Part shown: positions 1-40,000 of the stretch, one piece after another
Position numbering within the stretch: position 1 is the first letter of the stretch
How the letters are laid out: each line of letters opens with the position of its first letter
NCBI RefSeq assembly: GCF_024347395.1
Contig: NZ_AP025472.1
Location: 1,564,465 to 1,604,464 of the forward strand
Direction of reading: 5' to 3'
Length of the DNA stretch: 40,000 nucleotides
Origin: Vibrio cortegadensis
GTDB lineage: Bacteria; Pseudomonadota; Gammaproteobacteria; Enterobacterales; Vibrionaceae
Notes under the pieces: generated by a model
The model's input: only the letters and a program-made list of their open reading frames with translations
What the model was told of the DNA's origin: nothing
Databases searched by the model: none
Made by a program: the position numbers and the translations under genes

Positions 1-750
1 AAGGAGCTGTGAGCTCACGACCAAAGTCAGCGAGACGATTAACATTACGGTCGCTAAAGCATTCACCTCTGGGGAAATACCAACTTTAACCATTGAGTAT
101 ATTTTCAATGGTAGAATTTCATATGTAGGCCCAGTAACGAAAGAGCTGATAATCACATCGTCCAATGAGAGCGTAAAACTCAATAGCCAGCCCGCAGCAA
201 CCGCTGGTTTCGCTAATGGCAATATTATCTGTTTAAGGATTGTCCATTCGCTCGCACCAAGGTCTTTTGCTGCTTCTAGCATCTTCACGTCAAATCCATT
301 AAGACGACTATAAACCGTTACTACAACGAAGGGCAGGCAGAATGTGATATGAGCAACCAACAGAGTAAAGAACCCAAGCTGAACACCCATAACCAAAAAC
401 AGAGCCAGTAATGAAATAGCCATCACAATATCTGGCGACATCATTACGATAAATAGCATGGTATTCACGGCACCTTTTCCTCTAAACCGATAGCGAAATA
501 GTGCAACGGCTGTGAGGCTACCAATAATGGTTGCAGCGGTGGCAGAAAAAATCGCAATATTAAGCGAGTGCCATGCGGCTTGCATTAAACTATCGTTATT
601 AACTAAAGCTTCGTACCACTTTGTCGTAAAGCCTCCCCATTTCATACCAAACTTGTTGGCATTAAATGAATTAGCAATGAGCACAATAATTGGCAAATAC
701 AAGAAAGCATAAACCAGCGCCATGAAACTGAATCTAATTGAGCGTCCCAT
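1..750 (-). CDS. potC: Spermidine/putrescine ABC transporter permease PotC (3' end cut by window edge)
   Basis: The minus-strand frame is open from the window edge to the ATG at 750, with a TAATG overlap on the potB stop. My translation starts [30 protein letters not shown] and contains the permease EAA motif ([14 protein letters not shown]). It follows potA-potB in the same operon. Confidence 0.9.
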   Translation of the reverse strand, partial: MGRSIRFSFMALVYAFLYLPIIVLIANSFNANKFGMKWGGFTTKWYEALVNNDSLMQAAWHSLNIAIFSATAATIIGSLTAVALFRYRFRGKGAVNTMLFIVMMSPDIVMAISLLALFLVMGVQLGFFTLLVAHITFCLPFVVVTVYSRLNGFDVKMLEAAKDLGASEWTILKQIILPLAKPAVAAGWLLSFTLSLDDVIISSFVTGPTYEILPLKIYSMVKVGISPEVNALATVMLIVSLTLVVSSQLL

Positions 751-1610
751 TAGTCAAGCTCCACATTTCTGTTCATCATTTTACCTGCACGATAATAAGC
801 ATATAACATCACCGCCATCGCTGCGGTAAGGGCAATACTCGTCGCAGCACCGAATGGCCAATCTCTTGCATTCAATACTTGACTCTTGATTACGTTACCG
901 ATCAGTAAGTTTTTCGCTCCGCCTAATAAATCGGCAATATAGAACATGCCTAATGCTGGAAGCAGAACCAAAAGACACCCACCGATGATTCCCGGCATCG
1001 TTAATGGCAAAACGACTTTAATCAAGGTTTGAAGCTTGTTAGCACCAAGATCTTTTGCTGCTTCGATGTATGTATTGTCCAATTTTTCAATCGCAGAGTA
1101 GAGCGGTAAAATCATAAAAGGCAGTAGAATATAAACTAAACCTATCATGACCGCTGTCTCTGTATACATAAGACGAATTGGCTTCTCTATGATGTCCATG
1201 GCAATAAGGCTTTTATTTAAGATGCCTTGTGTACCAAGAACGATTTTCAAACCGTAAGTACGAATCAGTGAGTTTGTCCAAAAGGGAACAATCACTAAAA
1301 ACAACATAATTGGTCGCCATTTTGCGGGCATTTTTGCCACAATATAAGCAAATGGATAACCTATGAAAAGACACAACAACGTCGCAACGATAGCCATATA
1401 AAAGGAATGCCATAGCACTTTAATATATAGCGGATCCATTAAACGCAAATAGTTATCGAAGGTGAATGTCATCTCGATAAGATTAGCTTCATCGCGGGTT
1501 AAAAAACTCGTTCCAATAATCATTATGTTAGGGATCATGACGAACAGAACTAACCAACTAACGATTACAGTGATGATTATTTTTTGAAGATTAAATGTCT
1601 TGCTCATCAT
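750..1610 (-). CDS. potB: Spermidine/putrescine ABC transporter permease PotB
   Basis: 286-aa multi-pass membrane protein with an EAA loop ([14 protein letters not shown]). It overlaps the potA stop and the potC start, which is the typical potABC order. Confidence 0.9.
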
Positions 1611-2709
1611 CGCTTAATACCACTTCCCAGCTTTCAACCCAAGTAACGGCAACTTTTTGACCTAATGAGTGATCCACATCTGGATCATCTTCATTGAAGA
1701 ATTCGCTAACCATGACACGCATACCTGATTCTAATTCAACAACCGAATCTAAAGTCATACCTTTATATGTTCGATCTCGAACATGACCAACAATGCCGCG
1801 CTGCTCGTTCTCTTTTATCTCTTCGAGACGCAAATCTTCAGGGCGAAGTAATACTTGCAGTTTATCACCCTCATTAACCGCTAAGTCATGATAAACAACG
1901 GCTTCAGTGCCTTCGATATTCGCTAATATTCTCTTTTCATCAACACGCTTAACTGTGGTGGCATTGAAGACATTAATCTCACCAATGAAGCGAGCAACAA
2001 ATAGGTTCTTAGGCTCTTCGTAAATTTCACGAGGTGTGCCATCTTGCTCTATCACGCCATCACGCATAACAATGATACGATCAGACATAGATAGCGCTTC
2101 TTCTTGATCGTGAGTGACAAAAATAAACGTGATACCAAGTTTACGTTGCAACTGCTTTAACTCAATTTGCATCTGTTTACGCAATTTGTAATCTAATGCA
2201 GAAAGAGACTCATCTAATAAAAGAACCTTTGGCTTGTTCACCACAGCACGCGCAATCGCGACACGCTGCTGTTGTCCACCAGACAGTTGATGAGGTTTAC
2301 GTTGAGCCATACTGTCTAAACGCACCATTCGTAATGATTCCATCACACGTGGTTCGATATCATCCTTAGCGACTTTTTGCATACGTAACCCGAAAGCCAC
2401 GTTTTCAAATACAGTCATATGCGGAAAAAGAGCATAGCTTTGGAATACAGTATTAACGTGCCTTTGCTCAGCAGGAACATCAGTAACATCCTGATCTTCT
2501 AACAAAATAGTTCCTGTATCGGCAGTTTCGAACCCTGCAATCATCCTCAACACGGTTGTTTTTCCACAACCAGAAGGACCCAATATGGTAAGAAACTCAC
2601 CATGATTGACGTTTAAACTAAGATTTCCGATGATCTCTTTATCATCAAAACTTTTGCTAATACCCGTTAATTGAATAACTGGTTTATCTACTGTTTGTTT
2701 GGCGTTCAA
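1591..2709 (-). CDS. potA: Spermidine/putrescine ABC transporter ATPase PotA
   Basis: 372 aa with Walker [13 protein letters not shown] signature [14 protein letters not shown] and Walker B LLLDE. The C-terminal regulatory domain is typical of PotA. Confidence 0.92.
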
Positions 2710-3034
2710 CGTATCTCTATCTCCACCTTGGTCAAAATCTATGACCGATTGCTATACACTTTGAGGCGCGCATCATAATCACCAAAAGTGTGAATTCAAA
2801 GCATTTTCTTATCTTGAAACACAAAAAATTTTGCAGGTAAAAGTAAATATTACTTACCATACTGATTCGATTAAGGTTTCAAACCATATTAGTGGCTAAT
2901 TATCGAACAAATAGACAATAAATCAAGCGCATCATAGCGTTCTGATTTTAGTGTTAGTAACATTTACGTATAATGGTACTAATTTTTATCAACAAGTTAG
3001 GTAGCTTCACAAGAAGACTAACCTAGGAAAAGAT

Positions 3035-3841
3035 ATGAACAACGATATCGAAGAAGATTTCAATTTAGGCGGTAGTGTAGAACGCGCGCTTTCAGGTAAG
3101 TATGATTTGAATGTGGGAGCGGTGCTTCAAGAGGCATGGAAATACACAATCAGACACTTTCTCTCATTTTCACCAGCGATAATTATTCTACTGTTAGTAC
3201 AGATCGGTATTTTTTATATCGCGTTAAAACTGCAACTAGGCGAACCAGGCATGATATTGGATGCCATTCAGAACCCGGAATTATTTAATGCGGCGATTGT
3301 CGAGTCTATTTTTGTGGCTAACTTTAGCTACGAAGTGGTCAGCGCCCCGATTTATGCGGGGGTCAGTCTAATGGCAATGAGTCATATTGCTGGCTTACAA
3401 ACTAAGCCTCGCCATATATCCAAAGGCTTACAATTTACAATTCCAGTGATTCTAGCAACACTGTTTAGCCTGATGTTGCAAGGTGTCGCAGGAATGATTA
3501 TCCCATTTCTTTCAATGTACTTATCCATTGCATTTAGTAACTCTATCCTGTTGATTTGTGAGAAACGTGTTTCTCCGATGCAGTCTTTGTTGCTTTCTCT
3601 ACGTGCAGTGAATAAAAAAATCCTACAAGTTACCGCACTCTACATGGTAGTGATGATGATGTTTGTCATTGCAGCAATGTTTTATGGCATTGGATTGATC
3701 TTCGTTCTTCCTTTCTTTTTCCACGTTAAAGGCATTATTTATCGTGAAATGTTTGGTATTAAGCTAAAAATAGTCGCTTCAGATCGACCGAACAAAAACG
3801 ACGATGATAACGACAACGACCCTCAGGTGTTTAATGCGTAA
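3035..3841 (+). CDS. Multi-pass inner-membrane protein of unknown function with an acidic Asp/Asn tail
   Basis: 268-aa ORF with several long hydrophobic segments. Its stop overlaps the next gene start by 8 nt (ATGCGTAA). I do not recognise a family. Confidence 0.6.
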   Translation: MNNDIEEDFNLGGSVERALSGKYDLNVGAVLQEAWKYTIRHFLSFSPAIIILLLVQIGIFYIALKLQLGEPGMILDAIQNPELFNAAIVESIFVANFSYEVVSAPIYAGVSLMAMSHIAGLQTKPRHISKGLQFTIPVILATLFSLMLQGVAGMIIPFLSMYLSIAFSNSILLICEKRVSPMQSLLLSLRAVNKKILQVTALYMVVMMMFVIAAMFYGIGLIFVLPFFFHVKGIIYREMFGIKLKIVASDRPNKNDDDNDNDPQVFNA

Positions 3842-4664
3842 AAAAATTGGCTTGGCTGCCGTTAGCCTTATTGCAGGTTGTAGCCTGTTTATCGCCCAAC
3901 AAAATAGAGTTGAAGTCGAGGAACAAAAAGCTCAAGCAGAGAGAGCAAACAAAAACTCAAAAAGTGATATTTCATTATCGTATCTTCCGTCAGGGCTCCC
4001 GGATTTCGCAGCATTGAGCAATGCTAAAGAGAAGAAAGAGGCGTTTTTTGATTTTATGCGACCTGGTGTCATGATCGAAAATAGTCGCATTGAAAAAGAA
4101 CGTACCTTTTTGACAACCTTAGGAAAAGGCGTTGCAGAAGGTGAGGTAGATTCTGAACAACTTGATTACGCTCAACGTTTAGGGAAACTATATAGTTACC
4201 CTGTCACTAAATCCAGCGTCAATCAAAAATGGTTAGATGAGATGCTACTTAGAGTCAACGTTCTTCCTGAAGCATTAGTATTAACGCAAGCAGCTAATGA
4301 GTCGGCATGGGGAACCTCTCGTTTCGCCACTAGCGCAAACAACTTCTTTGGACAATGGTGTTACACAAAAGGTTGTGGCGTTGTGCCTTTAAAACGCTCA
4401 GGAGAGGCTACGCACGAAGTAGCAAAGTTCAGCTCGGTACAAGAGTCTATTCACCGATACTTTATGAATGTGAATCGAAATGCAGCTTATAAAGAGTTAC
4501 GTATAATACGCGCAGATCGTTTGGAAAAAGGAGAGAACTTACTTTCGGAGCAAACAGCAACCGCACTGACTAATGGTTTACTTAAATACTCGGAAAGAGG
4601 CCAAAGTTATGTTGATGATTTACAAGCGATGATCCGTCACAACAAATCGTTTTGGTCACAATAG
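3834..4664 (+). CDS. bax: Bax-like lipoprotein with a glucosaminidase (FlgJ-type) domain
   Basis: Start reassigned to MRKKIGLAAVSLIAGCS (lipobox LIAGC). The segment ANESAWGTSRFATSANNFFGQWCY...GCGVVP...THEVAKFSSVQESI closely resembles E. coli Bax as I remember it. Confidence 0.8.
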   Translation: MRKKIGLAAVSLIAGCSLFIAQQNRVEVEEQKAQAERANKNSKSDISLSYLPSGLPDFAALSNAKEKKEAFFDFMRPGVMIENSRIEKERTFLTTLGKGVAEGEVDSEQLDYAQRLGKLYSYPVTKSSVNQKWLDEMLLRVNVLPEALVLTQAANESAWGTSRFATSANNFFGQWCYTKGCGVVPLKRSGEATHEVAKFSSVQESIHRYFMNVNRNAAYKELRIIRADRLEKGENLLSEQTATALTNGLLKYSERGQSYVDDLQAMIRHNKSFWSQ

Positions 4665-4737
4665 AAGTAACTCTTCAATGATAGACTTACTTGTTGCTTT
4701 GACTTACAGCCTTTAATTTTATAAGAATTGAATAATA

Positions 4738-5400
4738 ATGAAAAAATTACCGCTCGCACTAATTGGATTGTTTCTTGGAATATCTGTCAGTACCGCTCAC
4801 GCTCAAGAGTACATGTTTACTTATTCAAAGCTTTATAGCCAAATAAAGAATAATAATAAAGAGGGGCATGACGATGTTAAAGTCGGAGTGTTCTTTGTTG
4901 ATGCTGATACAAAGAAAATCTGTACGATTGACAAAGCTTGGATGGAGAAAGAAGAGCATTATGAAGAGTTCGTCATTCCAAGTTCGAATGAATTACCGAT
5001 CCCTTTTGATATGAACTTGAAATCAGCTAATCCATTAGTTTTCGTACAGACAGAGGAAAGTGTTCAGTGCGATTATTCATTGGTTGTGATGACTAAGAAA
5101 CCGCTAGAAGGCCGAGTTAATTACGCGCAAGTTGAACAATTATTACCTCAAATGCAAGTGATGCTTGAAGACTTAGGCGGCATGTTTGCCAGTTGGTTTA
5201 CGCCGGAAGTTCAAGGGTTAACACTTGAATTCTCAAACAACATTAATGGTCATATCAACGTATCAAATGGAAAAGTGATTCCTATTGAAAACGGAAAAGC
5301 GGCTATTACGTTGAATGATATTCCACAAGATGGCTATTTGACTTTGCCTCAAGAGACCTTGCGTGTGCTTCCTTATTTACCCTCAGCGACACAAGAATAA
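4738..5400 (+). CDS. Exported hypothetical protein
   Basis: 220 aa with a clear Sec signal peptide (MKKLPLALIGLFLGISVSTAHA/QE). No motif recognised. Confidence 0.6.
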   Translation: MKKLPLALIGLFLGISVSTAHAQEYMFTYSKLYSQIKNNNKEGHDDVKVGVFFVDADTKKICTIDKAWMEKEEHYEEFVIPSSNELPIPFDMNLKSANPLVFVQTEESVQCDYSLVVMTKKPLEGRVNYAQVEQLLPQMQVMLEDLGGMFASWFTPEVQGLTLEFSNNINGHINVSNGKVIPIENGKAAITLNDIPQDGYLTLPQETLRVLPYLPSATQE

Positions 5401-5661
5401 GACAGTACTAAGATAGCAGTACAAAGATAAAGCAGCACTAGCCGGGTCAGGTTAAAGGCCCGGTTAAATAAAGTAATAACCTATCTCCTCGCATATTTAA
5501 ACGTCCTGATAATTTCATCTTACTTCCGCCACTCAAGTTGTTAACTTCAGTTTTGTTGATCTGAGTATTCCATGATTCATTAAAACTCCGTATAATCGCC
5601 GCCCTAAATTGAATCCAACATAACATCAACGTCGATTTTATCGATGGTATGAGAACTCGCA

Positions 5662-6555
5662 ATGAATCAAACAGATAGCCAAAAAGATAACGTAGAATTT
5701 AACAAACTTGAGAAGCGTTTACGCCGTAATGTAGGTAATGCGATCATCGACTACAACATGATTGAAGAAAATGACGTTGTAATGGCATGCATTAGTGGTG
5801 GTAAAGATTCATTTGCGATGTTGGATATTTTGCTAAGACTTCAAAAAGCAGCTCCAGTGAAGTTTAACGTTGTTGCGGTGAATTTAGACCAAAAACAGCC
5901 AGGCTTCCCTGAGCATGTTTTGCCTGAATATTTCGAGAGTCTTGGTATTGATTACTATATTGTCGACAAAGATACTTACTCCGTTGTAAAAGAGAAAATC
6001 GAAGAAGGCAAAACGACATGTGGACTTTGTTCTCGTTTACGTCGTGGTACTCTTTATTCATTTGCAGAGAAAATTGGCGCGACTAAAATTGCATTAGGTC
6101 ACCATCTAGATGACATCGTTGAAACTATGTTCTTAAACATGTTCCATGGTGCTCGTTTAAAAGCGATGCCACCTAAGCTTCGTTCAGATGATGGTCGTAA
6201 CGTTGTTATTCGCCCTTTGACCTACTGCCGAGAAAAAGACTTAATTCAGTACGCAGAGCACCAACAGTTTCCGATTATTCCTTGCAACCTTTGTGGCTCA
6301 CAAGAAAATCTTCAACGTCAAAGCATTAAAGCGATGCTTATTGATTGGGATAAGAAAACACCTGGCCGAGTTAATCAGATTTTCAAATCTCTACAAAACA
6401 TTAGCCCAAGCCAGCTAGCGGATAAAGAGCTGTTCGATTTTGTGAATTTACCTCTTGATCGTAGCACTGAAAAACCAGAGTACCTATTTAACGAAGAGAC
6501 TATTTCTTCAACGAATATTGACGAATCTATGTATATCAATGTTGCTAATATCTAG
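5662..6555 (+). CDS. ttcA: tRNA 2-thiocytidine(32) synthetase TtcA
   Basis: 297 aa with the PP-loop motif CISGGKDS and cysteine motifs [10 protein letters not shown] and CNLCGSQ, all characteristic of TtcA. Confidence 0.9.
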
Positions 6556-6621
6556 CGTTCTCTAGTAGGCGCTATAAACTTTAGCCCTTAGACGAACAAG
6601 CTGAATAAAGCGCTACAAAAA

Positions 6622-6654
6622 AGCCCCAACTTAAAATCAAGCTGGGGCTTTTTA
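6622..6654. terminator. Bidirectional intrinsic terminator between ttcA and uspE
   Basis: AGCCCCA...TGGGGCT stem, flanked by an A-run on the left and a T-run on the right, between convergent genes. Confidence 0.7.
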
Positions 6655-6698
6655 TTTATACTGAAAAACAGTCAGTCTTGCGAGAAATCCAATCCTAA

Positions 6699-7646
6699 TT
6701 ACGCGGTTTGGCTAGGATCTAAAGGGCTAACATAACCTTTTGGTTTTAACGCAAGAACATCACAATTTATCTTATCGATCACATGCTCTGCGGTGTTACC
6801 GATAAATACAGCAGAGAGTCCCGTTCTTCCCGTTGTTCCTAAAATAACCATTGCGGCATTCAATTTGCTCGCCGTTTCAGGAATGATGTCTTCAGGTAAC
6901 CCTTGCTCTACAACGGTGAACTCTTCGTCAATGCCATGCTTCTGTCTTAAGGCTTTCATCGATGTTAAGTGATGCCCACGCACAGCATCGGTGTAGGTTG
7001 CAGGGTCGAATTCAGGCAGCTCGATAGTGATATTTGCTGGCGTGACTGGGTAAGCATTCACCAAGTAGGGCGTAGCACCCAATCGCTCACTCAAATTCTT
7101 GACCTGCTCAACCATGCAATCATTGAGATCAAGGTGAGTATCATTTTCTGAACCAACGTGAACCGATGCAAGAATGTTGGGGTTGTCAGGCCAATCAGAG
7201 TTTTTAATCAGCAAGACAGGGCACGGCGCTTTGCGCAATAAGTGCCAATCAGTAGGAGTGAAAATAACAGATTCTAGAATATCGTGCTTACGCGTCCCTT
7301 TAATCAAAATGTCATGACCACCACCGAACACTTCCGCAATAATGGCTTCATAAGGCCTATTGTGCCAAACCACTTTGACGGAAAACTCTATTGAGTCATC
7401 AATATATTGCGCAGCAACTTTTGTCATCCACTGTTCACGTTGATGGATCACGCCACGTCGCATTGCATCACGCTCATCCACAGAAAGCATCGATGTCATC
7501 TCATATGAAAAATCATAAATAGACAGGAAGAACTGAACATGACTTTTGGATTTACTTTTCCGAGCAAGCTGCATCGCTCTGGCAAGGGCAGGCTGCGCAT
7601 CATGATTAATGTCAGCAACAACTAAGATTTTATTGTAAATACTCAT
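6699..7646 (-). CDS. uspE: Universal stress protein E (tandem Usp domains)
   Basis: Start moved to MSIYNKILVVAD (ATG at 7646, GGGAG RBS upstream). Both halves look Usp-like (VLGTTGRTGLSAVFIGNTAEHVI at the C-terminus). It sits next to fnr, as in other gamma-proteobacteria. Confidence 0.85.
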   Translation of the reverse strand: MSIYNKILVVADINHDAQPALARAMQLARKSKSKSHVQFFLSIYDFSYEMTSMLSVDERDAMRRGVIHQREQWMTKVAAQYIDDSIEFSVKVVWHNRPYEAIIAEVFGGGHDILIKGTRKHDILESVIFTPTDWHLLRKAPCPVLLIKNSDWPDNPNILASVHVGSENDTHLDLNDCMVEQVKNLSERLGATPYLVNAYPVTPANITIELPEFDPATYTDAVRGHHLTSMKALRQKHGIDEEFTVVEQGLPEDIIPETASKLNAAMVILGTTGRTGLSAVFIGNTAEHVIDKINCDVLALKPKGYVSPLDPSQTA

Positions 7647-7740
7647 AGAAACTCCCACTAATTGGAGTAGAACCATATGGTTACTGTAGCGTAGTTCTTA
7701 CGAGATTATTAGGAAAACAGAGGGAATTTGGTGAGAAAAT

Positions 7741-7768
7741 TGATGTAGCTCATCTTCGAGCTACATCA
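7741..7768 (-). terminator. Intrinsic terminator downstream of fnr
   Basis: 11-bp perfect stem TGATGTAGCTC/GAGCTACATCA with a 6-nt loop, followed on the minus strand by AATTTT. Confidence 0.65.
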
Positions 7769-7780
7769 TAGAATTGGCTG

Positions 7781-8527
7781 TTACTCTTTTGAAACACCAG
7801 CAAGTTCCATCAAAGCATCATGATCGATGATCGTAATGTACTTACCTTTAACACTTAAAATATCCGACTTTTGGAAGCGTCCAAGCAGGCGGCTAATGGT
7901 TTCAACGGTCAAGCCAAGGTAGTTACCAATATCACCGCGAGTCATTGTTAAGCGAAACTCTCGTGGGCTAAAGCCACGTTGAGAGAAACGAGTAGAAAGA
8001 TTGTAAAGGAAAGCGGCAAGACGCTCTTCTGCATTCTTTTTAGAAAGAAGCAAAATCATTTCTTGATCACCTTTAATCTCGTTACTCATGAGTCGCATGA
8101 TCTGTTGGCGCAACTTAGGCATTTTACCTGATAGATCATCTAGAATTTCGTATGGGATTTCACAAACCATCGATGTTTCTAGAGCTTGAGCAAAACTTGG
8201 GTGCGCATCATCAGTGATTGCGTCGAAACCGACCAAATCGCCAGCTAAATGAAAAGCAGTGATTTGTTCATCACCTTGCTCAGTTATCGTATAGCTTTTG
8301 ATTGTACCCGAGCGTATTGCGTACAACGATTTAAGCTCATCCCCAGCTTTAAAAAGCTCTTGGCTTTTCTGAATTGGTTTCTTGCGTTCAATAATTTGAT
8401 CAAGTTGATCAAGTTCTGATTCATTCAGTGTAAACGGAATACACAGCTGACTAATACTGCAATCCTGACAGTGAATTGCACATCCACCAGACTGAATACG
8501 TTTCGTCGCAGGTTTTTCAGAAATCAT
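7781..8527 (-). CDS. fnr: Oxygen-sensing transcription factor FNR (CRP/FNR family)
   Basis: 248 aa. It has the N-terminal Fe-S cysteine cluster [14 protein letters not shown], a cNMP-like domain, and the C-terminal [28 protein letters not shown]. Confidence 0.93.
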
Positions 8528-8614
8528 AATAACCTTTCACTATTTGATATACGTCAATATTTTAGCATCCATTACTACCAAAGGGTAGCAAAAAAGGCAC
8601 TTTTCAGCGTTCTG

Positions 8615-9295
8615 TCATACGGTAAACGCGAGGATATTGATAGTATTAATAGCAGTATACAGCCCGTAAGCTAGGATCATTAAGGCACCAACATTGCGGA
8701 AAGTAGGGGATTGCTGAATAGTTTTAAGGTAAGACGCCCCAATACCGACGAGCAACATCGCAGGTAAAGTACCCAGTCCAAAAGAGAGCATGATGATAGC
8801 GCCATCAAAGGCACTCCCAGACACCGCAGACCAAGTAAGAGTTGAATAAACCAACCCACAAGGTAGCCAACCCCATATAAAGCCAAACGGCAGTGCATGC
8901 ACCGAAGACTTCAATGGCAACAATGACTTACCTGCAGGGGAGATGAATTTCCATAATTTTTGGCCCAACTTCTCAATCACCAATAGCCCATGCCACCAAC
9001 GACCGATATAAAAGGCCAACAAAATCATGAAAATCGCGGCTAAAAATCTTAACCAAACTAGCCCATGATTGATATCCGTTAAATTGGTTAGGCTAGATAC
9101 CGTCCCGCCAATTAGAGCTCCGATAAGGGTGTAACTGAGCAAACGGCCAATATTATAAAAAATGGGAATTGTGAATCGATGTGAAGAATTATTACTGGAT
9201 ATCGACAGCATGGAAGCTATACCACCGCACATCCCCATACAATGACCAGCACCAATCAAACCGATAGCAAAAGCAGCAAGCCAATCAGGCGCCAT
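8615..9295 (-). CDS. DsbD_2 / TauE-SafE-like membrane protein associated with ccoIS
   Basis: 226-aa polytopic membrane protein with GAGHCMGMCGG near the N-terminus. It overlaps the ccoS stop by 11 nt, suggesting co-transcription. Confidence 0.65.
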   Translation of the reverse strand: MAPDWLAAFAIGLIGAGHCMGMCGGIASMLSISSNNSSHRFTIPIFYNIGRLLSYTLIGALIGGTVSSLTNLTDINHGLVWLRFLAAIFMILLAFYIGRWWHGLLVIEKLGQKLWKFISPAGKSLLPLKSSVHALPFGFIWGWLPCGLVYSTLTWSAVSGSAFDGAIIMLSFGLGTLPAMLLVGIGASYLKTIQQSPTFRNVGALMILAYGLYTAINTINILAFTV

Positions 9296-9506
9296 TTTTA
9301 TCTCCTGATCCTGGATGGTTTGACGCTACTTCGTCTAGTTTTTTTGATTCCTCTTTCGTTTTTGGTAAATCTTCGTCAAATAAAATACTGTGCCCCTGAC
9401 GCTCTAAGTCTTCGAATTGTTCGCTTTTCACCGCCCAAAGAAAAATAGCAACGGCGATACAAACCAAAACGATGGCTATGGGGATAAGAATATAAAGGCT
9501 TTCCAT
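9285..9506 (-). CDS. ccoS: cbb3 oxidase maturation protein CcoS/FixS
   Basis: 73 aa with a single N-terminal TM (MESLYILIPIAIVLVCIAVAIFLWAVKSEQFEDLE). It lies immediately after ccoI. Confidence 0.85.
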   Translation of the reverse strand: MESLYILIPIAIVLVCIAVAIFLWAVKSEQFEDLERQGHSILFDEDLPKTKEESKKLDEVASNHPGSGDKNGA

Positions 9507-9507
9507 C

Positions 9508-11880
9508 TTATTTACCTTGGTCTTTAAGTAATCGAAGTGAGTTGGAGACTACGATAATAGAACTTGCCGACATACCAACAACGGCAATATATGGCGCAAC
9601 AAGTCCTGAAACCGCGAGAGGCAAAATTAGCAGGTTGTAACCTAAAGACCAAGCTAAGTTTTCGCGAATTATCTTACGTGTTTTAAGTGCCAGAGTTCGA
9701 GCCTCAAGTAATCGGTCAAGACGATCTCCAAGAAGAACCATATCAGCAGAAGCTTTAGCTACATCTGTACCGCCACCCATCGCGACAGACAGGTGAGCAC
9801 CAGCAAGTGTTGGTGCATCGTTGATACCATCACCAACCATCATGGTGATTTGCCCATCATTGAGGTGATTTAAAAAACTAAGCTTATCTTCTGGTTTCGC
9901 ATCACTAATCACTTCATTAATACCAATTTCATCGGCGACTAACTTAGCATTGGCATACGAATCGCCAGTCAACAACGTGGTCTTGATTCCTGCTTGTGCA
10001 AATTTCTTAATGAAGTTTACACTCTCTTTACGAATAGGATCACTGTAATGAAAAGTTGCTATATGCTTTCCATTCATTGAAAGGTAAACACAGTTACTTT
10101 GCACGGTTTGCTGTTTGTTCAATACAAATAGGGCACTACCAATTTTCAATTCTGAACCGTTATAATGACCAATAATCCCAGAGCCGATAATATTATTTAC
10201 ATCAGAGAGCGAAACCTCATTGTCGCTATATTCTCTAAATGCTTTGGCTATCGGGTGGTTAGCATGGCTTTCAAGAGCAGCAGCAAGAGACAAGCAGGAT
10301 GCTTCATCAATCTCAGCAAGAACGTCGATTTTACTTATGACAACGTCACCTTTAGTCAAAGTACCTGTTTTATCAATCACTAAATGATTCACTTTACACA
10401 AAGTTTCAAACACATGACCTTTACGTAGAAGAATACCAAAGTTACCCATGCGAGAAGTCGCACAAGTAATAGCGGTTGGCGTAGCAAGAGATAGTGCGCA
10501 AGGGCAGGTTGCCACTAATACTGCTAGCATGATCCAAAATGCATCTTCAGGTTTAGACTGGTGCCAATACAGCCAAGTACAGCCAGCAATAACTAATAAA
10601 ATAGCGACAAAATAACGCGCGACTACATCTGCAATTTGAGCAATTTGTGGTTTTGACATCTGCGCTTCATCTTGAAGACGAACAATATTCGAAATCATTG
10701 AATCTGCTTTCGATGAAGTCACTTCTAGTTCGAATGATTCATCACCATTTAATGTTCCAGCAAATACGGTTGAACCAACCTTTTTAACAACAGGGAGTGA
10801 CTCACCGGTCAGCATGGATTCATTAATGTGAACGCGGCCAGATAAAATGACCCCATCAGCAGGAATATGTTCGCCAGGCCGTACACGTATTTGGTCTCCT
10901 AGTTTCAGCGTTCTGACTGGTACTTGATCTCCATCTAACGTCGTTGCAATGGCAGGGATTAATTTAAGTAAATTTCCACTTGCCGCAGCAGCTTTGCGTC
11001 TCGCTCGCATTTCCAAATATCTGCCCACTAATAAGAAGAAAGTGAACATTGAAATTGATTCAAAGAATACTTCACCTTGCTCAGTCACCGTTGCGATAAG
11101 GCTAGCGACATAAGCAAAAATAAGCGCGATAGATACGGGAACATCCATACCAAGCGTTCGAGCACGAATGCTACGCCATGCGTTGGTATAGAAAGGAAGC
11201 GCAGAGTAGAGGAGTACAGGTGTCGCGAATATTAAGCTGACCCAACGGAAGTAATGCTTGAACTCCGGCTCAAGATCACCAAAGACTTCTAAGTAGAGCG
11301 CAACGGCAAGCATCATCACTTGCATTGTTGCAAGGCCAGCAATCCCTAAACGATAGAGGTATTGCTTCATCGCCTCGTGGTACGCGGCTTCTTGTTTATC
11401 CGCTTCAAAAGGTGCAGCCTTATATCCTAAGCGATGGATAACACCTAAAAGTTCACTCAATCGAGTTTGAGTTTTATCCCAACCGAGAATTGCACGGTTG
11501 GTTGTAGTATTCACACGAATTGAAAATACGCCCGCTTGAGAAGAGACCTGCTTTTCAATCAGCCAAGCACAAGCGGCACAAGACACGCCTTCTAAAGAGA
11601 GAGTGACTTCTGCACTATTTTCTGAATTACGAACAAACTCAGACTGCACGTCTTCATTGTCATAATGAATTAGGGCGCGTAATTGTTCCGGTACAAGATC
11701 AGCCTTTTCAGCTGGAGCAGTACGATATTGATAGTACGATTCAAGTCCACTTTCGACAATGGTTTGGGCGACGGTTTCACAACCAGGGCAACACATCTCC
11801 CTATTTTCACCTAAAATTTCAACTTGAAAGTCCGTGTTGGCTGGTACTTCTTCACCACAGTGGTAACACGATTTGCACAT
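9508..11880 (-). CDS. ccoI: Copper-translocating P1B-type ATPase CcoI/FixI
   Basis: 790 aa with N-terminal CxxC metal-binding motifs, a CPC TM motif (ATCPCALSLATP), the phosphorylation site DKTGTLT and the hinge GDGINDAP. Confidence 0.9.
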   Translation of the reverse strand: MCKSCYHCGEEVPANTDFQVEILGENREMCCPGCETVAQTIVESGLESYYQYRTAPAEKADLVPEQLRALIHYDNEDVQSEFVRNSENSAEVTLSLEGVSCAACAWLIEKQVSSQAGVFSIRVNTTTNRAILGWDKTQTRLSELLGVIHRLGYKAAPFEADKQEAAYHEAMKQYLYRLGIAGLATMQVMMLAVALYLEVFGDLEPEFKHYFRWVSLIFATPVLLYSALPFYTNAWRSIRARTLGMDVPVSIALIFAYVASLIATVTEQGEVFFESISMFTFFLLVGRYLEMRARRKAAAASGNLLKLIPAIATTLDGDQVPVRTLKLGDQIRVRPGEHIPADGVILSGRVHINESMLTGESLPVVKKVGSTVFAGTLNGDESFELEVTSSKADSMISNIVRLQDEAQMSKPQIAQIADVVARYFVAILLVIAGCTWLYWHQSKPEDAFWIMLAVLVATCPCALSLATPTAITCATSRMGNFGILLRKGHVFETLCKVNHLVIDKTGTLTKGDVVISKIDVLAEIDEASCLSLAAALESHANHPIAKAFREYSDNEVSLSDVNNIIGSGIIGHYNGSELKIGSALFVLNKQQTVQSNCVYLSMNGKHIATFHYSDPIRKESVNFIKKFAQAGIKTTLLTGDSYANAKLVADEIGINEVISDAKPEDKLSFLNHLNDGQITMMVGDGINDAPTLAGAHLSVAMGGGTDVAKASADMVLLGDRLDRLLEARTLALKTRKIIRENLAWSLGYNLLILPLAVSGLVAPYIAVVGMSASSIIVVSNSLRLLKDQGK

Positions 11881-11884
11881 AGTT

Positions 11885-12364
11885 TTAGTTCATTAGTTCT
11901 GTAGGGGACTCACTAGGAAAAGTAACACGACCTTGAACAAGCCACTCTGCATTATGCGGAGTAAGCTCGATAAACCAAGGTCCTTGCATCGCTTTATCAA
12001 GCGTTAGACGGTAATCACCATTTGCATCCGATGTAAGCAACTGAGTGAAATCTCGGTCAGGTAAAGTTCGGTGAACAAACATTGCTGTAAGCGCAGGGTA
12101 GTGATCTAACTGTCCCTTGTTAAATGAGATAACAACATCATTTTCGTCTGAAAAAACAGAAGCACTCAGCTCTAGTTCTTTCGCGACATTGATTTTTGAT
12201 AAATCAATGTTGATGCCTTTTCCCTTTTTATAGTAATCCTCAGTCACTAAAGAAACAGAGTTTTGCGAAAACACGATGACAGTAATAACGGTCCATACCA
12301 CAACGACAAGTGGCATCGAAATCAAGAACCACGGCCAGAATTGTTTATACCAAGGCTTTACCAT
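11885..12364 (-). CDS. ccoH: FixH/CcoH-family cbb3 oxidase assembly protein
   Basis: 159 aa with one N-terminal TM (WPWFLISMPLVVVVWTVITVIVF), positioned between ccoP and ccoI. Confidence 0.7.
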   Translation of the reverse strand: MVKPWYKQFWPWFLISMPLVVVVWTVITVIVFSQNSVSLVTEDYYKKGKGINIDLSKINVAKELELSASVFSDENDVVISFNKGQLDHYPALTAMFVHRTLPDRDFTQLLTSDANGDYRLTLDKAMQGPWFIELTPHNAEWLVQGRVTFPSESPTELMN

Positions 12365-12414
12365 AAAAAAGATCTCAACGACTAAAATAAGAAAGTTTAT
12401 AAACTATAGGAAAG

Positions 12415-12437
12415 ACAGCCCCTTAGATAGGGGCTGT
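12415..12437 (-). terminator. Stem-loop between ccoP and ccoH (attenuator or partial terminator)
   Basis: 9-bp perfect stem ACAGCCCCT/AGGGGCTGT with a 5-nt loop. There is only a weak T-tract on the minus strand, so it may be a processing or attenuation element rather than a full terminator. Confidence 0.45.
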
Positions 12438-12447
12438 TATTGAAATG

Positions 12448-13428
12448 TTACTTATTATCGGAATTACTTAGGCTCCAAACGTACGCTGAAACTAACTGAA
12501 CTTTGTCTTTACCTAGGATACCGTCCCAAGCTGGCATTACGCCAGAACGTCCATTCATTACAGTTTCTGTTACGTCTGCACGTGAGTCACCAAATAACCA
12601 ATCGTGATCGGTTAAATCAGGTGCGCCAACCGCAGGGTTACCTTTGCCATCTGTACCGTGACAAGCAGCACACACGACGAAGCGAGATTTACCAGCCTCA
12701 GCTTCACGAGCGTTAACTTTACGTCCCGATAGGCTTAGCGTGTAGCTCACGACTTCTTTAACGCCTTGCTCGCCTAAAGCATCCTTCCAAGAAGGCATTG
12801 CACCAATACGGCCTTTCATAACCGTCGTTACAATAGCTTGAGGCTCACCACCGTATAGCCAAGCGTCATCAGTTAGGTTAGGGAAACCTTTCTGACCACG
12901 AGCATCTGAACCATGACACTGTGAACAGTTTTGTAGGAACAGACGTTGGCCAACTTTGATTGCATCAGGATCCGCTGCAATATCAGGGATAGAGCGCAGG
13001 TTGTTGCCTGATTCATCATAAGCTAAGCGTTTAAATGCTTCACCAAAATAGGTTTCCGCATCATCAAGTTCTTTAGCGTATTGAACAGGGCGTTTGTTCT
13101 CTTGAGAAGCAAGAATCGACGCCTTAGACTCTTCAACAGTGCGAACAAGTTGATCCGAACTCTGCCAGCCTAGTAAGCCTTTGAAGTTACCTAAACCTGG
13201 ATATAGCGCTAAATAAACAGCAGCAAAGATAAAGGTACTGATGAACAGATAAGTCCACCATTTAGGCAGTGGGTTATTGAGTTCACGAATACCATCGTAT
13301 TCGTGGCCCATGTCTTCACCATCCTCAACACCCATTTTATCTTTTAGGCACCAAGTCAAGATAACAGCACAACCCACAAGCGTACCGACAGTAATTACGA
13401 TGATCCAGAGACTCCAGAATGTAGTCAT
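12448..13428 (-). CDS. ccoP: cbb3-type cytochrome c oxidase subunit P (dihaem c)
   Basis: 326 aa with an N-terminal TM and two CxxCH haem-c motifs (CSQCH, CAACH). Confidence 0.93.
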   Translation of the reverse strand: MTTFWSLWIIVITVGTLVGCAVILTWCLKDKMGVEDGEDMGHEYDGIRELNNPLPKWWTYLFISTFIFAAVYLALYPGLGNFKGLLGWQSSDQLVRTVEESKASILASQENKRPVQYAKELDDAETYFGEAFKRLAYDESGNNLRSIPDIAADPDAIKVGQRLFLQNCSQCHGSDARGQKGFPNLTDDAWLYGGEPQAIVTTVMKGRIGAMPSWKDALGEQGVKEVVSYTLSLSGRKVNAREAEAGKSRFVVCAACHGTDGKGNPAVGAPDLTDHDWLFGDSRADVTETVMNGRSGVMPAWDGILGKDKVQLVSAYVWSLSNSDNK

Positions 13429-13607
13429 TACTTAGTCACTCCTTGTTGGTTAGGATGTTGTTCTTTTTTTGGTTCATCAGCGAATACAAGATTAGCGGCT
13501 TCGTCGAAACGAGATTTACGGCTTTTACCGTAAGCCCACCAAACTACACCAATGAAACAAACAAAAACGGTAACGGTCCAAATGCTTTGAAAAGTAATAA
13601 TATCCAT
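13428..13607 (-). CDS. ccoQ: cbb3-type cytochrome c oxidase subunit Q (59 aa, absent from the ORF track)
   Basis: My translation is MDIITFQSIWTVTVFVCFIGVVWWAYGKSRKSRFDEAANLVFADEPKKEQHPNQQGVTK. It has a single TM, a TAATG overlap with the ccoP start, and sits between ccoO and ccoP. Confidence 0.85.
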   Translation of the reverse strand: MDIITFQSIWTVTVFVCFIGVVWWAYGKSRKSRFDEAANLVFADEPKKEQHPNQQGVTK

Positions 13608-13616
13608 AATTACACC

Positions 13617-14237
13617 TTATTTCATTGCATGACCGAGAGATTGCAAGTATGCAACAACAGCATCCATCTCAGTCTTACCAACAACATCTGTTGAAGCATT
13701 CGCAATCTGTTCGTCAGTGTATGGAACACCAAATTGATTACGGAATATTTCAAGCTTCTGCTGCGTAAGTTTGCCATCTAGTTCGTTCTCTGCAAGCCAT
13801 GGGAAACCAGGCATGTTTGATTCAGGAACTAATTCGCGAGGATCAATCAGGTGAACACGGTGCCACTCATCAGAGTAACGACCACCAACACGAGCAAGAT
13901 CAGGGCCAGTACGTTTAGAACCCCATAAGAATGGGTGTTCCCAAACACTTTCACCAGCAACAGAGTAATGACCGTAACGCTCTGTTTCAGAACGGAATGG
14001 ACGAATCATTTGGCTGTGACAAACATTACATCCTTCACGGATATAAACATCACGACCTTCCATTTCTAGCGCAGAGTATACGCGTAAGTTCTCAACAGGC
14101 TCTGTCGTTTGCTTCTGGAAAATCAACGGAGTGATCTCTACCAATGCACCTAGGCTGATTGCAAAAACAATCAAAATTGCCAATAAACCGACATTACGTT
14201 CAACTATTTCGTGGCGATTATTCGAATTTGAGCTCAT
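13617..14237 (-). CDS. ccoO: cbb3-type cytochrome c oxidase subunit O (monohaem c)
   Basis: 206 aa with an N-terminal TM and one CNVCH haem-c motif. Confidence 0.93.
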
Positions 14238-14249
14238 TCTTAAATCTCC

Positions 14250-15683
14250 TTATGCCGGGTGAACGATAGCTTTAAGGCTATCTTTCGGTGCAGTGATGGT
14301 TTTGTACGCGTTGTATGCAAGTAAGAACATACCAGTTAGGAAGATAAATCCACCTAAGAAACGTACGAAGTAGAATGGGTAAGACGCTTGTACTGATTCA
14401 ACAAAGCTATAAGTCAATGTGCCATCAGAGTTAACTGCACGCCACATCAAACCTTGCATAACACCAGAAATCCACATTGCTACGATGTAAAGAACAGTAC
14501 CAATTGTTGCTAACCAGAAGTGAGCGTTGATTAGGCTTACAGAGTACATACGTTCTTGACCAAACAGGCGAGGGATCAAGTGGTATACAGAACCAATTGA
14601 AACCATAGCAACCCAACCTAATGCACCAGAATGCACGTGGCCGATCGTCCAGTCAGTGTAATGTGATAATGCGTTTACTGTCTTAATAGACATCATCGGA
14701 CCTTCAAAAGTCGACATGCCGTAGAAAGAGAGTGAAACGATTAAGAAACGTAGAATAGGATCGTAACGAAGTTTATGCCATGCACCAGATAGGGTCATAA
14801 TACCGTTGATCATACCACCCCAAGATGGAGCGAACAGAACAAGCGACATTACCATACCGATAGACTGAGTCCAATCAGGTAGGGCTGTGTAATGAAGGTG
14901 GTGAGGACCAGCCCAAATATACAGAGATACTAAAGCCCAAAAGTGAACAATTGATAAACGGTAAGAGTAAACAGGGCGTTCTGCTTGCTTAGGGACAAAG
15001 TAATACATCATTCCTAAGAAGCCAGCTGTAAGTAAGAAACCTACGGCGTTGTGTCCATACCACCACTGTATCATCGCATCTACTGCACCAGAATAAATCG
15101 AATAAGATTTACCCAAAGAGACAGGGATTGCCATGCTGTTCACAATATGAAGTACTGCGACAGTGAGGATAAAGGCTCCAAAGAACCAGTTAGCTACGTA
15201 TATGTGTGATGTTGTACGCTTTATCAATGTTCCAAAGAACACGATGGCATAAGCAACCCATACAAGTGTTATAGCAATATCAATAGGCCATTCTAGTTCT
15301 GCGTACTCTTTGCCAGAGGTGTAACCCAAAGGTAAAGATATTGCAGCGGCTAAAATTATGGCTTGCCATCCCCAAAAAGTGAATGGAACCAGAGGGCCCC
15401 CAAATAGACGCGTCTGACAGGTACGCTGAACAACATAATATGATGTTGCAAACAGGGCACTTGTACCGAACGCAAAAATAACCGCATTAGTATGCAGGGG
15501 ACGTAAGCGACTATACGTCAACCACGGCGTATCAAAGTTCAGCTGTGGCCAAACTAATTGAGCGGCAATCAAAACACCAACAGCCATACCGACAATACCC
15601 CAGAGAATAGTAACTAAGGTAAACTGACGAACGACTGTATAGTTGTAGTTTTGTTCAAGCTGCTTTTCTTGGCTCATTTGCAT
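14250..15683 (-). CDS. ccoN: cbb3-type cytochrome c oxidase catalytic subunit N
   Basis: 477-aa 12-TM haem-copper oxidase subunit with conserved His ligands ([29 protein letters not shown]). It is the first gene of ccoNOQP. Confidence 0.93.
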
Positions 15684-15932
15684 GCTTCCAATTTCTAATT
15701 AACTACACTTTACTTCCAACACGACAAATGTCGTAATGCCCCCCAATCGACAAGAAAACAGTACTTATTCAGAACTTTATGTTTACTTACTAATTTTAAA
15801 AAAAGAGGCATTTTCAACGCAACACTATACGTGAATTAACAATTCAATGACAGAGTAGTAACCTTACCTGTGGTCTGGATTTATGCTTTTATTTAAAAAC
15901 TTTGAAGTTTGTTGCAAGGAGAGAGAGTAAAA

Positions 15933-16289
15933 ATGGCAGCTCAAAAGCTAACGAAAGGTAGATTAGTTCAAATAATCATCATGTTAAGTCTTCTAATCGT
16001 CGCATTCACATGGCGTACAATTAACTATAAAGATGAGAAAAACATCACATGTAAACTTGGAGAAACTTGCGAGTTTCAGATCAATGAAACAAATTTATTG
16101 GTTACAAATCACTCTACAGGTATCACTCTAAATACACCCGAAAATTTAACAATTAAGGCAAAAATAATCGAGGGCTCCGGGAATATTGTTCAACATGATA
16201 AAAAGCTCATCATTACTAAGCAAAGTAATAACGTTAAATTAAAAATATCGTCAGAAAATGAGATTGTTTACTTAGCGCTGTTAAATTAA
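15933..16289 (+). CDS. Small membrane-anchored hypothetical protein
   Basis: Start moved to MAAQKLTKG (ATG at 15933, preceded by AAGGAGAGAGAG). It has one TM (LVQIIIMLSLLIVAFTW). No family recognised. Confidence 0.5.
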   Translation: MAAQKLTKGRLVQIIIMLSLLIVAFTWRTINYKDEKNITCKLGETCEFQINETNLLVTNHSTGITLNTPENLTIKAKIIEGSGNIVQHDKKLIITKQSNNVKLKISSENEIVYLALLN

Positions 16290-16369
16290 TATTACCAGTA
16301 TTATTGTAAATAACACCGATATTGCTCCTCAGATACCGTTAAACAGGTATAACGCTTACTCTTTACTAT

Positions 16370-17575
16370 GTGAAACAAATCATGCAATTTATCTCTCTGA
16401 CATCCAATAATACAGATGAACGAAATGTCGCTTTAGAGTTTAAGCAGCAACTCAAAACAACAAATATCAGCAGCTTGATTTGTTACTACACTGAAGAGTA
16501 TTGTTCAGAATTATTATCACAACATTTGGTCGAAGCATTTCCGAATATACCGATCCAAGGCTGCAGTTCTTGCCAAGGTATTATGACGGAAAAAGGCTAT
16601 CATTCAGGGCCGGTGGTCGGCATATTAGCCATCTCTGACTTAGGTATAAACGCCTACGGGACAGGTTTATCTCATTACTCAGATGATAGAGAAAATATTG
16701 ATTCCGCCATTGCTCAAGCATTAGATGAGGCAATGTTAAGTGCCGACCGAATCGGTGAAGTGCCGAGTTTAATCATTCTCCATGCTACGCCAGGTGATGA
16801 AGAGAGAATGATTGCTTGTATTGATAAGAAATTCGGAACACTCGTTGCAATCATTGGAGGAAGTGCGGCTGATAACACAATTGACGGGAAGTGGTCTATT
16901 TTCAACGAAAAATCACATTGCCAATCAGGTGTCAGCGTCACTCTCGTCTATTCATCTCAATCAATTTTCACCTCATTCAGTGCCGGGCATTCAGCCACCG
17001 AATACCAAGGTACAATCACGAAGGCCCGTGGTCGAGAGCTACTAGAAATCGATCACAAACCCGCTTTAGAAGTCTACCATTATTGGACAGATCATCATCT
17101 AGGCAATTTAACTTCTGATGGTTACTTATTCGACAAGGCCACTATTTACCCATTAGGTAGAATCGCAGGATATATTTACGAACAGCCTTATTACAAACTA
17201 TCACATCCAATAAGGGAGACACCATCTCAAGGAATCGAGCTTTTTACTTCAATCCAAGAAGGTGAGAAGATTTACCTTATGGTTGGAAACAAAACACATC
17301 TTATCGGCCGAGCCGCACGAGTTGTTAATTCCGCTTATAATCAAAAACTTGAAGATATGGAAAGGCTTGGTGGTATCAATATTTTTTGCGCCGGACCTAT
17401 GCTTCACTTAAGGCAAGATATCGACGCCGTTTGTGATCAGATAAACACCGCCTTAGACGGTAAGCCATTCATCTGTCCTTTTACATTTGGTGAGCAAGGG
17501 CGCTTCATAGGTGGTGAAAACGGGCATGGTAACCTAATGATTTCATCAGCCGTATTTCACAAAGTTACAGGGTAA
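16370..17575 (+). CDS. FIST-domain signal-transduction sensor protein
   Basis: 401-aa soluble protein whose layout matches FIST_N/FIST_C proteins as I remember them. Its stop is 2 nt from the start of the downstream kinase. GTG start; an ATG at MQFISL is an alternative. Confidence 0.6.
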   Translation: MKQIMQFISLTSNNTDERNVALEFKQQLKTTNISSLICYYTEEYCSELLSQHLVEAFPNIPIQGCSSCQGIMTEKGYHSGPVVGILAISDLGINAYGTGLSHYSDDRENIDSAIAQALDEAMLSADRIGEVPSLIILHATPGDEERMIACIDKKFGTLVAIIGGSAADNTIDGKWSIFNEKSHCQSGVSVTLVYSSQSIFTSFSAGHSATEYQGTITKARGRELLEIDHKPALEVYHYWTDHHLGNLTSDGYLFDKATIYPLGRIAGYIYEQPYYKLSHPIRETPSQGIELFTSIQEGEKIYLMVGNKTHLIGRAARVVNSAYNQKLEDMERLGGINIFCAGPMLHLRQDIDAVCDQINTALDGKPFICPFTFGEQGRFIGGENGHGNLMISSAVFHKVTG

Positions 17576-17577
17576 TT

Positions 17578-19311
17578 ATGGACGCTTGCGATAAAGAACA
17601 ACTGCAAGAAGTGCTTTTAGAACTCAAGCACAGTCATGAAAGGGAAAAAAGACTTTCCGACGAAAATAGAGCGATTCTAGACGCTATTTCAGCCATGAGT
17701 GGTGCAGACAACCGCCAACAAATCTTTTTAGGTTTACAAACGGCATTAAGCAAATACATCGATGTCGAAGATTTTATTGTCATATCGCGTTCAAACGACA
17801 CTCATGCATTTGAAACATTACTGACCACAAATGCCGCTTTCAGAAATATTGCTTGGAACAAAGACAAAAAATTCACTCGCGTACTTAATGGCGAGTGTAT
17901 TATCTTATTTGAGCCCGCAACTCTAGATGAATTTATATCTCTTAACTGTGTCATTCGAGAAGAGGTCAAATCTGTTTTAATGACCGGTATTAATGCTGAA
18001 GTTACGCAGTCCGTTCTGCTTTTGATCGGAAGAAGAAAAGGGCAGTTCAGTTTAGAAGATAAACAAACACTCATTCGATTTAGCCCATTGATAGAACGAG
18101 CTATTATCGATATTGAGAATAAAGAAAAGTTAAATAATCTAGTAGAAGCAAGAACTCGAGCTCTAACGAAAGCTCAACAAGACGCGATCAAAGCAAACAA
18201 TGCCAAGTCCGAGTTTTTGGCAATGATGAGCCACGAAATTAGAACACCACTAAACTCAGTTCTCGGCATGCTTGATATTATGAAGCAGACTCAAATTAAT
18301 GCTCAACAGCTAGGAATTCTAACTCAAATGGAATCCTCCGCAGAACTTCTCCTCGCTATTATCAGTGACATTCTTGATGTTTCCAAGATTGAATCCGGCA
18401 GTTTTTCTCTTAATAAACAATGGATTAATATTAATGACACTGTCACTTTTGTAATTAGTCAATTACAGAATATAGCAGACAAAAAAGGGTTGAAGCTTAG
18501 TACATCTAATCTTATTGATACGAAAAAACTACACTTGATTGATTCAACTAGATTATCTCAAATCCTATTCAACATCGTAGGTAATGCCATCAAGTTTACT
18601 CCTGACGGCTCTGTCGATATATCATTAAACATCAACGAGAATAATCAACTCATCATAAAAGTCATCGATACAGGTATTGGTATTCAACAGAAAAAACTAC
18701 CATTCCTGTTCAACCCATTCCATCAAGCAGACAGCTCGATTACCCGTCGATTTGGTGGAACAGGATTAGGTTTAGCGATTACTAAGCATTTGGTTCAGCT
18801 GATGGATGGAAAAATCTCCGTTGAAAGCAAGTTGGGCAAAGGAAGTAAATTCACGATTTCAATTCCGGTTCTTTCTAAGTGTAATGACGAGTCTCAAGAA
18901 GATAACAACACACCAATAGAGAGCCCAAGTCTTAATATTCTCGTAGTCGAAGATACTCACACAAACCAAATGGTGATAAAGCTTCTGTTAAGCAGATTAG
19001 GTCACACTGTAACAATCGCAAGTAATGGGCTAGAAGCCTACGAGTATATTCAAAAGCACCATCAACACTTAGATCTGGTATTTATGGACATTTCAATGCC
19101 AGTGATGGACGGCTTGGCTGCAACGAAAGTAATTCGCTCGCAAGGGATTACCATTCCGATCATTGCGCTGACAGCCCACGCGATGGAAAACGATAAACAT
19201 GAATGTTTCAGAGTTGGTATGAATGATTTTATAACGAAGCCTGTAAGATCATCAGACATAGAAGCAGTTCTTCATCAATTAACAGCAAAGCTACCTCAAG
19301 AACATAATTAG
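17578..19311 (+). CDS. Cytoplasmic hybrid sensor histidine kinase / response regulator
   Basis: 577 aa with H-box FLAMMSHEIRTPLN, N/G boxes (VGNAIKFT, DTGIGI, GGTGLGLAI) and a C-terminal receiver (ILVVEDTHTNQ...DLVFMDISMP). No TM segments. Confidence 0.88.
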   Translation: MDACDKEQLQEVLLELKHSHEREKRLSDENRAILDAISAMSGADNRQQIFLGLQTALSKYIDVEDFIVISRSNDTHAFETLLTTNAAFRNIAWNKDKKFTRVLNGECIILFEPATLDEFISLNCVIREEVKSVLMTGINAEVTQSVLLLIGRRKGQFSLEDKQTLIRFSPLIERAIIDIENKEKLNNLVEARTRALTKAQQDAIKANNAKSEFLAMMSHEIRTPLNSVLGMLDIMKQTQINAQQLGILTQMESSAELLLAIISDILDVSKIESGSFSLNKQWININDTVTFVISQLQNIADKKGLKLSTSNLIDTKKLHLIDSTRLSQILFNIVGNAIKFTPDGSVDISLNINENNQLIIKVIDTGIGIQQKKLPFLFNPFHQADSSITRRFGGTGLGLAITKHLVQLMDGKISVESKLGKGSKFTISIPVLSKCNDESQEDNNTPIESPSLNILVVEDTHTNQMVIKLLLSRLGHTVTIASNGLEAYEYIQKHHQHLDLVFMDISMPVMDGLAATKVIRSQGITIPIIALTAHAMENDKHECFRVGMNDFITKPVRSSDIEAVLHQLTAKLPQEHN

Positions 19312-19356
19312 ACGTAAGTCTTTAAAACTTGATACTAAGAAAGTAAACAAGTTACT

Positions 19357-19410
19357 CCTAATAACTATATTCAGAATCGAAGATTAAGATATATAGTTAT
19401 TAGGTATTTT
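19357..19410 (+). terminator. Long AT-rich hairpin downstream of the kinase gene (terminator-like)
   Basis: 14-bp perfect inverted repeat CCTAATAACTATAT / ATATAGTTATTAGG (19357-19370 and 19391-19404) with a 20-nt loop, followed by TATTTT. Confidence 0.5.
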
Positions 19411-19511
19411 ATGGTAAATAGCGTTATTGTTAAATAGCATTTCAAGGTGAGAAGCGCAGAGACGCAAGGATAGTGGAAGTGTTTAAGTTAGATGGCACAT
19501 CAACAATTGCA

Positions 19512-19539
19512 ATTTAACATAATACACATAATACGCACC
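19512..19539 (-). other. dif: dif-like XerC/XerD recombination site A (11-6-11)
   Basis: The minus strand reads GGTGCGTATTA-TGTGTA-TTATGTTAAAT. The XerD arm equals the Vibrio/E. coli-type TTATGTTAAAT arm as I remember it. The site lies exactly at the boundary between core genes and phage DNA. Confidence 0.8.
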
Positions 19540-19891
19540 GAGATAGCGGAGATGATTCGGCCTCAAACGCTGCTAAACTTAGTACCAATGTCCCACAAGC
19601 CATTGAAATTCCAGACAATCCAAGACCTTCAAACTTTTTTGAAATTTGACTCCACAACGCCTGTTCCTCTGTTGTCTTTGCACGATCTGCTGCTAGACCA
19701 ATTAGAACCTTTTCTTTATCTTCGCCAATTTGATCAGCGATAAAAAGTGCTTTGTTTTCCTTAAGATAGCTTCGACCTTTCCTGATTTCAGTAATCATTT
19801 GCGGACTAAGTCCAAGTTCATGAGCAATTTGCTTATCTTGAACAAACTTCATGTGCTCTTTGTATGCATCTAGCAGATTCGAAGTGTACAT
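19514..19891 (-). CDS. Prophage HTH regulator (repressor-like), transcribed opposite to the phage operon
   Basis: 125 aa with an HTH-like segment DKQIAHELGLSPQMITEIRKGR. Its position and orientation resemble rstR of CTX-type and repressors of VGJ-type vibriophages. The last ~9 codons and the stop lie inside dif-like site A. Confidence 0.65.
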   Translation of the reverse strand: MYTSNLLDAYKEHMKFVQDKQIAHELGLSPQMITEIRKGRSYLKENKALFIADQIGEDKEKVLIGLAADRAKTTEEQALWSQISKKFEGLGLSGISMACGTLVLSLAAFEAESSPLSRCVLCVLC

Positions 19892-19929
19892 TTTGAAAAT
19901 CCTCTTCCTGTCTTATCCCTTTATTGTAG

Positions 19930-20005
19930 CCGATTACTACAGTAAATCTTGTATTTACAGCACAGAGATTCCTGTATTAAATGACTACAGAAATTACTGT
20001 ATTAC
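19930..20005. promoter_or_regulatory. Divergent promoter/operator region of the filamentous prophage, with TACAG/CTGTA repeats
   Basis: TACAG occurs at 19937, 19955 and 19985; CTGTA occurs at 19971 and 19996. They form inverted pairs (CTGTA-N9-TACAG, TACAG-N6-CTGTA) and direct repeats ACTACAG(T/A)AAT, between the repressor gene and the forward operon. Confidence 0.5.
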
Positions 20006-20126
20006 ACCCATTCGGTTTAAAGATTACTTCTCTCTAGGCCGTTTGGGTTCTCTTTTGACTGCCTTGGGCGTTTAGCCCTTGAAGCTTGCGCTCTCGGTGG
20101 TCACTCAACTGTTCAAGGTGGTTGTA

Positions 20127-20489
20127 ATGGAAATTAAAGTAAACCCTCATAATTCAGAAATTAAACATTTGGTTCATGGTGATATTAAATTCGATTACTT
20201 ACCGATTTCTGGTTTTGCTATTTTTCTTACTTTTTTTGAATCGACTGTTTCCACTTACATCAATCTTCCTCTAAACCCTAAAACGCTTGATGTTGTTCCT
20301 ACTACAGATTGGCACTCTGACGGCCTCAATAGAATTCCTGCTGTTTCTTGTAATTTTGATAATGAATTTAAGGTGATTTTAGAAACACATTCGGATTACT
20401 TAGTTTTCTGTCAGTTCTTTGGTGTTGAGCCTCTTCCGCTTATCTCTGACCATTTCCATCTCTTTAATGCTAATGCGTTGGAGGCTTAA
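20127..20489 (+). CDS. Hypothetical phage protein (first gene of the forward operon)
   Basis: ATG at 20127 (MEIKVNPHN) is preceded by AAGGTGG. The stop is 2 nt before the next start. No family recognised. Confidence 0.5.
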   Translation: MEIKVNPHNSEIKHLVHGDIKFDYLPISGFAIFLTFFESTVSTYINLPLNPKTLDVVPTTDWHSDGLNRIPAVSCNFDNEFKVILETHSDYLVFCQFFGVEPLPLISDHFHLFNANALEA

Positions 20490-20491
20490 TC

Positions 20492-20731
20492 ATGGAAAAC
20501 GTAATCCTTACCCCTGCTGATATTGATGCGATTGTCGAAGGCTTAACTGTTTTAGGAATTATTGTCACACTATCAGCAATGATGTTATTTCATGTGGCTA
20601 GGTTTTCTTTTGATTGCTTCATTCGAATGAGCATCAAAGAAGATATTGAACGTTTAAAACAAGTGCGTAGTGATTTATTAGCTGAAGTTACAGTTCTTCA
20701 CACTCCTAATTCTAAATTGGATTCGGAGTAA
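20492..20731 (+). CDS. Hypothetical small membrane protein (1 TM)
   Basis: 79 aa with TM LTVLGIIVTLSAMMLFHVA and a C-terminal coiled-coil-like segment. Tightly packed in the operon. Confidence 0.5.
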   Translation: MENVILTPADIDAIVEGLTVLGIIVTLSAMMLFHVARFSFDCFIRMSIKEDIERLKQVRSDLLAEVTVLHTPNSKLDSE

Positions 20732-20734
20732 ATC

Positions 20735-20956
20735 ATGACTAGCCCTTATGCGAACGGTGAAATCTACTACGACAACGAACCTAACGTTGGTGTGAATGCC
20801 TATTTCTCATGGGGGCATCATTTCTTTGCGTGTATGTCTGACTTCCGCGCTCACGTTGAACTGTCTCAAGCTCCAAACAGCTATGAACTGATTGAAATCA
20901 CCGACGATAACTATCGTTCACTTTGTCGAATTGGAGTGTTTGCTCATGTCTGCTGA
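20735..20956 (+). CDS. Hypothetical small phage protein
   Basis: 73 aa. It overlaps the inferred Rep start by 11 nt, suggesting translational coupling. Confidence 0.45.
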   Translation: MTSPYANGEIYYDNEPNVGVNAYFSWGHHFFACMSDFRAHVELSQAPNSYELIEITDDNYRSLCRIGVFAHVC

Positions 20957-22106
20957 TAAATTCGATAAATCCATTCGAGCGGTTAAGCCTTACAAGCCAC
21001 GCGATAAGCATCAATTCAAAGTTGATCACAAAGCATTAAGTGACACTGTGACACCTGTTTTTATTGACCACTTAGCATGGTCGATGCCGATACGTTCACT
21101 TTCTTATTTGGATGGCGCTCTAGATAAAGATTATGTCCCTTACATGATGCCTGTCTTCCATCAACCGAAAGGTTTAACGGCTGAACAACAAAACGAATAC
21201 GTAAAACGTTATCAGCAAGAATTCTATTTTCGAATGAATGTGTGCTTTGAATTGTTCATGCAAAAAGAGTTTGGAATGTTCCTTTCTCCTATGCGTGGCC
21301 GTGGTCTTCATGGTTATGAGGATTCAATGACTATCTTTGACATCACCAGAACGCATGAACTTGGTTTTGTGGGAATCGGTGGTAACAACGACACCATATA
21401 CATTCAGATTAATGGTACTGGTTGCCAATACCTTTTTAATAAGACTACGCCAGCTCGTGTTCATTGGTTACTGACTGAGATTTTTGTAGTGCCTTCCCTA
21501 TCCCGCCTTGATTTGGCTGTGGATGATTTCACTGGGAATTTCGACGCTAAATACGCTGAACGCTGTTGGTATGAAAAAGCTTTTAAATCTTCGCCTGACG
21601 CTCGTCGCCAAGGTTCAATGACACCTCACGTTAAATATAACGATGGTGGTTCACTGGATGAGGAAGCCACTTTAATCGGTAGCCGTTCTTCTACTCGCTA
21701 CTGGCGTATCTATAACAAAAAGTTCGAAAGAAAAATTACTGACCCTGATGTGGTTTGGTATCGGAATGAAGTGGAGCTTAAAAAAATCTCCGTCGATTTT
21801 CTCTCTGACATATCAGCGTCGTTCGCGGGTCTTTGTGACTTCGCGGCCTCTATCGAACCGACACCACCCAAACGTCACGACACCATAAAGAAAAAAGCGA
21901 TTTTGGACATTATGGGGAAAGTGGCGTGGGCAAGAAAGCAATGCGGAAAAACCCTTTCAGAAGTTATCGACTTTTATAACGGTGACTTAGAAAAAGCGTT
22001 TGGTCACTTAGTGCCTGACAAATACAAGACAAGAACGATTGATATGCCAGACGTTCATAAATCATTGGTTCAAGCGCATCTAGGCATAATCGACGCCCCT
22101 TTTTAA
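20946..22106 (+). CDS. Rolling-circle replication initiator (Rep_trans / gene II-X, RstA/Cri-like)
   Basis: Start moved to MSADKFDKS (ATG at 20946, GGAG 10 nt upstream). Motifs LSRLDLAVDDFTG and TLIGSRSSTRYWRIYNKKFE...WYRNEVELKK match the family pattern I remember for filamentous-phage and plasmid Rep_trans proteins. Confidence 0.8.
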   Translation: MSADKFDKSIRAVKPYKPRDKHQFKVDHKALSDTVTPVFIDHLAWSMPIRSLSYLDGALDKDYVPYMMPVFHQPKGLTAEQQNEYVKRYQQEFYFRMNVCFELFMQKEFGMFLSPMRGRGLHGYEDSMTIFDITRTHELGFVGIGGNNDTIYIQINGTGCQYLFNKTTPARVHWLLTEIFVVPSLSRLDLAVDDFTGNFDAKYAERCWYEKAFKSSPDARRQGSMTPHVKYNDGGSLDEEATLIGSRSSTRYWRIYNKKFERKITDPDVVWYRNEVELKKISVDFLSDISASFAGLCDFAASIEPTPPKRHDTIKKKAILDIMGKVAWARKQCGKTLSEVIDFYNGDLEKAFGHLVPDKYKTRTIDMPDVHKSLVQAHLGIIDAPF

Positions 22107-22121
22107 TCGGAGAAACACACT

Positions 22122-22499
22122 ATGAGTACAGCAACTGCCTTTTTCGTACATGGCATTAAACACACTATCTTCAAGAACTCGGGCAATGCATCGGCTTCCA
22201 TCTACGTTGGCCGCGCATTGAAAGACTTTTCAAACGACAACATGGAAATCAAAGCGGCGGGTTACTTTGACAGTATTGAAGAATTTGAAAAGAACCGCTT
22301 TAAACATTTGGCTATTGAGGAAGTTTACGCTGAGAAAGTGATTAACAGCCGCGCTTTCGTCCCTTATCAGCAATATGAATTACGCACTGCGCCTATGCCT
22401 GATAACCCAATGCAATCGCACGTTGTTGAGATTATTCCTGTTGATGCAGAAGTTAAAAAGCACTTCATGGAATCCATGAAACAAACACCAACTAAATAA
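22122..22499 (+). CDS. Putative ssDNA-binding protein (gene V analogue), assigned by position only
   Basis: 125-aa soluble protein directly after Rep, where inoviruses place their ssDNA-binding protein. No motif-level support. Confidence 0.35.
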   Translation: MSTATAFFVHGIKHTIFKNSGNASASIYVGRALKDFSNDNMEIKAAGYFDSIEEFEKNRFKHLAIEEVYAEKVINSRAFVPYQQYELRTAPMPDNPMQSHVVEIIPVDAEVKKHFMESMKQTPTK

Positions 22500-22520
22500 A
22501 ATTCACATTGGGAGCTAATT

Positions 22521-22742
22521 ATGATTTGTGCAAAGGTTGTTTCTAACACTCTTCAAGTTATTGATTTAGCTCCCGGTGAAGCTTGCCAATTCGTGACTCT
22601 GTTACAGCAGTCTGATTTTGCAAACCCTGAAGCGTTTCTTACAAAAGAGATTGTTTTTACTTTGCTTTCTGCGGCTGCTGGCGTTTATGGATTGGTTTTT
22701 GTGATTGATATATCACTTCGTCAACTTGGTTTTAGAGGATAA
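22521..22742 (+). CDS. Small hydrophobic virion or assembly protein
   Basis: 73 aa with a C-terminal TM (IVFTLLSAAAGVYGLVFVIDISL), directly upstream of the major coat gene. Confidence 0.4.
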   Translation: MICAKVVSNTLQVIDLAPGEACQFVTLLQQSDFANPEAFLTKEIVFTLLSAAAGVYGLVFVIDISLRQLGFRG

Positions 22743-22746
22743 AACT

Positions 22747-22944
22747 ATGAAAAAACTACTTGTAGGTGTTGCACTTACTGCCGTTGCATCAACTCCAGCT
22801 TTTGCGGCTATTGATGTTTCTGCTGCGACTACAGCTATCACTACTGATGGTACTGCGGCAGTTAGCTCAATCGGTCAGGCTTTAATCGGTCTAGCTGGTG
22901 TTGCTGTTGTCTTTAAATGGGCTAAAGGTTCAATTTTCGGTTAA
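22747..22944 (+). CDS. Major coat protein (pVIII-like)
   Basis: MKKLLVGVALTAVASTPAFA/AIDVS... has a signal peptide, an acidic/neutral N-terminus, a hydrophobic core (ALIGLAGVAVVF) and a basic C-terminus (KWAKGSIFG). A GAGGA RBS lies upstream and a strong terminator follows. Confidence 0.85.
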   Translation: MKKLLVGVALTAVASTPAFAAIDVSAATTAITTDGTAAVSSIGQALIGLAGVAVVFKWAKGSIFG

Positions 22945-22960
22945 ACCTTTATGTGAAATC

Positions 22961-22988
22961 GGGGGCTTCGGCTCCCTTTTTTTAGGAT
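22961..22988 (+). terminator. Intrinsic terminator after the major coat gene
   Basis: GGGGGC-TTCG-GCTCCC hairpin (UUCG tetraloop, one G-U pair) followed by TTTTTTT. Confidence 0.8.
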
Positions 22989-22994
22989 TTAATT

Positions 22995-23078
22995 ATGCCT
23001 CTTTATCTAACACCTCAAGACCTTATTTGGGGCTTCGTTCTTCTCCTCCTTTGGGATGCCTTTCGTCGTTTATTTTAA
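22995..23078 (+). CDS. 27-aa hydrophobic peptide (pVII/pIX-like minor coat candidate; not in the ORF track)
   Basis: My translation is MPLYLTPQDLIWGFVLLLLWDAFRRLF. It is preceded by the same 13-nt GGATTTAATTATG initiation region as the pIII-like gene. Confidence 0.4.
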   Translation: MPLYLTPQDLIWGFVLLLLWDAFRRLF

Positions 23079-23090
23079 TTGGATTTAATT

Positions 23091-24578
23091 ATGAGTATTA
23101 AACAAAGCATTACTTTTTTATTTTTATTCTTGGGTGTTTCGTTTAATGCTTCGGCATATTTTGAAAATTATAAGGGTGAAAAGTTTGATTCTTTAGATAC
23201 GGCCTTAACATCATATTTAAATTCTTGTGAGGCTAATGTTTATACCGGGCGGGCTTCTTATATTAAATTCATTGATGGCAGGGTTTCTTCTTCAACTTCT
23301 CTTTACTTAAGGTATTACACTTATACAGATTCAAATTGTTCCAATCTTTATACTGGGGCTAACAATTGGACAACTATTTCTTTCACAAATAATGAATGTC
23401 CTGTTGGTGAAACGTTCAATCAAACTACTGGCGAGTGTGAATCACCTCCTGTATGTACAGATGATCAAGTTTTAGATCCAAACACTGGTGAGTGTGCAGA
23501 GATTCCCTTTTGCAAACGTCAATCTACTTTAGAAGCTATTTTTTCTGAGGAACAAGCTTGTGCGGCTTCAAAAGGTATTTTTAATCATAGCTGTGATGAA
23601 TTCCTTGATAAGTTAGATATGAAATGTACACAGCCTACTGAGTGTGTCATTGGTATGCCAAACTATCCTGATTGTTTGGGTGATTTAAACCCTACAGACC
23701 CACTTACACCGCCTGACGATTTTAATCCTGACCCTTCGAACCCTTCTACTCCTGCGCCTCCATCATTTGATAAAGATGAACCCGATTCAGTTACGCCAGA
23801 TGACACCACTGATAAGGCTGTATTAACGGCTTTACAAAATTTGAATCGTGATAATAACAAAGCTTTTACAGCATTAAATACAGATTTGAATACTGGCTTT
23901 ACCTCGTTAGATAACAAACTTAAAACACTGAATAAATCCAATGATGCAATTGGTAAAGCTATCAAAGAGCAATCACAACAAGATGTTGCCATTCATAACG
24001 CTCAAACCTTATTAATGACTCAACAAACTGGTGCCATTATGAATGGTACTACACAGGTAGTTCAGGGGCTTAATACTCAAACAACACAGCTAAAAGGTTC
24101 TCTTGACGGTGTTGCTCAAGCTATTGGCAATTTACCGTCACAACTAAATGGTGATGTTACTAGTCAAGGTTGTTCTTCTTTTAATTGTACTGGTAGTGCT
24201 CCCAGTTGTTTTCTAGCTAAAGAACGCTGGAGAGTTAATTGTGATGAATTAAAGAATGAAGAATCTGCAACTGAGCAAGGTGCTTTGTTGACTGATACTT
24301 TTCAGGCGTTAACTGAATCAGCTACTGATGAACATGGTGCTTATACCAGTGTATTTACTGATGCCAATGGTTCTGTTGATGAAATGCTTGATGCTTATAC
24401 GTCTGATAATGGTTTCAGCTTTTCTTCTGGTTGTCCTTCACCTCGCACGTATGATTTAAAAATTGCGGTTTGGTCAATTGATTACACTCCTTTTTGTACA
24501 CTAGCTCTCGTATTTCGTGGGCTTCTTTTAGCTTCCGCCTCAATAGCTTCTTTTTTAATGGTAGCTAAATTCATGTAA
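23091..24578 (+). CDS. Minor coat / host-adsorption protein (pIII-like)
   Basis: It has a signal peptide (MSIKQSITFLFLFLGVSFNASA), a Cys-rich N-terminal region, a Pro/Asp-rich linker (DPLTPPDDFNPDPSNPSTPAPPSFD) and a C-terminal membrane anchor. This is the standard pIII architecture and position. Confidence 0.7.
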   Translation: MSIKQSITFLFLFLGVSFNASAYFENYKGEKFDSLDTALTSYLNSCEANVYTGRASYIKFIDGRVSSSTSLYLRYYTYTDSNCSNLYTGANNWTTISFTNNECPVGETFNQTTGECESPPVCTDDQVLDPNTGECAEIPFCKRQSTLEAIFSEEQACAASKGIFNHSCDEFLDKLDMKCTQPTECVIGMPNYPDCLGDLNPTDPLTPPDDFNPDPSNPSTPAPPSFDKDEPDSVTPDDTTDKAVLTALQNLNRDNNKAFTALNTDLNTGFTSLDNKLKTLNKSNDAIGKAIKEQSQQDVAIHNAQTLLMTQQTGAIMNGTTQVVQGLNTQTTQLKGSLDGVAQAIGNLPSQLNGDVTSQGCSSFNCTGSAPSCFLAKERWRVNCDELKNEESATEQGALLTDTFQALTESATDEHGAYTSVFTDANGSVDEMLDAYTSDNGFSFSSGCPSPRTYDLKIAVWSIDYTPFCTLALVFRGLLLASASIASFLMVAKFM

Positions 24579-24603
24579 TAAAAATAACTCATAGGTGATT
24601 TTT

Positions 24604-24984
24604 ATGGGATTCGTATATGGTGCCCTTTCTCTTGTTTTTACTTGGTTACGCAGTGCAATGCCTTGGCTTCTCGGTGCTGTCGGTGCTTCATTTTCTAACT
24701 GGATTGTAAGCGCGGGGTTTGGTGTCGTTGTCTTCTCTGGCTTTAATATTTTGACTAGTCGCCTCATTGGTACGGCTGTCAACTCGCTGAACGGCCTTGG
24801 TGATATTGGTGGGTTTGGTGCTGATATTGTTATGCTTCTCGGCTATATGTGGCTAGATAAAGCTCTTAACCTTGTTATTTCAACGGGTGCTTTTTTAATG
24901 GCGATTAAAGGAGTTCGTCAAGGTATTGCTATGCGTCAAGCTTGGTGGAAACCAGGTCAGAAAACTGGAGGAATGGAAGGTTGA
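24604..24984 (+). CDS. pVI-like minor coat membrane protein
   Basis: ~126-aa very hydrophobic protein between the pIII-like and Zot-like genes (an alternative GTG start lies at 24595). Confidence 0.6.
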   Translation: MGFVYGALSLVFTWLRSAMPWLLGAVGASFSNWIVSAGFGVVVFSGFNILTSRLIGTAVNSLNGLGDIGGFGADIVMLLGYMWLDKALNLVISTGAFLMAIKGVRQGIAMRQAWWKPGQKTGGMEG

Positions 24985-26312
24985 TTTATTTAAGAACTGG
25001 ATTGCCAGGGGCGTCTAAAACTCTTAACTCTTTACGTGAAATTGTGCTTTCTCACGATTCGGGGCGTGAGTATTACTATACAAACATCAAATTACTTATG
25101 TTGGATATTGATGTGGCCTGCTCGTTTTCTGGTTGGTATTACGGCTGGTATTTTCCAAACTTAAAAGACAAGGCTAGTATTCGTAAATTATCTAAGATAA
25201 TGAAACCAATTCACGATGATGGTGAATTTATCACTCTAAATGATGTTCCTTGGCTTCGCTCTCAATATGATAGCCACAATCATTTTGAGACTTGGCTTTA
25301 CTGGGTTCGTCGTGTTTATCCTAAGAAGAAACTTGAGAAGCTAGAATCTATTCTTGATGCTGCTCCTGAAGATACACAAGATAAGTTTGATTTAGTTCGA
25401 CCTCTTAATCTTGATTTTAGAAACTTTCCAGACCCAAATGACTGGCCTACTTTACCTAAGCGTTCAGTCATTCTGGTTGATGAGGTTCAACAATTCTTTC
25501 CACCTCGTGGTGTTGGTTCTCGCGTACCAAAGGCTATAGCAGCCCTTGAGACTCATCGACATGGTGGTTATGACCTTCATTTTGTCACACAAGACAGAAC
25601 CCTTTGTGATGCTAATTTACGTAAATTAGTTGGTCGCCATGTTCATTATTTCAATGCTCTTGGTGGTAAAAAGGTAACTCGCAAAGAAGCACCTAAATGT
25701 TTTGATCCTAATGATTATCATCAGTCTCAAACTGCTTCCAAAAAGATGATTAGCCATGATAAAAAGTTCTATGGTGTTTATTGGTCTGCTGAAATACATA
25801 CCCATAAGTTCAAATTTCCATTCATGGGCTTTGTTGCTATTTTCTTTTTATGTTTGATCCTTTATTCCGCTTATTCTCTATCATCTCAATTATTTGGTGG
25901 TTCAGACTCCAGTTCTCCAGCTGCGCCAACTCAACCAACGCCAATACAAACTGATTCACCTGACATAACAGAAAATCCTGTTGCGGATTTTGTTGATGAG
26001 TTATTAACTGATGTTTATATATCAGGCTCTGTTGTAGAACAGTTCTCTGATGATGTTGTTTACCACTATACATTTGTACGAAGTTCTGACGGTGCTGTTT
26101 TCTATCCCGAAGCAATGGAATTAACACTTGATCCATTAACGCCATGTTTGGCGAATATTAGAATTGGTGAATTGATACGGCCTGTTACTTGTAATCCGTT
26201 TTATGTTCGTGATTCATGGAAAGAAGAAGATATTGAAGATTCAGAAGATGGACAAGCAATTGCCAGTGCTGAGAGTTCAGAGAAATACAAACCCAATATT
26301 AAACTATTCTAA
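24981..26312 (+). CDS. zot: Zot-like assembly ATPase (pI homologue)
   Basis: Likely TTG start at 24981 (TTGA overlap with the upstream stop, GGAGGAATGGAAGG upstream). Similar to CTX-phage Zot as I remember it: GLPGASKT versus GAPGSYKT, VILVDEVQQFFPPR versus FLFIDECGRIWPPR, and ETHRHGGYDLHFVTQ versus DMHRHHGWDICLTT. It has a central TM and a C-terminal periplasmic domain. Confidence 0.85.
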   Translation: MIYLRTGLPGASKTLNSLREIVLSHDSGREYYYTNIKLLMLDIDVACSFSGWYYGWYFPNLKDKASIRKLSKIMKPIHDDGEFITLNDVPWLRSQYDSHNHFETWLYWVRRVYPKKKLEKLESILDAAPEDTQDKFDLVRPLNLDFRNFPDPNDWPTLPKRSVILVDEVQQFFPPRGVGSRVPKAIAALETHRHGGYDLHFVTQDRTLCDANLRKLVGRHVHYFNALGGKKVTRKEAPKCFDPNDYHQSQTASKKMISHDKKFYGVYWSAEIHTHKFKFPFMGFVAIFFLCLILYSAYSLSSQLFGGSDSSSPAAPTQPTPIQTDSPDITENPVADFVDELLTDVYISGSVVEQFSDDVVYHYTFVRSSDGAVFYPEAMELTLDPLTPCLANIRIGELIRPVTCNPFYVRDSWKEEDIEDSEDGQAIASAESSEKYKPNIKLF

Positions 26313-26720
26313 TTGCGCCCAGAAGCGCACCCAATGAACCTACCTACAAATGCGGATCAGCCCCGCAGGGATAAGCAAAGCACGTAGTGCAAGCGAAGCA
26401 CCAAGCCGCCCGACTTTGTTAACTGTGCCGTATGTCTAATCGGCGCGGTTAGCTTCACTATCCTTTGATCGTCCCACTCCCCACACCCTGCCAGAATGCT
26501 TTTAGTCTTTTAAAGGCTTGCGAGTGTCGAGCATGTCTTAATGATTTTTGTATTGGTTCGCGTGCGTGAGCAAAGGGATGGGAAGAGCGGAGCGCCGCCC
26601 TGCTCACGCCAACCCCCGTCATGTATTACGGGGGTACTATCCACGGAACTTTCAACCTTCCCCGACTATTCTCAAGTGTAACGCGCCAGTGTTTGAGCGT
26701 TAGCGAGTCTATATTACAAG
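26313..26720. other. ORF-free, G+C-richer structured intergenic segment (candidate inovirus origin / packaging / att region)
   Basis: No ORF of 60 aa or more on either strand. There are tandem hairpins: GCGTGAGCA (26564-26572) pairs with TGCTCACGC (26601-26609), and CCCCCGT (26613-26619) pairs with ACGGGGG (26628-26634). Confidence 0.5.
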
Positions 26721-26723
26721 TAT

Positions 26724-26746
26724 AAAAAAACCGCCCAATTGGGCGG
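26724..26746 (-). terminator. Intrinsic terminator of the exported-protein gene
   Basis: Perfect 16-nt palindrome CCGCCCAATTGGGCGG (26731-26746), followed on the minus strand by a 7-nt T-run. Confidence 0.8.
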
Positions 26747-26885
26747 CCGACTTCAAGCAAAGGTGTTCAAATTCTTAGAGTTCATAAACTGAACAAGCTT
26801 TACATTACAGAGTAATTTTGGCTCTCTCAATTCTCAATATAAATTATTAATACTCTCTCACATTTCATTGTAATTGATATGCTTC

Positions 26886-27488
26886 TTAGTAATTTTGAGC
26901 TCTTAATTGTGCAATTTTTCTTGCATACTCAGCATCAATTCTGTGAATTTCACGATCCCTTTCACGCTGTAGTCTTTTTATCTCTCGATTAATGTTCACG
27001 TAATTATCAGCCTGGTACTGGATATCACACCTGCTACTTACATCATTAATCGCTTTGTTCGAACCTGACAAATTGAATGATGTATTCATCTCACGCCTTC
27101 CAAAGACATGCACTTGCACATAAGCAGTTGTACCTTGCTTTAATTCATAAAGGATCCGTTTATCTACATTTCTAATCGCTCCTCCTTTATAGGAGGATGT
27201 GAACATATTTCCTTTCAAGTTATACACTCGGCCATTATCAATCTTAATTCTAAAATCGACACTTTGATTTGGTGTCGCAATATTATCTTTACCTGAAAAA
27301 GTTAGAAACAAATCTTTATCATAACGCCCTGAATCACAACGAAAACCCAATGAATTACCATGTGCATAGGTTGTACGCTCATACACCTGCTTGTTATTCA
27401 TATTATCAAAACGCATAGTTTCATTAAACGATGCATTACATACACTTGAAAACATACAAATGGTGAACCCCAAACGAAACCATTTCAT
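26886..27488 (-). CDS. Exported protein with a C-terminal charged coiled coil, function unknown
   Basis: 200 aa with signal peptide MKWFRLGFTICMFSSVCNA/SF, a probable beta-rich body with two Cys, and the tail INREIKRLQRERDREIHRIDAEYARKIAQLRAQNY. It is divergent from the rexA-like gene and very AT-rich. Confidence 0.6.
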   Translation of the reverse strand: MKWFRLGFTICMFSSVCNASFNETMRFDNMNNKQVYERTTYAHGNSLGFRCDSGRYDKDLFLTFSGKDNIATPNQSVDFRIKIDNGRVYNLKGNMFTSSYKGGAIRNVDKRILYELKQGTTAYVQVHVFGRREMNTSFNLSGSNKAINDVSSRCDIQYQADNYVNINREIKRLQRERDREIHRIDAEYARKIAQLRAQNY

Positions 27489-27742
27489 TAATTAAACCTC
27501 CTTACAGTTAAATTTGAGCAACTGATTGCACTATAAGATTTTCTAGGTTGCTCTTATGAGATTTATCTCAAAAATATACAAATAGGCCCAATGTCAACCT
27601 TAGTAAAAGAACAGCACTATATTCACACTGATTTTGTTAACTTTTTTTGTACAGCTCTATTATTATTGAATGACATATCTAATGTTGAGGAGTACCATGC
27701 GAATAAATAAAATTAATAATTAATGACTTAAAGGTTGTATAC

Positions 27743-28687
27743 ATGCGAGTTAGTTACTTTGGCTACCATTTGAACAATATAGACAATCAACACAAAACAT
27801 TGTTTGATATTCGCCCTTTTTTGCATTCTTTTTGTGCTTTAGATGCTGTTCAGTATAAAAATAATTTCACACACTCAGGCGAGCATTTGTATCTTTTTCC
27901 CGTTCATGGTGATGTATTTATGTTCGTAATGACACGTAGCAGTGACATTATCCGAAAAGTAAACACTAGAGAAATTACGGTAGAACAAATTCGTGATCTT
28001 TTAGGCGAAGATAACCAACTGGGGTTTGCTTCATATGTCCTTATCACTGAAAATTGCTTTGGATTCGGTTCAACTTTACTTGCACCTAAATCTGATGTTT
28101 TTATAGAATTTATTAACACAATCTTCATATCTCTTGGTATTGTTAATTGGAAATTAATTCCTTTTGCTTTAACTCATCAAGCTACACGTGCAGAAGCCAT
28201 GGAAATGTCGATTATAGGAACCACTGTGATCGAAATTTCGAAGGAAAATACTTTTGCAGAAGATTTCTTGAGACAATTAGGGATGACTACTGAGGAAACT
28301 CATAATTTAGAAGGCTTTGAATTGACATTTAAGCCTCGGTCAAGACAAAACATTAAGCCCGTTATTACAAACGTATTACAGCAGGTACCCGATGATGGCA
28401 TTACTAAACTGATTATCAAAGCTAAAAATGAAGTATCAGGGCACATGACCGATTTGTACCTAGTTAACTCTGGAATCTTACAAGATGATGTTAATAACTC
28501 TAGTGATCTGGCCATTGCCAGAAACATGGTAACTAAAAAAACCAACAACACCCTATTAACTGAAAAACTTGAGGAGTTTACACAAAATGAAGACCTCTCG
28601 GAAAGCACTATTGACGCTATTTCTCGTTATAATCACATCACTGCCTGGACCGATTTTGTATCTACTGTACAAACTGTTAGTGAATAA
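27743..28687 (+). CDS. rexA: RexA-like abortive-infection sensor protein
   Basis: 314 aa. Several blocks resemble lambda RexA as I remember it: HLYLFPVHGDVFMFVMT versus YLYIHKIDGKTFLFTKT, LGFASYVLITENCFGFG versus LGFPSFLFVEGDTIGFA, FELTFKPRSRQNIKPV versus LDIVIKPKFKRDIKKV, and IIKAKNEVSGHMTDLYL versus SLRAKDEAGDILTEHYL. Confidence 0.7.
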   Translation: MRVSYFGYHLNNIDNQHKTLFDIRPFLHSFCALDAVQYKNNFTHSGEHLYLFPVHGDVFMFVMTRSSDIIRKVNTREITVEQIRDLLGEDNQLGFASYVLITENCFGFGSTLLAPKSDVFIEFINTIFISLGIVNWKLIPFALTHQATRAEAMEMSIIGTTVIEISKENTFAEDFLRQLGMTTEETHNLEGFELTFKPRSRQNIKPVITNVLQQVPDDGITKLIIKAKNEVSGHMTDLYLVNSGILQDDVNNSSDLAIARNMVTKKTNNTLLTEKLEEFTQNEDLSESTIDAISRYNHITAWTDFVSTVQTVSE

Positions 28688-29051
28688 GGTATTAATTGAA
28701 CCTATTGTTTTAGTCGAACAGAAAACAAATATTGCCATTATATTAGCGACATTTGCGTTTACGATGATGGGTTTTTTAGCGGCTGTTATTACTATTTTCT
28801 TTTCGTTCGCTAAATCGAGAACGTTCAAGAAATTCAGCCGTGAAGGTCGTTTTGGCGTATTTTTTACTACTTATTATTACTGTATTATTTCACTCGCTCT
28901 AACCATGTGCTTTGCTTTGGTTACTTTAGGTAAAGGCACCTCTATATGGGCTATGCAAACAGCACTGATTACGACAGTAAATAGCTTATTTCAAATCTGC
29001 TTGATTACTTTTACTATCATTAATTTGAGTAAAAGGGCGATGAAGGAATAG
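28587..29051 (+). CDS. rexB: RexB-like four-TM membrane protein
   Basis: 154 aa from the ATG at 28587 (GAGGAG at 28571-28576). It has four hydrophobic helices, and the loop and tail resemble lambda RexB from memory (FAKSRTFKKFSREGRF versus IGSRTRRLAKIREYGY; FQICLITFTIINLSKR versus IHICILVFQLYNLTRE). It overlaps the rexA-like 3' end by 101 nt in another frame. Confidence 0.65.
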   Translation: MKTSRKALLTLFLVIITSLPGPILYLLYKLLVNKVLIEPIVLVEQKTNIAIILATFAFTMMGFLAAVITIFFSFAKSRTFKKFSREGRFGVFFTTYYYCIISLALTMCFALVTLGKGTSIWAMQTALITTVNSLFQICLITFTIINLSKRAMKE

Positions 29052-29055
29052 ATCT

Positions 29056-29074
29056 AGGCTCCTTTCTGGAGCCT
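29056..29074. terminator. Hairpin between convergent rexB-like and xafT-like genes
   Basis: AGGCTCC-TTTCT-GGAGCCT has a 7-bp stem. There is no strong T-run, so confidence is moderate to low. Confidence 0.4.
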
Positions 29075-29079
29075 TCGTA

Positions 29080-29451
29080 CTAACTGTTCATTATTAACGC
29101 AATACTACGAGCATATTTAAGCAACTTTGACATTGTTTTTACATCTAATTCTGCTTGAATTTCTAACAAAGCAATTCCAGTTAAAATCTCTTGTGGGGTC
29201 ACTAATTGGCCTGTCGGTAGTTCCAGTTTATCATTGCGCATGATGAATAGATTCCAATTATCTGATGGGGCAAGCTCTTTACCTTTATACATTTTCATTA
29301 ATCGCCGACACTCTGGCGGAATAGCTTTTCCTGCGTCCCAAAGCTTGACCGTCCTCACACTTTTAAAACATAGTTCAGCCGTCTTTTCTATACTAATTCC
29401 ACAAACTAATTCACGAAAAATATAATTTTTAGTCATTTCGTGGTACTTCAT
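29080..29451 (-). CDS. HTH + DUF3653-like protein (XafT-like candidate Xer activation factor), copy 1
   Basis: Likely ATG at 29451 (MKYHEMTKNY). It has an HTH-like segment TAELCFKSVRTVKLWDAGKAIPPECRRLM, then W..F......L.LPTGQLVTPQEI. It is a paralogue of the gene at 29779 and starts ~50 bp from dif-like site B. Confidence 0.6.
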   Translation of the reverse strand: MKYHEMTKNYIFRELVCGISIEKTAELCFKSVRTVKLWDAGKAIPPECRRLMKMYKGKELAPSDNWNLFIMRNDKLELPTGQLVTPQEILTGIALLEIQAELDVKTMSKLLKYARSIALIMNS

Positions 29452-29503
29452 TGATAACTCTCTCAAATGAGAAAGATATTATAAAAAGTGCGTATGCAAC
29501 TTG

Positions 29504-29532
29504 ATTTACCATAAGGGCGCATAATACGCACC
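29504..29532 (-). other. dif-like site B with a 7-nt spacer (attP/dif hybrid junction)
   Basis: The plus strand reads ATTTACCATAA-GGGCGCA-TAATACGCACC. The XerC arm is identical to site A. The XerD-type arm has one mismatch (C for A). The orientation matches site A. Confidence 0.7.
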
Positions 29533-29778
29533 GAGGGATTGTTTATTAACATTTGGTAAAACATTGATTAACGCATACATAAGTAATTGATACTTATGCC
29601 GAATTTATATTTAAACCCTATTTAATAACGTTTTGAAATACTTATGATTACTGGCGCTTGCTTTACGTAATCACAGCAAAAAGTCTCTTTTTCCACTGAG
29701 CGACATTTTGTCACGTGAATTGTTAAAAAATCATAAGAAAAAAATATTTCGTCAGTTATTTTATTTGTGAGGCAAATC

Positions 29779-30201
29779 ATGTTTTATGAGTCATTTAAAG
29801 TTCTGTTTTGGCGTGAGTTTACCTCTCACCGCCAAGGTGCTGAGTTTTTCCATGTGAAGATTGTCACAGTTCGACGTTGGCTAGACGGCAAAATCCCTGT
29901 CAATCCGATGGCTGAAAAACTCTTAATCATCAAATCACTTGGTTACTTGCCTAATGATATGCGTTGGCGTGGCTTTCGTATCTGTGAAAAACGTGCGGTG
30001 CTTCTTACCCCAACTGGACGCGAGTTCAGCCCTAAAGAATTAGAAAGCTTTGTGTTTTGGCGTGATGAACATCGACAATTGGTTGAGCAACATGGTCATG
30101 TGGATTACCCAAAGGTTTACCCTGCAAAAGAAAATGTGTTGCCGTTTCGTGGCGGTCGCCGAATGCAAGCCGCCCCGTGGATACCGACTAAATTTAAATA
30201 G
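29779..30201 (+). CDS. HTH + DUF3653-like protein (XafT-like), copy 2
   Basis: ATG at 29779 (MFYESFKVLFW, GAGG 6 nt upstream). It has AEFFHVKIVTVRRWLDGKIPVNPMAEKLLI, then MRWRGFRICEKRAVLLTPTGREFSPKELE. It is divergent from copy 1 across site B. Confidence 0.6.
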   Translation: MFYESFKVLFWREFTSHRQGAEFFHVKIVTVRRWLDGKIPVNPMAEKLLIIKSLGYLPNDMRWRGFRICEKRAVLLTPTGREFSPKELESFVFWRDEHRQLVEQHGHVDYPKVYPAKENVLPFRGGRRMQAAPWIPTKFK

Positions 30202-30204
30202 ACG

Positions 30205-30232
30205 TAAAAAAGCCCGCATTAGCGGGCTTTTT
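30205..30232. terminator. Bidirectional intrinsic terminator
   Basis: AAAAAA-AGCCCGC-ATTA-GCGGGCT-TTTT between convergent genes. Confidence 0.85.
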
Positions 30233-30238
30233 CTTTCC

Positions 30239-31216
30239 TCAGAAAGGAATATCATCATCAAAATCCGAAGAAGGTGGCGGTGGCGGCACTTGTACTGTTC
30301 GCTTTTCAATGGTAATAAACGCAGAATTCCAATTTTCAGGCGTGTAAACTTTAAGCGATTTATTCTCGTCAAAAATCTCTTCTGATATGGTTAACTCAAA
30401 TGAGTTATTGTACCAAGACAAATCGCTTCCAAAAGGAAATTCATACTCTTTATAGCCATATGTTTTCAAAATTTCACCAAGTTCTTGAATATTTTGAAAA
30501 TAAACCCGATGACCTATTCCTAGCTTAGTTCTCAACTCACTAAATGCTGGGTGGCTGTTCATCAGGATATTTTGAATTGCGTCACTTCCTCTATTTTTCT
30601 CTTCGCTTAAAAAAGTAACCAACGTTTTTAAAGTAGCTGAGGTTCTATTTATCTCATCAATTAAATTAACTTCTTTTCGTCGAGAGCTCTCACTCAAAAG
30701 GCTCTGAAAAAGTCCTGCCCACTGCTCTTTCAAATGATTAGTGATATCAACTACAGATTCAAATGCTTGTATTTGATTATTGTTAGGAAGTGAATGTATC
30801 TCATCGAGGAATTGAAAAATTCTATTATCATCTACTGATGCATACTTGATGCTGTCATTATCTTTATTTACTTTATATGTTTGATATTCAGCGTATACCG
30901 TTTTTTCAATAAAAATATAAAGCTGCTTTCCTTTTTTAACAGCCGTAGTTAACTCCACATTTGATACGGAGTGACTGCTATTCCCATGTTGAGATTGGGA
31001 GCCAAATCGACCGCCAATGACACCAACGACAATATCGCAAATTTCAATTTCTTTATAGCAATACTCTTCTAAACGTTTTTCTGAACCATAAGGAATATTG
31101 CCTTTTTCATTCAAAACCGGGTCATACCCTTGCTCTTTAATGAATCGCTCTAAATCATTTCTTATATATTTCAAGTCATAATAAGTCGAGCTTACAAAAA
31201 CACGGGGCTTTGCCAT
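30239..31216 (-). CDS. DUF4062 (TIR/deoxyribosyltransferase-like) N-terminal domain protein with an SSB-type C-terminal tail
   Basis: Likely start MAKPRVFVSSTYYDLKYIRNDLERFI (ATG at 31216; the ORF is open to 31252). The pattern VFVSST..DL...R..L......GY.PV..E.......E.C..EI..CD..VGVIG.R.G...S....E...A...GK matches DUF4062 as I remember it. The C-terminus verified from DNA is TVQVPPPPPSSDFDDDIPF*. Confidence 0.7.
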   Translation of the reverse strand: MAKPRVFVSSTYYDLKYIRNDLERFIKEQGYDPVLNEKGNIPYGSEKRLEEYCYKEIEICDIVVGVIGGRFGSQSQHGNSSHSVSNVELTTAVKKGKQLYIFIEKTVYAEYQTYKVNKDNDSIKYASVDDNRIFQFLDEIHSLPNNNQIQAFESVVDITNHLKEQWAGLFQSLLSESSRRKEVNLIDEINRTSATLKTLVTFLSEEKNRGSDAIQNILMNSHPAFSELRTKLGIGHRVYFQNIQELGEILKTYGYKEYEFPFGSDLSWYNNSFELTISEEIFDENKSLKVYTPENWNSAFITIEKRTVQVPPPPPSSDFDDDIPF

Positions 31217-31296
31217 GTTAAACCTATAATGTAAAAATTGATAATTAATCATATCACTTTAATCTCATACATAAGAATGATGACTCATACAAATAA

Positions 31297-31332
31297 TAAA
31301 AAAGCCGAACCCCATCACGGAGTTCGGCTTTT
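31297..31332. terminator. Bidirectional intrinsic terminator separating the DUF4062 cassette from the corticovirus-like late genes
   Basis: An A-run, then AGCCGAAC (31303-31310) pairing with GTTCGGCT (31322-31329), then TTTT. Confidence 0.8.
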
Positions 31333-31462
31333 GGTTTCCAGTGCAGCAAGCAAAAGCGCACTAAGGTGTTTAATGATTTATAAAACAACCACTTGAACGT
31401 TAACAATGTGTGCGTTAGATGTAAACCATATGGCACGTATGTTTTGAAATGACTCGCACGCC

Positions 31463-31648
31463 CTAGCCCTTTTCTAATGTTTCTAGTACCAACACACGGT
31501 CAGAAACGGCGCGCAATCCCTTTGATAACTCTTGAATGATGTGGTTTTGGTTTCGGATGTTTATGATCATCAAAATACCCAACACCAAAAACTGAGGTGA
31601 AATGCCCCATTCCACCAAGGCGTTAAACAGCGTGCTTTCCATCATCAC
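31463..31648 (-). CDS. Small membrane protein, lysis-cassette accessory candidate
   Basis: 61 aa with one TM (ISPQFLVLGILMIINI). It overlaps the upstream holin-like gene and is the last gene of the operon. Confidence 0.4.
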   Translation of the reverse strand: MMMESTLFNALVEWGISPQFLVLGILMIINIRNQNHIIQELSKGLRAVSDRVLVLETLEKG

Positions 31649-31850
31649 CGCCCTTGCCTTTCAATTCATCCCGGAATGCTTCCCACAACCCAACCACCGC
31701 AGGAATGGCAAGACCAACCGCACCGCCAAGATTTACGCCCGTTTGGGTAATTTCAGCACTGAATAAATGACCGTAGCCCGAAGATGCCGCAATCACTGAA
31801 CCAAGCAGCACAAGACCGCGCCACGTTGATGTTTGTTTAAGTTTTAGCAT
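31623..31850 (-). CDS. Holin-like two-TM protein
   Basis: 75 aa with two hydrophobic helices and a charged C-terminus (DELKGKGGDDGKHAV), downstream of the putative muralytic gene. Confidence 0.45.
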   Translation of the reverse strand: MLKLKQTSTWRGLVLLGSVIAASSGYGHLFSAEITQTGVNLGGAVGLAIPAVVGLWEAFRDELKGKGGDDGKHAV

Positions 31851-31862
31851 GTGTATTCCTTA

Positions 31863-32318
31863 CTATGCGAGTTTGACGCCTTGCATGGCATCGCTGAATG
31901 AGTAATGGCGACCCACTTCCATGATTGACATAGAGTGCAGCACTTTAGCCAATAGTTGGTCATCGTTTAGGTTGATGGATTCATTGACGCCAACACCGAC
32001 CTGTTTTGCTACGAACTGTGCGTAATTCTTCGTATCATTTTCTACTGGCGGTGCGAATCGGTTAATGATTTCGTTTAGATTGTCGAGTCCATGCGCCCGT
32101 TGATAGGTTCGCAAGGTTTTAGCGCCCGCCCGAAAGCCATATTTATGATGGGTATAGCTTTCAAATTCAGCATCACGGGAAAAGCTTGTTTCCCCTTGCC
32201 AATCGTTGCCTTTTCGAATGTTCAGCGGGTTATTGTTGCGAATTCCGCGGATGGTTTTTTTTGTCATATAGAGTGCAAAGCCCCCAAAGAAAATGAAGAT
32301 AATCAGATATAAACGCAT
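31863..32318 (-). CDS. Membrane-anchored phage protein with an RNNNPLNIR motif (putative muralytic/structural)
   Basis: 151 aa with an N-terminal TM and the motif GIRNNNPLNIRKGNDWQGE, which recurs in phage virion-associated or cell-wall-active proteins as I recall. Function not certain. Confidence 0.45.
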   Translation of the reverse strand: MRLYLIIFIFFGGFALYMTKKTIRGIRNNNPLNIRKGNDWQGETSFSRDAEFESYTHHKYGFRAGAKTLRTYQRAHGLDNLNEIINRFAPPVENDTKNYAQFVAKQVGVGVNESINLNDDQLLAKVLHSMSIMEVGRHYSFSDAMQGVKLA

Positions 32319-32320
32319 GG

Positions 32321-33340
32321 TTACACCTTGTAAAAATCAAACCCTGTCGGCATGGATGAATATTGAAAACTCATTTGCATGGCTTCAAGCTGTGCCGCCG
32401 ATGGGATATGGTCAACGGGATATTGGAACACCTTATAATCGCTGCCATGCTCGGTGATGGTTTGCACATGATAGCCAGATGCCAACATATGACGCGCCAT
32501 GCCAAACGGCGCATGAATTGCGTTGTGGTTAAAGCGAATCAAGCCCGCGCCCAAATCTTCAAAACCTATGGGTTTCATACAATCGGTCGCTTGGTAGTAT
32601 GGCGGCGCATGAGTAAATTCAAGCTTGGCAAGGTCGGCATCATCTGCCACAAACCCACACACGCCACGTTGAAGCCCAACAATGCCGGAATTTCTGACTT
32701 CCAAATACAACGCAACGTATGACGGTTGTTCAACCTGTACATTATTTTTCAGCGCACCAGAATCACAAGTCACAAAGCCGTCACCCGCAAAATCGGTGTG
32801 AATTTTTGAAGCTACTTTGTCGCCTAGCGTATGGCTGCCATCTTCACTCATGTGAATGAATCGAAAACCCACTTCCACCTCCGCGCCCGCCAATGCCATG
32901 ACATTGAACGCCGCACGAACAGACTTGCTTTCATCATTTTGTGGTGCGACCGGACGCAACACTTGATACATGGTGAAACCTTGGCACATGATTTGTGCAA
33001 AGTGCCGATTGGGTAACGTGTTGAGGTAATAATTACCCACACGGGACACGGGCGCGGTAATGCCCGCACCTGGTTGAACTTGAATTGCCCAACCATGCGC
33101 CAACATGAATTCAGCGCGCCCACCTAATGAGGTGACATTTAATGAAAATGGACGGTCAGAGCGTGATTGCGTGGTGACAAAACCACGGGCGCACATGCCA
33201 TGAAAATGACCGTTATCAATGAGGTTTGTGACTGCACCACCTGCCAACTTGCCCAACTCTTCGGCAAGGTATTCAATTTTGTTTCGGCTACTGCCATGCG
33301 GCAAATTTTTAAAAATTTCGTTCATGGGGTAAAGCTCCAT
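32321..33340 (-). CDS. Putative vertex/spike (receptor-binding) protein
   Basis: 339 aa, similar in size and position to the PM2 spike protein P1. There is no motif-level support. Confidence 0.35.
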   Translation of the reverse strand: MELYPMNEIFKNLPHGSSRNKIEYLAEELGKLAGGAVTNLIDNGHFHGMCARGFVTTQSRSDRPFSLNVTSLGGRAEFMLAHGWAIQVQPGAGITAPVSRVGNYYLNTLPNRHFAQIMCQGFTMYQVLRPVAPQNDESKSVRAAFNVMALAGAEVEVGFRFIHMSEDGSHTLGDKVASKIHTDFAGDGFVTCDSGALKNNVQVEQPSYVALYLEVRNSGIVGLQRGVCGFVADDADLAKLEFTHAPPYYQATDCMKPIGFEDLGAGLIRFNHNAIHAPFGMARHMLASGYHVQTITEHGSDYKVFQYPVDHIPSAAQLEAMQMSFQYSSMPTGFDFYKV

Positions 33341-33350
33341 AATTTGAGTG

Positions 33351-34010
33351 TTAAGACTCTAAGATAAATACGCGGTCAGTTGCAGCGCCCGTGAGTGCAA
33401 TGAGTGCGGAAGATTCAATATCAATCCGCTCACCCGCACTAAGTGGGTAAGCATTGTTAATCAACACATCACCTGTATTGGCGGTTGCTGCCTTGATGGT
33501 CACTTTGAAACGTGATGAATCAAAAGGAAGTTCAACGGGCAATGCTGAATCTTGTGCATTGATGCTTTTACTTCTCTTGAGTACCACAGGCGTTCGCTGT
33601 GAGACTTTAATCACTTGGTCGGGCGCAATTTCAACGGGCGGTAATGTTTCAAGGCTAACGGTTTGACCTGCTGCAATTTCCACCGCAGGAAGTGAATCAA
33701 TCGACGCGGTTAAGTGTTGGTTTTCTGCAATCACCATTGCGGGCATCACGCTTACTTCAAGCTGTTGCCCTTCCATTGGTGGCGTAAAATCTCCCACGCC
33801 ATGCTCAAACACCAAGCGACCAACGCCCGTGATGAAAATGCGCCCAAAGCGACTACCTGTGTTTTTATACAGTGATTTTTGCGTAAGCGTAAAAACCGCA
33901 CCTGTGGACTCAATTTCAATCTGAATTTTGCCCGTGGATAACTCCACAAACAGCCATTCAGAATCAAGCGTGACAGGGATTTTTTGTCCTTCAATAAGGT
34001 TCAATTCCAT
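33351..34010 (-). CDS. Putative structural protein
   Basis: 219 aa with a beta-rich composition. Its start overlaps the upstream stop by 1 nt. Confidence 0.35.
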   Translation of the reverse strand: MELNLIEGQKIPVTLDSEWLFVELSTGKIQIEIESTGAVFTLTQKSLYKNTGSRFGRIFITGVGRLVFEHGVGDFTPPMEGQQLEVSVMPAMVIAENQHLTASIDSLPAVEIAAGQTVSLETLPPVEIAPDQVIKVSQRTPVVLKRSKSINAQDSALPVELPFDSSRFKVTIKAATANTGDVLINNAYPLSAGERIDIESSALIALTGAATDRVFILES

Positions 34011-34426
34011 TACTTAACCGCCTTATAAGTGACAAAACCCAACACGGCAGCAACGAACATCATTAAGTACAAATTCATTGAATTTTGCTTACTTTGCCCG
34101 CCGTCCTTATTGAATTTGGCAAGCTCCATCATCGCGTTAATGTTTTTTGTGTTTTGCGTGGCTTGATTACCCGCAAGCCCTGCCATCATTTGCAAATTTT
34201 CACTGTTGCTTGAGCTGTATTCCTCCAACACACCGGAGGCAAAATCTGTGTTGATTTCGTGCATGTTTTCGGCGGCTTGAATTGCGCCGTGGTCGGTAGC
34301 GGTCACATTGATAGTGGAGTCATTGACTCCACTAATCGCCGTCCCTAAGTTGTCACCACTAATGGCATTTTGACCGCTAACGTTAGTGGTTTGGGTTTTG
34401 TTACTGGATTTGGATTTTCCACCCAT
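34010..34426 (-). CDS. C-terminally anchored virion membrane protein candidate
   Basis: 138 aa, Ser/Asn/Gly/Gln-rich, with C-terminal TM LYLMMFVAAVLGFVTY. Confidence 0.45.
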   Translation of the reverse strand: MGGKSKSSNKTQTTNVSGQNAISGDNLGTAISGVNDSTINVTATDHGAIQAAENMHEINTDFASGVLEEYSSSNSENLQMMAGLAGNQATQNTKNINAMMELAKFNKDGGQSKQNSMNLYLMMFVAAVLGFVTYKAVK

Positions 34427-34428
34427 GA

Positions 34429-34800
34429 TTACACCTTCATTTCCATGTGGGTTACGTCACCACATGCGTGTTCTTCGGTACTCAGGCGGCGACACAATCG
34501 CGCCACCAATGGAAAATAGGTTTCTGCTGAAATAGACGATAATCCCGCGCTTTTTACGTAGGCTTTCAACTCTCGCATTGCCGGAATAACGCCGCGTCCA
34601 GAAACGCCCCAAAGAAAGTAAGAATGACCGATAATCTCACCCGCCACCGTGACACGGTAACTATCATCAGATAACTCATAAAGGCTTACGCGCCCTGCGT
34701 TCACCTCATGTTTGAGTTTTTCAAATTCAGCCGGACAAGCTCGAAATGCTACTTTCAACCGCGCCAATGCGCGGGGACTATCAGAAACCAATTCAATCAT
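34429..34800 (-). CDS. Hypothetical phage protein
   Basis: 123-aa soluble protein with an ATGA overlap on the upstream gene. Confidence 0.4.
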   Translation of the reverse strand: MIELVSDSPRALARLKVAFRACPAEFEKLKHEVNAGRVSLYELSDDSYRVTVAGEIIGHSYFLWGVSGRGVIPAMRELKAYVKSAGLSSISAETYFPLVARLCRRLSTEEHACGDVTHMEMKV

Positions 34801-34991
34801 CTTTTAAGTGCCACCAAGGCAATCACTGCCACTATGCTCAATAACAGCCAAGGCTTTGCGCCTTTTGAGCCTCCCATACTAATCCCGCCCACGCTTTGCC
34901 CTGCGTTGGTGGTATTGGCGGCGGTCGATGGTCCCGCAGAACCACCCGTGAAACCGCCACCCCCTGTTAAACTGGTTAAACTGCCTAACAT
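34797..34991 (-). CDS. Gly-rich small membrane protein
   Basis: 64 aa with a Gly-rich N-terminus and C-terminal TM WLLLSIVAVIALVAL. It resembles the small internal-membrane proteins of PM2-type viruses. Confidence 0.45.
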   Translation of the reverse strand: MLGSLTSLTGGGGFTGGSAGPSTAANTTNAGQSVGGISMGGSKGAKPWLLLSIVAVIALVALKR

Positions 34992-35000
34992 TCGTCCCCC

Positions 35001-35135
35001 TTAAAAGAACTTGAGCATGGCAAGAATCGCCACCAATAGCGCCGCGAACCATAAGAGGTTTTTGGCGCCATCACTGAGACTAAACCCGACCCATACACCA
35101 GTAAGCGCAACCACCGGATAAACAATCAATGGCAT
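35001..35135 (-). CDS. 44-aa two-helix membrane peptide (not in the ORF track)
   Basis: My translation is MPLIVYPVVALTGVWVGFSLSDGAKNLLWFAALLVAILAMLKFF. It fills the gap between flanking genes exactly. Confidence 0.4.
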   Translation of the reverse strand: MPLIVYPVVALTGVWVGFSLSDGAKNLLWFAALLVAILAMLKFF

Positions 35136-35136
35136 G

Positions 35137-35478
35137 TTATTTCCCCTTCACTGCGAAATAGACCGCGCCCGCCAATACCAAGAACCCGCCACCAATGGCT
35201 AAATACATGCCGTAGTTATTCGGCGATTGGCGATAAACCACATCGCCATTAGGTTGTTGGTAATCGTTGCCGTCCCCACGGTGTGCGCTTGGGTTCGCTG
35301 AGTTAGATTGTTGCGCGTCTTCGTTGAGTTTGTTGGTGATAAGGTCGGGCGCAATGTCCCCGACTAAATCCACCGCACCACCAATGAGTTCACCGCCACT
35401 TTCTAAGATGCTTTCCCACCACGAACTTGACGAGGACTCGTTAAAAATATCCATATCGGTTTCCTTTGGTACTGGCAT
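35137..35478 (-). CDS. Small virion membrane protein candidate
   Basis: 113 aa with C-terminal TM MYLAIGGGFLVLAGAVYFAV. Confidence 0.45.
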   Translation of the reverse strand: MPVPKETDMDIFNESSSSSWWESILESGGELIGGAVDLVGDIAPDLITNKLNEDAQQSNSANPSAHRGDGNDYQQPNGDVVYRQSPNNYGMYLAIGGGFLVLAGAVYFAVKGK

Positions 35479-35486
35479 GACGCCCC

Positions 35487-36320
35487 TTACTTGGCTTGTG
35501 GTGAGATTTCGCCAACTTGCTCAATGGCTTCGATAATCACAGGCACGCTTCCCGCGCTTGCTTTCTCTAATTCAAATTGCAGTTGTTTAGCGGCATTGGT
35601 AGAAAGGCGACCTTCAACACCAAAACCAGTACGAACAAAATCAAGCGTGAACCATCCCGCGTTTTGCTCTAAACCCGCCACGGCAAGGTCAAAAGCGTTA
35701 TCTGCTTTAGATACGTTGATTTCTTCACGCTCGTCACGCATGACACGAACACGGTCAATCGTGTCGTCTTTGAAGTGAATACGTTTGATTGAAAGGAACG
35801 GTGAACGCTCGGCAAAATCGAACGGAGTGCGACCGGACGCCGCCGCGTACCACGTTAATGAATACAGACGCGGCAAATAAATGCGGCGAGATTGGGCGGC
35901 GGTTGTGTGGGCGCGTGCTTTGATTGATGGCGCGGCTTGGTCGGCTTTGGCTTTAAGCTGAATGTAAAGCATCCAGATTTCACCCTGTAGCGTCACCAGT
36001 TCACCCGTGCGAACACCCGCCTTTGTGCGAAGCGTTAGATCAGCAAATGGGATGATGTAGCGCCCTTTTTGCGTGAACTGTTTGCGGTGCTCTTGAAAGT
36101 CCACCAAATCTTGACCTGTCACACCAATGATTTCTTTACCGTTTAACTTGAGCGTGACGCGCTCAATGTCTGCTGGGTCAAGAATGTCAGTGACTAATTC
36201 AATGTTTTGGTAAGTGGGACCCGTTACCACGCGCAATGTTGCCTGATTACCCCAGTTAACACCTTCAACCGGGTCTAACTCACGTGGGCGTGGGTTAAAT
36301 GGTGTGTTCATCATTTCCAT
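35487..36320 (-). CDS. Major capsid protein, PM2 P2-like (double jelly-roll lineage)
   Basis: ~277 aa from MEMMNTPF. Blocks resemble PM2 P2 as I remember it: PTYQNIELVTDILDPADIERVTLKLNGKEI versus QTYEVIDLRYSGVTPSQIKNVRVELDGRLL, FTLDFVRTGF versus YTIDFMLEGD, and a similar C-terminal LQFELEK...IIEAIEQVG. The size matches. Confidence 0.65.
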   Translation of the reverse strand: MEMMNTPFNPRPRELDPVEGVNWGNQATLRVVTGPTYQNIELVTDILDPADIERVTLKLNGKEIIGVTGQDLVDFQEHRKQFTQKGRYIIPFADLTLRTKAGVRTGELVTLQGEIWMLYIQLKAKADQAAPSIKARAHTTAAQSRRIYLPRLYSLTWYAAASGRTPFDFAERSPFLSIKRIHFKDDTIDRVRVMRDEREEINVSKADNAFDLAVAGLEQNAGWFTLDFVRTGFGVEGRLSTNAAKQLQFELEKASAGSVPVIIEAIEQVGEISPQAK

Positions 36321-36457
36321 TAGAACCACCCCTTATCACCATTAATCGTGTCTTTTACAGCGCCTAACGCTGACACGTTGTTAATAAGGGCAAGAATGCC
36401 AACCGTAAGCAATACCGTAGTGCCTAGGGGAATAAGCGTGCTTTTATTTAGTTTCAT
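36320..36457 (-). CDS. 45-aa membrane peptide, first gene of the structural operon (not in the ORF track)
   Basis: My translation is MKLNKSTLIPLGTTVLLTVGILALINNVSALGAVKDTINGDKGWF. It has a GGAAAGG RBS and a TAATG overlap with the capsid gene start. Confidence 0.4.
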   Translation of the reverse strand: MKLNKSTLIPLGTTVLLTVGILALINNVSALGAVKDTINGDKGWF

Positions 36458-36541
36458 AAACCTTTCCAGTTTGTGAGTGAATAAATCATTCAATAGAGAG
36501 GCTTTAAGGTTGGCGATTTTGAGGAAATTAAACAGAGGGAG

Positions 36542-36576
36542 TAACCTAATAGGTTAAGGCTTTAACCTATTAGGTA
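36542..36576. promoter_or_regulatory. Twin palindromic operator-like sites
   Basis: TAACCTAATAGGTTA (36542-36556; AACCTA-A-TAGGTT is a perfect dyad) and TAACCTATTAGGTA (36563-36576). The centres are 21 bp apart. They lie in the 200-bp gap between the structural operon and a divergent small ORF. Confidence 0.55.
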
Positions 36577-36659
36577 AAGAGGATAGAAACGAACGATTGC
36601 TTTTATATTTCTTGTTTGCGATATACAATACGCAAAACCATAAAACAGCGTAGATATGC

Positions 36660-36944
36660 ATGTCTGACCTAAAGTTTTCTCCCACTAAATTGTTTAACCT
36701 AGCATCGAAAAAAATTAATGATTACCTTGATGAAGCACTTGAGAATGAAAGAATTAAGCAAGAAAACCATCCACAGCGGCTTGAAGAAATAAGAATTGAA
36801 GGCGAATTTCGACGCAAGCAGCAAGCAGAACGACACAAACAAAAAATAGCAAAAATACTCAGAGAGACTCCTCAGGTTTCCCCAGAAGACCAAGCCATAT
36901 ATGATGACTTTGTTCGAAAATTGGAAAAGGAAGGGAAAATGTAG
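36660..36944 (+). CDS. Charged coiled-coil hypothetical protein on the opposite strand (regulator or moron)
   Basis: 94 aa, Lys/Glu/Arg-rich and AT-rich compared with the surrounding prophage. It is the only plus-strand gene inside the minus-strand train. Confidence 0.4.
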   Translation: MSDLKFSPTKLFNLASKKINDYLDEALENERIKQENHPQRLEEIRIEGEFRRKQQAERHKQKIAKILRETPQVSPEDQAIYDDFVRKLEKEGKM

Positions 36945-36973
36945 GCGACAAGCTATTTTATCGCCTAATAACA

Positions 36974-37699
36974 CTAGTTAAGACAGTTGATTTCGCCGCG
37001 TTTAACATTACCAATGCCATCACAAAACATCAGATATTGGGCAATGCCTTGGTTAGTTTTGGCGGTTTTAAGGCTTGCCAGTTCGTTGACATCATGGCTT
37101 TTTTGGTCGGCGATGTAGTTTGCATCTGCCATGCTTGCCAAGCCACCCACCCACCATGTAGGTGATTGACTGCTGACGGTTTTCGGCACTTCCTGCGTGC
37201 GTTGGAATGTGGAATGGATAATCAAACCAAATTGACGCCCACCGCGCCACAGTTCGCCCGATTTGCCTTTTAGCTTGCCCGTGGTTTCAACTGTACTGGC
37301 TAACTCTTCAATCCCAACGTAAAGCGGCGGTTTCTGTCCATCGCCACAACTCCAGACAATCGCCGCAAAGGTTTCAAGGTTCACGCCGTTTGCTTCCTTA
37401 ACCAACGCCAGTTTAAACCCTGTTTTCTTACTGCGTGCCGCCACCAAAGCGCGGGCGAACGGGGCAAACTCAGTAAACATTTTGACTTGCTGCCCTTGGA
37501 ACTTCTTACCCGCATAATTTTGGTATGGGTCAAAAAATACCGCTTGGCTTTTCTTGGGTATCAAGCCCAATTTTTTCACGGCGGTGGTCTTCCCGCTGCC
37601 CGTAGTACCGATATAAACGCAATGCTCGGCATCCAGTGCCGGATTGCTGTTAATCGGCATAGGCAATCTAAGCGGCGGCTGTTTCGCTTTCTTTGCCAT
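36974..37699 (-). CDS. P-loop genome-packaging ATPase (PM2 P9 / FtsK-HerA-type)
   Basis: 241 aa with Walker A GTTGSGKTT and a Walker B-like LYVGIEELA. Size and position are typical of membrane-containing tailless phages. Confidence 0.65.
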   Translation of the reverse strand: MAKKAKQPPLRLPMPINSNPALDAEHCVYIGTTGSGKTTAVKKLGLIPKKSQAVFFDPYQNYAGKKFQGQQVKMFTEFAPFARALVAARSKKTGFKLALVKEANGVNLETFAAIVWSCGDGQKPPLYVGIEELASTVETTGKLKGKSGELWRGGRQFGLIIHSTFQRTQEVPKTVSSQSPTWWVGGLASMADANYIADQKSHDVNELASLKTAKTNQGIAQYLMFCDGIGNVKRGEINCLN

Positions 37700-38180
37700 C
37701 GTTCGCCGCCTCCGCTTGCGCTTTCATCAGTTGTTCAGTTTGCAGACGCTTAATGATGTTAATGCTTGAGTAACCAAGCCCCACCGTTGCCACGCCAAAC
37801 ATGATCTCTTCTTTGTAAGCATCAAACCATTTCAGCCACGTTAAACCGTACTTACCAATCAAGGGCGCGCACGCTTCAAGGAATTTAGCGCGGGCGGTTT
37901 CATCAAAGGCAAAATCCACACCGGACGCACCCGAAATGTATTGCTCAGACATGAACAGACCCATATCAACAAAGCCCACGGCGGCGCTTGGGTCGAGTGC
38001 TTCGGGTTGGTCTTCTAATTCCGTTTCGGGTTCATCTGGCGCGCCACTTTCCACCGTATCGATGGCGTCTAAATCGGCAAACGCTTGGTTAAAATCTTGT
38101 GCCATTGGTGCGGTTTGGTTGTCGGCTTGATGTTCGGTTTCAAGCTCGGTGTTTTCTGGTTTATCCATGTGCGGGTACAT
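37668..38180 (-). CDS. Acidic hypothetical protein
   Basis: 170 aa with a strongly acidic N-terminal half (DAIDTVESGAPDEPETELEDQPEALD). It overlaps both neighbours. Confidence 0.4.
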   Translation of the reverse strand: MYPHMDKPENTELETEHQADNQTAPMAQDFNQAFADLDAIDTVESGAPDEPETELEDQPEALDPSAAVGFVDMGLFMSEQYISGASGVDFAFDETARAKFLEACAPLIGKYGLTWLKWFDAYKEEIMFGVATVGLGYSSINIIKRLQTEQLMKAQAEAANDGKESETAAA

Positions 38181-38610
38181 CCTTTTTATTCAGCATAAAG
38201 AAAAGCACTATCAGCGCAAACAGCGCCAATAGGTACGGTTTAGCCGTTTCAAGCCTTGTTTTACTTGGCTTGGGCGGCGTTTCGGGTTCAATTGGTGGTT
38301 TGGCTTCCGCGGGTACAACAGGCGGCTTACTTGGCGTTACAGTGTCGCGTTTAACTGGCTCCATTGGCTCAATTTCTGCCTTGGTCGGTTTCATGTTGGC
38401 GTTGATGTAGCTTTGGAATGTTTCGCCTTTGCCTTGCTGAAAGCCGCAGCATGGACAGTTGTAATATAAACGCCCTGTATTGCGTTTATTCTTGGGTGGC
38501 GTGCCGTCGGTAATGATTCGGTGTTCACCGACTGCGTGAACCGTGGCAACCGCGCCACAGTCCGGCATATGACAGCGAACAAACCCTTTAATTGGATTCT
38601 TACTCGCCAT
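38161..38610 (-). CDS. Zinc-ribbon protein with a Pro-rich linker and C-terminal TM
   Basis: Start at MASKNPIKGF (TAATG overlap). It has CHMPDC...CPCC four-Cys ribbon, the linker PSKPPVVPAEAKPPIEPETPPKPSK, and TM PYLLALFALIVLFFML. Confidence 0.5.
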   Translation of the reverse strand: MASKNPIKGFVRCHMPDCGAVATVHAVGEHRIITDGTPPKNKRNTGRLYYNCPCCGFQQGKGETFQSYINANMKPTKAEIEPMEPVKRDTVTPSKPPVVPAEAKPPIEPETPPKPSKTRLETAKPYLLALFALIVLFFMLNKKDVPAHG

Positions 38611-38780
38611 TAAATACCCCCATCCAATTGACGTTCGAGCGTTGCCATGCGTTCGTTGGTTAACTTCATCCAAACCAAAAAGAGGCGAAGTGGTGCCATG
38701 AGTTTGCTTGCAAAGGGATTCTTTGAGGCTTTTTGTACTTCCTGCTCTAATTCGTCAGTGATGTGTTGTGCTTTTTCCAT
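38610..38780 (-). CDS. Small hypothetical protein
   Basis: 56 aa from MEKAQHITDEL (AAGGA RBS), chosen because the longer ORF would overlap the Rep 3' end. Confidence 0.35.
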   Translation of the reverse strand: MEKAQHITDELEQEVQKASKNPFASKLMAPLRLFLVWMKLTNERMATLERQLDGGI

Positions 38781-38845
38781 GTGTTCATTTTCCTTTTTTC
38801 TAGCCAATGAGTGATGTTTTCCCCTGCAAGCAACCCCAAACGGGA

Positions 38846-40000
38846 TTAATTTATTCTCAATCGACCGTTGTTCAGCTTGAGCGTGCAATATTGGTCGATT
38901 GGGACGGACGCGCCATTTTTTAACGGCTTAATCAGTGCAGTAACTCCTTTGATGCTCCATCCGGTGAGCTTTCTTAATTCAATAATTAAGGGTGAGTTAC
39001 ACTTATTTTCAGTGCTCCAAGGGGAGCCGCTCCGCGACTCTAAAAGCCGTGGCAAGTCTTTCGTTTTTACTAAGCTGTAGCACTCGCTTGCTGTTTCGAT
39101 AACCGAACCAAGCCAAGAAAAACCAATAATTTTACGAACGGTTTCACCGTATTGATTTTCGTTGTTTTGATATTCAAGTTTTGCACTACTGGCAAGTTGA
39201 CAAAATAACGCCCACTTGGAGGAATCCGCCGCTTGGCGTAATGCTTCCAATTTGGGGTCGTTGCATGTTTGTTCTTCGGTGGTTTTTCGCAGGGCGCGCC
39301 ATAATGAAACAGGTTCACCACCAAATTGCTGAAACTGGCGAATACGGTGAACCGATGCCCACGCCCGAACCTTAAACGCGCTTTCTTCGGCTTCGGTTTC
39401 TGGCATGTGCTTACCATTGATATTTTTAGATACATACTTGGCAATGTATGCCGTAGCGCCGCCCTTGCTTGGGTCGGATTCCGTCACATCAAAGCGCGGC
39501 GAGGTATCATTGCCCAACTCTTCACGGTCTTCATAAATGGCTTCACTGCGTAGTGTGCTAATCACAAATTGCTTGTCACTTGGGTGGCAAAACAAAAAAT
39601 AGTGGCTGTGGCTTGTGCCATCCTTGTGAGGTTCAGCAACACGAAAACCGAAGTAATCCACCTCTTTTTTAGCCAGTTTGGCGCGGGCAACTGCCCATTT
39701 AGCCATTGATGCAGTGTGTCCTTCTTTGACGCTTGCGCCATTCCAACGGTGTGACACTCGGTGATATTTACTCGGCAACGTCCATGTGATGAAAAGTGCG
39801 GTAAAGCCTAACTCTTCCGCCAACTCTTCAAACCCTCTTGAGCGCACCATCATTTCAATGCGGCGATTTTCGGGATTAGAAACGGTACGCTTGGCAACCT
39901 CTTCAAGTTTGAAATTCTCGCCCGTTTCTTCATTGAACACGCTCATGGACTGCATGAACTGTTGTGATTCTTGCTGCTTACGTTTCCAATTTAAAAAGGA
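38846..40000 (-). CDS. Rolling-circle replication endonuclease, P2 gpA / PM2 P12-like (5' end probably outside the window)
   Basis: HUH-type motif RVAEPHKDGTSHSHYFLF and catalytic Tyr motif ATAYIAKYVSKNINGKH, as in P2 gpA from memory. The frame stays open from 39955 to the window edge (..SFLNWKRKQQESQQF-MQSM..). Confidence 0.8.
   Translation of the reverse strand, partial: SFLNWKRKQQESQQFMQSMSVFNEETGENFKLEEVAKRTVSNPENRRIEMMVRSRGFEELAEELGFTALFITWTLPSKYHRVSHRWNGASVKEGHTASMAKWAVARAKLAKKEVDYFGFRVAEPHKDGTSHSHYFLFCHPSDKQFVISTLRSEAIYEDREELGNDTSPRFDVTESDPSKGGATAYIAKYVSKNINGKHMPETEAEESAFKVRAWASVHRIRQFQQFGGEPVSLWRALRKTTEEQTCNDPKLEALRQAADSSKWALFCQLASSAKLEYQNNENQYGETVRKIIGFSWLGSVIETASECYSLVKTKDLPRLLESRSGSPWSTENKCNSPLIIELRKLTGWSIKGVTALIKPLKNGASVPIDQYCTLKLNNGRLRIN

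Follow-up and report, generated by a model that had tools for sequence, protein, structure and literature searches.

The window, by which we mean the whole 40-kb stretch of DNA analyzed here, passes from conserved chromosomal genes into phage-like DNA at a sequence that resembles the sites used by the XerC and XerD recombinases. This raises the question of whether that sequence is the dif site of the chromosome, and whether the adjoining phages, which carry no integrase, entered through it. The sequence-only reading of this DNA had proposed as much, and we consider it very likely that positions 19512-19539 represent dif1 of chromosome 1 of a Vibrio, and that two integrase-less phages inserted there successively via XerCD to form an array of XerCD-hijacking elements (IMEX).

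Filamentous vibriophages have been known to occupy dif since 2002. NO16-like tailless phages were proposed as users of XerCD in 2023 (PMC9966536), while a 2024 survey left the XerCD question open for tailless prophages at dif (PMC11630473). In December 2025, a study of 688 Vibrio genomes described the same dif/IMEX architecture, with tandem arrays that include the pairing of an inovirus and a double-jelly-roll (DJR) phage, and with hypervariable regions of defense genes in two places, one between zot and xafT and the other separating p15 from the lysis gene (PMC12715192). The window is a further clean example of the arrangement catalogued in that study and leaves current understanding unchanged, the only possible new lead being a conserved motif in the flank of dif1 (see later).

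The dif1 site and its chromosomal flank

Read on the minus strand, positions 19512-19539 give GGTGCGTATTA TGTGTA TTATGTTAAAT, a perfect 11-6-11 dif site in which the XerD arm occupies 19512-19522, the spacer 19523-19528 and the XerC arm 19529-19539. This site, designated site 1, looks functional, and would be the dif that was regenerated where the array ends on its XerD side. The 28 bp site had been recognized previously from the sequence, and its letters proved exact. A search with the full 28-mer, allowing up to three mismatches, found one match in the window against 0.00 expected (100 shuffles), and a degenerate dif pattern likewise found one, against 0.01 expected, so that chance is excluded as its origin. 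No other site in the window combines a 6-bp spacer with a perfect XerD arm.

E. coli K12 dif (GGTGCGCATAATGTATATTATGTTAAAT, PMC2731167) has the same XerD arm, as do dif1, dif2 and difG in V. cholerae (PMC3089051, Table I), in agreement with the identity to E. coli dif and V. cholerae dif1/dif2 that was stated when the site was first noticed. The two differences then reported in the XerC arm were found relative to AGTGCGCATTA, a form common among Vibrio loci, while there is only one difference from the V. cholerae dif1 arm, AGTGCGTATTA (PMC3089051). The plus strand matches the published Vibrio dif motif, ATTTAACATAA(N)6TAATRCGHASY (PMC12715192). For comparison, V. cholerae dif1 reads AGTGCGTATTA TGTATG TTATGTTAAAT, and the common Vibrio form reads AGTGCGCATTA TGTATA TTATGTTAAAT. 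Site 1 shares with them the 11-6-11 layout, an identical XerD arm, a near-identical XerC arm, a position following an ortholog of the same hybrid kinase gene, and use as a landing pad for IMEXs, but differs in having a XerC arm that begins with G and in its spacer, TGTGTA, where a sister strain and many other species have TGTATA.

Site 1 begins 200 bp past the stop codon of the last core gene (17578-19311, plus strand), the same spacing as had been estimated earlier. This gene encodes a hybrid sensor histidine kinase/response regulator (Pfam HisKA, HATPase_c and Response_reg), and closes a core block that includes pot, fnr, ccoNOQP/ccoGHIS and FIST genes. In chromosome 1 of V. cholerae, the cco-fnr-pot neighborhood presumably lies within tens of kb of the CTX/TLC/dif1 locus. 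Across other Vibrio species, dif1 is found 170–200 bp past the orthologous kinase gene, and a matching locus with both the kinase ortholog and the conserved flank is present in V. sagamiensis, V. floridensis and more than 25 Vibrio loci of IMG/VR. Kinase orthologs of 55–60% identity precede dif1 in six of the loci compared. The V. sagamiensis contig carries the ortholog (55% identity) and ends about 170 bp later, inside the XerD arm of dif, while in V. floridensis the ortholog (58% identity) is followed by a satellite array and then by AGTGCGCATTA TGTATA TTATGTTAAAT. In the IMG/VR Vibrio contigs with kinase orthologs of 57–60% identity, the gene is followed by a terminator hairpin, a conserved block and, 50–102 bp further on, dif1.

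A look-up of the kinase protein returned two draft assemblies that encode an identical kinase, GCA_030410015.1, which matches the window at 100% identity across 13 kb, and GCA_013114135.1, which shows about 0.3% divergence (99.7% identity) across 12 kb of the core. The latter has AGTGCGTATTA TGTATA TTATGTTAAAT at the position of site 1, and all its similarity to the window stops precisely where the XerC arm has its outer edge (19539/19540). Comparison of closely related sequences thus supports the earlier placement at this site of the core/mobile DNA boundary. Both draft contigs terminate at the dif site or shortly past it, as expected if the repeated dif or phage DNA breaks the assembly, and an empty, prophage-free site was found in neither.

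The composition of the window gives little guidance on the position of the terminus. GC skew in the left flank is -0.039 (raw), or about -0.02 to -0.05 once gene orientation is separated out, where a positive value is expected, but this flank covers only 19.5 kb dominated by membrane-protein genes, and the right flank is entirely prophage. Since GC and AT skew in the window are dominated by gene orientation and membrane-protein composition, they are not usable for locating the terminus. KOPS motifs (GGGNAGGG) are absent from the 40-kb window. The assignment of site 1 to the terminus, as the probable site of chromosome dimer resolution, is supported by synteny and not by skew.

A filamentous and a tailless prophage

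The DNA to the right of site 1 had been described as phage-like and free of integrases for at least 20 kb, and this description holds; it comprises an inovirus of 9,993 bp and at least 10.5 kb of a tailless DJR prophage. All ORFs of at least 180 aa between 19.5 and 40 kb were scanned against Pfam or PHROGs, and none carried a recombinase or integrase domain. Megablast searches of both prophages against a phage collection gave short or partial matches only, indicating that neither is a known phage genome.

The border between the two prophages is marked by a second dif-like site, which had escaped the sequence-only reading. Site 2 (29504-29532, minus strand) is a 29-bp hybrid att site that reads GGTGCGTATTA TGCGCCC TTATGGTAAAT. 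It lies on the same strand as site 1 and has the same XerC arm, but with a 7-bp spacer and an attP-type XerD arm that carries one change. It lies 9,993 bp from site 1, with the filamentous prophage in the interval. An exact 16-nt direct repeat at 19527-19542 and 29520-29535, with copies again 9,993 bp apart, consists of two spacer bases, the XerC arm and three further bases. Equivalent 29-bp sites occur in about 30 IMG/VR loci.

The filamentous prophage (19540-29503, plus strand) is of the Vf33/VGJ type, or 'CTX-I' inovirus, and its unit of 9,993 bp includes one att site. It begins with an RstR-like phage repressor (19514-19891, minus strand; DUF3693 and HTH, PF12472, 2.8e-13), the 3' end of which enters dif, and which is 44% identical to the Vf33 counterpart adjoining attP. 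There follow, on the plus strand, a rolling-circle replication initiator (Rep_trans; 20892-22106; PF02486, 1.3e-17), a DUF1293 inovirus protein (22122-22499; PF06950, 8.9e-45), a small coat-like ORF, and a probable pIII-like minor coat or receptor-binding protein (23079-24578). The last of these has no Pfam match, its assignment being suggested by position, size and weak tblastn matches in related prophages. The set continues with a small membrane protein (DUF2523) in the pVI position (24595-24984; PF10734, 1.7e-07) and a Zot-family assembly ATPase, pI (24942-26312; PF05707, 2.5e-13).

The variable region between zot and the terminal gene contains the abortive-infection pair RexA (27743-28687; Pfam 1.7e-58, PADLOC 3.1e-62) and RexB (28569-29051; PADLOC 9.6e-24), spanning 27743-29051 on the plus strand. 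The presence of a complete RexAB system in a filamentous phage indicates that the dif array is a slot for exchangeable phage-defense cargo, and the same cargo explains the larger size of this inovirus genome. The terminal gene itself (29080-29466, minus strand) encodes a 128 aa protein that is 67% identical to the Vf33 ORF beside attP, and fits the terminal-gene rule of PMC12715192. It is a distant XafT/P15 homolog, with 27% identity over 91 aa (E 5e-4) to the DUF3653 protein encoded at 29767-30201, and has no Pfam DUF3653 match at E <= 0.01.

The attP of Vf33, AGTGCGCATTA TATCTGC TTATGTTGAAT, is likewise 29 bp long and lies between homologs of the 128 aa gene and the repressor, making site 2 its positional homolog. 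When the ends of the prophage were joined in silico, a single 531-nt alignment with Vf33 ran straight across the attP of the latter, and the region 19540-29503 can be recognized from this as one circularly permuted Vf33-like genome that was opened at attP. In common with VGJphi, Vf33 and f237, its attP is a single 29-bp dsDNA site located between the repressor and the 128 aa terminal gene, with spacer homology to dif on the XerC side only and dif regenerated upon integration; the core genes (Rep_trans, DUF1293, pIII and Zot) and the variable cargo between zot and the terminal gene are also shared. It differs from Vf33 in nucleotide sequence, with only about 67% identity around attP and little similarity elsewhere, and in its attP spacer, TGCGCCC.

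The second prophage (29533-40000, minus strand) is a tailless DJR element similar to PM2 and NO16 ('dif-type DJR') that continues past the end of the window. Its first gene, 235 bp from site 2, encodes a P15/XafT homolog (29767-30201, plus strand; DUF3653, Xer activation factor family, PF12375, 1.4e-20) that is 64% identical to the NO16 gene product fNo16_0007. Further genes, on the minus strand, encode a DUF4062 protein (30239-31252; PF13271, 1.4e-18), which has no PADLOC match and represents cargo within the variable region that separates P15 from the lysin in DJR phages, a lytic transglycosylase/endolysin (31863-32318; PHROG 873, 1.3e-53), the PM2-type double-jelly-roll capsid protein P2 (35487-36329; Pfam P2_N 4.1e-49, P2_C 1.6e-38), a genome-packaging ATPase (36974-37699; PHROG 2666, 1e-51, with weak Pfam matches to DUF87 and TrwB) and a rolling-circle replication protein of the Phage_GPA type (38846-39955; PF05840, 1.8e-58). 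Structural proteins are also encoded between the lysin and P2.

A P15/XafT gene at the terminus, a variable region, a lysin, a P2 capsid protein, a packaging ATPase and a rolling-circle Rep are features shared with NO16 ('Asemoviridae') and the dif-type DJR elements (PMC9966536, PMC11630473, PMC12715192), and the tandem arrangement of a DJR element and an inovirus at dif resembles a V. alginolyticus example (PMC12715192, Figure 6a). Unlike NO16, the cargo is a DUF4062 protein, and the capsid and most other proteins are too diverged for detection by tblastn at 1e-3. The nearest relatives are prophages of V. cyclitrophicus (about 81% over 14% of the region). A curated V. cyclitrophicus prophage, PQ189348, was rejected as a guide to the junctions, as its deposited borders lack dif-like sites and its first ORF is not DUF3653. 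Exact-protein look-ups with the GPA Rep and the XafT-like protein found no longer contig on record.

Comparison with other loci showed to which of the two prophages the XafT-family gene belongs. A scan of IMG/VR with the DUF3653 protein gave 38 loci, and most of those with sequence upstream of the gene show, in this order, dif, a Vf33-like inovirus, a 29-bp site, about 245 bp, and the XafT homolog. Loci extending downstream show a variable segment followed by tailless-phage genes. At one locus, the XafT homolog and the tailless phage come immediately after a 28-bp dif, and several contigs begin at the XafT gene and run into the tailless phage. Taken together, these gene orders assign the XafT-family gene to the tailless phage. 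The free phage NO16 carries its homolog 250 bp from GGTGCGCATTA TGTATA ATGTGGTAAAC, in which a good XerC arm is joined by the common dif1 spacer to a XerD arm that is degenerate, as in the design of TLC attP. A degenerate XerD arm is also found at the far junction of a DJR prophage in one of the IMG/VR loci.

The XafT protein of TLCphi (DUF3653) binds XerD and activates it independently of FtsK (PMC6744903). By analogy, and from one junction and related elements, we infer that the tailless prophage of the window is a TLC-type IMEX, and that it supplied the XerC arm of site 2. As in TLCphi, the att site has the DUF3653 gene as its neighbor on the side of the XerC arm, an integrase is lacking, and the attP of a relative (NO16) combines a good XerC arm and dif spacer with a XerD arm that is degenerate. 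Unlike TLCphi, a filamentous satellite, the carrier here is a tailless dsDNA phage of the double-jelly-roll type, and activation of XerD by its homolog is putative.

Route and order of integration

For VGJphi, integration occurs as dsDNA at a single 29-bp attP and requires catalysis by XerC only, since next to the XerD arm the two spacers are not homologous (PMC4246890). The window inovirus displays the features of a VGJ-type IMEX, namely the lack of an integrase, direct dif-like sites as brackets, one of which is a regenerated dif, and a single 29-bp attP with a 7-bp spacer and homology to dif only beside the XerC arm. The spacers TGTGTA (dif) and TGCGCCC (site 2) have only the TG on the XerC side in common, and with homology limited to these two bases only XerC would be able to exchange strands. 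Spacer pairs in related loci also agree in their first bases (TATGTG with TATCTGC; TGTATA with TGGGCGC or TGCGACG), the sole exception being one locus with TATGTG and TGCGACG, where just the T is common.

From the sequences, repeat geometry, genes, comparisons and attP homology we infer both the order of insertion and the recombinase acting at each step. The NO16-like tailless phage would have integrated first, through an attP which, in dif-type DJR phages, pairs a good XerC arm and a dif-like spacer with a XerD arm that is degenerate. Its XafT-family protein may activate XerD without FtsK, as in the TLC pathway. This event would leave a regenerated dif beside the kinase gene, with the other junction, and the P16 repressor gene that such phages have at that terminus, expected beyond base 40000. 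The filamentous phage of Vf33/VGJ type would then have integrated as dsDNA into the regenerated dif, using its 29-bp attP with the 7-bp spacer TGCGCCC, and the Holliday junction formed by XerC exchange would be resolved by replication. Of the two products, site 2 would consist of the XerC arm of the previous site with the spacer and XerD arm of the phage, and site 1 of the phage XerC arm with the host spacer and XerD arm. Site 1 would then once more be a canonical dif, usable for dimer resolution and further insertions. Excision should give an inovirus circle with the predicted plus-strand junction (29503)-TTATGGTAAAT/GGGCGCA/TAATACGCACC-(19540).

Several other explanations of the locus were considered. 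That the dif match arose by chance, as an AT-rich stretch terminating an island that had entered in a different way, would draw on the low G+C content of the region and nothing else; it is refuted by the failure to find matches in any of 100 shuffles and by the recurrence of the identical geometry in dozens of genomes. Site 1 might instead be a phage-borne att copy only, with the real dimer-resolution site elsewhere, for instance where the array ends or at a different locus. The GC skew within the window is unsupportive of a terminus here, and our best model itself derives the XerC arm of site 1 from a phage, but the XerD arm and its flank belong to the chromosome and are conserved at precisely this position in other species. 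Moreover, the window holds no second site with a 6-bp spacer and a perfect XerD arm, and far junctions in relatives (a DJR prophage of IMG/VR and the attP of NO16) have degenerate XerD arms. We judge this possibility to be very improbable.

The remaining alternatives accept site 1 as dif and concern the route taken by the filamentous phage. Entry by the CTX route, in which the attP is a hairpin folded from ssDNA rather than VGJ-type dsDNA, could be expected of an inovirus at dif, especially one belonging to a class named 'CTX-I' in PMC12715192. A CTX-type attP has a pair of inverted dif-like sites about 90–150 bp apart, and there is only one dif-like site in the 9,993-bp unit, with no nearby inverted partner within 19540-29503 to form the hairpin, so that a CTX-type attP was rejected for this phage. 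The length of 29 bp and the 7-bp spacer are those of the VGJ and Vf33 attP sites, and the intact arms at both junctions would allow excision, whereas CTX integration is irreversible (PMC4246890). The CTX route is accordingly improbable. A better case can be made for the phage's own XafT-like protein (29080-29466) driving a XerD-first recombination of TLC type in place of exchange by XerC only. The terminal gene is a distant DUF3653 homolog and is called XafT in PMC12715192, and XafT is described as helping imperfect sites to synapse (PMC9226527). Set against this are the lack of a Pfam DUF3653 match at E <= 0.01, a nearly canonical XerD arm in attP, unlike that of TLC attP, and spacers that lack homology next to the XerD arm (..GTA versus ..CCC) and are of unequal length (6 versus 7 bp), which disfavor exchange by XerD. 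We regard a XerD-first pathway as unlikely, while giving it some weight.

Integration by XerC exchange at a regenerated dif1 is the preferred reading, and the array of XerCD-hijacking elements first suggested by the sequence is borne out by two integrase-less prophages next to dif1, by the geometry of the sites and by homology with the attP of free phages. The locus establishes where dif1 lies in this Vibrio and what its sequence is, provides exact borders for two small non-tailed prophages of kinds that automated tools usually merge or miss, and shows two mechanistic classes of Xer-exploiting elements stacked at a single site.

A conserved block beside dif1

Between the kinase gene and dif1 there is a terminator-like hairpin followed by a T-tract (19357-19404, plus strand; RNA fold -19.5 kcal/mol, z -3.7). 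Alignment shows that the letters of the stem vary between species while the pairing is kept. Directly after it comes a conserved block (19405-19435, plus strand), TATTTTATGGTAAATAGCGTTATTGTTAAAT, that contains two XerD-arm-like motifs, TTATGGTAAAT and TTATTGTTAAAT, both inverted relative to dif. The first motif together with the bases preceding it forms a pseudo-dif at 19392-19419, TATAGTTATTA GGTATT TTATGGTAAAT, the XerC-arm half of which is the terminator stem of the kinase gene. The block is near-invariant across Vibrio lineages that had not been selected for it, while the surrounding intergenic DNA is variable, and in 25 further loci it lies on the XerD side of dif1 at a distance of 50–102 bp, mostly 83–85 bp.

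A scan of the whole window against Rfam gave no matches, so the block is not a known RNA, and no description of an inverted XerD-arm-like block near dif1 was found in the literature searched. It is conceivable, though we advance the idea only tentatively, that the block is a functional second Xer target. It would then bind host XerD at the terminus, and would also offer satellites of the CTX hairpin type an alternative place to attach. The latter role is suggested by a satellite of V. floridensis inserted in the pseudo-site. Alternatively, the block may be no more than a conserved terminator that contains a different signal.

In V. floridensis, two 4,362-bp Rep_trans satellites in tandem are inserted exactly at TATTA|GG of the pseudo-site. 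A 144 aa ORF beside dif and a 128 aa ORF at the end of the satellite in this species were considered as counterparts of ORFs of the same lengths in the window, and were found not to be homologous to them. At 156 bp into each satellite copy there is a second dif-like site in inverted orientation, giving a CTX-type inverted pair of the kind that the window inovirus lacks. The half-sites pair in a predicted ssDNA fold (z -3.0) that resembles the forked-hairpin attP of CTX.

Spacer variation at dif1 and a conserved block beside it

The spacer of dif1, the XerC/XerD site at 19512-19539 (-), reads TGTGTA in the window (19523-19528) and TGTATA in the sister strain L002 (11945-11950), while further vibrios carry TATGTG, TGTACG and TCATTG. 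Successive insertions of elements that integrate by host XerC/XerD (IMEX) appear to rewrite both this spacer and the XerC arm.

A conserved block with two XerD-arm-like motifs, TATTTTATGGTAAATA-N4-TTATGTTTAAT, inverted in orientation relative to dif, lies at 19392-19435 (+). Other copies are found in V. floridensis (L004, 20466-20509), in L005 (11738-11780), in L036 and L042 (485-528), and in 25 loci (L053-L075, IMG/VR Vibrio loci with kinase orthologs). In many Vibrio lineages the block sits on the XerD side of dif1, 50-102 bp away from it, and in the lineage comparison the intergenic DNA around it is without conservation, unlike the block itself. By sequence, the first motif can be read as a pseudo-dif, one in which the terminator hairpin of the kinase gene supplies the XerC-arm half with its own 3' half. 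No description of this block near dif1 was found in the literature searched.

A tandem satellite at the pseudo-dif of V. floridensis

A 4,362-bp Rep_trans/HTH satellite is present as two tandem copies in V. floridensis (L004, 11745-20478), inserted between TATTA and GG of the pseudo-dif and not at dif proper. Each copy carries, 156 bp inside, an inverted dif-like site (AATGCGTATTA GGCACA TTATGTTACGG) that is predicted to pair with the junction half-site when the ssDNA folds, much like the hairpin attP of CTX-type elements.

Prophage cargo and a phage NO16 annotation

As cargo, the filamentous prophage carries a complete RexA/RexB abortive-infection pair (27743-29051 (+); PADLOC, 3e-62 and about 1e-23), placed in the variable region that separates zot from the terminal xafT-like gene. 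The inovirus variable region also holds a 200-aa ORF (26886-27488 (-)) that has no match in Pfam or PADLOC; its N-terminus resembles a signal peptide and its C-terminus is a coiled coil. In the tailless prophage, the variable slot between the homolog of XafT (the TLCphi Xer activation factor) and the lysin is filled by a 337-aa DUF4062 protein (30239-31252 (-)) with a proline-rich C-terminus; PADLOC gives no hit for this protein, which may represent a defence or accessory function not yet characterised.

In phage NO16 (MH730557.1), the gene at 3558-3989 is labelled 'S-adenosylhomocysteine hydrolase'. This label looks wrong, because the product is homologous, at 64% identity, to the DUF3653/XafT-family protein of the window and only 250 bp separate the gene from the TLC-type attP of the phage (3280-3307).

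Follow-up and report, generated by a model that had tools for sequence, protein, structure and literature searches.

The window analysed here, a stretch of 40,000 nucleotides from Vibrio cortegadensis, raises the question of why two different low-GC gene blocks lie in mirror image on either side of a dif-like site, each next to a xafT-like gene. The interval consists of two prophages in tandem at the chromosomal dif, a filamentous one on the left and a tailless PM2-like one on the right, and it is very probable that each of these tandem dif prophages carries, beside its xafT gene, a phage-encoded hypervariable slot for defence genes.

Two prophages in tandem at dif

The Vf33-like inovirus prophage occupies positions 19539–29503, and the corticovirus-like double-jelly-roll (DJR) prophage extends from 29532 to beyond 40000. 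Host DNA meets the inovirus at a canonical dif-like site on the plus strand (19512–19538; ATTTAACATAA-TACACA-TAATACGCAC) that overlaps the 3' end of the rstR-like ORF. It matches the pattern exactly (0 in 100 shuffles) and agrees with the Vibrio dif consensus given by Ma & Zhang 2025 (PMC12715192). The two prophages are separated by a hybrid dif-like junction, site B (29504–29531, plus strand; ATTTACCATAA-GGGCGCA-TAATACGCAC), with a single mismatch to the canonical site of the window, a spacer of 7 nt and likewise 0 occurrences in 100 shuffles. These are the only two dif-like sites in the window, and neither splits cargo from phage genes; a scan allowing up to 6 mismatches detected no further site between zot and the left cargo, or between the DUF4062 gene of the right cargo and the DJR lysis genes.

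The inovirus core (19514–26312, plus strand), recognised by Pfam matches to DUF3693/HTH_19, Rep_trans, DUF1293 and Zot, comprises an rstR-like repressor (19514–19891, minus strand), a Rep_trans initiator (20892–22106), a DUF1293 protein (22122–22499), pIII-like (23079–24578) and pVI-like (24595–24984) genes, and zot (24942–26312); relatives of its pIII, rstR and rep genes occur in Vf33-like loci. Located 3' of zot is a structured intergenic segment (26313–26750, plus strand; GC 0.52; single-strand DNA fold z = −2.5) that ends in a terminator-like hairpin and whose positions 26611–26711 are 81–88% identical in other Vibrio inoviruses. The DJR body (31463–40000), assigned from PHROG and Pfam matches, contains, all on the minus strand, holin-like genes (31463–31850), an endolysin (31863–32318), a P2-type major capsid protein (35487–36329; P2_N 4e-49, P2_C 2e-38), a packaging ATPase (36974–37699) and a GPA-type Rep (Phage_GPA 2e-58) that runs from 38846 past the window end, with no stop codon before it. 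The window stops short of the far end of this prophage, where p16 and the second junction are; in near-identical phage contigs, whose ATPase is 100% identical, that end comprises a Rep of 606 aa, a small divergent gene and half a dif-like site.

The two xafT homologues point away from site B, one per side, with low-GC cargo beyond each. The terminal inovirus gene (29080–29466, minus strand) matches phrog_1668 (9e-56), has no Pfam DUF3653 match and counts 154 relatives in viral contigs. The terminal DJR gene, of the p15 type (29767–30201, plus strand; likely start at the ATG at 29779), matches Pfam DUF3653 (1.4e-20) and phrog_8213 (2e-81), and its relatives are found in Vibrionaceae only. Both match NCBIfam VC1465_fam (3.3e-10 and 4.8e-11, respectively) with 40 and 43 bits, under the curated cut-off of 70. 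The two proteins are homologous to each other (BLASTP 5e-4; hhalign 1e-4, 58% probability; common phrog_1668 match). Neither phage has an integrase, and xafT is the sole candidate integration factor in each.

The function of XafT as a Xer recombination activation factor has been demonstrated (PMC6744903). The proteins of the window resemble TLC-phi XafT (VC1465) in being of the HTH and DUF3653 type and in having their genes no more than a few hundred bp from a dif-like att site on an integrase-less element. They are phage-encoded, whereas TLC-phi is a satellite, and both arms are present in site B, which sets it apart from the TLC attP as it has been described. If the TLC-phi protein is taken as a guide, the XafT-family factor encoded beside the dif-like attP of each phage would activate XerD of the host and thereby allow XerCD to insert the phage into dif. 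The Vf33-like filamentous prophage runs from rstR to zot and on through cargo to xafT, the PM2/corticovirus-like DJR prophage from xafT/p15 through cargo to the lysis, capsid and rep genes, and relative to attP the two phage types have xafT on opposite sides. When they integrate in tandem, their xafT genes come to face away from each other across hybrid site B, and it is because of these opposite positions relative to attP that the neighbouring slots look like mirror images.

Cargo genes on the two sides of site B

ORF coordinates and family matches bear out the gene orders that the first-pass annotation had read outward from site B: a xafT-like gene, RexB/RexA and an exported protein on the left, and a xafT-like gene followed by a DUF4062 gene with an SSB-type tail on the right. 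The left cargo is a complete lambda-type RexA/RexB pair plus an exported protein. The RexA homologue (27743–28687, plus strand; Pfam RexA 1.7e-58, PADLOC RexA 3e-62) is 24% identical to lambda RexA with 84% of the length covered (E 2e-19). The RexB homologue (28587–29051, plus strand) has four hydrophobic segments and covers the full PADLOC RexB model (1e-23), while reaching only 14.8 bits in Pfam, where the cut-off is 27. The exported protein of 200 aa (26886–27488, minus strand) carries a signal peptide at its N-terminus and a coiled coil at its C-terminus, and matches no family in Pfam, PADLOC or NCBIfam; its family is present in 6 of 52 inovirus slots and, at 41% identity, in three V. cyclitrophicus inoviruses. 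Its gene and the rexAB unit diverge from a shared AT-rich spacer.

In the lambda model, RexA serves as the sensor and RexB as a membrane channel; once RexA has opened this channel, depolarisation aborts infection. Here too the pair is prophage-borne, with the RexA homologue followed by a same-strand, four-TM RexB homologue. It differs from the lambda pair in its carrier, a filamentous inovirus rather than a lambdoid phage, in its position outside any immunity operon with cI, and in the 101-nt overlap of rexB, from its ATG at 28587, with the end of rexA. No inovirus with RexA was found in the INPHARED collection.

The right cargo is a DUF4062 (TIR-like) gene on the minus strand (ORF 30239–31252; 30239–31216 from M13, 325 aa; Pfam DUF4062 1.4e-18), separated from the DJR late operon by terminators on either side. 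The protein, 100% identical to a V. cortegadensis protein, is composed of a TIR-like domain, a long helix, a small alpha/beta C-domain and a disordered tail ending in DFDDDIPF. Its AF2 model (pLDDT 85) matches the TIR/NDT fold and its catalytic Glu aligns with KpSwz E97; PADLOC (2023) gave no match. Two 2026 preprints, on Swarozyc and Evangelion, demonstrate DUF4062 proteins as single-gene NADase defences. With Swarozyc (KpSwz, PDB 10wc) and Evangelion (Eva01) the protein shares the N-terminal DUF4062 TIR-like domain with its conserved Glu, a helical stalk leading to a C-terminal sensor region, a nearly equal length (325 versus 326 aa) and the status of a stand-alone gene on a mobile element. 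However, the alignment with KpSwz is limited to residues 4–103 (profile E 3e-5), the C-terminal domains are unrelated in sequence, and the SSB C-terminal-tip motif, conserved in this lineage, is mentioned in neither preprint. The gene is most likely a Swarozyc/Evangelion-type abortive-infection system in which a single protein depletes NAD+ and also supplies the sensor domain and the SSB-tip tail. The protein belongs to a large lineage with a conserved SSB C-terminal-tip mimic, and this narrower point is possibly new.

Both cargo blocks had been described as AT-richer than the viral modules, and they are: GC is 0.344 in the left cargo versus 0.394 in the inovirus core, and 0.343 in the DUF4062 gene versus 0.473 in the DJR module (host DNA, 0.408). 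That strong terminators bracket them is only partly true. A strong terminator-like hairpin with a T-run, reading on the minus strand, was found by the terminator scan at 26729–26748, another strong hairpin with a 12-bp stem and T-runs on both strands lies between xafT2 and the DUF4062 gene (30206–30233), and upstream of the DUF4062 gene the DJR late operon ends in a strong terminator with a 15-bp stem (31300–31332, minus strand). At the rexB/xafT1 junction, however, there is no more than a weak 6-bp hairpin lacking a T-run, and the total of 6 terminator-like sites is not above the 3.9 ± 2.0 of shuffles.

Recurrence of the layout and variability of its cargo

A survey that relied on naive ORF calls and on the prophage borders predicted in IMG/VR recovered the head-to-head xafT arrangement in about 190 related loci, with conserved flanks and cargo that hardly ever repeats. 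Each of the 29 unique intergenic regions between head-to-head xafT1 and xafT2 genes contains, in the same place, a dif-like motif of the same build with a 7-nt spacer. Although the window holds one array only, the idea that the mirrored layout is a coincidence of one genome is refuted by these 29 junctions in other genomes, with their constant spacing of about 310 nt, and by an array of the same type in Fig. 6a of PMC12715192; it retains practically no credibility.

In the inovirus slot, 52 unique xafT1-to-pIII regions display 47 cargo arrangements against a conserved background of pIII, pVI and zot; more than one zot type accompanies 12 of the cargo families, indicating that cargo is shuffled. 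The DJR slot, sampled in 22 + 44 unique xafT2-to-lysis regions of 0.2–3.3 kb, yielded 33 + 56 protein clusters, mostly singletons. RexAB and the DUF4062 protein of the window were in none of the first 118 loci. PADLOC and Pfam matches among the slot cluster representatives include AbiLi, AriA, PtuA, Old, GajA, ThsA, ThsB, KwaB, HEPN_AbiU2, Abi_C, DUF4145 and others, and the systems matched include PARIS, Septu, Gabija, OLD, AbiL, Thoeris and Kiwa. The genes next to xafT are thus variable and rich in defence families rather than conserved and unrelated to defence, in agreement with the earlier proposal of a dedicated accessory slot near the Xer module. One element of that proposal has to be revised: the cassettes are not extras accompanying the viral modules, but are part of the two prophage genomes, in which they have xafT on one side and morphogenesis or lysis genes on the other.

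This location bears on whether the xafT and cargo blocks could be independent, cargo-only satellite IMEXs of the TLC-phi kind, lodged between the phages and outside their genomes. TLC-phi is indeed a small satellite bearing XafT, in V. caribbeanicus (L140) a DUF4062 homologue and further cargo come after a p15-type xafT, with no recognisable DJR structural genes in the 7 kb downstream, and degraded elements keeping the variable region only are described by Ma & Zhang (PMC12715192). Yet no dif-like site sets the cargo apart from zot or the holin genes even at 6 mismatches, the slot is inside the packaged genomes of Vf33 (7965 nt, locus L002) and the V. cyclitrophicus inovirus PQ189387, both with xafT and cargo, and without xafT each phage would lose its sole candidate integration factor; such satellites are very unlikely. 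A role of the cargo other than anti-phage defence, such as virulence, colonisation, lysogeny regulation or an exclusion restricted to phages of the same type, is improbable. It would suit an exported protein without defence homology in Pfam or PADLOC, a DUF4062 protein without a PADLOC match, the majority of slot genes, which are without annotation, and the TDH haemolysin of some slots (PMC12715192), but RexA/RexB, strongly matched here, is a classical pair for abortive infection, DUF4062 proteins are demonstrated NADase defences in the 2026 preprints, and defence families abound in the slots of relatives.

Relation to published slots

The layout is real and recurrent but not new, having been published in 2024–2025. 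Steensen et al. 2024 (PMC11630473) and Ma & Zhang 2025 (PMC12715192) describe exactly these slots as "pHVRs" with defence content, one bordered by zot and xafT, the other by p15/xafT and the lysis genes, and also describe the tandem arrays of inovirus and DJR prophages. There is no difference in kind: positions, size range (about 1–3 kb), terminal gene pairs, dif tandem inovirus and DJR arrays and defence-rich variable content are the same. In the excerpts of the two papers used here, neither RexAB with an exported protein nor DUF4062 with an SSB tip is named as cargo. Slots with complete defence systems make up a modest 8.5–18.6% in the published figures. Ma & Zhang, who cite the Rousset et al. 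protocol, report the same slot beside int in integrase-type DJR prophages (PMC12715192). The slot is therefore not Xer-specific.

P2/P4-like prophages and satellites and SXT ICE hotspot 5 are defence hotspots. They share with the present slots a fixed position between conserved genes and diverse, exchangeable defence systems. The elements and flanking genes are different, the slots here are much smaller, and host XerCD with XafT takes the place of the elements' own integrase.

On the preferred reading of two tandem phages with a slot each, the slot is a phage-encoded hypervariable region that extends from the last morphogenesis or lysis gene to xafT and is filled with horizontally acquired gene units of lower GC. 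These units are presumably expressed from the prophage and would guard the lysogen, and hence the prophage, against other phages.

Organisation of the two prophages around site B

An ORF listing combined with family scans gives the following layout of the window. Host genes occupy positions 1-19311, the last of them encoding a hybrid histidine kinase, and are followed by a perfect Vibrio-type dif site at 19512-19538. The left prophage, an inovirus, carries an rstR-like gene (19514-19891, minus strand, DUF3693/HTH), a Rep_trans initiator (20892-22106), a DUF1293 protein (22122-22499), a pIII-like gene (23079-24578) and Zot (24942-26312). A structured GC-rich spacer (26313-26750) separates zot from a first cargo block, which comprises an exported protein of 200 amino acids (26886-27488, minus strand), RexA (27743-28687, plus strand) and RexB (28587-29051, plus strand), and which is followed by the XafT-like gene xafT1 (29080-29466, minus strand). 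Site B, the hybrid dif-like junction with the right prophage, is located at 29504-29531. Beyond it lie a second XafT-like gene of the DUF3653 family, xafT2 (29767-30201, plus strand), the second cargo, which is a DUF4062 gene (30239-31252, minus strand), and the minus-strand body of a corticovirus-like double-jelly-roll (DJR) prophage, whose holin-like genes, endolysin, PM2 P2-type capsid protein, packaging ATPase and GPA-type Rep extend from 31463 to beyond 40000. Both gene orders proposed around site B by the first-pass annotation are thus correct.

The base composition of the cargo is also as that annotation had described it, with a GC content of 0.344 for the first block versus 0.394 for the inovirus core, and of 0.343 for the DUF4062 gene versus 0.473 for the DJR module. 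The accompanying statement that both blocks are bracketed by strong terminators holds in part: three strong terminator-like hairpins lie around the DUF4062 gene and at the left side of the first block, but the rexB/xafT1 boundary has only a weak hairpin. The total number of terminator-like hairpins is not above chance. An Rfam scan of 19.3-32 kb returned no match. The spacer at 26313-26750 has a GC content of 0.52 and significant single-strand DNA structure (z = -2.5), and its positions 26611-26711 share 81-88% identity with other Vibrio inoviruses; this segment after zot probably corresponds to the intergenic region of the inovirus, with its origin or packaging signal.

Only two dif-like sites were found between 19.3 and 40 kb. 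Compared with the canonical dif of the window, site B, ATTTACCATAA-GGGCGCA-TAATACGCAC, has a single changed base in its XerD arm and a spacer of 7 nt instead of 6 nt; neither site was found in shuffled sequence. A relaxed search allowing 6/21 mismatches detected no third att site between zot and the first cargo block and no dif-like site between the DUF4062 gene and the holin/lysis genes. A reading of the cargo as separately bounded cassettes, with an additional "site A", was dropped for want of such a site. With no dif-like site between cargo and phage genes, the cargo lies within the two prophages, the inovirus spanning 19539-29503 and the DJR prophage extending from 29532 onward. Variable genes are likewise located between zot and the xafT-like gene in the packaged genomes of Vf33 (7965 nt) and of the V. 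cyclitrophicus inovirus PQ189387.

Two further features were observed near the left border. The rstR-like ORF runs with its 3' end into the dif-like junction at 19514-19538, so that the att site encodes the final rstR codons. A degenerate dif-like sequence in inverted orientation (19393-19419, minus strand), about 100 nt away on the left side of the canonical dif, has the same XerD arm as site B and 5/21 mismatches overall; it may be due to chance or be the relic of an earlier element integrated via host Xer (IMEX).

Ma & Zhang (2025; PMC12715192) define CTX-I inoviruses as XafT-positive and CtxA/B-negative elements that start with rstR, end with xafT and are flanked by dif-like junctions. The left prophage fits this class: Rep_trans, DUF1293 and Zot are present, the XafT-family match has an E-value of 3e-10, the rstR-like gene abuts the dif site at 19512-19538, and the end of xafT1 is 38 nt from site B. 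Family scans of the genes between zot and xafT1 (RexA, RexB and the exported protein) revealed no toxin family. The capsid protein of the right prophage matches Pfam P2_N (4e-49) and P2_C (2e-38), as in double-jelly-roll viruses of the PM2 type, and the PHROG families phrog_8536 and phrog_2666 are represented together with the packaging ATPase. Its terminal gene is p15, a xafT homologue (xafT2; DUF3653, 1.4e-20) located 236 nt from site B, and no integrase was found among the scanned ORFs of 29.5-40 kb, which are part of the ORFs in that interval. The opposite end, where a p16 repressor and a second junction would be expected, falls beyond the window; short contigs with a 100% identical ATPase carry there a 606-aa Rep, a divergent gene of 87 aa and half a dif-like site (the GTGCGTATTA arm). 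An interpretation of the DJR Rep as a truncated pseudogene was rejected, as its frame merely runs off the end of the window and the Rep of its relatives has 606 aa.

The two XafT-like genes are related (hhalign 1e-4, 58% probability). Pfam DUF3653 recognizes xafT2 with 73.6 bits (cut-off 22.4) and gives no match to xafT1 at E <= 0.1; both score 40-43 bits against NCBIfam VC1465_fam, under the cut-off of 70 (E 3e-10 for xafT1), and the homology of xafT1 was recovered via PHROG, NCBIfam and profile comparison. XafT is an established factor, and DUF3653 genes differ by subclass in where they lie and how they are oriented with respect to dif (Midonet et al. 2019, PMC6744903), which accounts for the mirror image around site B. 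XerD binding and FtsK-independent activation have been demonstrated only for the XafT of TLC-phi (PMC6744903). The family phrog_1668, which matches 29080-29466 and contains inovirus XafT-like proteins, carries the label "tail assembly protein", almost certainly a mis-annotation of a Xer activation factor or regulator.

Recurrence and variability of the xafT-adjacent slots

In scans of viral contigs, xafT1 had 154 relatives and xafT2 had 38, and species-representative genomes of Vibrio, Photobacterium, Enterovibrio, Grimontia and Thaumasiovibrio contributed 75 further xafT2 loci. The protein search and genome scan seeded with xafT2 returned matches in Vibrionaceae only. The two genes stand head-to-head, about 310 nt apart, in 29 unique loci. 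In all of these a dif-like motif, its spacer 7 nt long, is placed as site B is, and xafT is similarly close to the junction.

The genes next to xafT vary extensively. The 52 unique regions from xafT1 to pIII share conserved pIII, pVI and zot clusters, and contain 87 variable clusters in 47 arrangements between zot and xafT; twelve cargo families accompany two or more zot types, an indication of modular exchange. The corresponding DJR slots, from p15 to the lysis gene, measure 0.2-3.3 kb in 22 + 44 unique regions, and their 33 + 56 clusters are mostly singletons. RexAB and the DUF4062 protein of the window are absent from the first 118 loci surveyed, and a megablast search of 26300-31500 against phage records gave short xafT or intergenic matches only, with none of the cargo shared.

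Representatives of the variable clusters match AbiLi, AriA (PARIS), PtuA (Septu), Old, GajA (Gabija), ThsA and ThsB, and also KwaB, HEPN_AbiU2, Abi_C, DUF4145, DUF4238, RloB, NACHT, Fic and others. The proposal of a variable slot for defence genes beside xafT and the att site is therefore supported by the 47 arrangements in 52 inovirus regions and by the many defence families among the clusters. The genes beside xafT in the related loci did not prove to be conserved, non-variable and unrelated to defence, the pattern that would have spoken against this interpretation. A DUF2726 protein of about 190-220 aa, encoded on the same strand as xafT, adjoins zot in nine of the 52 unique inovirus slots (4984-5652 of locus L062 and eight other loci), which between them have two zot types.

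The slot architecture has already been described. Steensen et al. (2024; PMC11630473) document a hotspot of accessory genes close to the borders of Vibrionaceae prophages, both filamentous and tailless, that are integrated at dif and dusA; 8.5% and 18.6% of the loci contained complete defence systems, and incomplete ones were present besides. Ma & Zhang (2025; PMC12715192) name as "pHVRs" the zot-xafT interval of "CTX-I" inoviruses and the p15-lysis gene interval of "dif-type" DJR prophages, with a size of about 1.9 kb and contents including PARIS, RM, CBASS, Abi and OLD; they also depict an inovirus and DJR tandem array and search for such elements by means of their rstR/xafT terminal gene pairs. 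They further place an identical slot adjoining int in DJR prophages of the integrase type. The first-pass annotation had tied the slot to the Xer recombination module, and the slots do lie by xafT; however, the slot beside int indicates a feature of the lysis/lysogeny boundary that is not Xer-specific. The slot is thus real and was correctly interpreted, and the window adds to a known architecture a further case, in which RexAB and a DUF4062 gene form the cargo. Small integrase-less dif prophages appear in this concept as compact carriers of immunity whose variable regions are practical for mining defence genes. For Vibrionaceae, publications of 2024 and 2025 have already drawn on this value, and the window contributes one more instance and no new idea.

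RexAB in a filamentous prophage

RexA is, at the sequence level, an unambiguous homologue of the lambda protein (Pfam 198.5 bits with a cut-off of 25, 1.7e-58; PADLOC 3e-62; tblastn against lambda rexA 2e-19; 24% identity to lambda RexA). RexB aligns to 138/141 positions of the PADLOC model (1e-23), scores 14.8 bits with Pfam RexB, under the cut-off of 27, displays four hydrophobic segments by eye and is adjacent to RexA. Judged by the two components of PADLOC, the pair is predicted to be a complete Rex system. The rexB start is apparently the ATG at 28587, within the end of rexA, with a 101-nt overlap (28587-28687), and the model alignment begins at residue 12 of a longer TTG-started ORF. In the lambda model, RexAB excludes superinfecting phages through membrane depolarisation. 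No RexA was found in filamentous phages of the INPHARED collection, and the inovirus thus places a known system in a new type of host phage. The adjacent exported protein was assigned to no family in the family scans; its relatives occur in 6/52 inovirus slots and in three V. cyclitrophicus inoviruses.

A DUF4062 lineage with an SSB-like tail

The DUF4062 protein (Pfam, 67.3 bits; 325 residues) has a counterpart of 100% identity in Vibrio cortegadensis. Its confident AF2 model (pLDDT 85) begins with a TIR-like domain, continues with a helix of 65 residues and a small alpha/beta domain, and ends in a disordered tail. A Foldseek search of the PDB matched the fold to TIR, NDT and SARM1, and did not retrieve KpSwz, whose entries are younger than the library searched. 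A PDB sequence search retrieved KpSwz, a DUF4062 protein of the Swarozyc system, whose E97 aligns to the predicted catalytic glutamate E88. In a profile of 63 homologues, positions 4-103 align to KpSwz and the C-terminal half has no significant match; no counterpart of the auxiliary (sensor) region of KpSwz was thus detected in the window protein. As only the N-terminal core is common to both, the protein belongs to the DUF4062 superfamily, outside Swarozyc proper. Two 2026 preprints, on Swarozyc and Evangelion, show DUF4062 proteins to be single-gene abortive-infection systems that deplete NAD+; the phage portal is the activator in the former, and escaper mutations implicate phage recombination proteins in the latter.

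Homologues of the window protein stand alone, in a superintegron cassette of V. vulnificus and in isolated insertions in Aeromonas and Pseudomonas, and no conserved partner gene was found in these contexts or in V. caribbeanicus. In V. vulnificus, a 54%-identical homologue with the SSB-like tip (8001-8951 of locus L119; also L120 and L121) lies amid CcdAB and DUF645 cassettes, only a few of which separate it from an integron-type integrase next to rplT, surroundings that identify it as a chromosomal superintegron cassette. In V. caribbeanicus, a homologue of 52% identity adjoins a p15-type xafT. The order in that locus (L140, 6986-11542) is p15-type xafT, small ORFs, the DUF4062 homologue with an SSB-tip-like end (DDIFF), a DUF2971-like protein and a membrane protein; no DJR structural genes are found in the 7 kb downstream, and the element may be a degraded or cargo-only IMEX.

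The C-terminus of the window protein reads DFDDDIPF (30239-30262), identical to the C-terminal tip of E. coli SSB. The hexapeptide DDDIPF of the SSB tip is described in PMC5872125. Among close homologues (P0001-P0120), 79/120 end in an acidic residue followed by [IVL]PF, with the family consensus DDDIPF. When DUF4062 homologues were represented by 50%-identity clusters (P0241-P0388), the strict tip was present in 52/91 representatives with the same C-terminal domain, 63 of these 91 ending in PF, and in 2/59 that share the N-terminal part only. The linker preceding the tip is 0 to 31 residues long. In P0252, P0274, P0283, P0330 and P0357 of the same lineage, the C-terminus is instead formed by another recurring motif, DPFAD[EQS].

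Because the tip is conserved within the lineage, the tail is probably a functional mimic of the SSB tip, a role that we infer from sequence conservation. SSB is not mentioned in either DUF4062 preprint, and in the literature found, SSB-tip motifs are discussed for phage triggers only, e.g. DRT10. The SSB-tip lineage may accordingly be the only new part of this analysis. We consider it possible, though somewhat doubtful, that the DUF4062 cargo belongs to a so far undescribed lineage of TIR-like NADase defences that consist of a single gene and have a conserved SSB-tip-mimic tail, (F)DDDIPF, plugged into the SSB interactome. The tail would then connect the NADase effector to this interactome and could act as bait for those proteins of phage replication or recombination that bind SSB tails, and multivalent binding would oligomerise and thereby activate the NADase. 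Alternatively, the tail could be autoinhibitory or tethering, and be freed when phage SSB or ssDNA accumulates. The tail offers a simple, testable handle on infection sensing by a TIR-like NADase. If the proposed connection to the SSB interactome is true, a new principle of sensing would already have come out of the slots beside xafT in Vibrio IMEX prophages.

Follow-up and report, generated by a model that had tools for sequence, protein, structure and literature searches.

A filamentous prophage at the chromosome-I dif site of Vibrio cortegadensis carries RexA and RexB homologues between zot and a xafT-like gene

Results

A RexA/RexB gene pair in the window

The window analysed here is a stretch of 40,000 nucleotides from V. 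cortegadensis (assembly GCF_024347395.1, contig NZ_AP025472.1). It encodes the following pair of genes with candidate expression signals:

27743-28687, + strand: rexA, 314 aa; RexA by profile, sequence and fold matches
28587-29051, + strand: rexB, 154 aa from the ATG at 28587; four-TM protein, predicted membrane effector
27670-27698, + strand: candidate sigma-70 promoter of rexAB, ATGACA-17-TACCAT, from a consensus scan
29056-29074, no strand: hairpin between the convergent rexB and xafT-like genes, AGGCTCC-TTTCT-GGAGCCT, read from the sequence

A preliminary description, made from the letters alone, had pointed out the overlapping reading frames of 314 and 154 aa and taken their products for RexA/RexB-like proteins. 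Both frames were found on the + strand and the relationship was corroborated. The 314-aa protein matched Pfam PF15969 (E=1.7e-58, 198.5 bits, cutoff 25) with residues 1-233 on the 235-position profile, i.e. at full length, and further the PADLOC RexA profile (3.1e-62, 208 bits) and PHROG 12654, 'RexA-like exclusion protein' (3.3e-35). Lambda RexA was aligned by BLASTP over residues 1-263 with 24% identity (E=5e-27), and the sequence of its crystal structure, PDB 8TWQ, was matched by phmmer with E=6.6e-24. The protein from the window is about 50 residues longer at the C-terminus than lambda RexA. The basic DNA-binding pair R219/K221, which is required for T4rII exclusion by lambda RexA (PMC11077077), corresponds to K226/K228 in the BLASTP alignment, and A227 between them is invariant in an alignment of 25 members. 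The AF2 model of RexA had a pLDDT of 76.5; chains B and A of 8TWQ were its only significant PDB matches in Foldseek (E=5.2e-15 and 2.2e-14), and the structural comparison proposed in the preliminary description thus pointed to the same protein. The match had a probability of 1.00 and TM-scores of 0.50/0.55, and its high rmsd of 13.7 A suggests that the domains are oriented differently in the model. An exact-sequence look-up of RexA gave no match, and only a partial RexA is on record because the public draft assembly of V. cortegadensis breaks in or just upstream of rexA.

RexB matched the PADLOC RexB profile at full length (82.5 bits, E=8.5e-24) and lambda RexB with 21% identity (BLASTP, E=5e-5), and hhalign aligned lambda RexB to an alignment of 14 clade members at 96.7% (E=4.6e-10) over 135 columns of 144 residues. 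The profile check suggested earlier was therefore positive for RexA with Pfam and PADLOC and for RexB with PADLOC, but RexB remained below the cutoff of Pfam PF15968 (14.8-15 bits vs 27), a model matched by six of the 14 RexB clade members with a best E-value of 1.9e-7. A Kyte-Doolittle plot gave hydrophobic segments at about residues 8-26, 40-77, 97-115 and 127-145, and lambda RexB has four comparable ones; a relative of RexB with a solved structure was not found. By homology, the pair is a true, divergent RexA/RexB, about 24% and 21% identical to the lambda proteins.

Architecture, conservation and relatives of the pair

Adjacent on one strand, rexA and rexB overlap by 101 nt, and the overlap encodes TM1 of RexB in another frame. 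This arrangement is characteristic of the clade: in the 15 members examined, the window included, 68-143 nt are common to both genes, always with the same relative frame, whereas the lambda genes are separated by a gap of 15 nt. A Shine-Dalgarno sequence, GAGGAG at 28571-28576, is retained in front of the rexB ATG; a longer reading from a TTG start (28569-29051) would give 160 aa. Gene callers miss the start in the overlap and shorten RexB of the clade to 115-125 aa, with loss of TM1, and this shortened form is still detected by PADLOC; in the window, PGAP places the rexB start at GTG 28680. Since callers shorten RexB and the Pfam RexB model misses the protein from the window, Rex may be under-annotated.

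The closest relative is locus L026, whose cassette is 75% identical. In comparison with it, rexA had a pN of 0.11 against a pS of 0.74; for rexB the values were 0.095 and 0.93. By these ratios both genes are under strong purifying selection and look functional, and in the overlap the rexB frame is more constrained than the rexA frame. The pairing is strict, with a RexB-like ORF following rexA in 21/21 RexA-bearing loci outside the window.

The putative promoter at 27670-27698 is a consensus match with modest conservation: in L026 the -35 element and A2/T6 of the -10 element are conserved, and sequence further upstream is not alignable. An 8-codon mini-ORF upstream of rexA (27697-27723) with a strong Shine-Dalgarno sequence was considered and rejected, as it is not conserved in L026. 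The hairpin at 29056-29074 may act as a bidirectional terminator; it was not called by the terminator scan because it has no T-run.

Relatives were found in diverse elements. A 48%-identical rexAB lies within a double-jelly-roll element (L002/L003), and in another clade member, L014, rexAB is located immediately 3' of a CI-like repressor, as in lambda. Among 50,697 phage genomes on deposit, 0 were inoviruses with rexA; IMG/VR gave no match when scanned with the single RexA sequence, and alignment-based RexA scans returned five viral and six genome loci, none of which has inovirus genes.

The carrier prophage and its borders

The pair is enclosed by a set of filamentous phage genes and two dif-like sites:

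19357-19436, no strand: conserved chromosomal sequence flanking the dif1-equivalent site on its XerD side; left junction, chromosome side
19512-19539, + strand: dif-like site 1, left junction, ATTTAACATAA-TACACA-TAATACGCACC; chromosomal-type XerD arm, 6-bp centre
19514-19891, - strand: prophage repressor, RstR-like, HTH and DUF3693, inovirus terminal gene; Pfam DUF3693 2.8e-13
20892-22106, + strand: rolling-circle replication initiator, pII/RstA-like; Pfam Rep_trans 1.3e-17
22122-22499, + strand: DUF1293 protein in the position of the ssDNA-binding protein (pV); Pfam DUF1293 8.9e-45
22747-22944, + strand: pVIII-like major coat protein; translation shows a signal peptide, a hydrophobic core and a basic tail
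23079-24578, + strand: pIII-like adsorption protein, by position and size; homologous to its Vf33 and L028 counterparts
24595-24984, + strand: pVI-like minor coat protein; Pfam DUF2523 1.7e-07
24942-26312, + strand: Zot/pI assembly ATPase, final backbone gene before the cargo slot; Pfam Zot 2.5e-13
29080-29466, - strand: xafT-like gene, 128 aa, inovirus terminal gene; PHROG 1668 9.4e-56
29504-29532, + strand: dif-like site 2, right junction, ATTTACCATAA-GGGCGCA-TAATACGCACC; phage-type XerD arm, 7-bp centre

The order of the inovirus genes agrees with that of Vf33 and of a sister inovirus in Vibrio sp. 03-59-1 (L028). Rep is 99.5% identical in L028 and Zot is 99% identical to P0026 of the same strain, whereas the N-terminal half of the pIII-like protein is only 46% identical. 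The counterpart of the pVIII-like protein in L028 matches Pfam Phage_Coat_B, and the DUF1293 protein can be aligned to gp2 of Vf33, a protein annotated as analogous to pV. The two terminal genes resemble the ORFs beside the Vf33 attP, with 44% identity for the repressor and 67% for the xafT-like gene, the latter being also 69% and 66% identical to counterparts in L028 and L033. With the NCBIfam model NF040522 (VC1465/XafT) the 128-aa protein scored 40 bits (3.3e-10) and the 144-aa DUF3653 protein 42.7 bits, both short of the cutoff of 70.

The published Vibrio dif motif, NYKNWMCATAA(N)6-12TAATRYGHABY (PMC12715192), has exactly two matches in the 40 kb, 19512-19539 and 29504-29532. The first is also the only match to V. 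cholerae dif1 at <=3 mismatches (0 in 100 shuffles), and L028 has an equivalent site. The second shares its 7-bp centre with the attP of Vf33, which is likewise flanked by xafT-like and repressor genes. The chromosomal flank at 19357-19436 is about 97% identical in Vibrio sp. 03-59-1, with different genes upstream, and has 86% identity to a stretch of V. cholerae that lies about 70 bp from a dif1-type site, at the ctxB end of the CTX prophage. A XerD-like arm in inverted orientation, which lies at 19409-19419 and thus 92 bp away from site 1, was considered as the second half of a CTX-type attP with paired inverted sites, but was rejected because the block flanks V. cholerae dif1 outside CTX and is absent from IMG/VR. 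A second prophage, a dif-type double-jelly-roll (corticovirus-like) element with a p15 gene, follows in tandem; tRNA genes and Rfam families were not detected within the window. By gene content and borders, the carrier of rexAB is a Vf33/'CTX-I'-type inovirus prophage of about 10.0 kb, XerCD-integrated at the chromosome-I dif site of V. cortegadensis.

Exchange of the cargo region

Comparison with related prophages by blastn delimited a region of exchange, which includes one further gene:

26680-29169, no strand: swapped cargo block (hypervariable region) with orf200, rexA and rexB; blastn breakpoints
26886-27488, - strand: orf200, secreted protein, beta-sandwich plus C-terminal coiled coil; divergent from rexAB

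Homology to L028 breaks off at 26679, sets in again at 29170 and extends to 29531, and that to L029-L031 ends at 26682-26707. In L028 and L029 the slot holds unrelated genes, with about 96-99% identity in the shared regions. Neither of these alternative cargos had a PADLOC match, and they can therefore not be called defence genes. Repeats delimiting the block were not found, and the GC-rich intergenic region after zot folds marginally better than shuffled sequences (z=-1.9).

The preliminary description had seen the pair as cargo in a very AT-rich block next to a dif-type site and a XafT-like gene and, tentatively, as part of a filamentous phage genome. All of this was borne out: the GC content is 0.335 and 0.358 across 27-29 kb, compared to about 0.38-0.44 in the chromosome and the phage backbone, dif-like site 2 is 453 bp downstream of rexB with the xafT-like gene in between, and Vf33 synteny and two dif-like junctions enclose rexAB. 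Since sequences with a 99%-identical Zot and a 99.5%-identical Rep hold different genes in the slot, rexAB is cargo. It forms a self-contained cassette in a hypervariable accessory slot that extends over 2.8 kb from zot to the xafT-like gene. The description had also regarded a Rex pair outside a lambdoid immunity region as unusual; the location was correct, but the sampled relatives of this RexA occupy many non-lambda contexts, so the case is less unusual than supposed there.

Judged by its distribution, orf200 is an independent cargo and stands outside the Rex system. Its homologue was found in 0 of 21 other RexA-bearing loci but is present in a V. fluvialis inovirus, next to a type II restriction-modification system in the same slot. 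The orf200 model (pLDDT 61) gave generic beta-sandwich fold matches, none at E<=1e-3.

The foreign-looking, AT-rich composition of the block raises the question of whether rexAB is a decaying, non-functional remnant acquired by recombination, and the neighbourhood of the closest relative, L026, where the cassette adjoins a frameshifted xafT/p15 remnant, as well as the break of the public draft at rexA, would fit such a reading. However, both reading frames are uninterrupted and match the profiles over their whole length, the selection on both genes is strong and purifying, and motifs, Shine-Dalgarno sequence and overlap architecture have all been kept, which makes decay very improbable.

A p15/DUF3653-type gene fragment beside a 77%-identical cassette, together with the 48%-identical rexAB inside the double-jelly-roll element L002/L003, could mean that rexAB belongs to the adjacent double-jelly-roll prophage or to a chromosomal island instead of the inovirus. 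We regard this as hardly credible: dif-like site 2 and a xafT gene of the inovirus type separate rexAB from the double-jelly-roll element, the homology to the sister inovirus that resumes behind the cassette ends exactly at 29531, and in Vf33 xafT, attP and the repressor are mutually adjacent.

Discussion

Having assigned rexAB to the inovirus, we consider it likely that the cassette in the zot-xafT slot acts as an abortive-infection defence of the lambda/Sucellos type. By analogy to lambda Rex and Sucellos, its own promoter would keep the cassette transcribed in the lysogen. As the presumed sensor in the cytoplasm, RexA probably forms a dimer that binds DNA and recognises an intermediate of replication or recombination made by an infecting lytic phage; RexA would then activate the membrane protein RexB, which would collapse the membrane potential. 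The infected cell would no longer support phage growth, and neighbouring lysogens and their prophage would be spared. The out-of-frame overlap of 68-143 nt probably provides translational coupling and, by that, a fixed ratio of both proteins. For the pair in the window, we infer the abortive-infection and membrane phenotype from this analogy, and for lambda itself the Rex trigger and the channel mechanism are incompletely established, and DNA binding by lambda RexA has no simple correlation with exclusion (PMC11077077).

A filamentous phage makes replication intermediates continuously and would have to avoid triggering its own Rex, a point against this reading.

Instead of causing abortive infection by lytic phages, rexAB could mainly serve the phage's own life cycle or act against rival integrative elements, with RexA biasing the RstR-type lysogeny switch, RexB stabilising phage proteins and both jointly excluding dif-integrating rival phages. 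In PMC11077077, lambda RexA is described to work on the bistable CI/Cro switch independently of RexB, and the lambda-like position of rexAB behind a CI-like repressor in L014 is in line with such a role; competition between elements is plausible because two prophages have the dif site in common. In the window, however, rexAB is about 8 kb away from the repressor in a freely swapped slot, so the backbone does not depend on it. Moreover, the strict pairing of RexA with RexB fits a two-component exclusion function, and the slot elsewhere houses a type II restriction-modification system and published defence systems. A function in the life cycle or against rival elements is, therefore, improbable.

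With abortive-infection defence as the preferred reading, RexAB joins the defence systems known as cargo of the zot-xafT hotspot in filamentous prophages of Vibrio, and it offers a clear case of one defence cassette across inovirus, double-jelly-roll and tailed prophages. A bolder and rather doubtful extension is that the genes of this Rex clade form an autonomous cassette, complete with a promoter and with the start of rexB lying within the end of rexA, which moves among prophages of three unrelated virus realms (ssDNA inoviruses, double-jelly-roll and tailed phages) and whose carrier is invisible to RexA. A carrier that replicates continuously by rolling circle while the cell survives would have to escape RexA sensing. 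If this were true, a natural system would be at hand to define, after 70 years of rII/Rex work, the signal sensed by RexA, and it could be tested whether Rex arbitrates the competition between two prophages stacked at one dif site. Even apart from that, and if the phenotype is confirmed, the Rex trigger could be approached through a chronically replicating ssDNA phage tolerant of its own Rex.

Comparison with known systems

Like lambda Rex, the system is prophage-carried and has rexA ahead of rexB on the same strand, a RexA that has kept fold and basic pair and a RexB of about 150 aa with four TM segments. Whereas the lambda genes lie in the immunity region and share a transcript with the repressor gene, rexAB is far from the repressor, which is encoded on the other strand, and the carrier is not a tailed lambdoid phage but an XerCD-integrated ssDNA filamentous phage. 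Placement in the immunity region is typical of lambda Rex and not family-defining.

CTXphi, also a dif-integrated Vibrio inovirus, has ctxAB in the same slot after zot near the end with the attachment site, and it uses the same chromosomal locus with the same conserved dif1 flank. There the cargo is a toxin, whereas here it is, by homology, a defence system accompanied by a xafT-like gene. The attP of CTXphi is folded and single-stranded; that of the window prophage is of the double-stranded VGJ/Vf33 type.

With the 'CTX-I' inoviruses of Vibrio (PMC12715192; PMC11630473), a group of which 337 prophages, along with 258 double-jelly-roll ones, are covered in PMC12715192, the prophage shares the terminal rstR-like and xafT-like genes, cargo between zot and xafT, dif-like attL and attR that match the published motif and a double-jelly-roll prophage with p15 in tandem. 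Its size of 10.0 kb compares with a published mean of 9.5 +/- 1.7 kb, and the cargo region of 2.8 kb comes close to the upper limit of the published sizes. Defence systems in the zot-xafT slot were published in 2024-2025, and the view of a chronic filamentous phage as a donor of defence to its Vibrio host is likewise in the literature (PMC11630473; PMC12715192). In the texts covered, which were the main text of both papers and ISME J supplements, the word 'Rex' is absent.

Two further Rex-like systems were compared by description. Sucellos (sclAB) from the V. cholerae superintegron is likewise a two-gene Rex-like Vibrio system; its anti-phage activity needs both genes and, according to its authors, it is not matched by the Rex Pfam domain (bioRxiv 10.1101/2024.07.02.601686). 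Unlike this integron cassette, the RexA in the window scores 198 bits with that domain and is carried by an inovirus. The Rex homologues of temperate actinophages (Sbash gp30/31, CarolAnn gp44, Butters) exclude other phages, and the RexA homologues among them dimerise and bind DNA non-specifically (PMC11077077); they differ in being encoded by tailed phages of Actinobacteria, mostly near the immunity repressor. In sum, the gene pair is of a known kind and so is the cargo slot, and rexAB of V. cortegadensis is therefore a new example and not a new principle.

Identification of RexA and RexB

The two ORFs that the preliminary description had put forward as a lambda RexA/RexB-like pair, carried as cargo beside a dif-type site, are both present in the window as described:

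27743-28687, + strand: rexA, ORF of 314 aa
28569-29051, + strand: rexB ORF in its longest form, TTG start, 160 aa, overlapping rexA
28587-29051, + strand: rexB in the form first described, ATG start, 154 aa

The 314-aa protein is RexA by every test applied. The Pfam profile PF15969 matched it along the whole profile (198.5 bits, cutoff 25; E=1.7e-58), and it was recognised by the PADLOC RexA profile (3.1e-62) and by the PHROG "RexA-like exclusion protein" (3.3e-35). BLASTP with lambda RexA gave E=5e-27 at 24% identity over residues 1-263, and the lambda RexA crystal structure (8TWQ) was the sole phmmer match in the PDB (E=6.6e-24). An AlphaFold2 model, calculated with 25 homologues as input (pLDDT 76.5, pTM 0.68), was compared with the PDB by Foldseek; only the two chains of 8TWQ were significant (E=5.2e-15 and 2.2e-14, prob 1.00, TM 0.50/0.55) and no other match was found below E=0.05. 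Both checks proposed beforehand for RexA, by profile and by structure, were thus positive. K226 and K228 align in BLASTP with R219 and K221 of lambda RexA, two residues on which both DNA binding and the exclusion of T4rII depend (PMC11077077).

RexB is also real, though more divergent than RexA. A GAGGAG stands at a suitable distance ahead of the ATG at 28587. The profile check was positive over the full length with PADLOC (8.5e-24), but the Pfam RexB model stayed below its curated cutoff (15 versus 27 bits). BLASTP with lambda RexB gave E=5e-5, an hhalign comparison of lambda RexB with the 14-member alignment of the clade gave 96.7% and E=4.6e-10 over 135 columns, and the protein has four hydrophobic segments, the same count as lambda RexB.

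The pair is a conserved unit with overlapping genes

In each of 21 loci with a RexA collected outside the window, a RexB-like ORF comes after rexA. In the closest relative (locus L026) RexA is 77% and RexB 81% identical. Non-synonymous/synonymous differences to L026 are low, 0.11/0.74 for rexA and 0.095/0.93 for rexB; neither gene shows decay, and both are under selection.

In each of the 15 clade members examined, that of the window among them, the rexB start lies 68-143 nt within rexA, with a constant frame relation. The overlap (28587-28687 in the window, and likewise in 14 homologous loci) encodes TM1 and a conserved "PGP" motif, and within it the rexB frame is more constrained (0.18/0.50) than the rexA frame (0.28/0.20). 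PGAP and other gene callers choose a later start, which shortens RexB to 115-125 aa and removes TM1; PADLOC detects RexB even in this form.

rexAB lies inside an inovirus prophage

Left of 19311 ordinary chromosomal genes are found (cytochrome oxidase, FIST protein, hybrid histidine kinase). A search with the published Vibrio dif-like motif (PMC12715192) gave exactly two matches in 40 kb, on either side of a complete-looking inovirus gene set:

19512-19539: dif-like site 1, ATTTAACATAA-TACACA-TAATACGCACC, 6-bp centre
19514-26312: HTH/DUF3693 repressor, Rep_trans, DUF1293, pVIII-like coat, pIII-like, pVI (DUF2523) and Zot
29504-29532: dif-like site 2, ATTTACCATAA-GGGCGCA-TAATACGCACC, 7-bp centre

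Of XerD arm and centre, site 1 retains the chromosomal type and site 2 the phage type. Vibrio phage Vf33 has, in its free genome, an attP with a 7-bp centre that lies between homologues of the xafT-like protein (128 aa in the window; 67% identical) and the repressor (44%); the layout of genes and sites is therefore as expected for a prophage linearised at attP. The prophage extends over 10.0 kb (19512-29532) and contains rexAB between zot and the xafT-like gene. The earlier suggestion that the pair belongs to a filamentous phage genome is borne out by these borders and by the gene order of Vf33.

In V. cholerae, the dif1-type site next to the CTX prophage is flanked by a block of ~80 bp that also occurs left of site 1; the left side is therefore chromosome and the locus the dif1 equivalent. 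The block (window 19357-19436; L028, a sister inovirus of Vibrio sp. 03-59-1, 4303-4382; V. cholerae locus L035, 748-790) lies on the XerD side, 70-105 bp from the dif1-type site; across Vibrio species it is conserved next to different neighbouring genes, with identities of about 97% (Vibrio sp. 03-59-1) and 86% (V. cholerae), and it contains the inverted XerD-arm-like motifs TTATGGTAAAT and TTATTGTTAAAT.

In the public V. cortegadensis draft GCA_030410015.1 (contigs 17 and 35; L001, L032) breaks fall inside zot (Zot of L032 is partial) and between orf200 and rexA; the deposited RexA is therefore partial, and several contigs each hold a piece of the prophage.

The region after zot is a cargo slot

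The AT-rich block noticed around the pair was confirmed, with a GC content of 0.335-0.358 across 27-29 kb versus roughly 0.38-0.44 elsewhere. Zot proteins 99% identical to that of the window are encoded in Vibrio sp. 03-59-1 and three metagenomic contigs. DNA homology to L028 runs at 96-99% through 26679, returns at 29170 and stops at 29531; the interval is occupied in L028 by two unrelated genes (150 and 181 aa) and in the related locus L029 by a third set. Since prophages with shared regions this similar hold different genes in the slot, the 2.5-kb block 26680-29169, comprising rexAB and orf200, is swapped cargo, as had been proposed for the pair.

26886-27488, - strand: orf200, 200-aa secreted protein, divergent from rexAB

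A homologue of orf200 is absent from every other Rex locus compared and present in a V. fluvialis inovirus (L033, 10001-10612), where it adjoins a type II restriction-modification system, indicating that orf200 is cargo independent of Rex. The protein is predicted to form a beta-sandwich with a C-terminal coiled coil, is Vibrio-restricted (5 clusters) and is found repeatedly in the accessory regions of inoviruses, on the strand opposite to zot. The DNA ahead of rexA shares with L026 a -35-like ATGACA and a compatible -10, while the remaining upstream DNA is not alignable, which suggests that the cassette carries its own candidate promoter.

The sister inovirus L028 is a mosaic relative to the window (19514-19891, 23079-23860): the repressor is 58% and the N-terminal half of pIII 46% identical, Rep, pVI and Zot 99-100%, suggesting that the two phages have a common backbone but differ in immunity type and in receptor specificity. 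The GC-rich intergenic region after zot (26313-26680) is kept at 96-99% in sister inoviruses, and two further filamentous phages of Vibrio (PQ189344, OP628074) match its tail (26611-26711) at 81-88% identity. This region, which may serve as an origin or in packaging, had no Rfam match and a weak excess of folding (z=-1.9).

A double-jelly-roll prophage in tandem

To the right of site 2 (29533-40000) a second dif-type prophage follows in tandem, a tailless double-jelly-roll element (corticovirus/PM2-like) that extends past the window end, its right border and a third dif-like site lying beyond. This tandem layout is that described in PMC12715192.

29767-30201: p15 gene, DUF3653/xafT-like
30239-31252: DUF4062 cargo gene, no PADLOC match
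35487-36329: PM2-type coat protein
36974-37699: packaging ATPase
38846-39955: GPA-type Rep

In the metagenomic loci L002 (10001-11312) and L003 (8003-9221), a rexAB pair 48% identical to that of the window lies inside a double-jelly-roll element, where it separates the coat gene from the packaging-ATPase gene and is encoded on the opposite strand. The same interval of the window's element has an unannotated 94-aa ORF (36660-36944, + strand). The coat-to-ATPase interval may be a second cargo slot of double-jelly-roll phages.

Distribution of RexA relatives

None of the 21 RexA loci fetched from outside the window contained inovirus genes. In L026 rexAB adjoins a degraded p15-type gene, in L023 a serine recombinase, and in L004, L006-L010 and L021 tyrosine integrases are next to it. 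In Methylophaga (L014, 9209-11318) rexAB is directly downstream of a CI-like repressor (HTH_3 + Peptidase_S24) on the same strand; a lambda-like immunity arrangement is therefore present in this marine clade too. Among 50,697 deposited phage genomes RexA relatives were found in 19 records, nearly all of them lambda-like enterobacterial tailed phages and none an inovirus or Vibrio phage.

Comparison with known systems

RexAB is a textbook system. By analogy with lambda Rex and with Sucellos, a Rex-like system of Vibrio that needs both of its genes (bioRxiv 10.1101/2024.07.02.601686), the signal detected by RexA would be an infection-specific DNA or protein-DNA one; RexA would then switch on RexB, and membrane depolarisation by RexB would abort the infection. 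An ssDNA phage that replicates continuously would have to avoid setting off the Rex it carries. A literature search for RexAB together with filamentous phages returned reviews alone, and "Rex" is absent from the main texts of PMC11630473 and PMC12715192 and from the ISME J supplements. The first reading is supported, but is less surprising than was thought since the accessory hotspot of filamentous and tailless Vibrio prophages had been reported to hold defence cargo in 2024 (PMC11630473) and 2025 (PMC12715192). The slot occupied by rexAB after zot corresponds to the position of ctxAB in CTXphi. Both RexAB and hotspot defence cargo were known before, and the conserved rexA/rexB overlap, in place of the 15-nt gap between the genes in lambda, is one modest structural peculiarity of the clade.

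Follow-up and report, generated by a model that had tools for sequence, protein, structure and literature searches.

Xer activation factors determine which mobile elements enter and leave dif, and the order in which V. cholerae acquires toxin-carrying phages is shaped by them. XafT (VC1465), the factor of TLCphi, activates XerD, for which it needs no DNA binding in vitro, and DUF3653 proteins beside dif were reported from many gamma- and beta-proteobacteria in 2019 (PMC6744903). For XafT-driven recombination it suffices that the first or the fifth innermost base is kept (Miele et al., PMC9226527). XafV, the ORF136 product of VGJphi, boosts XerC-initiated integration and does not support the XerD-first integration of TLCphi; driven by an arabinose promoter in a reporter strain that has nothing else of the phage, it alone raised attP-VGJ integration 10,000-fold (10.64898/2026.06.12.731946). 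In V. cholerae, XafT and XafV each cross-stimulate other IMEXs. For corticoviruses, PM2 P15 has been described as a transcriptional repressor that is dispensable for infection (PMC1950889, PMC9502842), and the 'dif-type' corticovirus-like (DJR) phages, including NO16, are treated in PMC12715192.

Here we analyse a window (the whole stretch of DNA studied, 40,000 nucleotides) of Vibrio cortegadensis in which two divergent genes, for proteins of 123 and 140 aa, flank a dif-like site. We read the locus as an array of stacked prophages in which a XafV orthologue and a P15 protein would act as att-linked Xer helpers, and give this explanation as a whole a probability of about 0.72. [quoted passage not shown] An earlier, sequence-only reading of the same DNA had expected it to widen the known host range of the strategy, a claim to novelty that is not borne out, as the arrangement and both gene families were described in 2025-2026.

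Two stacked prophages at dif

The window spans the dif region of V. cortegadensis chromosome 1, with host matP nearby, and it holds a two-unit IMEX array: a DJR prophage, the hybrid site B, a VGJ-type inovirus and the functional dif. The features of the array are:

19512..19539, minus strand: site A, canonical dif, GGTGCGTATTA-TGTGTA-TTATGTTAAAT, located by pattern searches and the published Vibrio dif motif
19514..19891, minus strand: rstR-like repressor (Pfam DUF3693, E 2.8e-13; HTH_19)
20892..26312, plus strand: inovirus core, from Pfam matches
27743..29051, plus strand: RexA-like and RexB-like pair, cargo between zot and the Xaf gene, where the element is variable
29080..29451, minus strand: XafV orthologue by homology, 123 aa; HTH, beta-hairpin, two C-terminal helices
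29458..29475, minus strand: 5'-leader hairpin of the XafV gene, at the Shine-Dalgarno position and 6 nt before its ATG
29504..29532, minus strand: site B, a 29-bp hybrid dif-like att site, GGTGCGTATTA-TGCGCCC-TTATGGTAAAT
29533..29778, plus strand: spacer of 246 bp from the DJR XerC arm to the P15 start
29779..30201, plus strand: P15-type DUF3653 protein by homology, 140 aa; HTH, beta-hairpin, helix, disordered tail
30239..31252, minus strand: DUF4062 protein (Pfam DUF4062, E 1.4e-18), listed here with 337 aa and called with 325 aa in the public record
31863..40000, minus strand: body of the corticovirus-like (DJR) prophage, continuing beyond the window to site C
about 2 kb past the window: site C, AGTGCGTATTA-TGTATA-CAGTGGTAATT, the DJR end, beside an 87-aa p16-like gene

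The two elements are bounded by the three dif-like sites at the chromosomal dif, and these sites show the expected hybrid composition. Site A is both the present functional dif and the inovirus attR; host genes lie on its XerD-arm side, where a host sensor kinase ends at 19311. The composition of site B assigns its XerC arm GGTGCGTATTA to the DJR attP, and its 7-bp central region TGCGCCC and XerD arm TTATGGTAAAT to an inovirus attP of the VGJ class. In the halves that derive from an inovirus the central region is 7 bp long and the XerD arm near-canonical, which is the class of the 29-bp attP of VGJphi (PMC4246890), which reads ACTTCGCATTA-TGTCGGC-TTATGGTAAAA. Hybrid sites equivalent to site B are present in 48 of 49 related loci. 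On the DJR side, attL and attP sites have a 6-bp central region and a XerD arm with 4-5 mismatches (11 of 12 related loci, site C and NO16), and the fifth innermost G of that arm is kept in all of them. A XerC-arm-like AGTGCGTATGC lies inverted beside site B, at 29487-29497. We rejected it as a second att site because no properly oriented XerD arm accompanies it and because an adjacent ATGCAA(C/T) block is conserved in most of the related inovirus flanks examined.

Marker genes define the two units. The inovirus core encodes Rep_trans (RstA-like), DUF1293 (ssDNA-binding-like), a 499-aa pIII-like protein, DUF2523 (pVI-like) and Zot/pI, and is followed by RexA (Pfam E 1.7e-58, PADLOC E 3e-62) and RexB (PADLOC E 1e-23). 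At the dif end the rstR-like gene is terminal, with its stop codon within site A, and in related loci homologues of it lie at the far inovirus end. The DJR body, which is similar to Vinavirales elements, holds an endolysin-like gene (PHROG), a PM2-type major capsid protein (Pfam P2_N/P2_C), other structural genes and a replication protein (Phage_GPA, 606 aa) that runs off the window (in-window ORF 38846-39955). The DUF4062 gene lies between P15 and the lysis genes as cargo of the DJR variable region, and its product had no PADLOC match. Neither element has an integrase domain among its Pfam annotations, and so presumably each depends on the XerC/XerD of the host. The V. cortegadensis contig matches the window exactly, and locus L006 has 0 mismatches to it over 11,391 bp.

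In the history that we propose, the DJR prophage would have entered first and now lies between sites C and B, and a VGJ-type inovirus would then have entered the regenerated dif and now lies between sites B and A. Since the two genes are on opposite sides of their own attP, sequential integration sets them back to back across site B. A strict rule of DJR first and inovirus second was considered and rejected, because in one related locus (L057) the DJR unit integrated after an inovirus.

Two remotely related genes beside site B

The ORFs at 29080-29451 (minus) and 29779-30201 (plus) point away from site B, and homologue alignments set their starts at ATG 29451 and ATG 29779, i.e., 52 nt and 246 nt from the site. 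This agrees with the sequence-only reading, which had two related divergent genes of common layout starting about 50 and 250 bp from site B; the ORFs, the peptides it quoted and the comparisons below concur, and the marker genes and sites A-C bear out that each element has its own copy beside its own att site. No third family member was found in the window or the 8.8 kb beyond.

The similarity between the two proteins is low, at 27% identity over 91 residues (BLASTP, E 5e-4), and becomes clearer when family profiles are aligned: hhalign gives a probability of 93-95% and E 3e-7 to 2e-8 over about 85 columns that cover both the HTH and the W..F/TPxG segments. Both proteins run in the order helix-turn-helix, beta-hairpin, helix, their AF2 models have secondary-structure elements in the same order (pLDDT 78.9 for the 123-aa and 73.8 for the 140-aa protein), and the segments W..F and (L/T)PTG..(T/S)P.E are present. 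As judged from these alignments, the two are true remote homologues, with similarity beyond chance.

The 123-aa protein is, by homology, an orthologue of XafV. It aligns with VGJphi ORF136 at 54% identity, without gaps and over its full length (120 aligned residues, E 2e-47), has 67% identity to an unannotated Vf33 ORF, and is identical to the NCBI entry 'regulator [Vibrio cortegadensis]'. The context is that of the XafV family: the gene is the terminal gene of an integrase-less inovirus, on the XerD-arm side of the inovirus attP, 52 nt from a VGJ-class att of 29 bp whose central region is 7 bp. The XafV start is likewise about 50 nt from the att site in VGJphi, Vf33 and 18 distinct loci. Across the same loci and phages the pairing of the leader hairpin is kept though its stem sequences vary. 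RNAalifold on a MAFFT alignment gave a weak consensus because the hairpin is misaligned, and sequences were hence folded individually, with energies of -4.8 to -14.6 kcal/mol and z of -3.3 to -6.5 in seven of eight sequences (-0.8 in the remaining locus, L017).

Homology likewise identifies the 140-aa protein as P15 of the dif-integrating corticovirus-like (DJR) vibriophages, with 65% identity to NO16 gp7 and 27% to PM2 P15/gp a (E 3e-5). Its tail motif PFRGGRR is invariant in 20 homologues, and invariant or almost so in 46. The gene is terminal in the DJR prophage, on the XerC-arm side of the DJR attP; P15 abuts site B, the p16-like gene abuts site C, and the PM2-type capsid gene is in the same element. 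In 48 of 49 loci P15 is preceded by a XerC-arm motif at a distance of 149-290 bp (mode 247), and the spacer is 239-290 bp long (mode 247) in 39 related loci and NO16, at an identity of just 52-63%. The 246-bp spacer probably carries the P15 promoter or operators. A sigma-70 promoter scan of 29000-30300 gave hits no more numerous than in shuffled sequences, so we claim no particular promoter. Many database entries name P15 proteins 'S-adenosylhomocysteine hydrolase', a name that nothing in our analysis backs.

The sequence-only reading had assigned both proteins to DUF3653 and, through it, to the relatives of XafT. An HMM search with Pfam PF12375 (DUF3653; gathering threshold 22.4 bits) divides the first assignment: the 140-aa protein passes with 73.6 bits (E 1.4e-20) over the entire model, 1-66, and the 123-aa protein has no match at E<=1 or at E<=10. 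Weak DUF3653 matches occur in only 6 of 16 members of the 123-aa family (best E 6.4e-4), and the family's relation to DUF3653-type proteins is visible at the profile level only. The kinship with XafT holds up for both, as remote homology. Against NCBIfam NF040522, the VC1465/XafT family, the 123-aa protein scores 40.0 bits (E 3e-10) and the 140-aa protein 42.7 bits (E 5e-11), neither reaching the curated cut-off of 70 bits for XafT proper. The model does discriminate, because a joint profile of both families retrieved, from 1.84 billion representatives, ten bona fide VC1465-family proteins that score 77-100 bits. With these ten, which pass the cut-off, standing for the XafT family, their HMM matches the 123-aa protein at E 2e-12 and the 140-aa protein at E 3e-13, and hhalign gives a probability of 98.8% (E 1.4e-16) for the P15 family and 98.1% for the XafV-type family. 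The conserved core common to the XafT, XafV and P15 families reaches past the HTH into the DUF3653 hairpin. On this profile evidence both window proteins are superfamily relatives of XafT, with an HTH and a DUF3653-like hairpin. A sequence search of the PDB gave nothing for the P15 family and, for the XafV family, only a marginal HTH match (HigA-2, E 0.41). Foldseek matches in PDB and BFVD were limited to the HTH part or to truncated homologues, and the structure searches thus show just an XRE-type HTH and an unsolved hairpin domain.

Possible roles in Xer recombination

For the inovirus, we infer that the XafV orthologue would help a poor 29-bp attP, with its 7-bp central region, to recombine with dif. 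As for VGJphi XafV, strand exchange would be catalysed by XerC and the resulting pseudo-Holliday junction resolved by replication. The sequence-only reading had both genes activating XerD without FtsK. Because XafV acts in XerC-initiated integration and does not support the XerD-first reaction of TLCphi, this is probably wrong for the 123-aa gene, whose product, by analogy with its orthologue, is probably not a XerD activator.

The role of P15 is less certain. It may resemble XafT of TLCphi, stabilising the synapse and activating XerD, and would then act at an attP whose XerC arm and 6-bp central region are dif-like and whose XerD arm is degenerate; it could also regulate early genes, like PM2 P15. 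The class of the DJR attP, with its degenerate XerD arm and kept fifth innermost G, fits the XafT rule of PMC9226527, and the central region of site C, TGTATA, is compatible with both XerD-first and XerC-first exchange. That P15 is a true XafT-type XerD activator, so that a capsid-forming dsDNA corticovirus would integrate by a TLC-like XerD-first route and one hybrid att would be flanked by two mechanistically different helpers, XafV for the XerC pathway and P15 for the XerD pathway, is a tentative proposal that we consider rather unlikely.

Alternatively, P15 may aid a XerC-first integration resolved by replication, in the manner of XafV. Most IMEXs follow XerC-first pathways, and TGTATA is found both at site C and in the intact DJR attP of NO16 and two related loci (L050, L052), as XerC-only exchange predicts for attL; the central region of the host dif, TGTGTA, differs from it at one position. 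However, the DJR attP is closer to the TLC class (28 bp, degenerate XerD arm, XerC arm and central region like those of dif) than to the 29-bp VGJ class, and the P15 family scores better against the XafT family (E 1.4e-16) than against the XafV family (3e-7). Some DJR attL sites, moreover, share their XerD arm but differ in the central region (TATGTG versus TGTATA), which is easier to explain if crossover is possible at the XerD side. We regard a XerC-first role of P15 as doubtful.

A more general objection is that both proteins could be ordinary phage transcription regulators that lie near attP as part of a lysogeny module, with no direct Xer role. Both have an N-terminal XRE/Cro-like HTH, the part to which fold matches in PDB and BFVD are confined; the 123-aa protein is labelled 'regulator' by NCBI and VGJphi ORF136 is annotated 'putative regulator'; PM2 P15 and P16 are described as repressors of early operons (PMC1950889); and P15/XafT is termed 'a transcriptional regulator' in PMC12715192. 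Yet ORF136, 54% identical to the window protein, gives the 10,000-fold gain in attP-VGJ integration by itself, XafT needs no DNA binding to activate XerD in vitro, and the core of all three families runs beyond the HTH into the DUF3653 hairpin. Regulator and Xer roles can moreover coexist, and we consider the purely regulatory explanation improbable.

It is very improbable that the inovirus-borne 123-aa protein is a virion assembly factor like PSB15, its DUF3653 hairpin binding a packaging-signal hairpin: PSB15 does have an N-terminal DUF3653 with LTG / WAGFxF / TPE motifs, binds packaging-signal DNA and can be lost without affecting integration (bioRxiv 2024.03.19.585677), and the W..F and (L/T)PTG..(T/S)P.E motifs of the window proteins are comparable, but in PSB15 the DUF3653 comes first and the HTH is a separate ORF, whereas the window protein has the fused HTH-DUF3653 of XafT/XafV, a close orthologue of it acts in integration, and its paralogue sits in a DJR phage with ATPase dsDNA packaging and without an inovirus-type packaging signal.

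If P15 is a XafT-type activator, the cross-stimulation in V. cholerae suggests that the resident DJR prophage and the inovirus might aid each other's integration, co-excision or array remodelling. Mutual promotion, if true, could help to explain why the DJR-inovirus pairing is so common in Vibrio.

Comparison with known systems

The V. cortegadensis locus gives a clean instance, delimited in full, of an array type found by a published survey to be common in Vibrio, and both of its units carry defence or cargo genes (RexAB in the inovirus, the DUF4062 protein in the DJR prophage). In practice the locus is useful for annotation, as the current names are 'regulator', 'phage protein', 'tail assembly protein' and 'S-adenosylhomocysteine hydrolase'. 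It also offers a natural attP pair with cognate factors, one of the 29-bp VGJ class and one of a 28-bp TLC-like class, that is handy for asking whether P15 acts on XerD.

The closest counterpart of the 123-aa gene is VGJphi XafV, which is the same protein in f237 and corresponds to the Vpf121-region ORF of VfO3K6/Vf33. There, as in the window, the gene lies about 30-50 nt from a 29-bp attP whose central region is 7 bp and whose XerD arm is TTATGGTAAA, and is carried by an integrase-less inovirus of the Zot/RstA type. The central regions differ (TGTCGGC in VGJphi, TGCGCCC in the window), as do the host, here V. cortegadensis, and the RexAB cargo. The DJR gene order matches that of NO16, where an intact attP lies between p16 and p15, and NO16/PM2-type phages likewise have variable cargo between p15 and the lysis genes; PM2 is known solely as a lytic phage, whereas its relative in the window is a prophage.

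XafT (VC1465) shares with both window families the core of HTH and DUF3653, the position directly beside the element's attP and the need for host XerCD. The VC1465-family members examined are longer, about 186-203 aa with a long low-complexity C-terminus, compared with 123 and 140 aa here, and the TLC attP has 8 XerD-arm mismatches where DJR sites have 4-5. PSB15 of Xanthomonas/Stenotrophomonas filamentous phages has W..F and TP.E-like motifs in its DUF3653 hairpin and, like the window protein, belongs to a dif-integrating inovirus. The FtsK gamma domain, finally, switches on Xer catalysis by protein contact and offers a functional analogy for XafT-type factors only: it is part of a host protein tied to cell division and is without sequence homology to XafT (PMC6744903).

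The divergent gene pair and its dif-like site

Two related genes lie back to back around a 29-bp dif-like site (site B), and the coordinates, quoted peptide segments and similarity on which the sequence-only reading had based this description were all borne out. Both genes are directed outward, with start codons 52 nt (123-aa gene) and 246 nt (140-aa gene) from the site, which fits the published Vibrio att motif. The Met encoded at ATG 29451 and at ATG 29779 is invariant in alignments of homologues, so we take 123 and 140 aa as the real lengths. The likeness between the two proteins is statistically real: they share 27% identity by BLASTP (E 5e-4), and hhalign aligns the two family profiles with 93-95% probability (E 3e-7 to 2e-8) over approximately 85 columns, covering the HTH as well as the W..F / TPxG segment. 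Both AlphaFold2 models (pLDDT 78.9 and 73.8) contain four helices, a beta-hairpin and a helix, in one order.

Features of the gene pair and of the array at dif
19512-19539: site A, canonical dif, GGTGCGTATTA-TGTGTA-TTATGTTAAAT; host genes past the XerD arm
Between sites A and B: inovirus
27743-29051, plus strand: RexA-like (314 aa; PADLOC E 3e-62) and RexB-like (160 aa; E 1e-23) genes
29080-29466, minus strand: ORF of the 123-aa gene (XafV-type, inovirus); 128 aa from TTG, 123 aa from ATG 29451
29504-29532, minus strand: site B, between both genes, GGTGCGTATTA-TGCGCCC-TTATGGTAAAT
29767-30201, plus strand: ORF of the 140-aa gene (P15-type, prophage); 144 aa from GTG, 140 aa from ATG 29779
30239-31252, minus strand: DUF4062 protein, listed with 337 aa (325 aa by the public gene call)
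About 2 kb outside the window: site C, prophage end, AGTGCGTATTA-TGTATA-CAGTGGTAATT

We fetched 55 IMG/VR loci encoding a homologue of the 140-aa protein (P15), 49 of them with upstream sequence. In 48 of the 49, a XerC-arm motif in the same orientation precedes P15 by 149-290 bp (mode 247), and 40 of the 49 have a divergent homologue of the 123-aa protein approximately 330 bp 5' of P15, i.e., the same back-to-back pair; in their hybrid sites the central region is 7 bp long and the XerD arm near-canonical. On the inovirus side, the distance between att site and XafV-type start codon is about 50 nt in the phages VGJphi and Vf33 and in 18 distinct loci. Across 39 related loci and the temperate corticovirus-like phage NO16, the spacer from the XerC arm to the P15 start (29533-29778) has a near-constant length (239-290 bp, mostly 246-250) and 52-63% identity to the window, below that of coding sequence (60-76%).

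A two-unit array at dif

[quoted passage not shown] It could be followed past the window on a contig of GCA_030410015.1 (L006), which matches it over 11,391 bp with 0 mismatches. The inovirus encodes an rstR-like repressor (HTH + DUF3693), a Rep_trans replication protein, DUF1293, a pIII-like protein, DUF2523 and Zot, and ends with the 123-aa gene. Past site B come the 140-aa gene, the DUF4062 gene and then a corticovirus-like (double jelly-roll, DJR) prophage encoding a PM2-type capsid protein and a 606-aa Phage_GPA replication protein. Each element thus carries its own gene beside its att site, as had been proposed, and neither has a recorded integrase domain. Site C adjoins an 87-aa p16-like repressor gene, beyond which lie host genes, matP among them. 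Site B is a hybrid, with its XerC arm from the DJR element and its central region and XerD arm from the inovirus; the DJR element would have integrated first and the inovirus second.

Several features of the inovirus deserve separate mention. The rstR-like ORF enters site A and has its stop codon inside it (19514-19539), so att-site DNA supplies part of the coding sequence for the repressor's C-terminus in the prophage state. Between zot and the XafV-type gene, the RexA/RexB-like ORFs, which overlap as listed at 28569-28687, are by homology a putative lambda-type abortive-infection module carried as cargo of a filamentous prophage. A 200-aa ORF in the same variable region (26886-27488, minus) had no match in Pfam or PADLOC and only a weak PHROG match to a Mu Gam-like end-protection protein (E 1.8e-4). 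Non-coding DNA 3' of zot (26611-26711), 81-88% identical to unannotated regions of the Vibrio inoviruses PQ189344 and OP628074, may be a conserved cis element, e.g., an origin or packaging signal. The DUF4062 gene, by its position a candidate for defence or cargo, occupies the DJR variable slot between P15 and the lysis genes; PADLOC matched nothing in its product. Finally, a 64-bp stretch of L006 (6743-6806, ∼41975-42038 in window numbering, outside it), spanning site C's XerC arm plus ∼47 bp of outer flank, is 90.6% identical to window 19523-19585, i.e., the XerC arm of site A and the 3' end of the rstR-like gene. It appears to be left over from an older inovirus that occupied dif before the DJR prophage came.

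Two families related to XafT

Both proteins had been assigned to DUF3653, which holds for the 140-aa protein (Pfam 73.6 bits, cut-off 22.4) but not for the 123-aa protein, for which Pfam DUF3653 gave no match at E<=10. The domain is present in all close homologues of the former (Vibrio, Photobacterium, Enterovibrio, Salinivibrio), whereas only 6 of 16 relatives of the latter match it, weakly. The 140-aa protein is 65% identical to NO16 gp7 and 27% (E 3e-5) to PM2 gp a/P15, a DUF3653 protein by RefSeq annotation. The 123-aa protein is identical to NCBI 'regulator [Vibrio cortegadensis]', and has 54% identity over its full length to VGJphi ORF136 (XafV) and 67% to an unannotated Vf33 ORF.

The suggested kinship with XafT (VC1465), the Xer factor of the satellite phage TLCphi, stands at the level of the superfamily but not of the subfamily. 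The two proteins match NCBIfam NF040522 (VC1465/XafT) at 40 and 43 bits, under the 70-bit cut-off. A joint profile of their families, searched against 1.84 billion representatives, yielded 894 clusters, and all ten matches of 186-203 aa that were scanned clear the NF040522 cut-off. A profile of ten such proteins matches the P15 family with 98.8% probability (E 1.4e-16) and the XafV-type family with 98.1% (E 1.4e-13), scores that place each window family nearer XafT than the other. By these profile comparisons, P15, XafV-type and XafT families form one superfamily, with neither window protein in the XafT subfamily.

Each window protein has an XRE-type HTH domain and could plausibly be a regulator, possibly alongside an Xer role: in PM2, P15 and P16 are reported to repress transcription, and the phage can infect without P15.

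Some database names look unsupported, namely 'tail assembly protein' for phrog_1668, which holds the XafV-type family, and 'S-adenosylhomocysteine hydrolase', often given to P15 homologues; the Vf33/Vf12 orthologue of the XafV-type family carries no annotation. A hairpin (29458-29475, minus) lies 6 nt 5' of the XafV-type start codon, over the Shine-Dalgarno position, and recurs at equivalent positions in the related loci L010-L063, VGJphi and Vf33. Its pairing is kept despite differing stems (CTTTCTC/GAGAGAG, GTCCCTC/GAGGGAC, AACTTCC/GGGAGTT, AACCTCT/AGAGGTT), with fold z-scores of -3.3 to -6.5 in seven of eight sequences and -0.8 in L017; it may exert translational control of the Xer helper. 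The predicted-disordered C-terminal tail of P15 contains a basic motif, PFRGGRR (residues 122-128; 30142-30162, plus), which is unchanged across a 20-sequence alignment. Among 46 sequences RGG and R128 never vary, and conservation is at least 90% for P122, F123 and R127. The XafV-type and VC1465-type families lack this motif, a candidate partner-binding peptide.

Recombination roles and described systems

The inovirus gene had been proposed to activate XerD; it is instead XafV-type. XafV raises integration of attP-VGJ plasmids 10,000-fold and of CTXphi 10-fold, and does not permit TLCphi integration (June 2026 preprint), so its action seems confined to XerC-initiated reactions. What defines the VGJ class is a 29-bp attP together with strand exchange by XerC only, which replication then resolves (PMC4246890). 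The inovirus of the window belongs to exactly this att class (XerD arm TTATGGTAAAT, versus TTATGGTAAAA in VGJphi), from which the 123-aa protein would be expected to act by the same XafV mechanism.

The DJR attL/attP site is 28 bp long in NO16, at site C and in 11 of the 12 related loci that were examined; NO16 and two other loci have an intact DJR attP, situated between p16 and p15. The 28-bp sites combine a XerC arm like that of dif with a 6-bp central region and a XerD arm with 4-5 mismatches in which the fifth innermost G is always kept. They resemble the TLC class, which has a dif-like XerC arm and centre, a poor XerD arm and XerD-first exchange. A XerD arm that agrees with dif at its first or fifth innermost base is enough for XafT to drive recombination (PMC9226527), and the DJR sites comply. 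This TLC-like att class, the agreement with the XafT base rule and the higher profile similarity to XafT tentatively favour an XafT-like role for P15, which may instead be a XerC-first helper. A role like that of PSB15, a DUF3653 protein of Xanthomonas inoviruses that binds the packaging signal and is unneeded for integration, is disfavoured by an architecture unlike that of the window proteins.

The locus is therefore a correctly recognised but already described system, with one mechanistic correction, the XafV-type nature of the inovirus gene. The expected novelty does not survive, since gene families and arrangement were published earlier (PMC6744903, PMC12715192). DUF3653 proteins were reported beside dif in many gamma- and beta-proteobacteria in 2019 (PMC6744903), and XerCD use by NO16-type phages was proposed in 2023. 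The December 2025 study of 688 Vibrio genomes described inovirus and DJR pairs in 27 of 63 two-unit arrays, ∼29% identity between their regulators, and the variable cargo regions from zot to xafT and from p15 to the lysis genes (PMC12715192). To these we add, modestly, the placement of P15 nearer XafT at profile level and the att-class contrast within one array and, as side observations, the leader hairpin, the PFRGGRR tail and the older inovirus remnant.

Follow-up and report, generated by a model that had tools for sequence, protein, structure and literature searches.

We conclude with high confidence that the dif-like site at 29504-29532 (site B) is the distal attP/dif junction of a 9,993-bp VGJ-type ("CTX-I") prophage, which inserted at the chromosomal dif beside a resident, tailless double-jelly-roll (DJR) prophage. 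By synteny, the target is probably chromosome 1. Site B separates two stacked Xer-exploiting elements (IMEXs), of which the older one lies further from dif. The arrangement of the junctions is biology already described in Vibrio and calls for no new mechanism. All positions refer to the window, the whole stretch of 40,000 nt that was analysed, unless another contig is named.

Structure and uniqueness of site B

Two dif-like sites in the window are central to the analysis:

29504-29532, plus strand: site B, ATTTACCATAA (29504-29514), GGGCGCA (29515-29521, 7 nt), TAATACGCACC (29522-29532)
19512-19539: site A, ATTTAACATAA-TACACA-TAATACGCACC (XerD arm, 6-nt centre, XerC arm), the proximal junction of the inovirus prophage

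Site B has the make-up of a dif-like site, in which a 7-bp centre separates two 11-bp arms (29 bp in total). It also fits the att motif NYKNWMCATAA(N)6-12TAATRYGHABY of Ma & Zhang 2025 (PMC12715192). An earlier note on this DNA had described it as a second dif-like site with a 7-nt spacer, and the sequence reads as described. The comparison of the arms made in that note is likewise correct: A and B have the same XerC arm, with a single change in the XerD-type arm. The two sites have a 16-mer in common, CATAATACGCACCGAG, located at 19527-19542 in A and 29520-29535 in B. It comprises 2 spacer nucleotides, the 11-nt XerC arm and 3 nucleotides of flank (GAG). The identity had been described as covering the two central bases next to the XerC arm, which is the case, and 4 nt past the arm, where only 3 are found. 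In the overlap, A and B share only TG (CA on the plus strand), next to the XerC arm.

We scanned both strands of the 40-kb window for both dif arms separated by spacers of 5-8 nt, with 200 shuffles as a null. Site B is the only near-match to site A, with 1 mismatch, and the runner-up has 6 mismatches. None of the 200 shuffles contained a match with 2 mismatches or fewer. A matrix scan for equally good sites had been proposed in the earlier note, and site B stands alone in it. For the 16-mer CATAATACGCACCGAG, allowing up to 2 mismatches, the chance expectation is 0.01 matches, and two or more matches did not occur in any shuffle. Exact-match searches of IMG/VR and of JGI metagenome contigs returned no copy of the site B sequence.

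Promoters and terminators around B were also considered. One weak minus-strand promoter-like site (9/12) overlaps B; 5 such sites were found against 3.4 expected, which is not above background, and the candidate was rejected.

A complete filamentous phage between sites A and B

The interval between sites A and B, 9,993 bp from crossover to crossover, encodes a complete filamentous phage. It contains no ORF of recombinase or integrase size or family. The main features are as follows:

19514-19891, minus strand: repressor-type gene (RstR/ORF154/Vpf148 homologue; DUF3693 and HTH; Pfam DUF3693 2.8e-13, phrog_638 1.9e-41)
20892-22106, plus strand: rolling-circle replication initiator, RstA/pII-like (Pfam Rep_trans 1.3e-17, phrog_453 6e-110)
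22122-22499, plus strand: ssDNA-binding protein, DUF1293, pV-like (Pfam 8.9e-45, phrog_1410)
23079-24578, plus strand: pIII-like adsorption protein (phrog_1698 1.3e-65)
24595-24984, plus strand: pVI-like minor coat protein, DUF2523 (Pfam/PHROGs)
24942-26312, plus strand: Zot/pI assembly ATPase (Pfam Zot 2.5e-13, phrog_1041 1.1e-81)
26886-29051: hypervariable cargo region between zot and the Xaf gene, matching in position the pHVR of PMC12715192
26886-27488, minus strand: unannotated 200-aa ORF with a hydrophobic N-terminus and a coiled-coil-like tail
27743-28687, plus strand: RexA (Pfam RexA 1.7e-58, PADLOC 3e-62)
28680-29051, plus strand: RexB (PADLOC 8e-23)
29080-29466, minus strand: XafV-like gene, homologue of VGJΦ ORF136 and VfO3K6 Vpf121 (likely start 29451)

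As expected of a VGJ-type element, this integrase-less inovirus is bounded opposite B by a canonical 6-bp dif in direct orientation. The 3' end of the repressor-type gene runs into site A, and the prophage form of the protein has 125 aa. The presence of RexA and RexB documents this abortive-infection pair as inovirus cargo.

The XafV-like gene starts about 40-50 nt from site B. Its 128-aa product is 54.9% identical to ORF136 (6e-48) and 62% identical to Vpf121. Homologues are present in 74 Vibrio inovirus records (tblastn, phage records), and records of the protein itself were found in the same strain only. ORF136, encoded beside attP, is the Xer activation factor XafV and raises attP-VGJ integration about 10,000-fold (10.64898/2026.06.12.731946); this function comes from a single 2026 preprint on a V. 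cholerae phage.

A draft assembly of the same strain, GCA_030410015.1, breaks within the inovirus core at 20583 and 27769, and not at A or B. Because the contigs break inside the core, the assembly suggests a second related inovirus core, or a replicative form, elsewhere in the genome.

Reconstruction of attP restores a phage ORF

When the phage side of B (XerD-type arm and spacer) is joined to the XerC arm of A, the repressor-type ORF grows from 125 to 151 aa. The 151-aa circle-form ORF aligns end to end (1-151) with Vpf148 (61.6% identity, 4e-67) and is 43.7% identical to VGJ ORF154. Both the circle form and Vpf148 end with NEV(P/S)RND*. Site B shows the VGJ-type gene context, in which it adjoins an ORF136 (XafV) homologue and an ORF154-type gene crosses attP (55% and 44% identity, respectively). 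The predicted circle junction reads ...CTTGATTTACCATAAGGGCGCA joined to TAATACGCACCGAGATAGCGGAGATG..., and the predicted site left after excision reads ...CAATTTAACATAATACACA joined to TAATACGCACCGAGGGATTGTTTATT.... An exact-match search of IMG/VR gave no hit to the predicted circle junction.

The two forms of the protein have different C-termini: the 151-aa circle form ends with ...CALMVNQVAYALFIISFSFERVINEVPRND and the 125-aa prophage form with ...CVLC. It is possible that integration switches the repressor-type protein between two isoforms. The attP-crossing ORF is conserved in VGJΦ (ORF154) and VfO3K6 (Vpf148).

The 7-nt spacer is conserved at homologous positions

We compared site B with the attP sites of sequenced phages, a check that had been suggested earlier. 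VGJΦ (TTTTACCATAA-GCCGACA-TAATGCGAAGT), VfO3K6 (ATTCAACATAA-GCGCCCA-TAATGCGCACT) and Vf33 (..-GCAGATA-..) all carry a 7-nt spacer at the position homologous to B. In VGJΦ, ORF136 (XafV) is encoded on the minus strand, the annotated functional attP lies about 25 nt past its start codon, and ORF154 reads across attP. Nucleotide similarity to phages is almost nil, with megablast against GenBank phages covering about 2% of the query.

Species-representative genomes were scanned with the XafV-like protein, yielding 28 loci with identities of up to 68%. All but two belong to named Vibrio, the exceptions being a contig labelled Shimia and a gammaproteobacterial MAG. A site with a 7-nt spacer is found at the same position in 25 of the 28 loci, 61-90 nt upstream of the XafV-like gene (277 nt in two). 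Seven loci also contain a canonical 6-nt dif with a perfect XerD arm, located 6.4-9.4 kb away in the same orientation.

The spacers were compared in 20 distinct pairs of a 7-nt site and its partner dif, IMG/VR prophages included, against 5000 shuffled pairings. The identical run at the XerC-proximal end of the spacer has a mean length of 2.0 nt, compared to 1.27 ± 0.15 nt after shuffling, and the observed value was reached in 0/5000 shuffles. At the XerD-proximal end, only 0.25 of 3 nucleotides match. Overlap homology to dif is limited to the bases beside the XerC arm, as in VGJ-type sites. The restriction of dif homology to the XerC side, which had been pointed out for site B, is thus found in the window as well as across the 20 pairs. 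The XafV homologue, the 7-nt attPs of the relatives and the restored ORF together uphold the earlier identification of B as a VGJ-type attP/dif hybrid.

A resident DJR prophage on the far side of site B

Site B lies between two different prophages. Its right flank is not bare chromosome, a point on which the earlier note did not remark, but a DJR prophage with the following features:

29533-40000, running off the window: dif-type DJR prophage (NO16/PM2-like, Vinavirales; GC 0.47-0.50; Pfam, PHROGs)
29767-30201, plus strand: XafT-like/p15 gene, DUF3653 (Pfam DUF3653 1.4e-20), 235 nt from B
30239-31216, minus strand: DUF4062 cargo gene, 325 aa, in the DJR cargo slot between p15 and the lysis (transglycosylase) gene
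31863-32318, minus strand: transglycosylase
35487-36329, minus strand: P2 major capsid protein, PM2-type double-jelly-roll (Pfam P2_N 4e-49, P2_C 1.6e-38)
36974-37699, minus strand: ATPase-like gene
38846 onwards, minus strand: Rep gene (Phage_GPA)
41964-41991 in window-equivalent coordinates (contig L035 6620-6647): site C, AGTGCGTATTA-TGTATA-CAGTGGTAATT, the far junction of the DJR prophage

Site C was located on L035, a draft contig of the same strain that is 100% identical to the window over 28161-40000 and extends past its end. Its XerC arm is perfect, its centre is canonical and its XerD arm is degenerate, a combination that is the signature of TLC-type integration. Past site C, the contig continues with the chromosomal genes for HDOD, MatP, a Lon-like protein, FabA and RMF. 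The DJR element measures about 12.4 kb; a size of 12.9 ± 1.0 kb has been reported for dif-type DJR prophages (PMC12715192). DUF3653 corresponds to the XafT family (PMC6744903), and the DUF3653 gene is 64% identical to the fNo16 gene beside the attP of that phage. With site C and the DUF3653 gene, the DJR element matches the definition of a TLC-type element. The DUF4062 protein has no PADLOC match and could be the product of an uncharacterised defence gene. Cargo regions beside Xaf-type genes carry defence systems (PMC12715192).

Joining the XerD arm and centre of site C to the XerC arm of B reproduces the attP region of fNo16 (MH730557) at 23/26 nt, between the same p16-like and p15-like genes. 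This indicates that the XerC arm of B and its GAG flank were inherited from the DJR phage attP.

Just past site C (L035 6573-6633), a stretch of 47 nt plus the XerC arm is 92% identical to the inovirus flank beside A. Its sequence indicates a putative relic of an older VGJ-type insertion, since almost entirely deleted. Because new elements enter at the active dif, as known from the literature, the order of insertion was the old inovirus (relic), the DJR phage and then the present inovirus.

Site B is flanked by a gene of the Xer-activation-factor type on each side, the left one XafV-like and the right one XafT-like (DUF3653), which had also gone unremarked. The DUF3653 gene, 235 nt away, could be taken to mean that its XafT-like product activated a TLC-type reaction at B, with a complete XerD-then-XerC exchange. 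XafT loosens the requirements on the site and increases attP-VGJ integration more than 100-fold (10.64898/2026.06.12.731946). However, what XafT enhanced on attP-CTX were XerC exchanges, for which XerD catalysis was dispensable (10.64898/2026.06.12.731946). The structure of B is also the opposite of the TLC signature: its XerD-type arm is near-perfect, with 1 mismatch, and its 7-nt overlap is unmatched on the XerD side. The degenerate XerD arm and matching 6-nt centre are seen at site C instead. In the window and in the related loci, the 7-nt spacer stayed wholly with the phage XerD arm. Furthermore, the DUF3653 gene belongs to the DJR element, and its fNo16 homologue adjoins the attP of that phage. 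We therefore regard a TLC-type origin of B as improbable and retain the VGJ-type origin.

The inverted repeat at site B is judged incidental

The octamer GTGCGTAT at 29488-29495 (plus strand) is the exact inverted complement of ATACGCAC at 29524-29531. The earlier note had reported this repeat and placed its left copy correctly, but assigned the right copy to 29525-29532. It had further likened the potential hairpin to the folded ssDNA attP of CTX-type phages. If this were correct, integration would proceed from folded (+) ssDNA, with the hairpin of 29488-29495 and 29524-29531 forming the substrate, and would be irreversible. The repeat is uncommon: in related loci, exact inverted repeats of at least 8 nt in this geometry are found at only about 0.7% of random positions.

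Several observations speak against the hairpin reading. Among the 28 sites at homologous positions, the 8-nt repeat occurs in the window only; the 27 relatives have mostly 3-5 nt (two have 7 and one has 6), similar to the null. The ssDNA fold of 29480-29540 has an energy of -7.9 kcal/mol (z = -1.6), and 12/200 shuffles are equally stable. The left copy lies in coding sequence: GTGCGTAT encodes part of the ..QVAYAL.. tail of the attP-crossing circle-form repressor ORF, and AYA recurs in Vpf148. The duplex would cover only the core of the XerC arm and leave the XerD-type arm single-stranded in the loop, so that no XerCD substrate would form. Finally, the pair of inverted dif-like sites about 90 nt apart that characterizes CTXΦ is absent, as is a conserved hairpin. 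We judge the 8-nt repeat to be incidental and the comparison with a CTX-like hairpin to be unsupported; folded-ssDNA integration is a highly improbable origin of site B.

The idea that B resembles dif by chance, or is a duplicate of the chromosomal dif, with no tie to phage integration, has nothing in its favour except the likeness to dif and can be virtually dismissed, as B is the sole near-match in 40 kb (0/200 shuffles with 2 mismatches or fewer), occupies the conserved attP position beside a XafV homologue in more than 25 relatives, and restores an ORF across the reconstructed attP. A chance match as the origin of B is ruled out by the two-arm matrix scan and its shuffles.

Site A is a regenerated dif

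The view that site A stays a dif agrees with our reading, in which A is, by sequence, a regenerated canonical 6-nt dif. Site B, with its 7-nt spacer and phage-derived flanks, does not have the properties of a functional chromosomal dif; site A fits instead. Strain GCA_013114135.1 (L003) shows 99.7% identity with the window up to 19538, the outer end of the XerC arm of A, and is unrelated beyond. The loss of identity at the XerC arm indicates that A is a recombination junction as well as a polymorphic insertion point. The dif of GCA_013114135.1 reads ATTTAACATAA-TATACA-TAATACGCACT.

Within the species, dif is polymorphic (L003 11935-12054 compared to window 19512-19560). The centre is TATACA in L003 and TACACA in the window, the XerC arm ends with ...CGCACT and ...CGCACC, respectively, and the DNA that follows is unrelated. 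Site C keeps the TGTATA (= TATACA) centre found in the L003 dif. The polymorphism is consistent with repeated IMEX traffic that rewrites the XerC arm and part of the centre.

A conserved block is located at 19363-19435, on the chromosomal side of A, 60-100 nt past the XerD arm of dif. It contains two tandem XerD-arm-like elements, the 11-mer TTATGGTAAAT (19409-19419) and, after a gap of 4 nt, the 10-mer TTATTGTTAA (19424-19433), both inverted relative to dif. The second element reads TTATGTTTAA in most other species, compared to TTATTGTTAA in the window. The XerD-like repeats adjoin a hairpin (19363-19405) with a stem sequence that varies by species and a pairing that appears to be kept. Of 8 species compared, 7 have the block, and in 29/29 IMG/VR matches it lies beside a dif with a perfect XerD arm (window and loci L007, L013, L015, L016, L022, L032 and L037-L065), even though the intergenic DNA around it is not alignable. 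The hairpin block may simply be the terminator of the histidine-kinase gene with its T-tract, which would not account for the XerD-like repeats beyond the T-tract. Rfam gave no matches on the whole window, nor on 19250-19950 in a permissive search.

Proposed mechanism of integration

We propose that the dsDNA replicative form of the inovirus carried a 29-bp attP composed of the XerC arm GGTGCGTATTA, the 7-bp overlap TGCGCCC and the XerD-type arm TTATGGTAAAT. Host XerC would swap one strand pair where the XerC arm meets the overlap, of which only the first 2 nucleotides (TG) match dif. Since the 7-bp overlap is otherwise non-homologous, XerD exchange would be blocked and the Holliday junction would be converted to products by replication. 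The XafV-like phage protein probably boosted the reaction, perhaps with help from the XafT-like protein of the neighbouring resident prophage.

The predicted outcome at site A is a working dif, with the XerD arm of the chromosome, the 6-nt overlap and the XerC arm of the phage. At site B, the XerD-type arm and 7-nt overlap of the inovirus (29504-29521) would be joined to the XerC arm of the previous dif (29522-29532). That dif would have been rebuilt earlier by the TLC-type NO16/PM2-like DJR prophage, as suggested by the degenerate XerD arm at C and the DUF3653 gene. We infer the cutting recombinase, the replicative resolution and the parts played by the Xaf proteins from the literature. The parental origin of each arm is likewise deduced from the model and fNo16 rather than from sequence differences within the genome itself. 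Because A and B have identical XerC arms and 3 identical flanking nucleotides, the crossover is not mappable within the 16-nt identity.

The attP-VGJ site is 29 bp long with a 7-bp centre, and its integration involves XerC exchange and replication and is reversible (PMC4246890; 10.64898/2026.06.12.731946). The sites that flank integrated VGJΦ stay compatible, and XerC strand exchange serves for excision as well as for integration (PMC4246890). As VGJ-type integration is reversible, the earlier description of the junction as non-resolvable was too strong. The 7-nt non-homologous overlap should prevent the XerD/FtsK dimer-resolution pathway. Site B should be useless for FtsK/XerD dimer resolution, yet should be a partner for XerC-mediated excision with A.

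Implications of the stacked arrangement

The location of B between the XafV-type gene of the inovirus and the XafT-type gene of the DJR element raises the question of cross-talk. We consider it unlikely, albeit worth stating, that B is a live, cross-regulated junction and not a passive scar. The resident DJR activator may have promoted capture of the inovirus. If the junction is live, recombination between A and C could release an inovirus-DJR cointegrate that is packageable by either virion type. Such a molecule would resemble the VGJ-CTX hybrid phage, but across two viral realms, and cointegrates of this kind would allow the exchange of lysogeny modules that Ma & Zhang have proposed (PMC12715192).

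For annotation, the analysis precisely delimits two stacked prophages, which automated tools are prone to merge, fixes their order of insertion and identifies the working dif among the sites. It also adds a further natural example outside V. cholerae of a XafT-bearing element that lies deeper in the array than a VGJ-type phage, the order predicted by the Xaf-facilitation model.

Comparison with known systems

Site B closely resembles the attP-VGJ/VGJΦ junctions of V. cholerae (Campos 2003; Das 2011; PMC4246890; 10.64898/2026.06.12.731946). They share the 29-bp structure of 11 + 7 + 11, a XerD-type arm ending with ...TACCATAA and a GC-rich 7-nt overlap that matches dif only beside the XerC arm. 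In VGJΦ and in this prophage alike, the site is next to the ORF136/XafV gene, an ORF154-type gene crosses it, and a canonical dif is rebuilt on the XerD side. Differences from VGJΦ can be observed as well. Protein identity is only 55% for XafV and 44% for ORF154, and the host is another species of Vibrionaceae. The XerC arm of this phage is the GT variant GGTGCGTATTA, unlike that of VGJΦ. The prophage is larger, about 10.0 kb compared to 7.5 kb, because of the cargo region that contains RexAB.

The closest sequenced relatives are the V. parahaemolyticus inoviruses of the f237/VfO3K6/Vf33 type ("CTX-I", PMC12715192), in which the Xaf-like protein is 62-66% identical and the repressor-type ORF 62% identical. 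They have the same order of rstR ... zot, pHVR, xaf and attP, with a 7-nt-spacer attP, and differ from this phage in their cargo and in the near absence of nucleotide similarity. With CTXΦ attP(+), site B shares the homology limited to the XerC side and, by the proposed mechanism, the XerC-only exchange at dif. In contrast to CTXΦ, there are no paired inverted attP1/attP2 sites and no conserved hairpin; site B is a fully paired dsDNA site.

The stacking of the two prophages has direct counterparts. CTX-I inoviruses are organized as rstR ... zot, pHVR, xafT, attP and dif-type DJR phages as p16 ... p15, and the combination of CTX-I and dif-type DJR elements is the commonest two-unit array in Vibrio (27/63; PMC12715192). 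The same pair of elements is represented by these tandem arrays (PMC12715192) and by NO16-like phages (PMC9966536; fNo16 MH730557). As here, each unit of the arrays has a repressor gene at one end (rstR or p16) and a Xaf-type gene at the other (xafT or p15) (PMC12715192). The known arrays and this one also share dif-like junctions, cargo hot-spots beside the Xaf-type genes and a DJR attP with a degenerate XerD arm. There is no qualitative difference between them, and the present array adds the 47-nt relic of an older inovirus past site C.

Follow-up and report, generated by a model that had tools for sequence, protein, structure and literature searches.

The gene described here lies on the minus strand of a 40,000-nucleotide stretch of Vibrio cortegadensis DNA (contig NZ_AP025472.1; below, the window) and encodes a stand-alone DUF4062 protein. 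The features of the region and of the protein, in coordinates of the window, are the following:

27743–29051, plus strand: RexA-RexB abortive-infection system, a neighbour outside the unit (Pfam RexA 1.7e-58; PADLOC RexA 3.1e-62, RexB 9.6e-24)
29767–30201, plus strand: DUF3653 (XafT-like) gene, convergent with the DUF4062 gene and within its prophage (Pfam DUF3653 E = 1.4e-20)
30206–30233, no strand assigned: GC-rich hairpin with T-runs on both sides, directly after the DUF4062 stop codon (12-pair stem, 6 GC pairs)
30239–31216, minus strand: DUF4062 coding sequence, 325 aa plus stop (identical NCBI protein, N-termini of homologues)
30242–30301, minus strand: low-confidence linker, residues 306–317, KRTVQVPPPPPS, then the tip DFDDDIPF, residues 318–325 (sequence; family conservation)
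30302–30550, minus strand: C-terminal auxiliary alpha/beta domain (AUX), residues 223–305 (AUX-only model pLDDT 86; HPAF and TPxEW motifs)
30557–30754, minus strand: long single helix ('stalk'), residues 155–220 (AlphaFold2 helix, pLDDT 71–93)
30761–31216, minus strand: TIR-like/DUF4062 domain, residues 1–152 (Pfam, Foldseek, conservation)
31297–40000, minus strand: PM2-like (Vinavirales) temperate phage module (PHROG and Pfam matches; phage nucleotide identity)
31300–31332, minus strand: terminator-like hairpin upstream of the DUF4062 gene, boundary of the cargo slot (15-pair stem)

The minus-strand open reading frame extends over 30239–31252 (337 aa) and closes with TVQVPPPPPSSDFDDDIPF-stop; the C-terminus of its translation is ...PPPPPSSDFDDDIPF-stop, with the tip codons at 30242–30265 and the stop codon at 30239–30241. 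The start at 31252 taken in an earlier sequence-only reading is 36 nt too far upstream and adds 12 unsupported codons. Most likely the true start is the ATG at 31214–31216, because all homologues, whose N-terminus is MA[KR]PR[IV]F, and an identical NCBI entry ('DUF4062 domain-containing protein [Vibrio cortegadensis]', 325 aa) begin at the corresponding MAKPR... sequence. The hairpin behind the stop codon also terminates the convergent DUF3653 gene, and the same hairpin as at 31300–31332 stands at positions 1613–1650 of locus L001. Between these two terminator-like structures the gene forms a stand-alone unit, as the same reading had proposed. Its GC content is about 34 % vs. 45–50 % in the adjoining phage module.

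This module, which comprises genes for a transglycosylase, a major capsid protein of the PM2 P2 type, a packaging ATPase and a GPA-type replication protein, shows about 81 % nucleotide identity to the Vibrio phages 10N.286.54.E11_PE002B and 52.C10_PE001. Homology to phage PE002B starts at about 31296, at the hairpin 31300–31332, and phage PE001 has the same layout of a DUF3653 gene, an opposite-strand cargo and the structural module. The DUF4062 gene occupies the variable cargo slot of a PM2-like prophage; the initial description, which put the gene between a XafT-like gene and a prophage, has to be revised, since both genes lie inside the prophage. RexAB is located about 1.2 kb from the DUF4062 gene. 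Elsewhere, a copy in V. vulnificus is an integron cassette, other copies are lone insertions with no conserved neighbour, and about 33 copies of the same architecture were found on IMG/VR contigs, 27 of them with the tip. The family is single-gene, mobile and defence-associated.

The N-terminal part belongs to Pfam family DUF4062 (PF13271) with 67.3 bits at a gathering score of 24.7 bits (E = 1.4e-18; residues 17–93 in the numbering of the 337-aa frame). An AlphaFold2 model of the whole protein has a pLDDT of 83, and in Foldseek searches its N-terminal half matches the TIR domains of the plant protein RPS4 and of SARM1 as well as nucleoside deoxyribosyltransferase (NDT) and DNPH1 (E 4e-5 to 1e-3; TM to target 0.5–0.75). 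The predicted structure gives this domain a Rossmann-like fold of the TIR/nucleoside-deoxyribosyltransferase type, in line with the original assignment. Among 196 members of the family F7 and E88 (codon 30953–30955) are 99.5 % conserved. The stalk opens with a conserved LKEQWAGLFQ motif, in which L162, Q165, G168, L169 and F170 are more than 96 % conserved in the same set.

The C-terminal domain is acidic (mean net charge −3.7 in the family) and has a mean column conservation of just 0.44 over the 196 relatives. A structural model, suggested earlier as a check on both halves of the protein, confirmed the TIR-like fold of the first half but gave no significant Foldseek match for the auxiliary domain in the PDB (best E 0.32) or BFVD (best E 0.07). 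HicA/RelE-like Foldseek matches (E 0.3–1.5) and a weak RelE/ParE match in NCBIfam (E 0.035) were judged to be noise, and scans of the protein with PADLOC (2023) and NCBIfam gave no family match. The linker and tail drop to pLDDT 49–63 in the full-length model, and the tail has values of 68–78 in the AUX-only model. Neither a Pfam match to an SSB or OB-fold domain nor detectable SSB homology exists in the protein, and its fold, TIR-like plus helix plus small alpha/beta domain, agrees with the statement that it is not an OB-fold SSB.

Bacterial SSB recruits replication and repair proteins via a short acidic C-terminal peptide. The presence of such a peptide here, first read from the sequence, is directly visible in the translation: the protein ends in DFDDDIPF, i.e. 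its last eight residues are identical to those of E. coli SSB (...MDFDDDIPF), with acidic residues at −4 to −6, an aliphatic residue at −3, proline at −2, phenylalanine at −1 and a free C-terminus. Had homologues lacked the tail, the match would have had to be ascribed to chance. Instead, 153 of the 196 full-length relatives, which cover more than 12 phyla, have PF-COOH preceded by Asp/Glu, and in 160 the last residue is F, so that the claim clearly survives. In the tip-bearing set of 158 proteins position −5 is D in 115 and E in 27 (142/158 acidic), position −4 is D in 124 and E in 28 (152/158), position −3 is I in 108, L in 27 and V in 13, and positions −2 and −1 are P and F throughout. F invariably stands last, which would be expected of a tip recognised through its alpha-carboxylate in the manner of SSB. 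The sequence between the auxiliary domain and the tail is of varied composition, 0–43 residues long and unalignable in the family; the penta-proline linker, which had been regarded as an SSB-like feature, is therefore idiosyncratic to this copy.

About 22 % of the members miss the canonical tip, many of which are near-variants, read-through copies or truncations, and five end in another conserved sequence, DPFAD[EQS]. As a background, the fetched loci (832 kb) contain 1064 ORFs with 100 aa or more; [DE][DE]xPF endings occur in 63 of them, all but one belonging to the DUF4062-tip family. The tip is present in 158 of 207 proteins with this auxiliary domain vs. 3 of 45 with other C-terminal domains. 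It is absent from Eva01, from a Swarozyc-like protein of a Vibrio plasmid (79 % identical to KpSwz) and from DUF4062 proteins of A. junii, Enterococcus and an Acinetobacter prophage. Within the proteins compared, these distributions confine the tail to the clade with this auxiliary domain, and the alignments demonstrate family-wide selection acting on it.

The tip also shows lineage dialects. Nearly all proteobacterial members end in IPF and all 28 members from Bacteroidota in LPF. In Bacillota, LPF is found in both tip-bearing copies from Paenibacillus and in one from Lachnospiraceae, and four other loci have no tip. The extended form GF[DE]DMDDDIPF occurs in 3 of 10 Betaproteobacteria and one viral contig; it also ends the SSB-like prophage proteins L194 and L261. 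The same IPF and LPF endings are known from SSB itself, which ends in FDDDIPF in E. coli, in DDLPF in Gram-positive bacteria and in LPF in Staphylococcus, Bacillus and Deinococcus; the dialect of Bacteroidota SSB is presumably the one of the family members as well. An Acinetobacter JW copy (LPF) and a Sphingomonas copy (VPF) show no obvious fit to this pattern. The tracking of the host lineage by I or L is suggestive only, because it is confounded with phylogeny in the protein tree of the family, which largely follows phyla. No SSB gene was found in the fetched loci. A tblastn search of plasmids gave mostly matches from Enterobacteria; in the one Vibrio plasmid SSB found, DFDDDMPF is followed by a 15-aa extension.

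SSB-type tips are not restricted to DUF4062 proteins. In Flavobacterium sp. PS2 a type II Thoeris island has the gene order DUF4062-tip, ThsB, ThsA and a 259-aa TIR/NDT-like protein (locus L032, 6501–7280) which ends in DDLPF, and an xPF ending is found in 109 of 120 homologues of this 259-aa family, for which no Pfam family scores above threshold. Like the DUF4062 protein, it combines a TIR/NDT-like N-terminus with a conserved tip. A C-terminal module common to both families was rejected, since hhalign shows just a 10-residue tail to be shared and no homology beyond it; as judged from these alignments, the tail arose independently in a second, unrelated TIR/NDT-like family. Of 117 sampled IMG/VR ORFs with DDDIPF-TAA at their end, 84 do not encode an OB SSB of the E. 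coli type; the SF2 helicases L190 and L214 are among these. Moreover, phage RecT and Red-beta read seven C-terminal SSB residues in a host-specific manner. These phage carriers and readers of the tip are replication and recombination proteins, whereas the carrier studied here is a TIR-like immune effector.

Two described systems are built on DUF4062 proteins, Swarozyc (bioRxiv 10.64898/2026.05.01.722283) and Evangelion (bioRxiv 10.64898/2026.06.25.731849). Both are single-gene TIR-like NADases acting by abortive infection; the representatives KpSwz and Eva01 deplete NAD+ and need the core as well as the auxiliary region (bioRxiv 10.64898/2026.05.01.722283, 10.64898/2026.06.25.731849). KpSwz, which has helical stalks beneath a TIR-like dimer, is activated by binding the 12-mer phage portal, with its AUX domain binding the trigger (bioRxiv 10.64898/2026.05.01.722283). 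Escapers of Eva01 map to RecA/Sak/UvsX-like recombinases; Eva01 itself binds DNA that has single-stranded overhangs and is activated in connection with replication, and its authors do not decide between recombination proteins and DNA intermediates as the cue sensed (bioRxiv 10.64898/2026.06.25.731849). Stand-alone DUF4062 proteins for which tests gave a phenotype are all defence proteins. The early statement that no defence system built this way has been described holds in part: single-gene DUF4062 defence is known, but the tail and this C-terminal domain are new. Neither preprint mentions SSB, and a full-text search of open-access papers and bioRxiv revealed no link between SSB tips and defence proteins and no description of a conserved SSB-type tail on DUF4062 proteins.

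Eva01 (S. aureus plasmid pMW2, WP_000072390.1) resembles the protein studied here as a single gene of about 325 aa with a DUF4062 core and a required auxiliary region. It is likewise borne by a mobile element, and its defence is tied to phage replication/recombination functions and NAD+ loss. Identity is about 23 % and the alignment is reliable in the core only; the auxiliary regions are unrelated, and Eva01 ends in ...GINKHLYE without an acidic xPF tip. Defence by Eva01 requires its residues F11 and E87; F7 and E88 are their counterparts in the alignment, which places the conserved Glu at the Eva01-essential position. KpSwz from K. pneumoniae (PDB 10wc/11cq/11cv; 326 aa vs. 325 aa here) has the same domain order: TIR-like DUF4062 domain, helical stalk, C-terminal sensor domain. 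Sequence similarity stops at residue 104 (E = 0.058 with a single sequence, 5.9e-5 with the family profile). The AUX of KpSwz is a winged-helix portal binder, whereas the AUX here has no fold match in a Foldseek set to which the KpSwz entries do not belong. A 37-aa tail query found no match in a check of the KpSwz C-terminus, and a homologue search with the KpSwz TIR fragment returned short fragments only; the end of KpSwz was judged indirectly, from the tip-less plasmid protein with 79 % identity. The catalytic E97 of KpSwz aligns with N86, in a column that is N or Q across the clade; a Glu two residues later is conserved, at which KpSwz has Ala. Catalytic competence hence rests on the precedent of Eva01 E87. 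With regard to SSB, the tip shares its place at the extreme C-terminus behind a low-complexity linker, although relatives often have no linker and the OB fold of SSB is missing in the DUF4062 protein. The proteins form a distinct clade of the DUF4062 class, and only the SSB-type tail and the particular C-terminal domain are new.

A role in immunity, considered already at the outset, is the best reading of the gene. In the explanation that we favour, and to which we would give an even chance, the gene encodes a stand-alone, prophage-carried anti-phage DUF4062 TIR-like NADase with an SSB-type docking tip as bait. The protein would be enzymatically active, by analogy to Eva01, and its stalk probably mediates dimer or oligomer formation. 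Most likely the tail acts as bait or tether into the SSB interactome. The tip, copying the acidic tip of SSB in the dialect of the host lineage, would be a docking peptide whose free Phe carboxylate enters the pockets that bind SSB tips, and such binding would be the trigger rather than a tether. Phage replication or recombination proteins adapted to the host SSB tail would engage the tip together with the auxiliary domain; RecT/Red-beta-type annealases and further multimeric proteins that bind SSB tips are candidates. Being multimeric, such partners could cluster or re-align the stalks on binding; NAD+ would then be hydrolysed and the infected cell would die or arrest before phage maturation.

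Several other functions of the tail have to be weighed against the bait. The tip could merely park the NADase on host SSB partners or SSB-coated fork hubs, where it would patrol DNA synthesis, while the auxiliary domain alone senses a phage cue, possibly a structural protein like the portal in Swarozyc. The auxiliary domain may indeed be the real sensor. The AUX domain of KpSwz binds the trigger, the tail follows lineage dialects, and the many IMG/VR carriers of the tip that are not E. coli-type OB SSBs (84 of 117) fit a general docking peptide. However, the strict co-occurrence of the tip with one type of auxiliary domain suggests that both work on the same target and not independently, and the zero-length linker of many members leaves little reach, so that a pure tether appears rather unlikely. 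A further possibility is sensing of SSB or ssDNA: the tip would dock either on the OB fold of an SSB, from the host or from a phage, or, as an autoinhibitory latch, on the body of the protein itself, until a surge of phage ssDNA or phage SSB displaced or captured it and released the NADase. When no DNA is bound, the tip of SSB docks on the OB fold of its own protein, and other defence systems have phage SSBs as triggers. Binding of overhang DNA and replication-linked activation in Eva01 point in the same direction, as do the tail pLDDT values in the AUX-only model, which do not fall below 50. On the other hand, the tail is of low confidence in the full-length model, the acidic AUX and the acidic whole protein offer a poor surface for an acidic tail or ssDNA, and intramolecular use needs no host-lineage dialects down to GF[DE]DMDDDIPF; sensing of this kind is improbable.

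Competition of the protein with SSB for its partners, blunting host exonucleases and helicases or the replication of rival phages by means of a non-catalytic TIR-like domain, would turn the gene into an instrument of prophage takeover or counter-defence. It is prophage cargo, the tip occurs on many phage proteins and the KpSwz catalytic position is N or Q in this clade. Against this stand the invariant Glu at the essential Eva01 position and the strong conservation of other DUF4062 core residues, the copies beside Thoeris and RexAB or outside prophages in integron cassettes and lone chromosomal insertions, and the defence phenotypes of the stand-alone DUF4062 proteins tested, which make takeover very improbable. 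Hardly more credit, if anything slightly less, is due to the tail being a ClpXP-type degron that keeps a toxic NADase low until infection perturbs proteolysis. The last three residues (LPF) of Streptococcus mutans SsbA suffice for degradation by ClpXP, but according to the same study recognition is strain dependent and ClpXP of other bacteria ignores LPF; in addition, a degron requires neither acidic residues at −4 to −6 nor extended dialects. An accidental acidic end unrelated to SSB, conceivable for a motif of just 5–8 residues, is refuted by the survey of homologues and has a negligible probability: PF-COOH persists across the family despite unalignable linkers, the ORF background is essentially zero outside it, and lineage dialects are accompanied by a second convergent family.

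That DUF4062 NADases are a widespread immune family was recognised only recently, and a conserved handle of eight residues whose binding chemistry is known makes the question of what they sense testable. If the tail is bait, immunity would use mimicry to guard the SSB interaction hub, and the recurrence of phage recombinases and SSBs as triggers of unrelated systems would be explained. Possibly, though this is doubtful, bacterial immunity reuses the SSB tip as a bait module: unrelated TIR/NDT-like effectors would display a copy of the docking peptide of the host SSB, and any phage protein that has to plug into the SSB hub would assemble and fire them. The DUF4062 clade, the 259-aa Thoeris-adjacent family and possibly others would be its members, immunity would guard a hub that phages cannot easily abandon, and the module would parallel, in prokaryotes, the integrated decoys of plant NLRs. 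Host range or portability could be predictable for such systems from the dialect of their tail, and SSB tips on non-SSB proteins are a possible search key for further defence genes.

The open reading frame (ORF) ends in an SSB-type docking tip, as the sequence-only reading had stated; its terminal residues can be read directly from the window. The product has an identical 325-aa counterpart at NCBI, 'DUF4062 domain-containing protein [Vibrio cortegadensis]', and all homologues share the N-terminus MA[KR]PR[IV]F. Since both the NCBI entry and the homologous N-termini begin there, the true start is almost certainly the ATG at 31214-31216, 12 codons further inside the ORF than the previously proposed start at 31252. 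Both hairpins said to flank the gene were found again, and its AT-richness was confirmed (about 34% GC versus 45-50% in the adjoining phage genes).

30239..31252, minus strand, ORF of the DUF4062-tip gene, ending TVQVPPPPPSSDFDDDIPF then stop
30242-30265, minus strand, its eight tip codons
30206-30233, flanking hairpin
31300-31332, flanking hairpin

Pfam assigns DUF4062 to the protein with 67.3 bits (cut-off 24.7). An AlphaFold2 model, for which 50 homologues served as input (pLDDT 83), consists of the following parts:

residues 1-152, alpha/beta domain
residues 155-220, single long helix (stalk)
residues 223-305, small alpha/beta domain (auxiliary domain)
C-terminal end, tail, of low confidence

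A Foldseek search, proposed earlier as a check, supports the TIR-like nature of the N-terminal half, which groups with plant TIR, SARM1 TIR, nucleoside 2-deoxyribosyltransferases (NDT) and DNPH1. The same check did not identify the C-terminal domain: the auxiliary domain, modelled alone with a pLDDT of 86, matches nothing significantly in either the PDB or the viral structure set. It is acidic, with a family-wide mean net charge of -3.7.

At E <= 1e-3 a word-indexed search counts 2404 family proteins and an exhaustive search 2467. An [aliphatic]-P-F end is present in 158 of the 207 retrieved proteins that possess this auxiliary domain; within these 158, position -5 is D (115) or E (27), position -4 D (124) or E (28) and position -3 I (108), L (27) or V (13). 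An unbiased count over 196 full-length members gave a final F in 160 and PF in 153, which answers in the affirmative the earlier question whether homologues keep the tail. Mean column conservation in the auxiliary domain of these 196 is 0.44, and the linker varies from 0 to 43 residues. Five of the 207 (P0132, P0154, P0163, P0210 and P0237) carry another conserved end, DPFAD[EQS], by which these proteins may dock to another partner; a Chthonomonas copy (L068) ends in the similar DPFGDG. Many of the remaining non-tip members are near-variants (DDILF, DDIFF, DDEAF) or read-through copies (...TDDDIPFWRNWVDKRD). Among 45 proteins with the shared core and stalk but another C-terminal domain the tip was found in three. 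It is missing from Eva01 (the Evangelion protein), from a Vibrio plasmid Swarozyc-like protein whose TIR domain is 79% identical to KpSwz (the Swarozyc protein), from an A. junii plasmid DUF4062 protein, and from an Enterococcus plasmid and an Acinetobacter prophage protein. In a background control of 1064 ORFs of >=100 aa within 832 kb of fetched DNA, 63 ended in [DE][DE]xPF, and 62 of these belonged to the DUF4062-tip family. The SSB-type tail is a trait of this family.

Decaying copies exist as well. The gene of Dechloromonas sp. ARDL1 (L016) is split into parts of 247 and 171 aa, the latter ending EEDEIPF, and in the close Vibrio relatives P0006 and P0002 read-through has buried the tip (TDDDIPFWRNWVDKRD) or mutation has changed it (TDDDNPFTG).

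The sole control ORF from outside the family belongs to Flavobacterium sp. PS2, where the DUF4062-tip gene is followed by ThsB, ThsA (Macro) and a 259-aa protein ending EVDDLPF:

L032 4001-7280, Flavobacterium sp. PS2 island
L032 5052-5621, ThsB of type II Thoeris
L032 5622-6464, ThsA-Macro of type II Thoeris
L032 6501-7280, plus strand, 259-aa TIR/NDT-like protein ending DDLPF

The 259-aa protein shows a weak resemblance to NDT/TIR (Pfam 0.002; PADLOC TIR effector 7e-6) and has 1648 homologues, with an xPF end in 109 of the best 120 of the 1648. Profile-profile comparison with the DUF4062 family found nothing in common beyond the last ten residues. Because the two families share the tail alone, the tip has evidently been joined to TIR/NDT-like proteins on at least two occasions.

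SSB-type tips are also found on phage proteins. Searching IMG/VR for ORFs in which DDDIPF directly precedes a TAA stop gave at least 117; among the 117 listed (L167-L286), only 33 are OB-fold SSBs of the E. coli type. The remaining 84 comprise SF2 helicases (L190 and L214; 562 and 610 aa), numerous small proteins of replication modules and, probably, some non-canonical SSBs. Small families recur among the 84, such as MEKRDNSGVLFKND... and MRDLFLDALKRKYEAEI.... The last seven residues of host SSB are specifically recognised by the phage annealases RecT and Red-beta (literature). Since phage ORFs carry DDDIPF and these annealases recognise the SSB end, the tip is a currency both displayed and read by phage replication and recombination proteins.

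The tip has lineage-specific variants, or dialects, surveyed in 80 genomes of Proteobacteria, Bacteroidota, Bacillota, Planctomycetota, Acidobacteriota, Latescibacterota, Cyanobacteriota and others. LPF terminates 28 of 28 Bacteroidota copies of the family and is probably also the SSB ending in that phylum. LPF also ends all three tip-bearing Bacillota copies (four further Bacillota loci have no tip), and IPF ends almost every proteobacterial copy. FDDDIPF is the C7 of E. coli SSB, and DDLPF the SSB tip of Staphylococcus, Bacillus and Deinococcus (literature). The longer end GF[DE]DMDDDIPF, present in three copies from Betaproteobacteria and on one viral contig, also terminates two independently recovered SSB-like prophage proteins (L194, L261). 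In a neighbour-joining tree calculated with the tails left out, the I/L split mostly tracks protein clades coinciding with phyla, so the covariation of tail and host is suggestive of host tracking and not proof of it. Informative cases are the Paenibacillus gorillae and Latescibacterota copies, with LPF inside IPF clades; Acinetobacter JW, with LPF, is a possible counter-example. In a V. alginolyticus plasmid SSB (L096 501-1040) the tip is internal: PPMDFDDDMPF is extended by 15 residues (QNEFRHYKMLSYVAA), which could reflect a read-through or a masked-tip variant.

DUF4062 has been described as a TIR-like NADase, and the 326-aa KpSwz of K. pneumoniae protects E. coli by abortive infection, for which E97 and the auxiliary domain are required; its autoinhibited dimers with helical stalks are activated by the dodecameric phage portal, bound by the auxiliary domain (Osinski et al., Swarozyc, 2026 preprint, bioRxiv 10.64898/2026.05.01.722283). 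In Eva01 of the S. aureus plasmid pMW2, F11, E87, W162 and the auxiliary region are all required; the protein reduces NAD+ and binds to DNA bearing single-stranded overhangs, and mutations that escape it lie in RecA/Sak/UvsX-like phage recombinases (Ibarra-Chavez et al., Evangelion, 2026 preprint, bioRxiv 10.64898/2026.06.25.731849). The family profile matches KpSwz over residues 4-103 only (E = 5.9e-5), and Eva01 aligns with the DUF4062-tip protein in the core only (23% identity). The active-site motifs are:

DUF4062-tip protein, S-V-S-N86-V-E88
Eva01, S-Y-T-E85-M-E87-Y
KpSwz, S-F-T-E97-K-A

The catalytic residue agrees with Eva01 and departs from KpSwz, because E88 (99.5% conserved) aligns with the essential E87 while N or Q occupies the E97 column throughout the DUF4062-tip clade. 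We infer the protein to be catalytically active. The essential glutamates of the published systems themselves differ, KpSwz E97 being the first and Eva01 E87 the second E of S-x-T-E-x-E; the DUF4062-tip clade has the second E only and KpSwz the first only (alignment A4, residues 83-92, nt 30941-30970). On the A. junii plasmid pAJ_068-3 (L288 955-2843), genes for an HTH regulator and a reverse-transcriptase-family protein lie immediately upstream of a Swarozyc-like DUF4062 gene; together these may form a composite defence locus.

By analogy with portal-driven KpSwz activation, we regard as the likeliest reading, at about even odds, an abortive-infection NADase whose tip and co-inherited auxiliary domain would jointly be engaged by multimeric SSB-tail-binding phage proteins, an engagement that would cluster the stalks and thereby activate the TIR-like domains. 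A tip that serves solely as a tether to the SSB partners of the host is possible, if doubtful. Docking of the tip on the SSB OB fold or intramolecularly, as SSB/ssDNA sensing or a latch, is unlikely, being weakened by the acidity of the protein and by the lineage dialects. We consider it improbable that the protein is a prophage factor without catalytic activity that competes with SSB for partners, and slightly more so that the tip is a ClpXP degron, the sole precedent for which reportedly depends on the strain and does not extend to other bacteria.

The sequence-only reading knew of no defence system built in this way. This no longer holds for the DUF4062 class, published in 2026, and the DUF4062-tip protein is therefore not categorically new. 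It still holds for the tail: the term 'SSB' is absent from both preprint texts, which describe no acidic tail on the protein. Full-text literature searches (open-access and bioRxiv) found no description of a defence effector with a conserved SSB-type tail, of the restriction of this tail to one auxiliary-domain clade or of its reappearance in a second family of TIR/NDT-like proteins; these three points appear to be new.

The window carries an array of elements adjoining a dif-like site, including a Vf33-like fragment and a PM2-like corticovirus prophage, and the entire stretch from 19.5 to 40 kb appears to be made up of Xer-dependent elements in an array:

19512-19538, dif-like site, GTGCGTATTATGTGTATTATGTTAAAT
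19.5-26.4 kb (19512-26400), inovirus-type prophage abutting the dif-like site (DUF3693 regulator, Rep_trans, DUF1293, DUF2523, Zot)
27743-29051, plus strand, RexA-RexB abortive-infection pair (PADLOC 3.1e-62, 9.6e-24)
29080-29466, minus strand, 128-aa ORF (PHROG 1668; 78% nt identity to an unannotated stretch in the filamentous phages Vf33/Vf12)

Homology to the PM2-like Vibrio phages PE002B and PE001 begins exactly at the hairpin (about 31297), and PE001 has the identical order of DUF3653 gene, cargo on the opposite strand and structural module. The cargo between DUF3653 gene and conserved hairpin differs among related phages (window 29767-31297 versus L095 1-2036 and L001 1-1650): PE001 holds two unrelated genes (331 and 185 aa) with no Pfam match, PE002B a degraded ORF and a repeat-rich region. 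Because phage homology starts at the hairpin and PE001 has the matching order with other cargo, the DUF4062-tip gene is assigned to the variable cargo slot inside the prophage, and not, as proposed before, between a XafT-like gene and the prophage. Elsewhere the family occurs as a chromosomal integron cassette (V. vulnificus), as lone insertions in Pseudomonas, Francisella and Aeromonas, which have no conserved partner gene, and in about 33 copies on IMG/VR contigs. In the window, RexA-RexB lies in AT-rich DNA (31-36% GC) about 1.2 kb from the DUF4062-tip gene, and just downstream of the 128-aa ORF inverted GTGCGTAT...ATACGCAC arms (about 29489-29535) look like an Xer-type attachment remnant.
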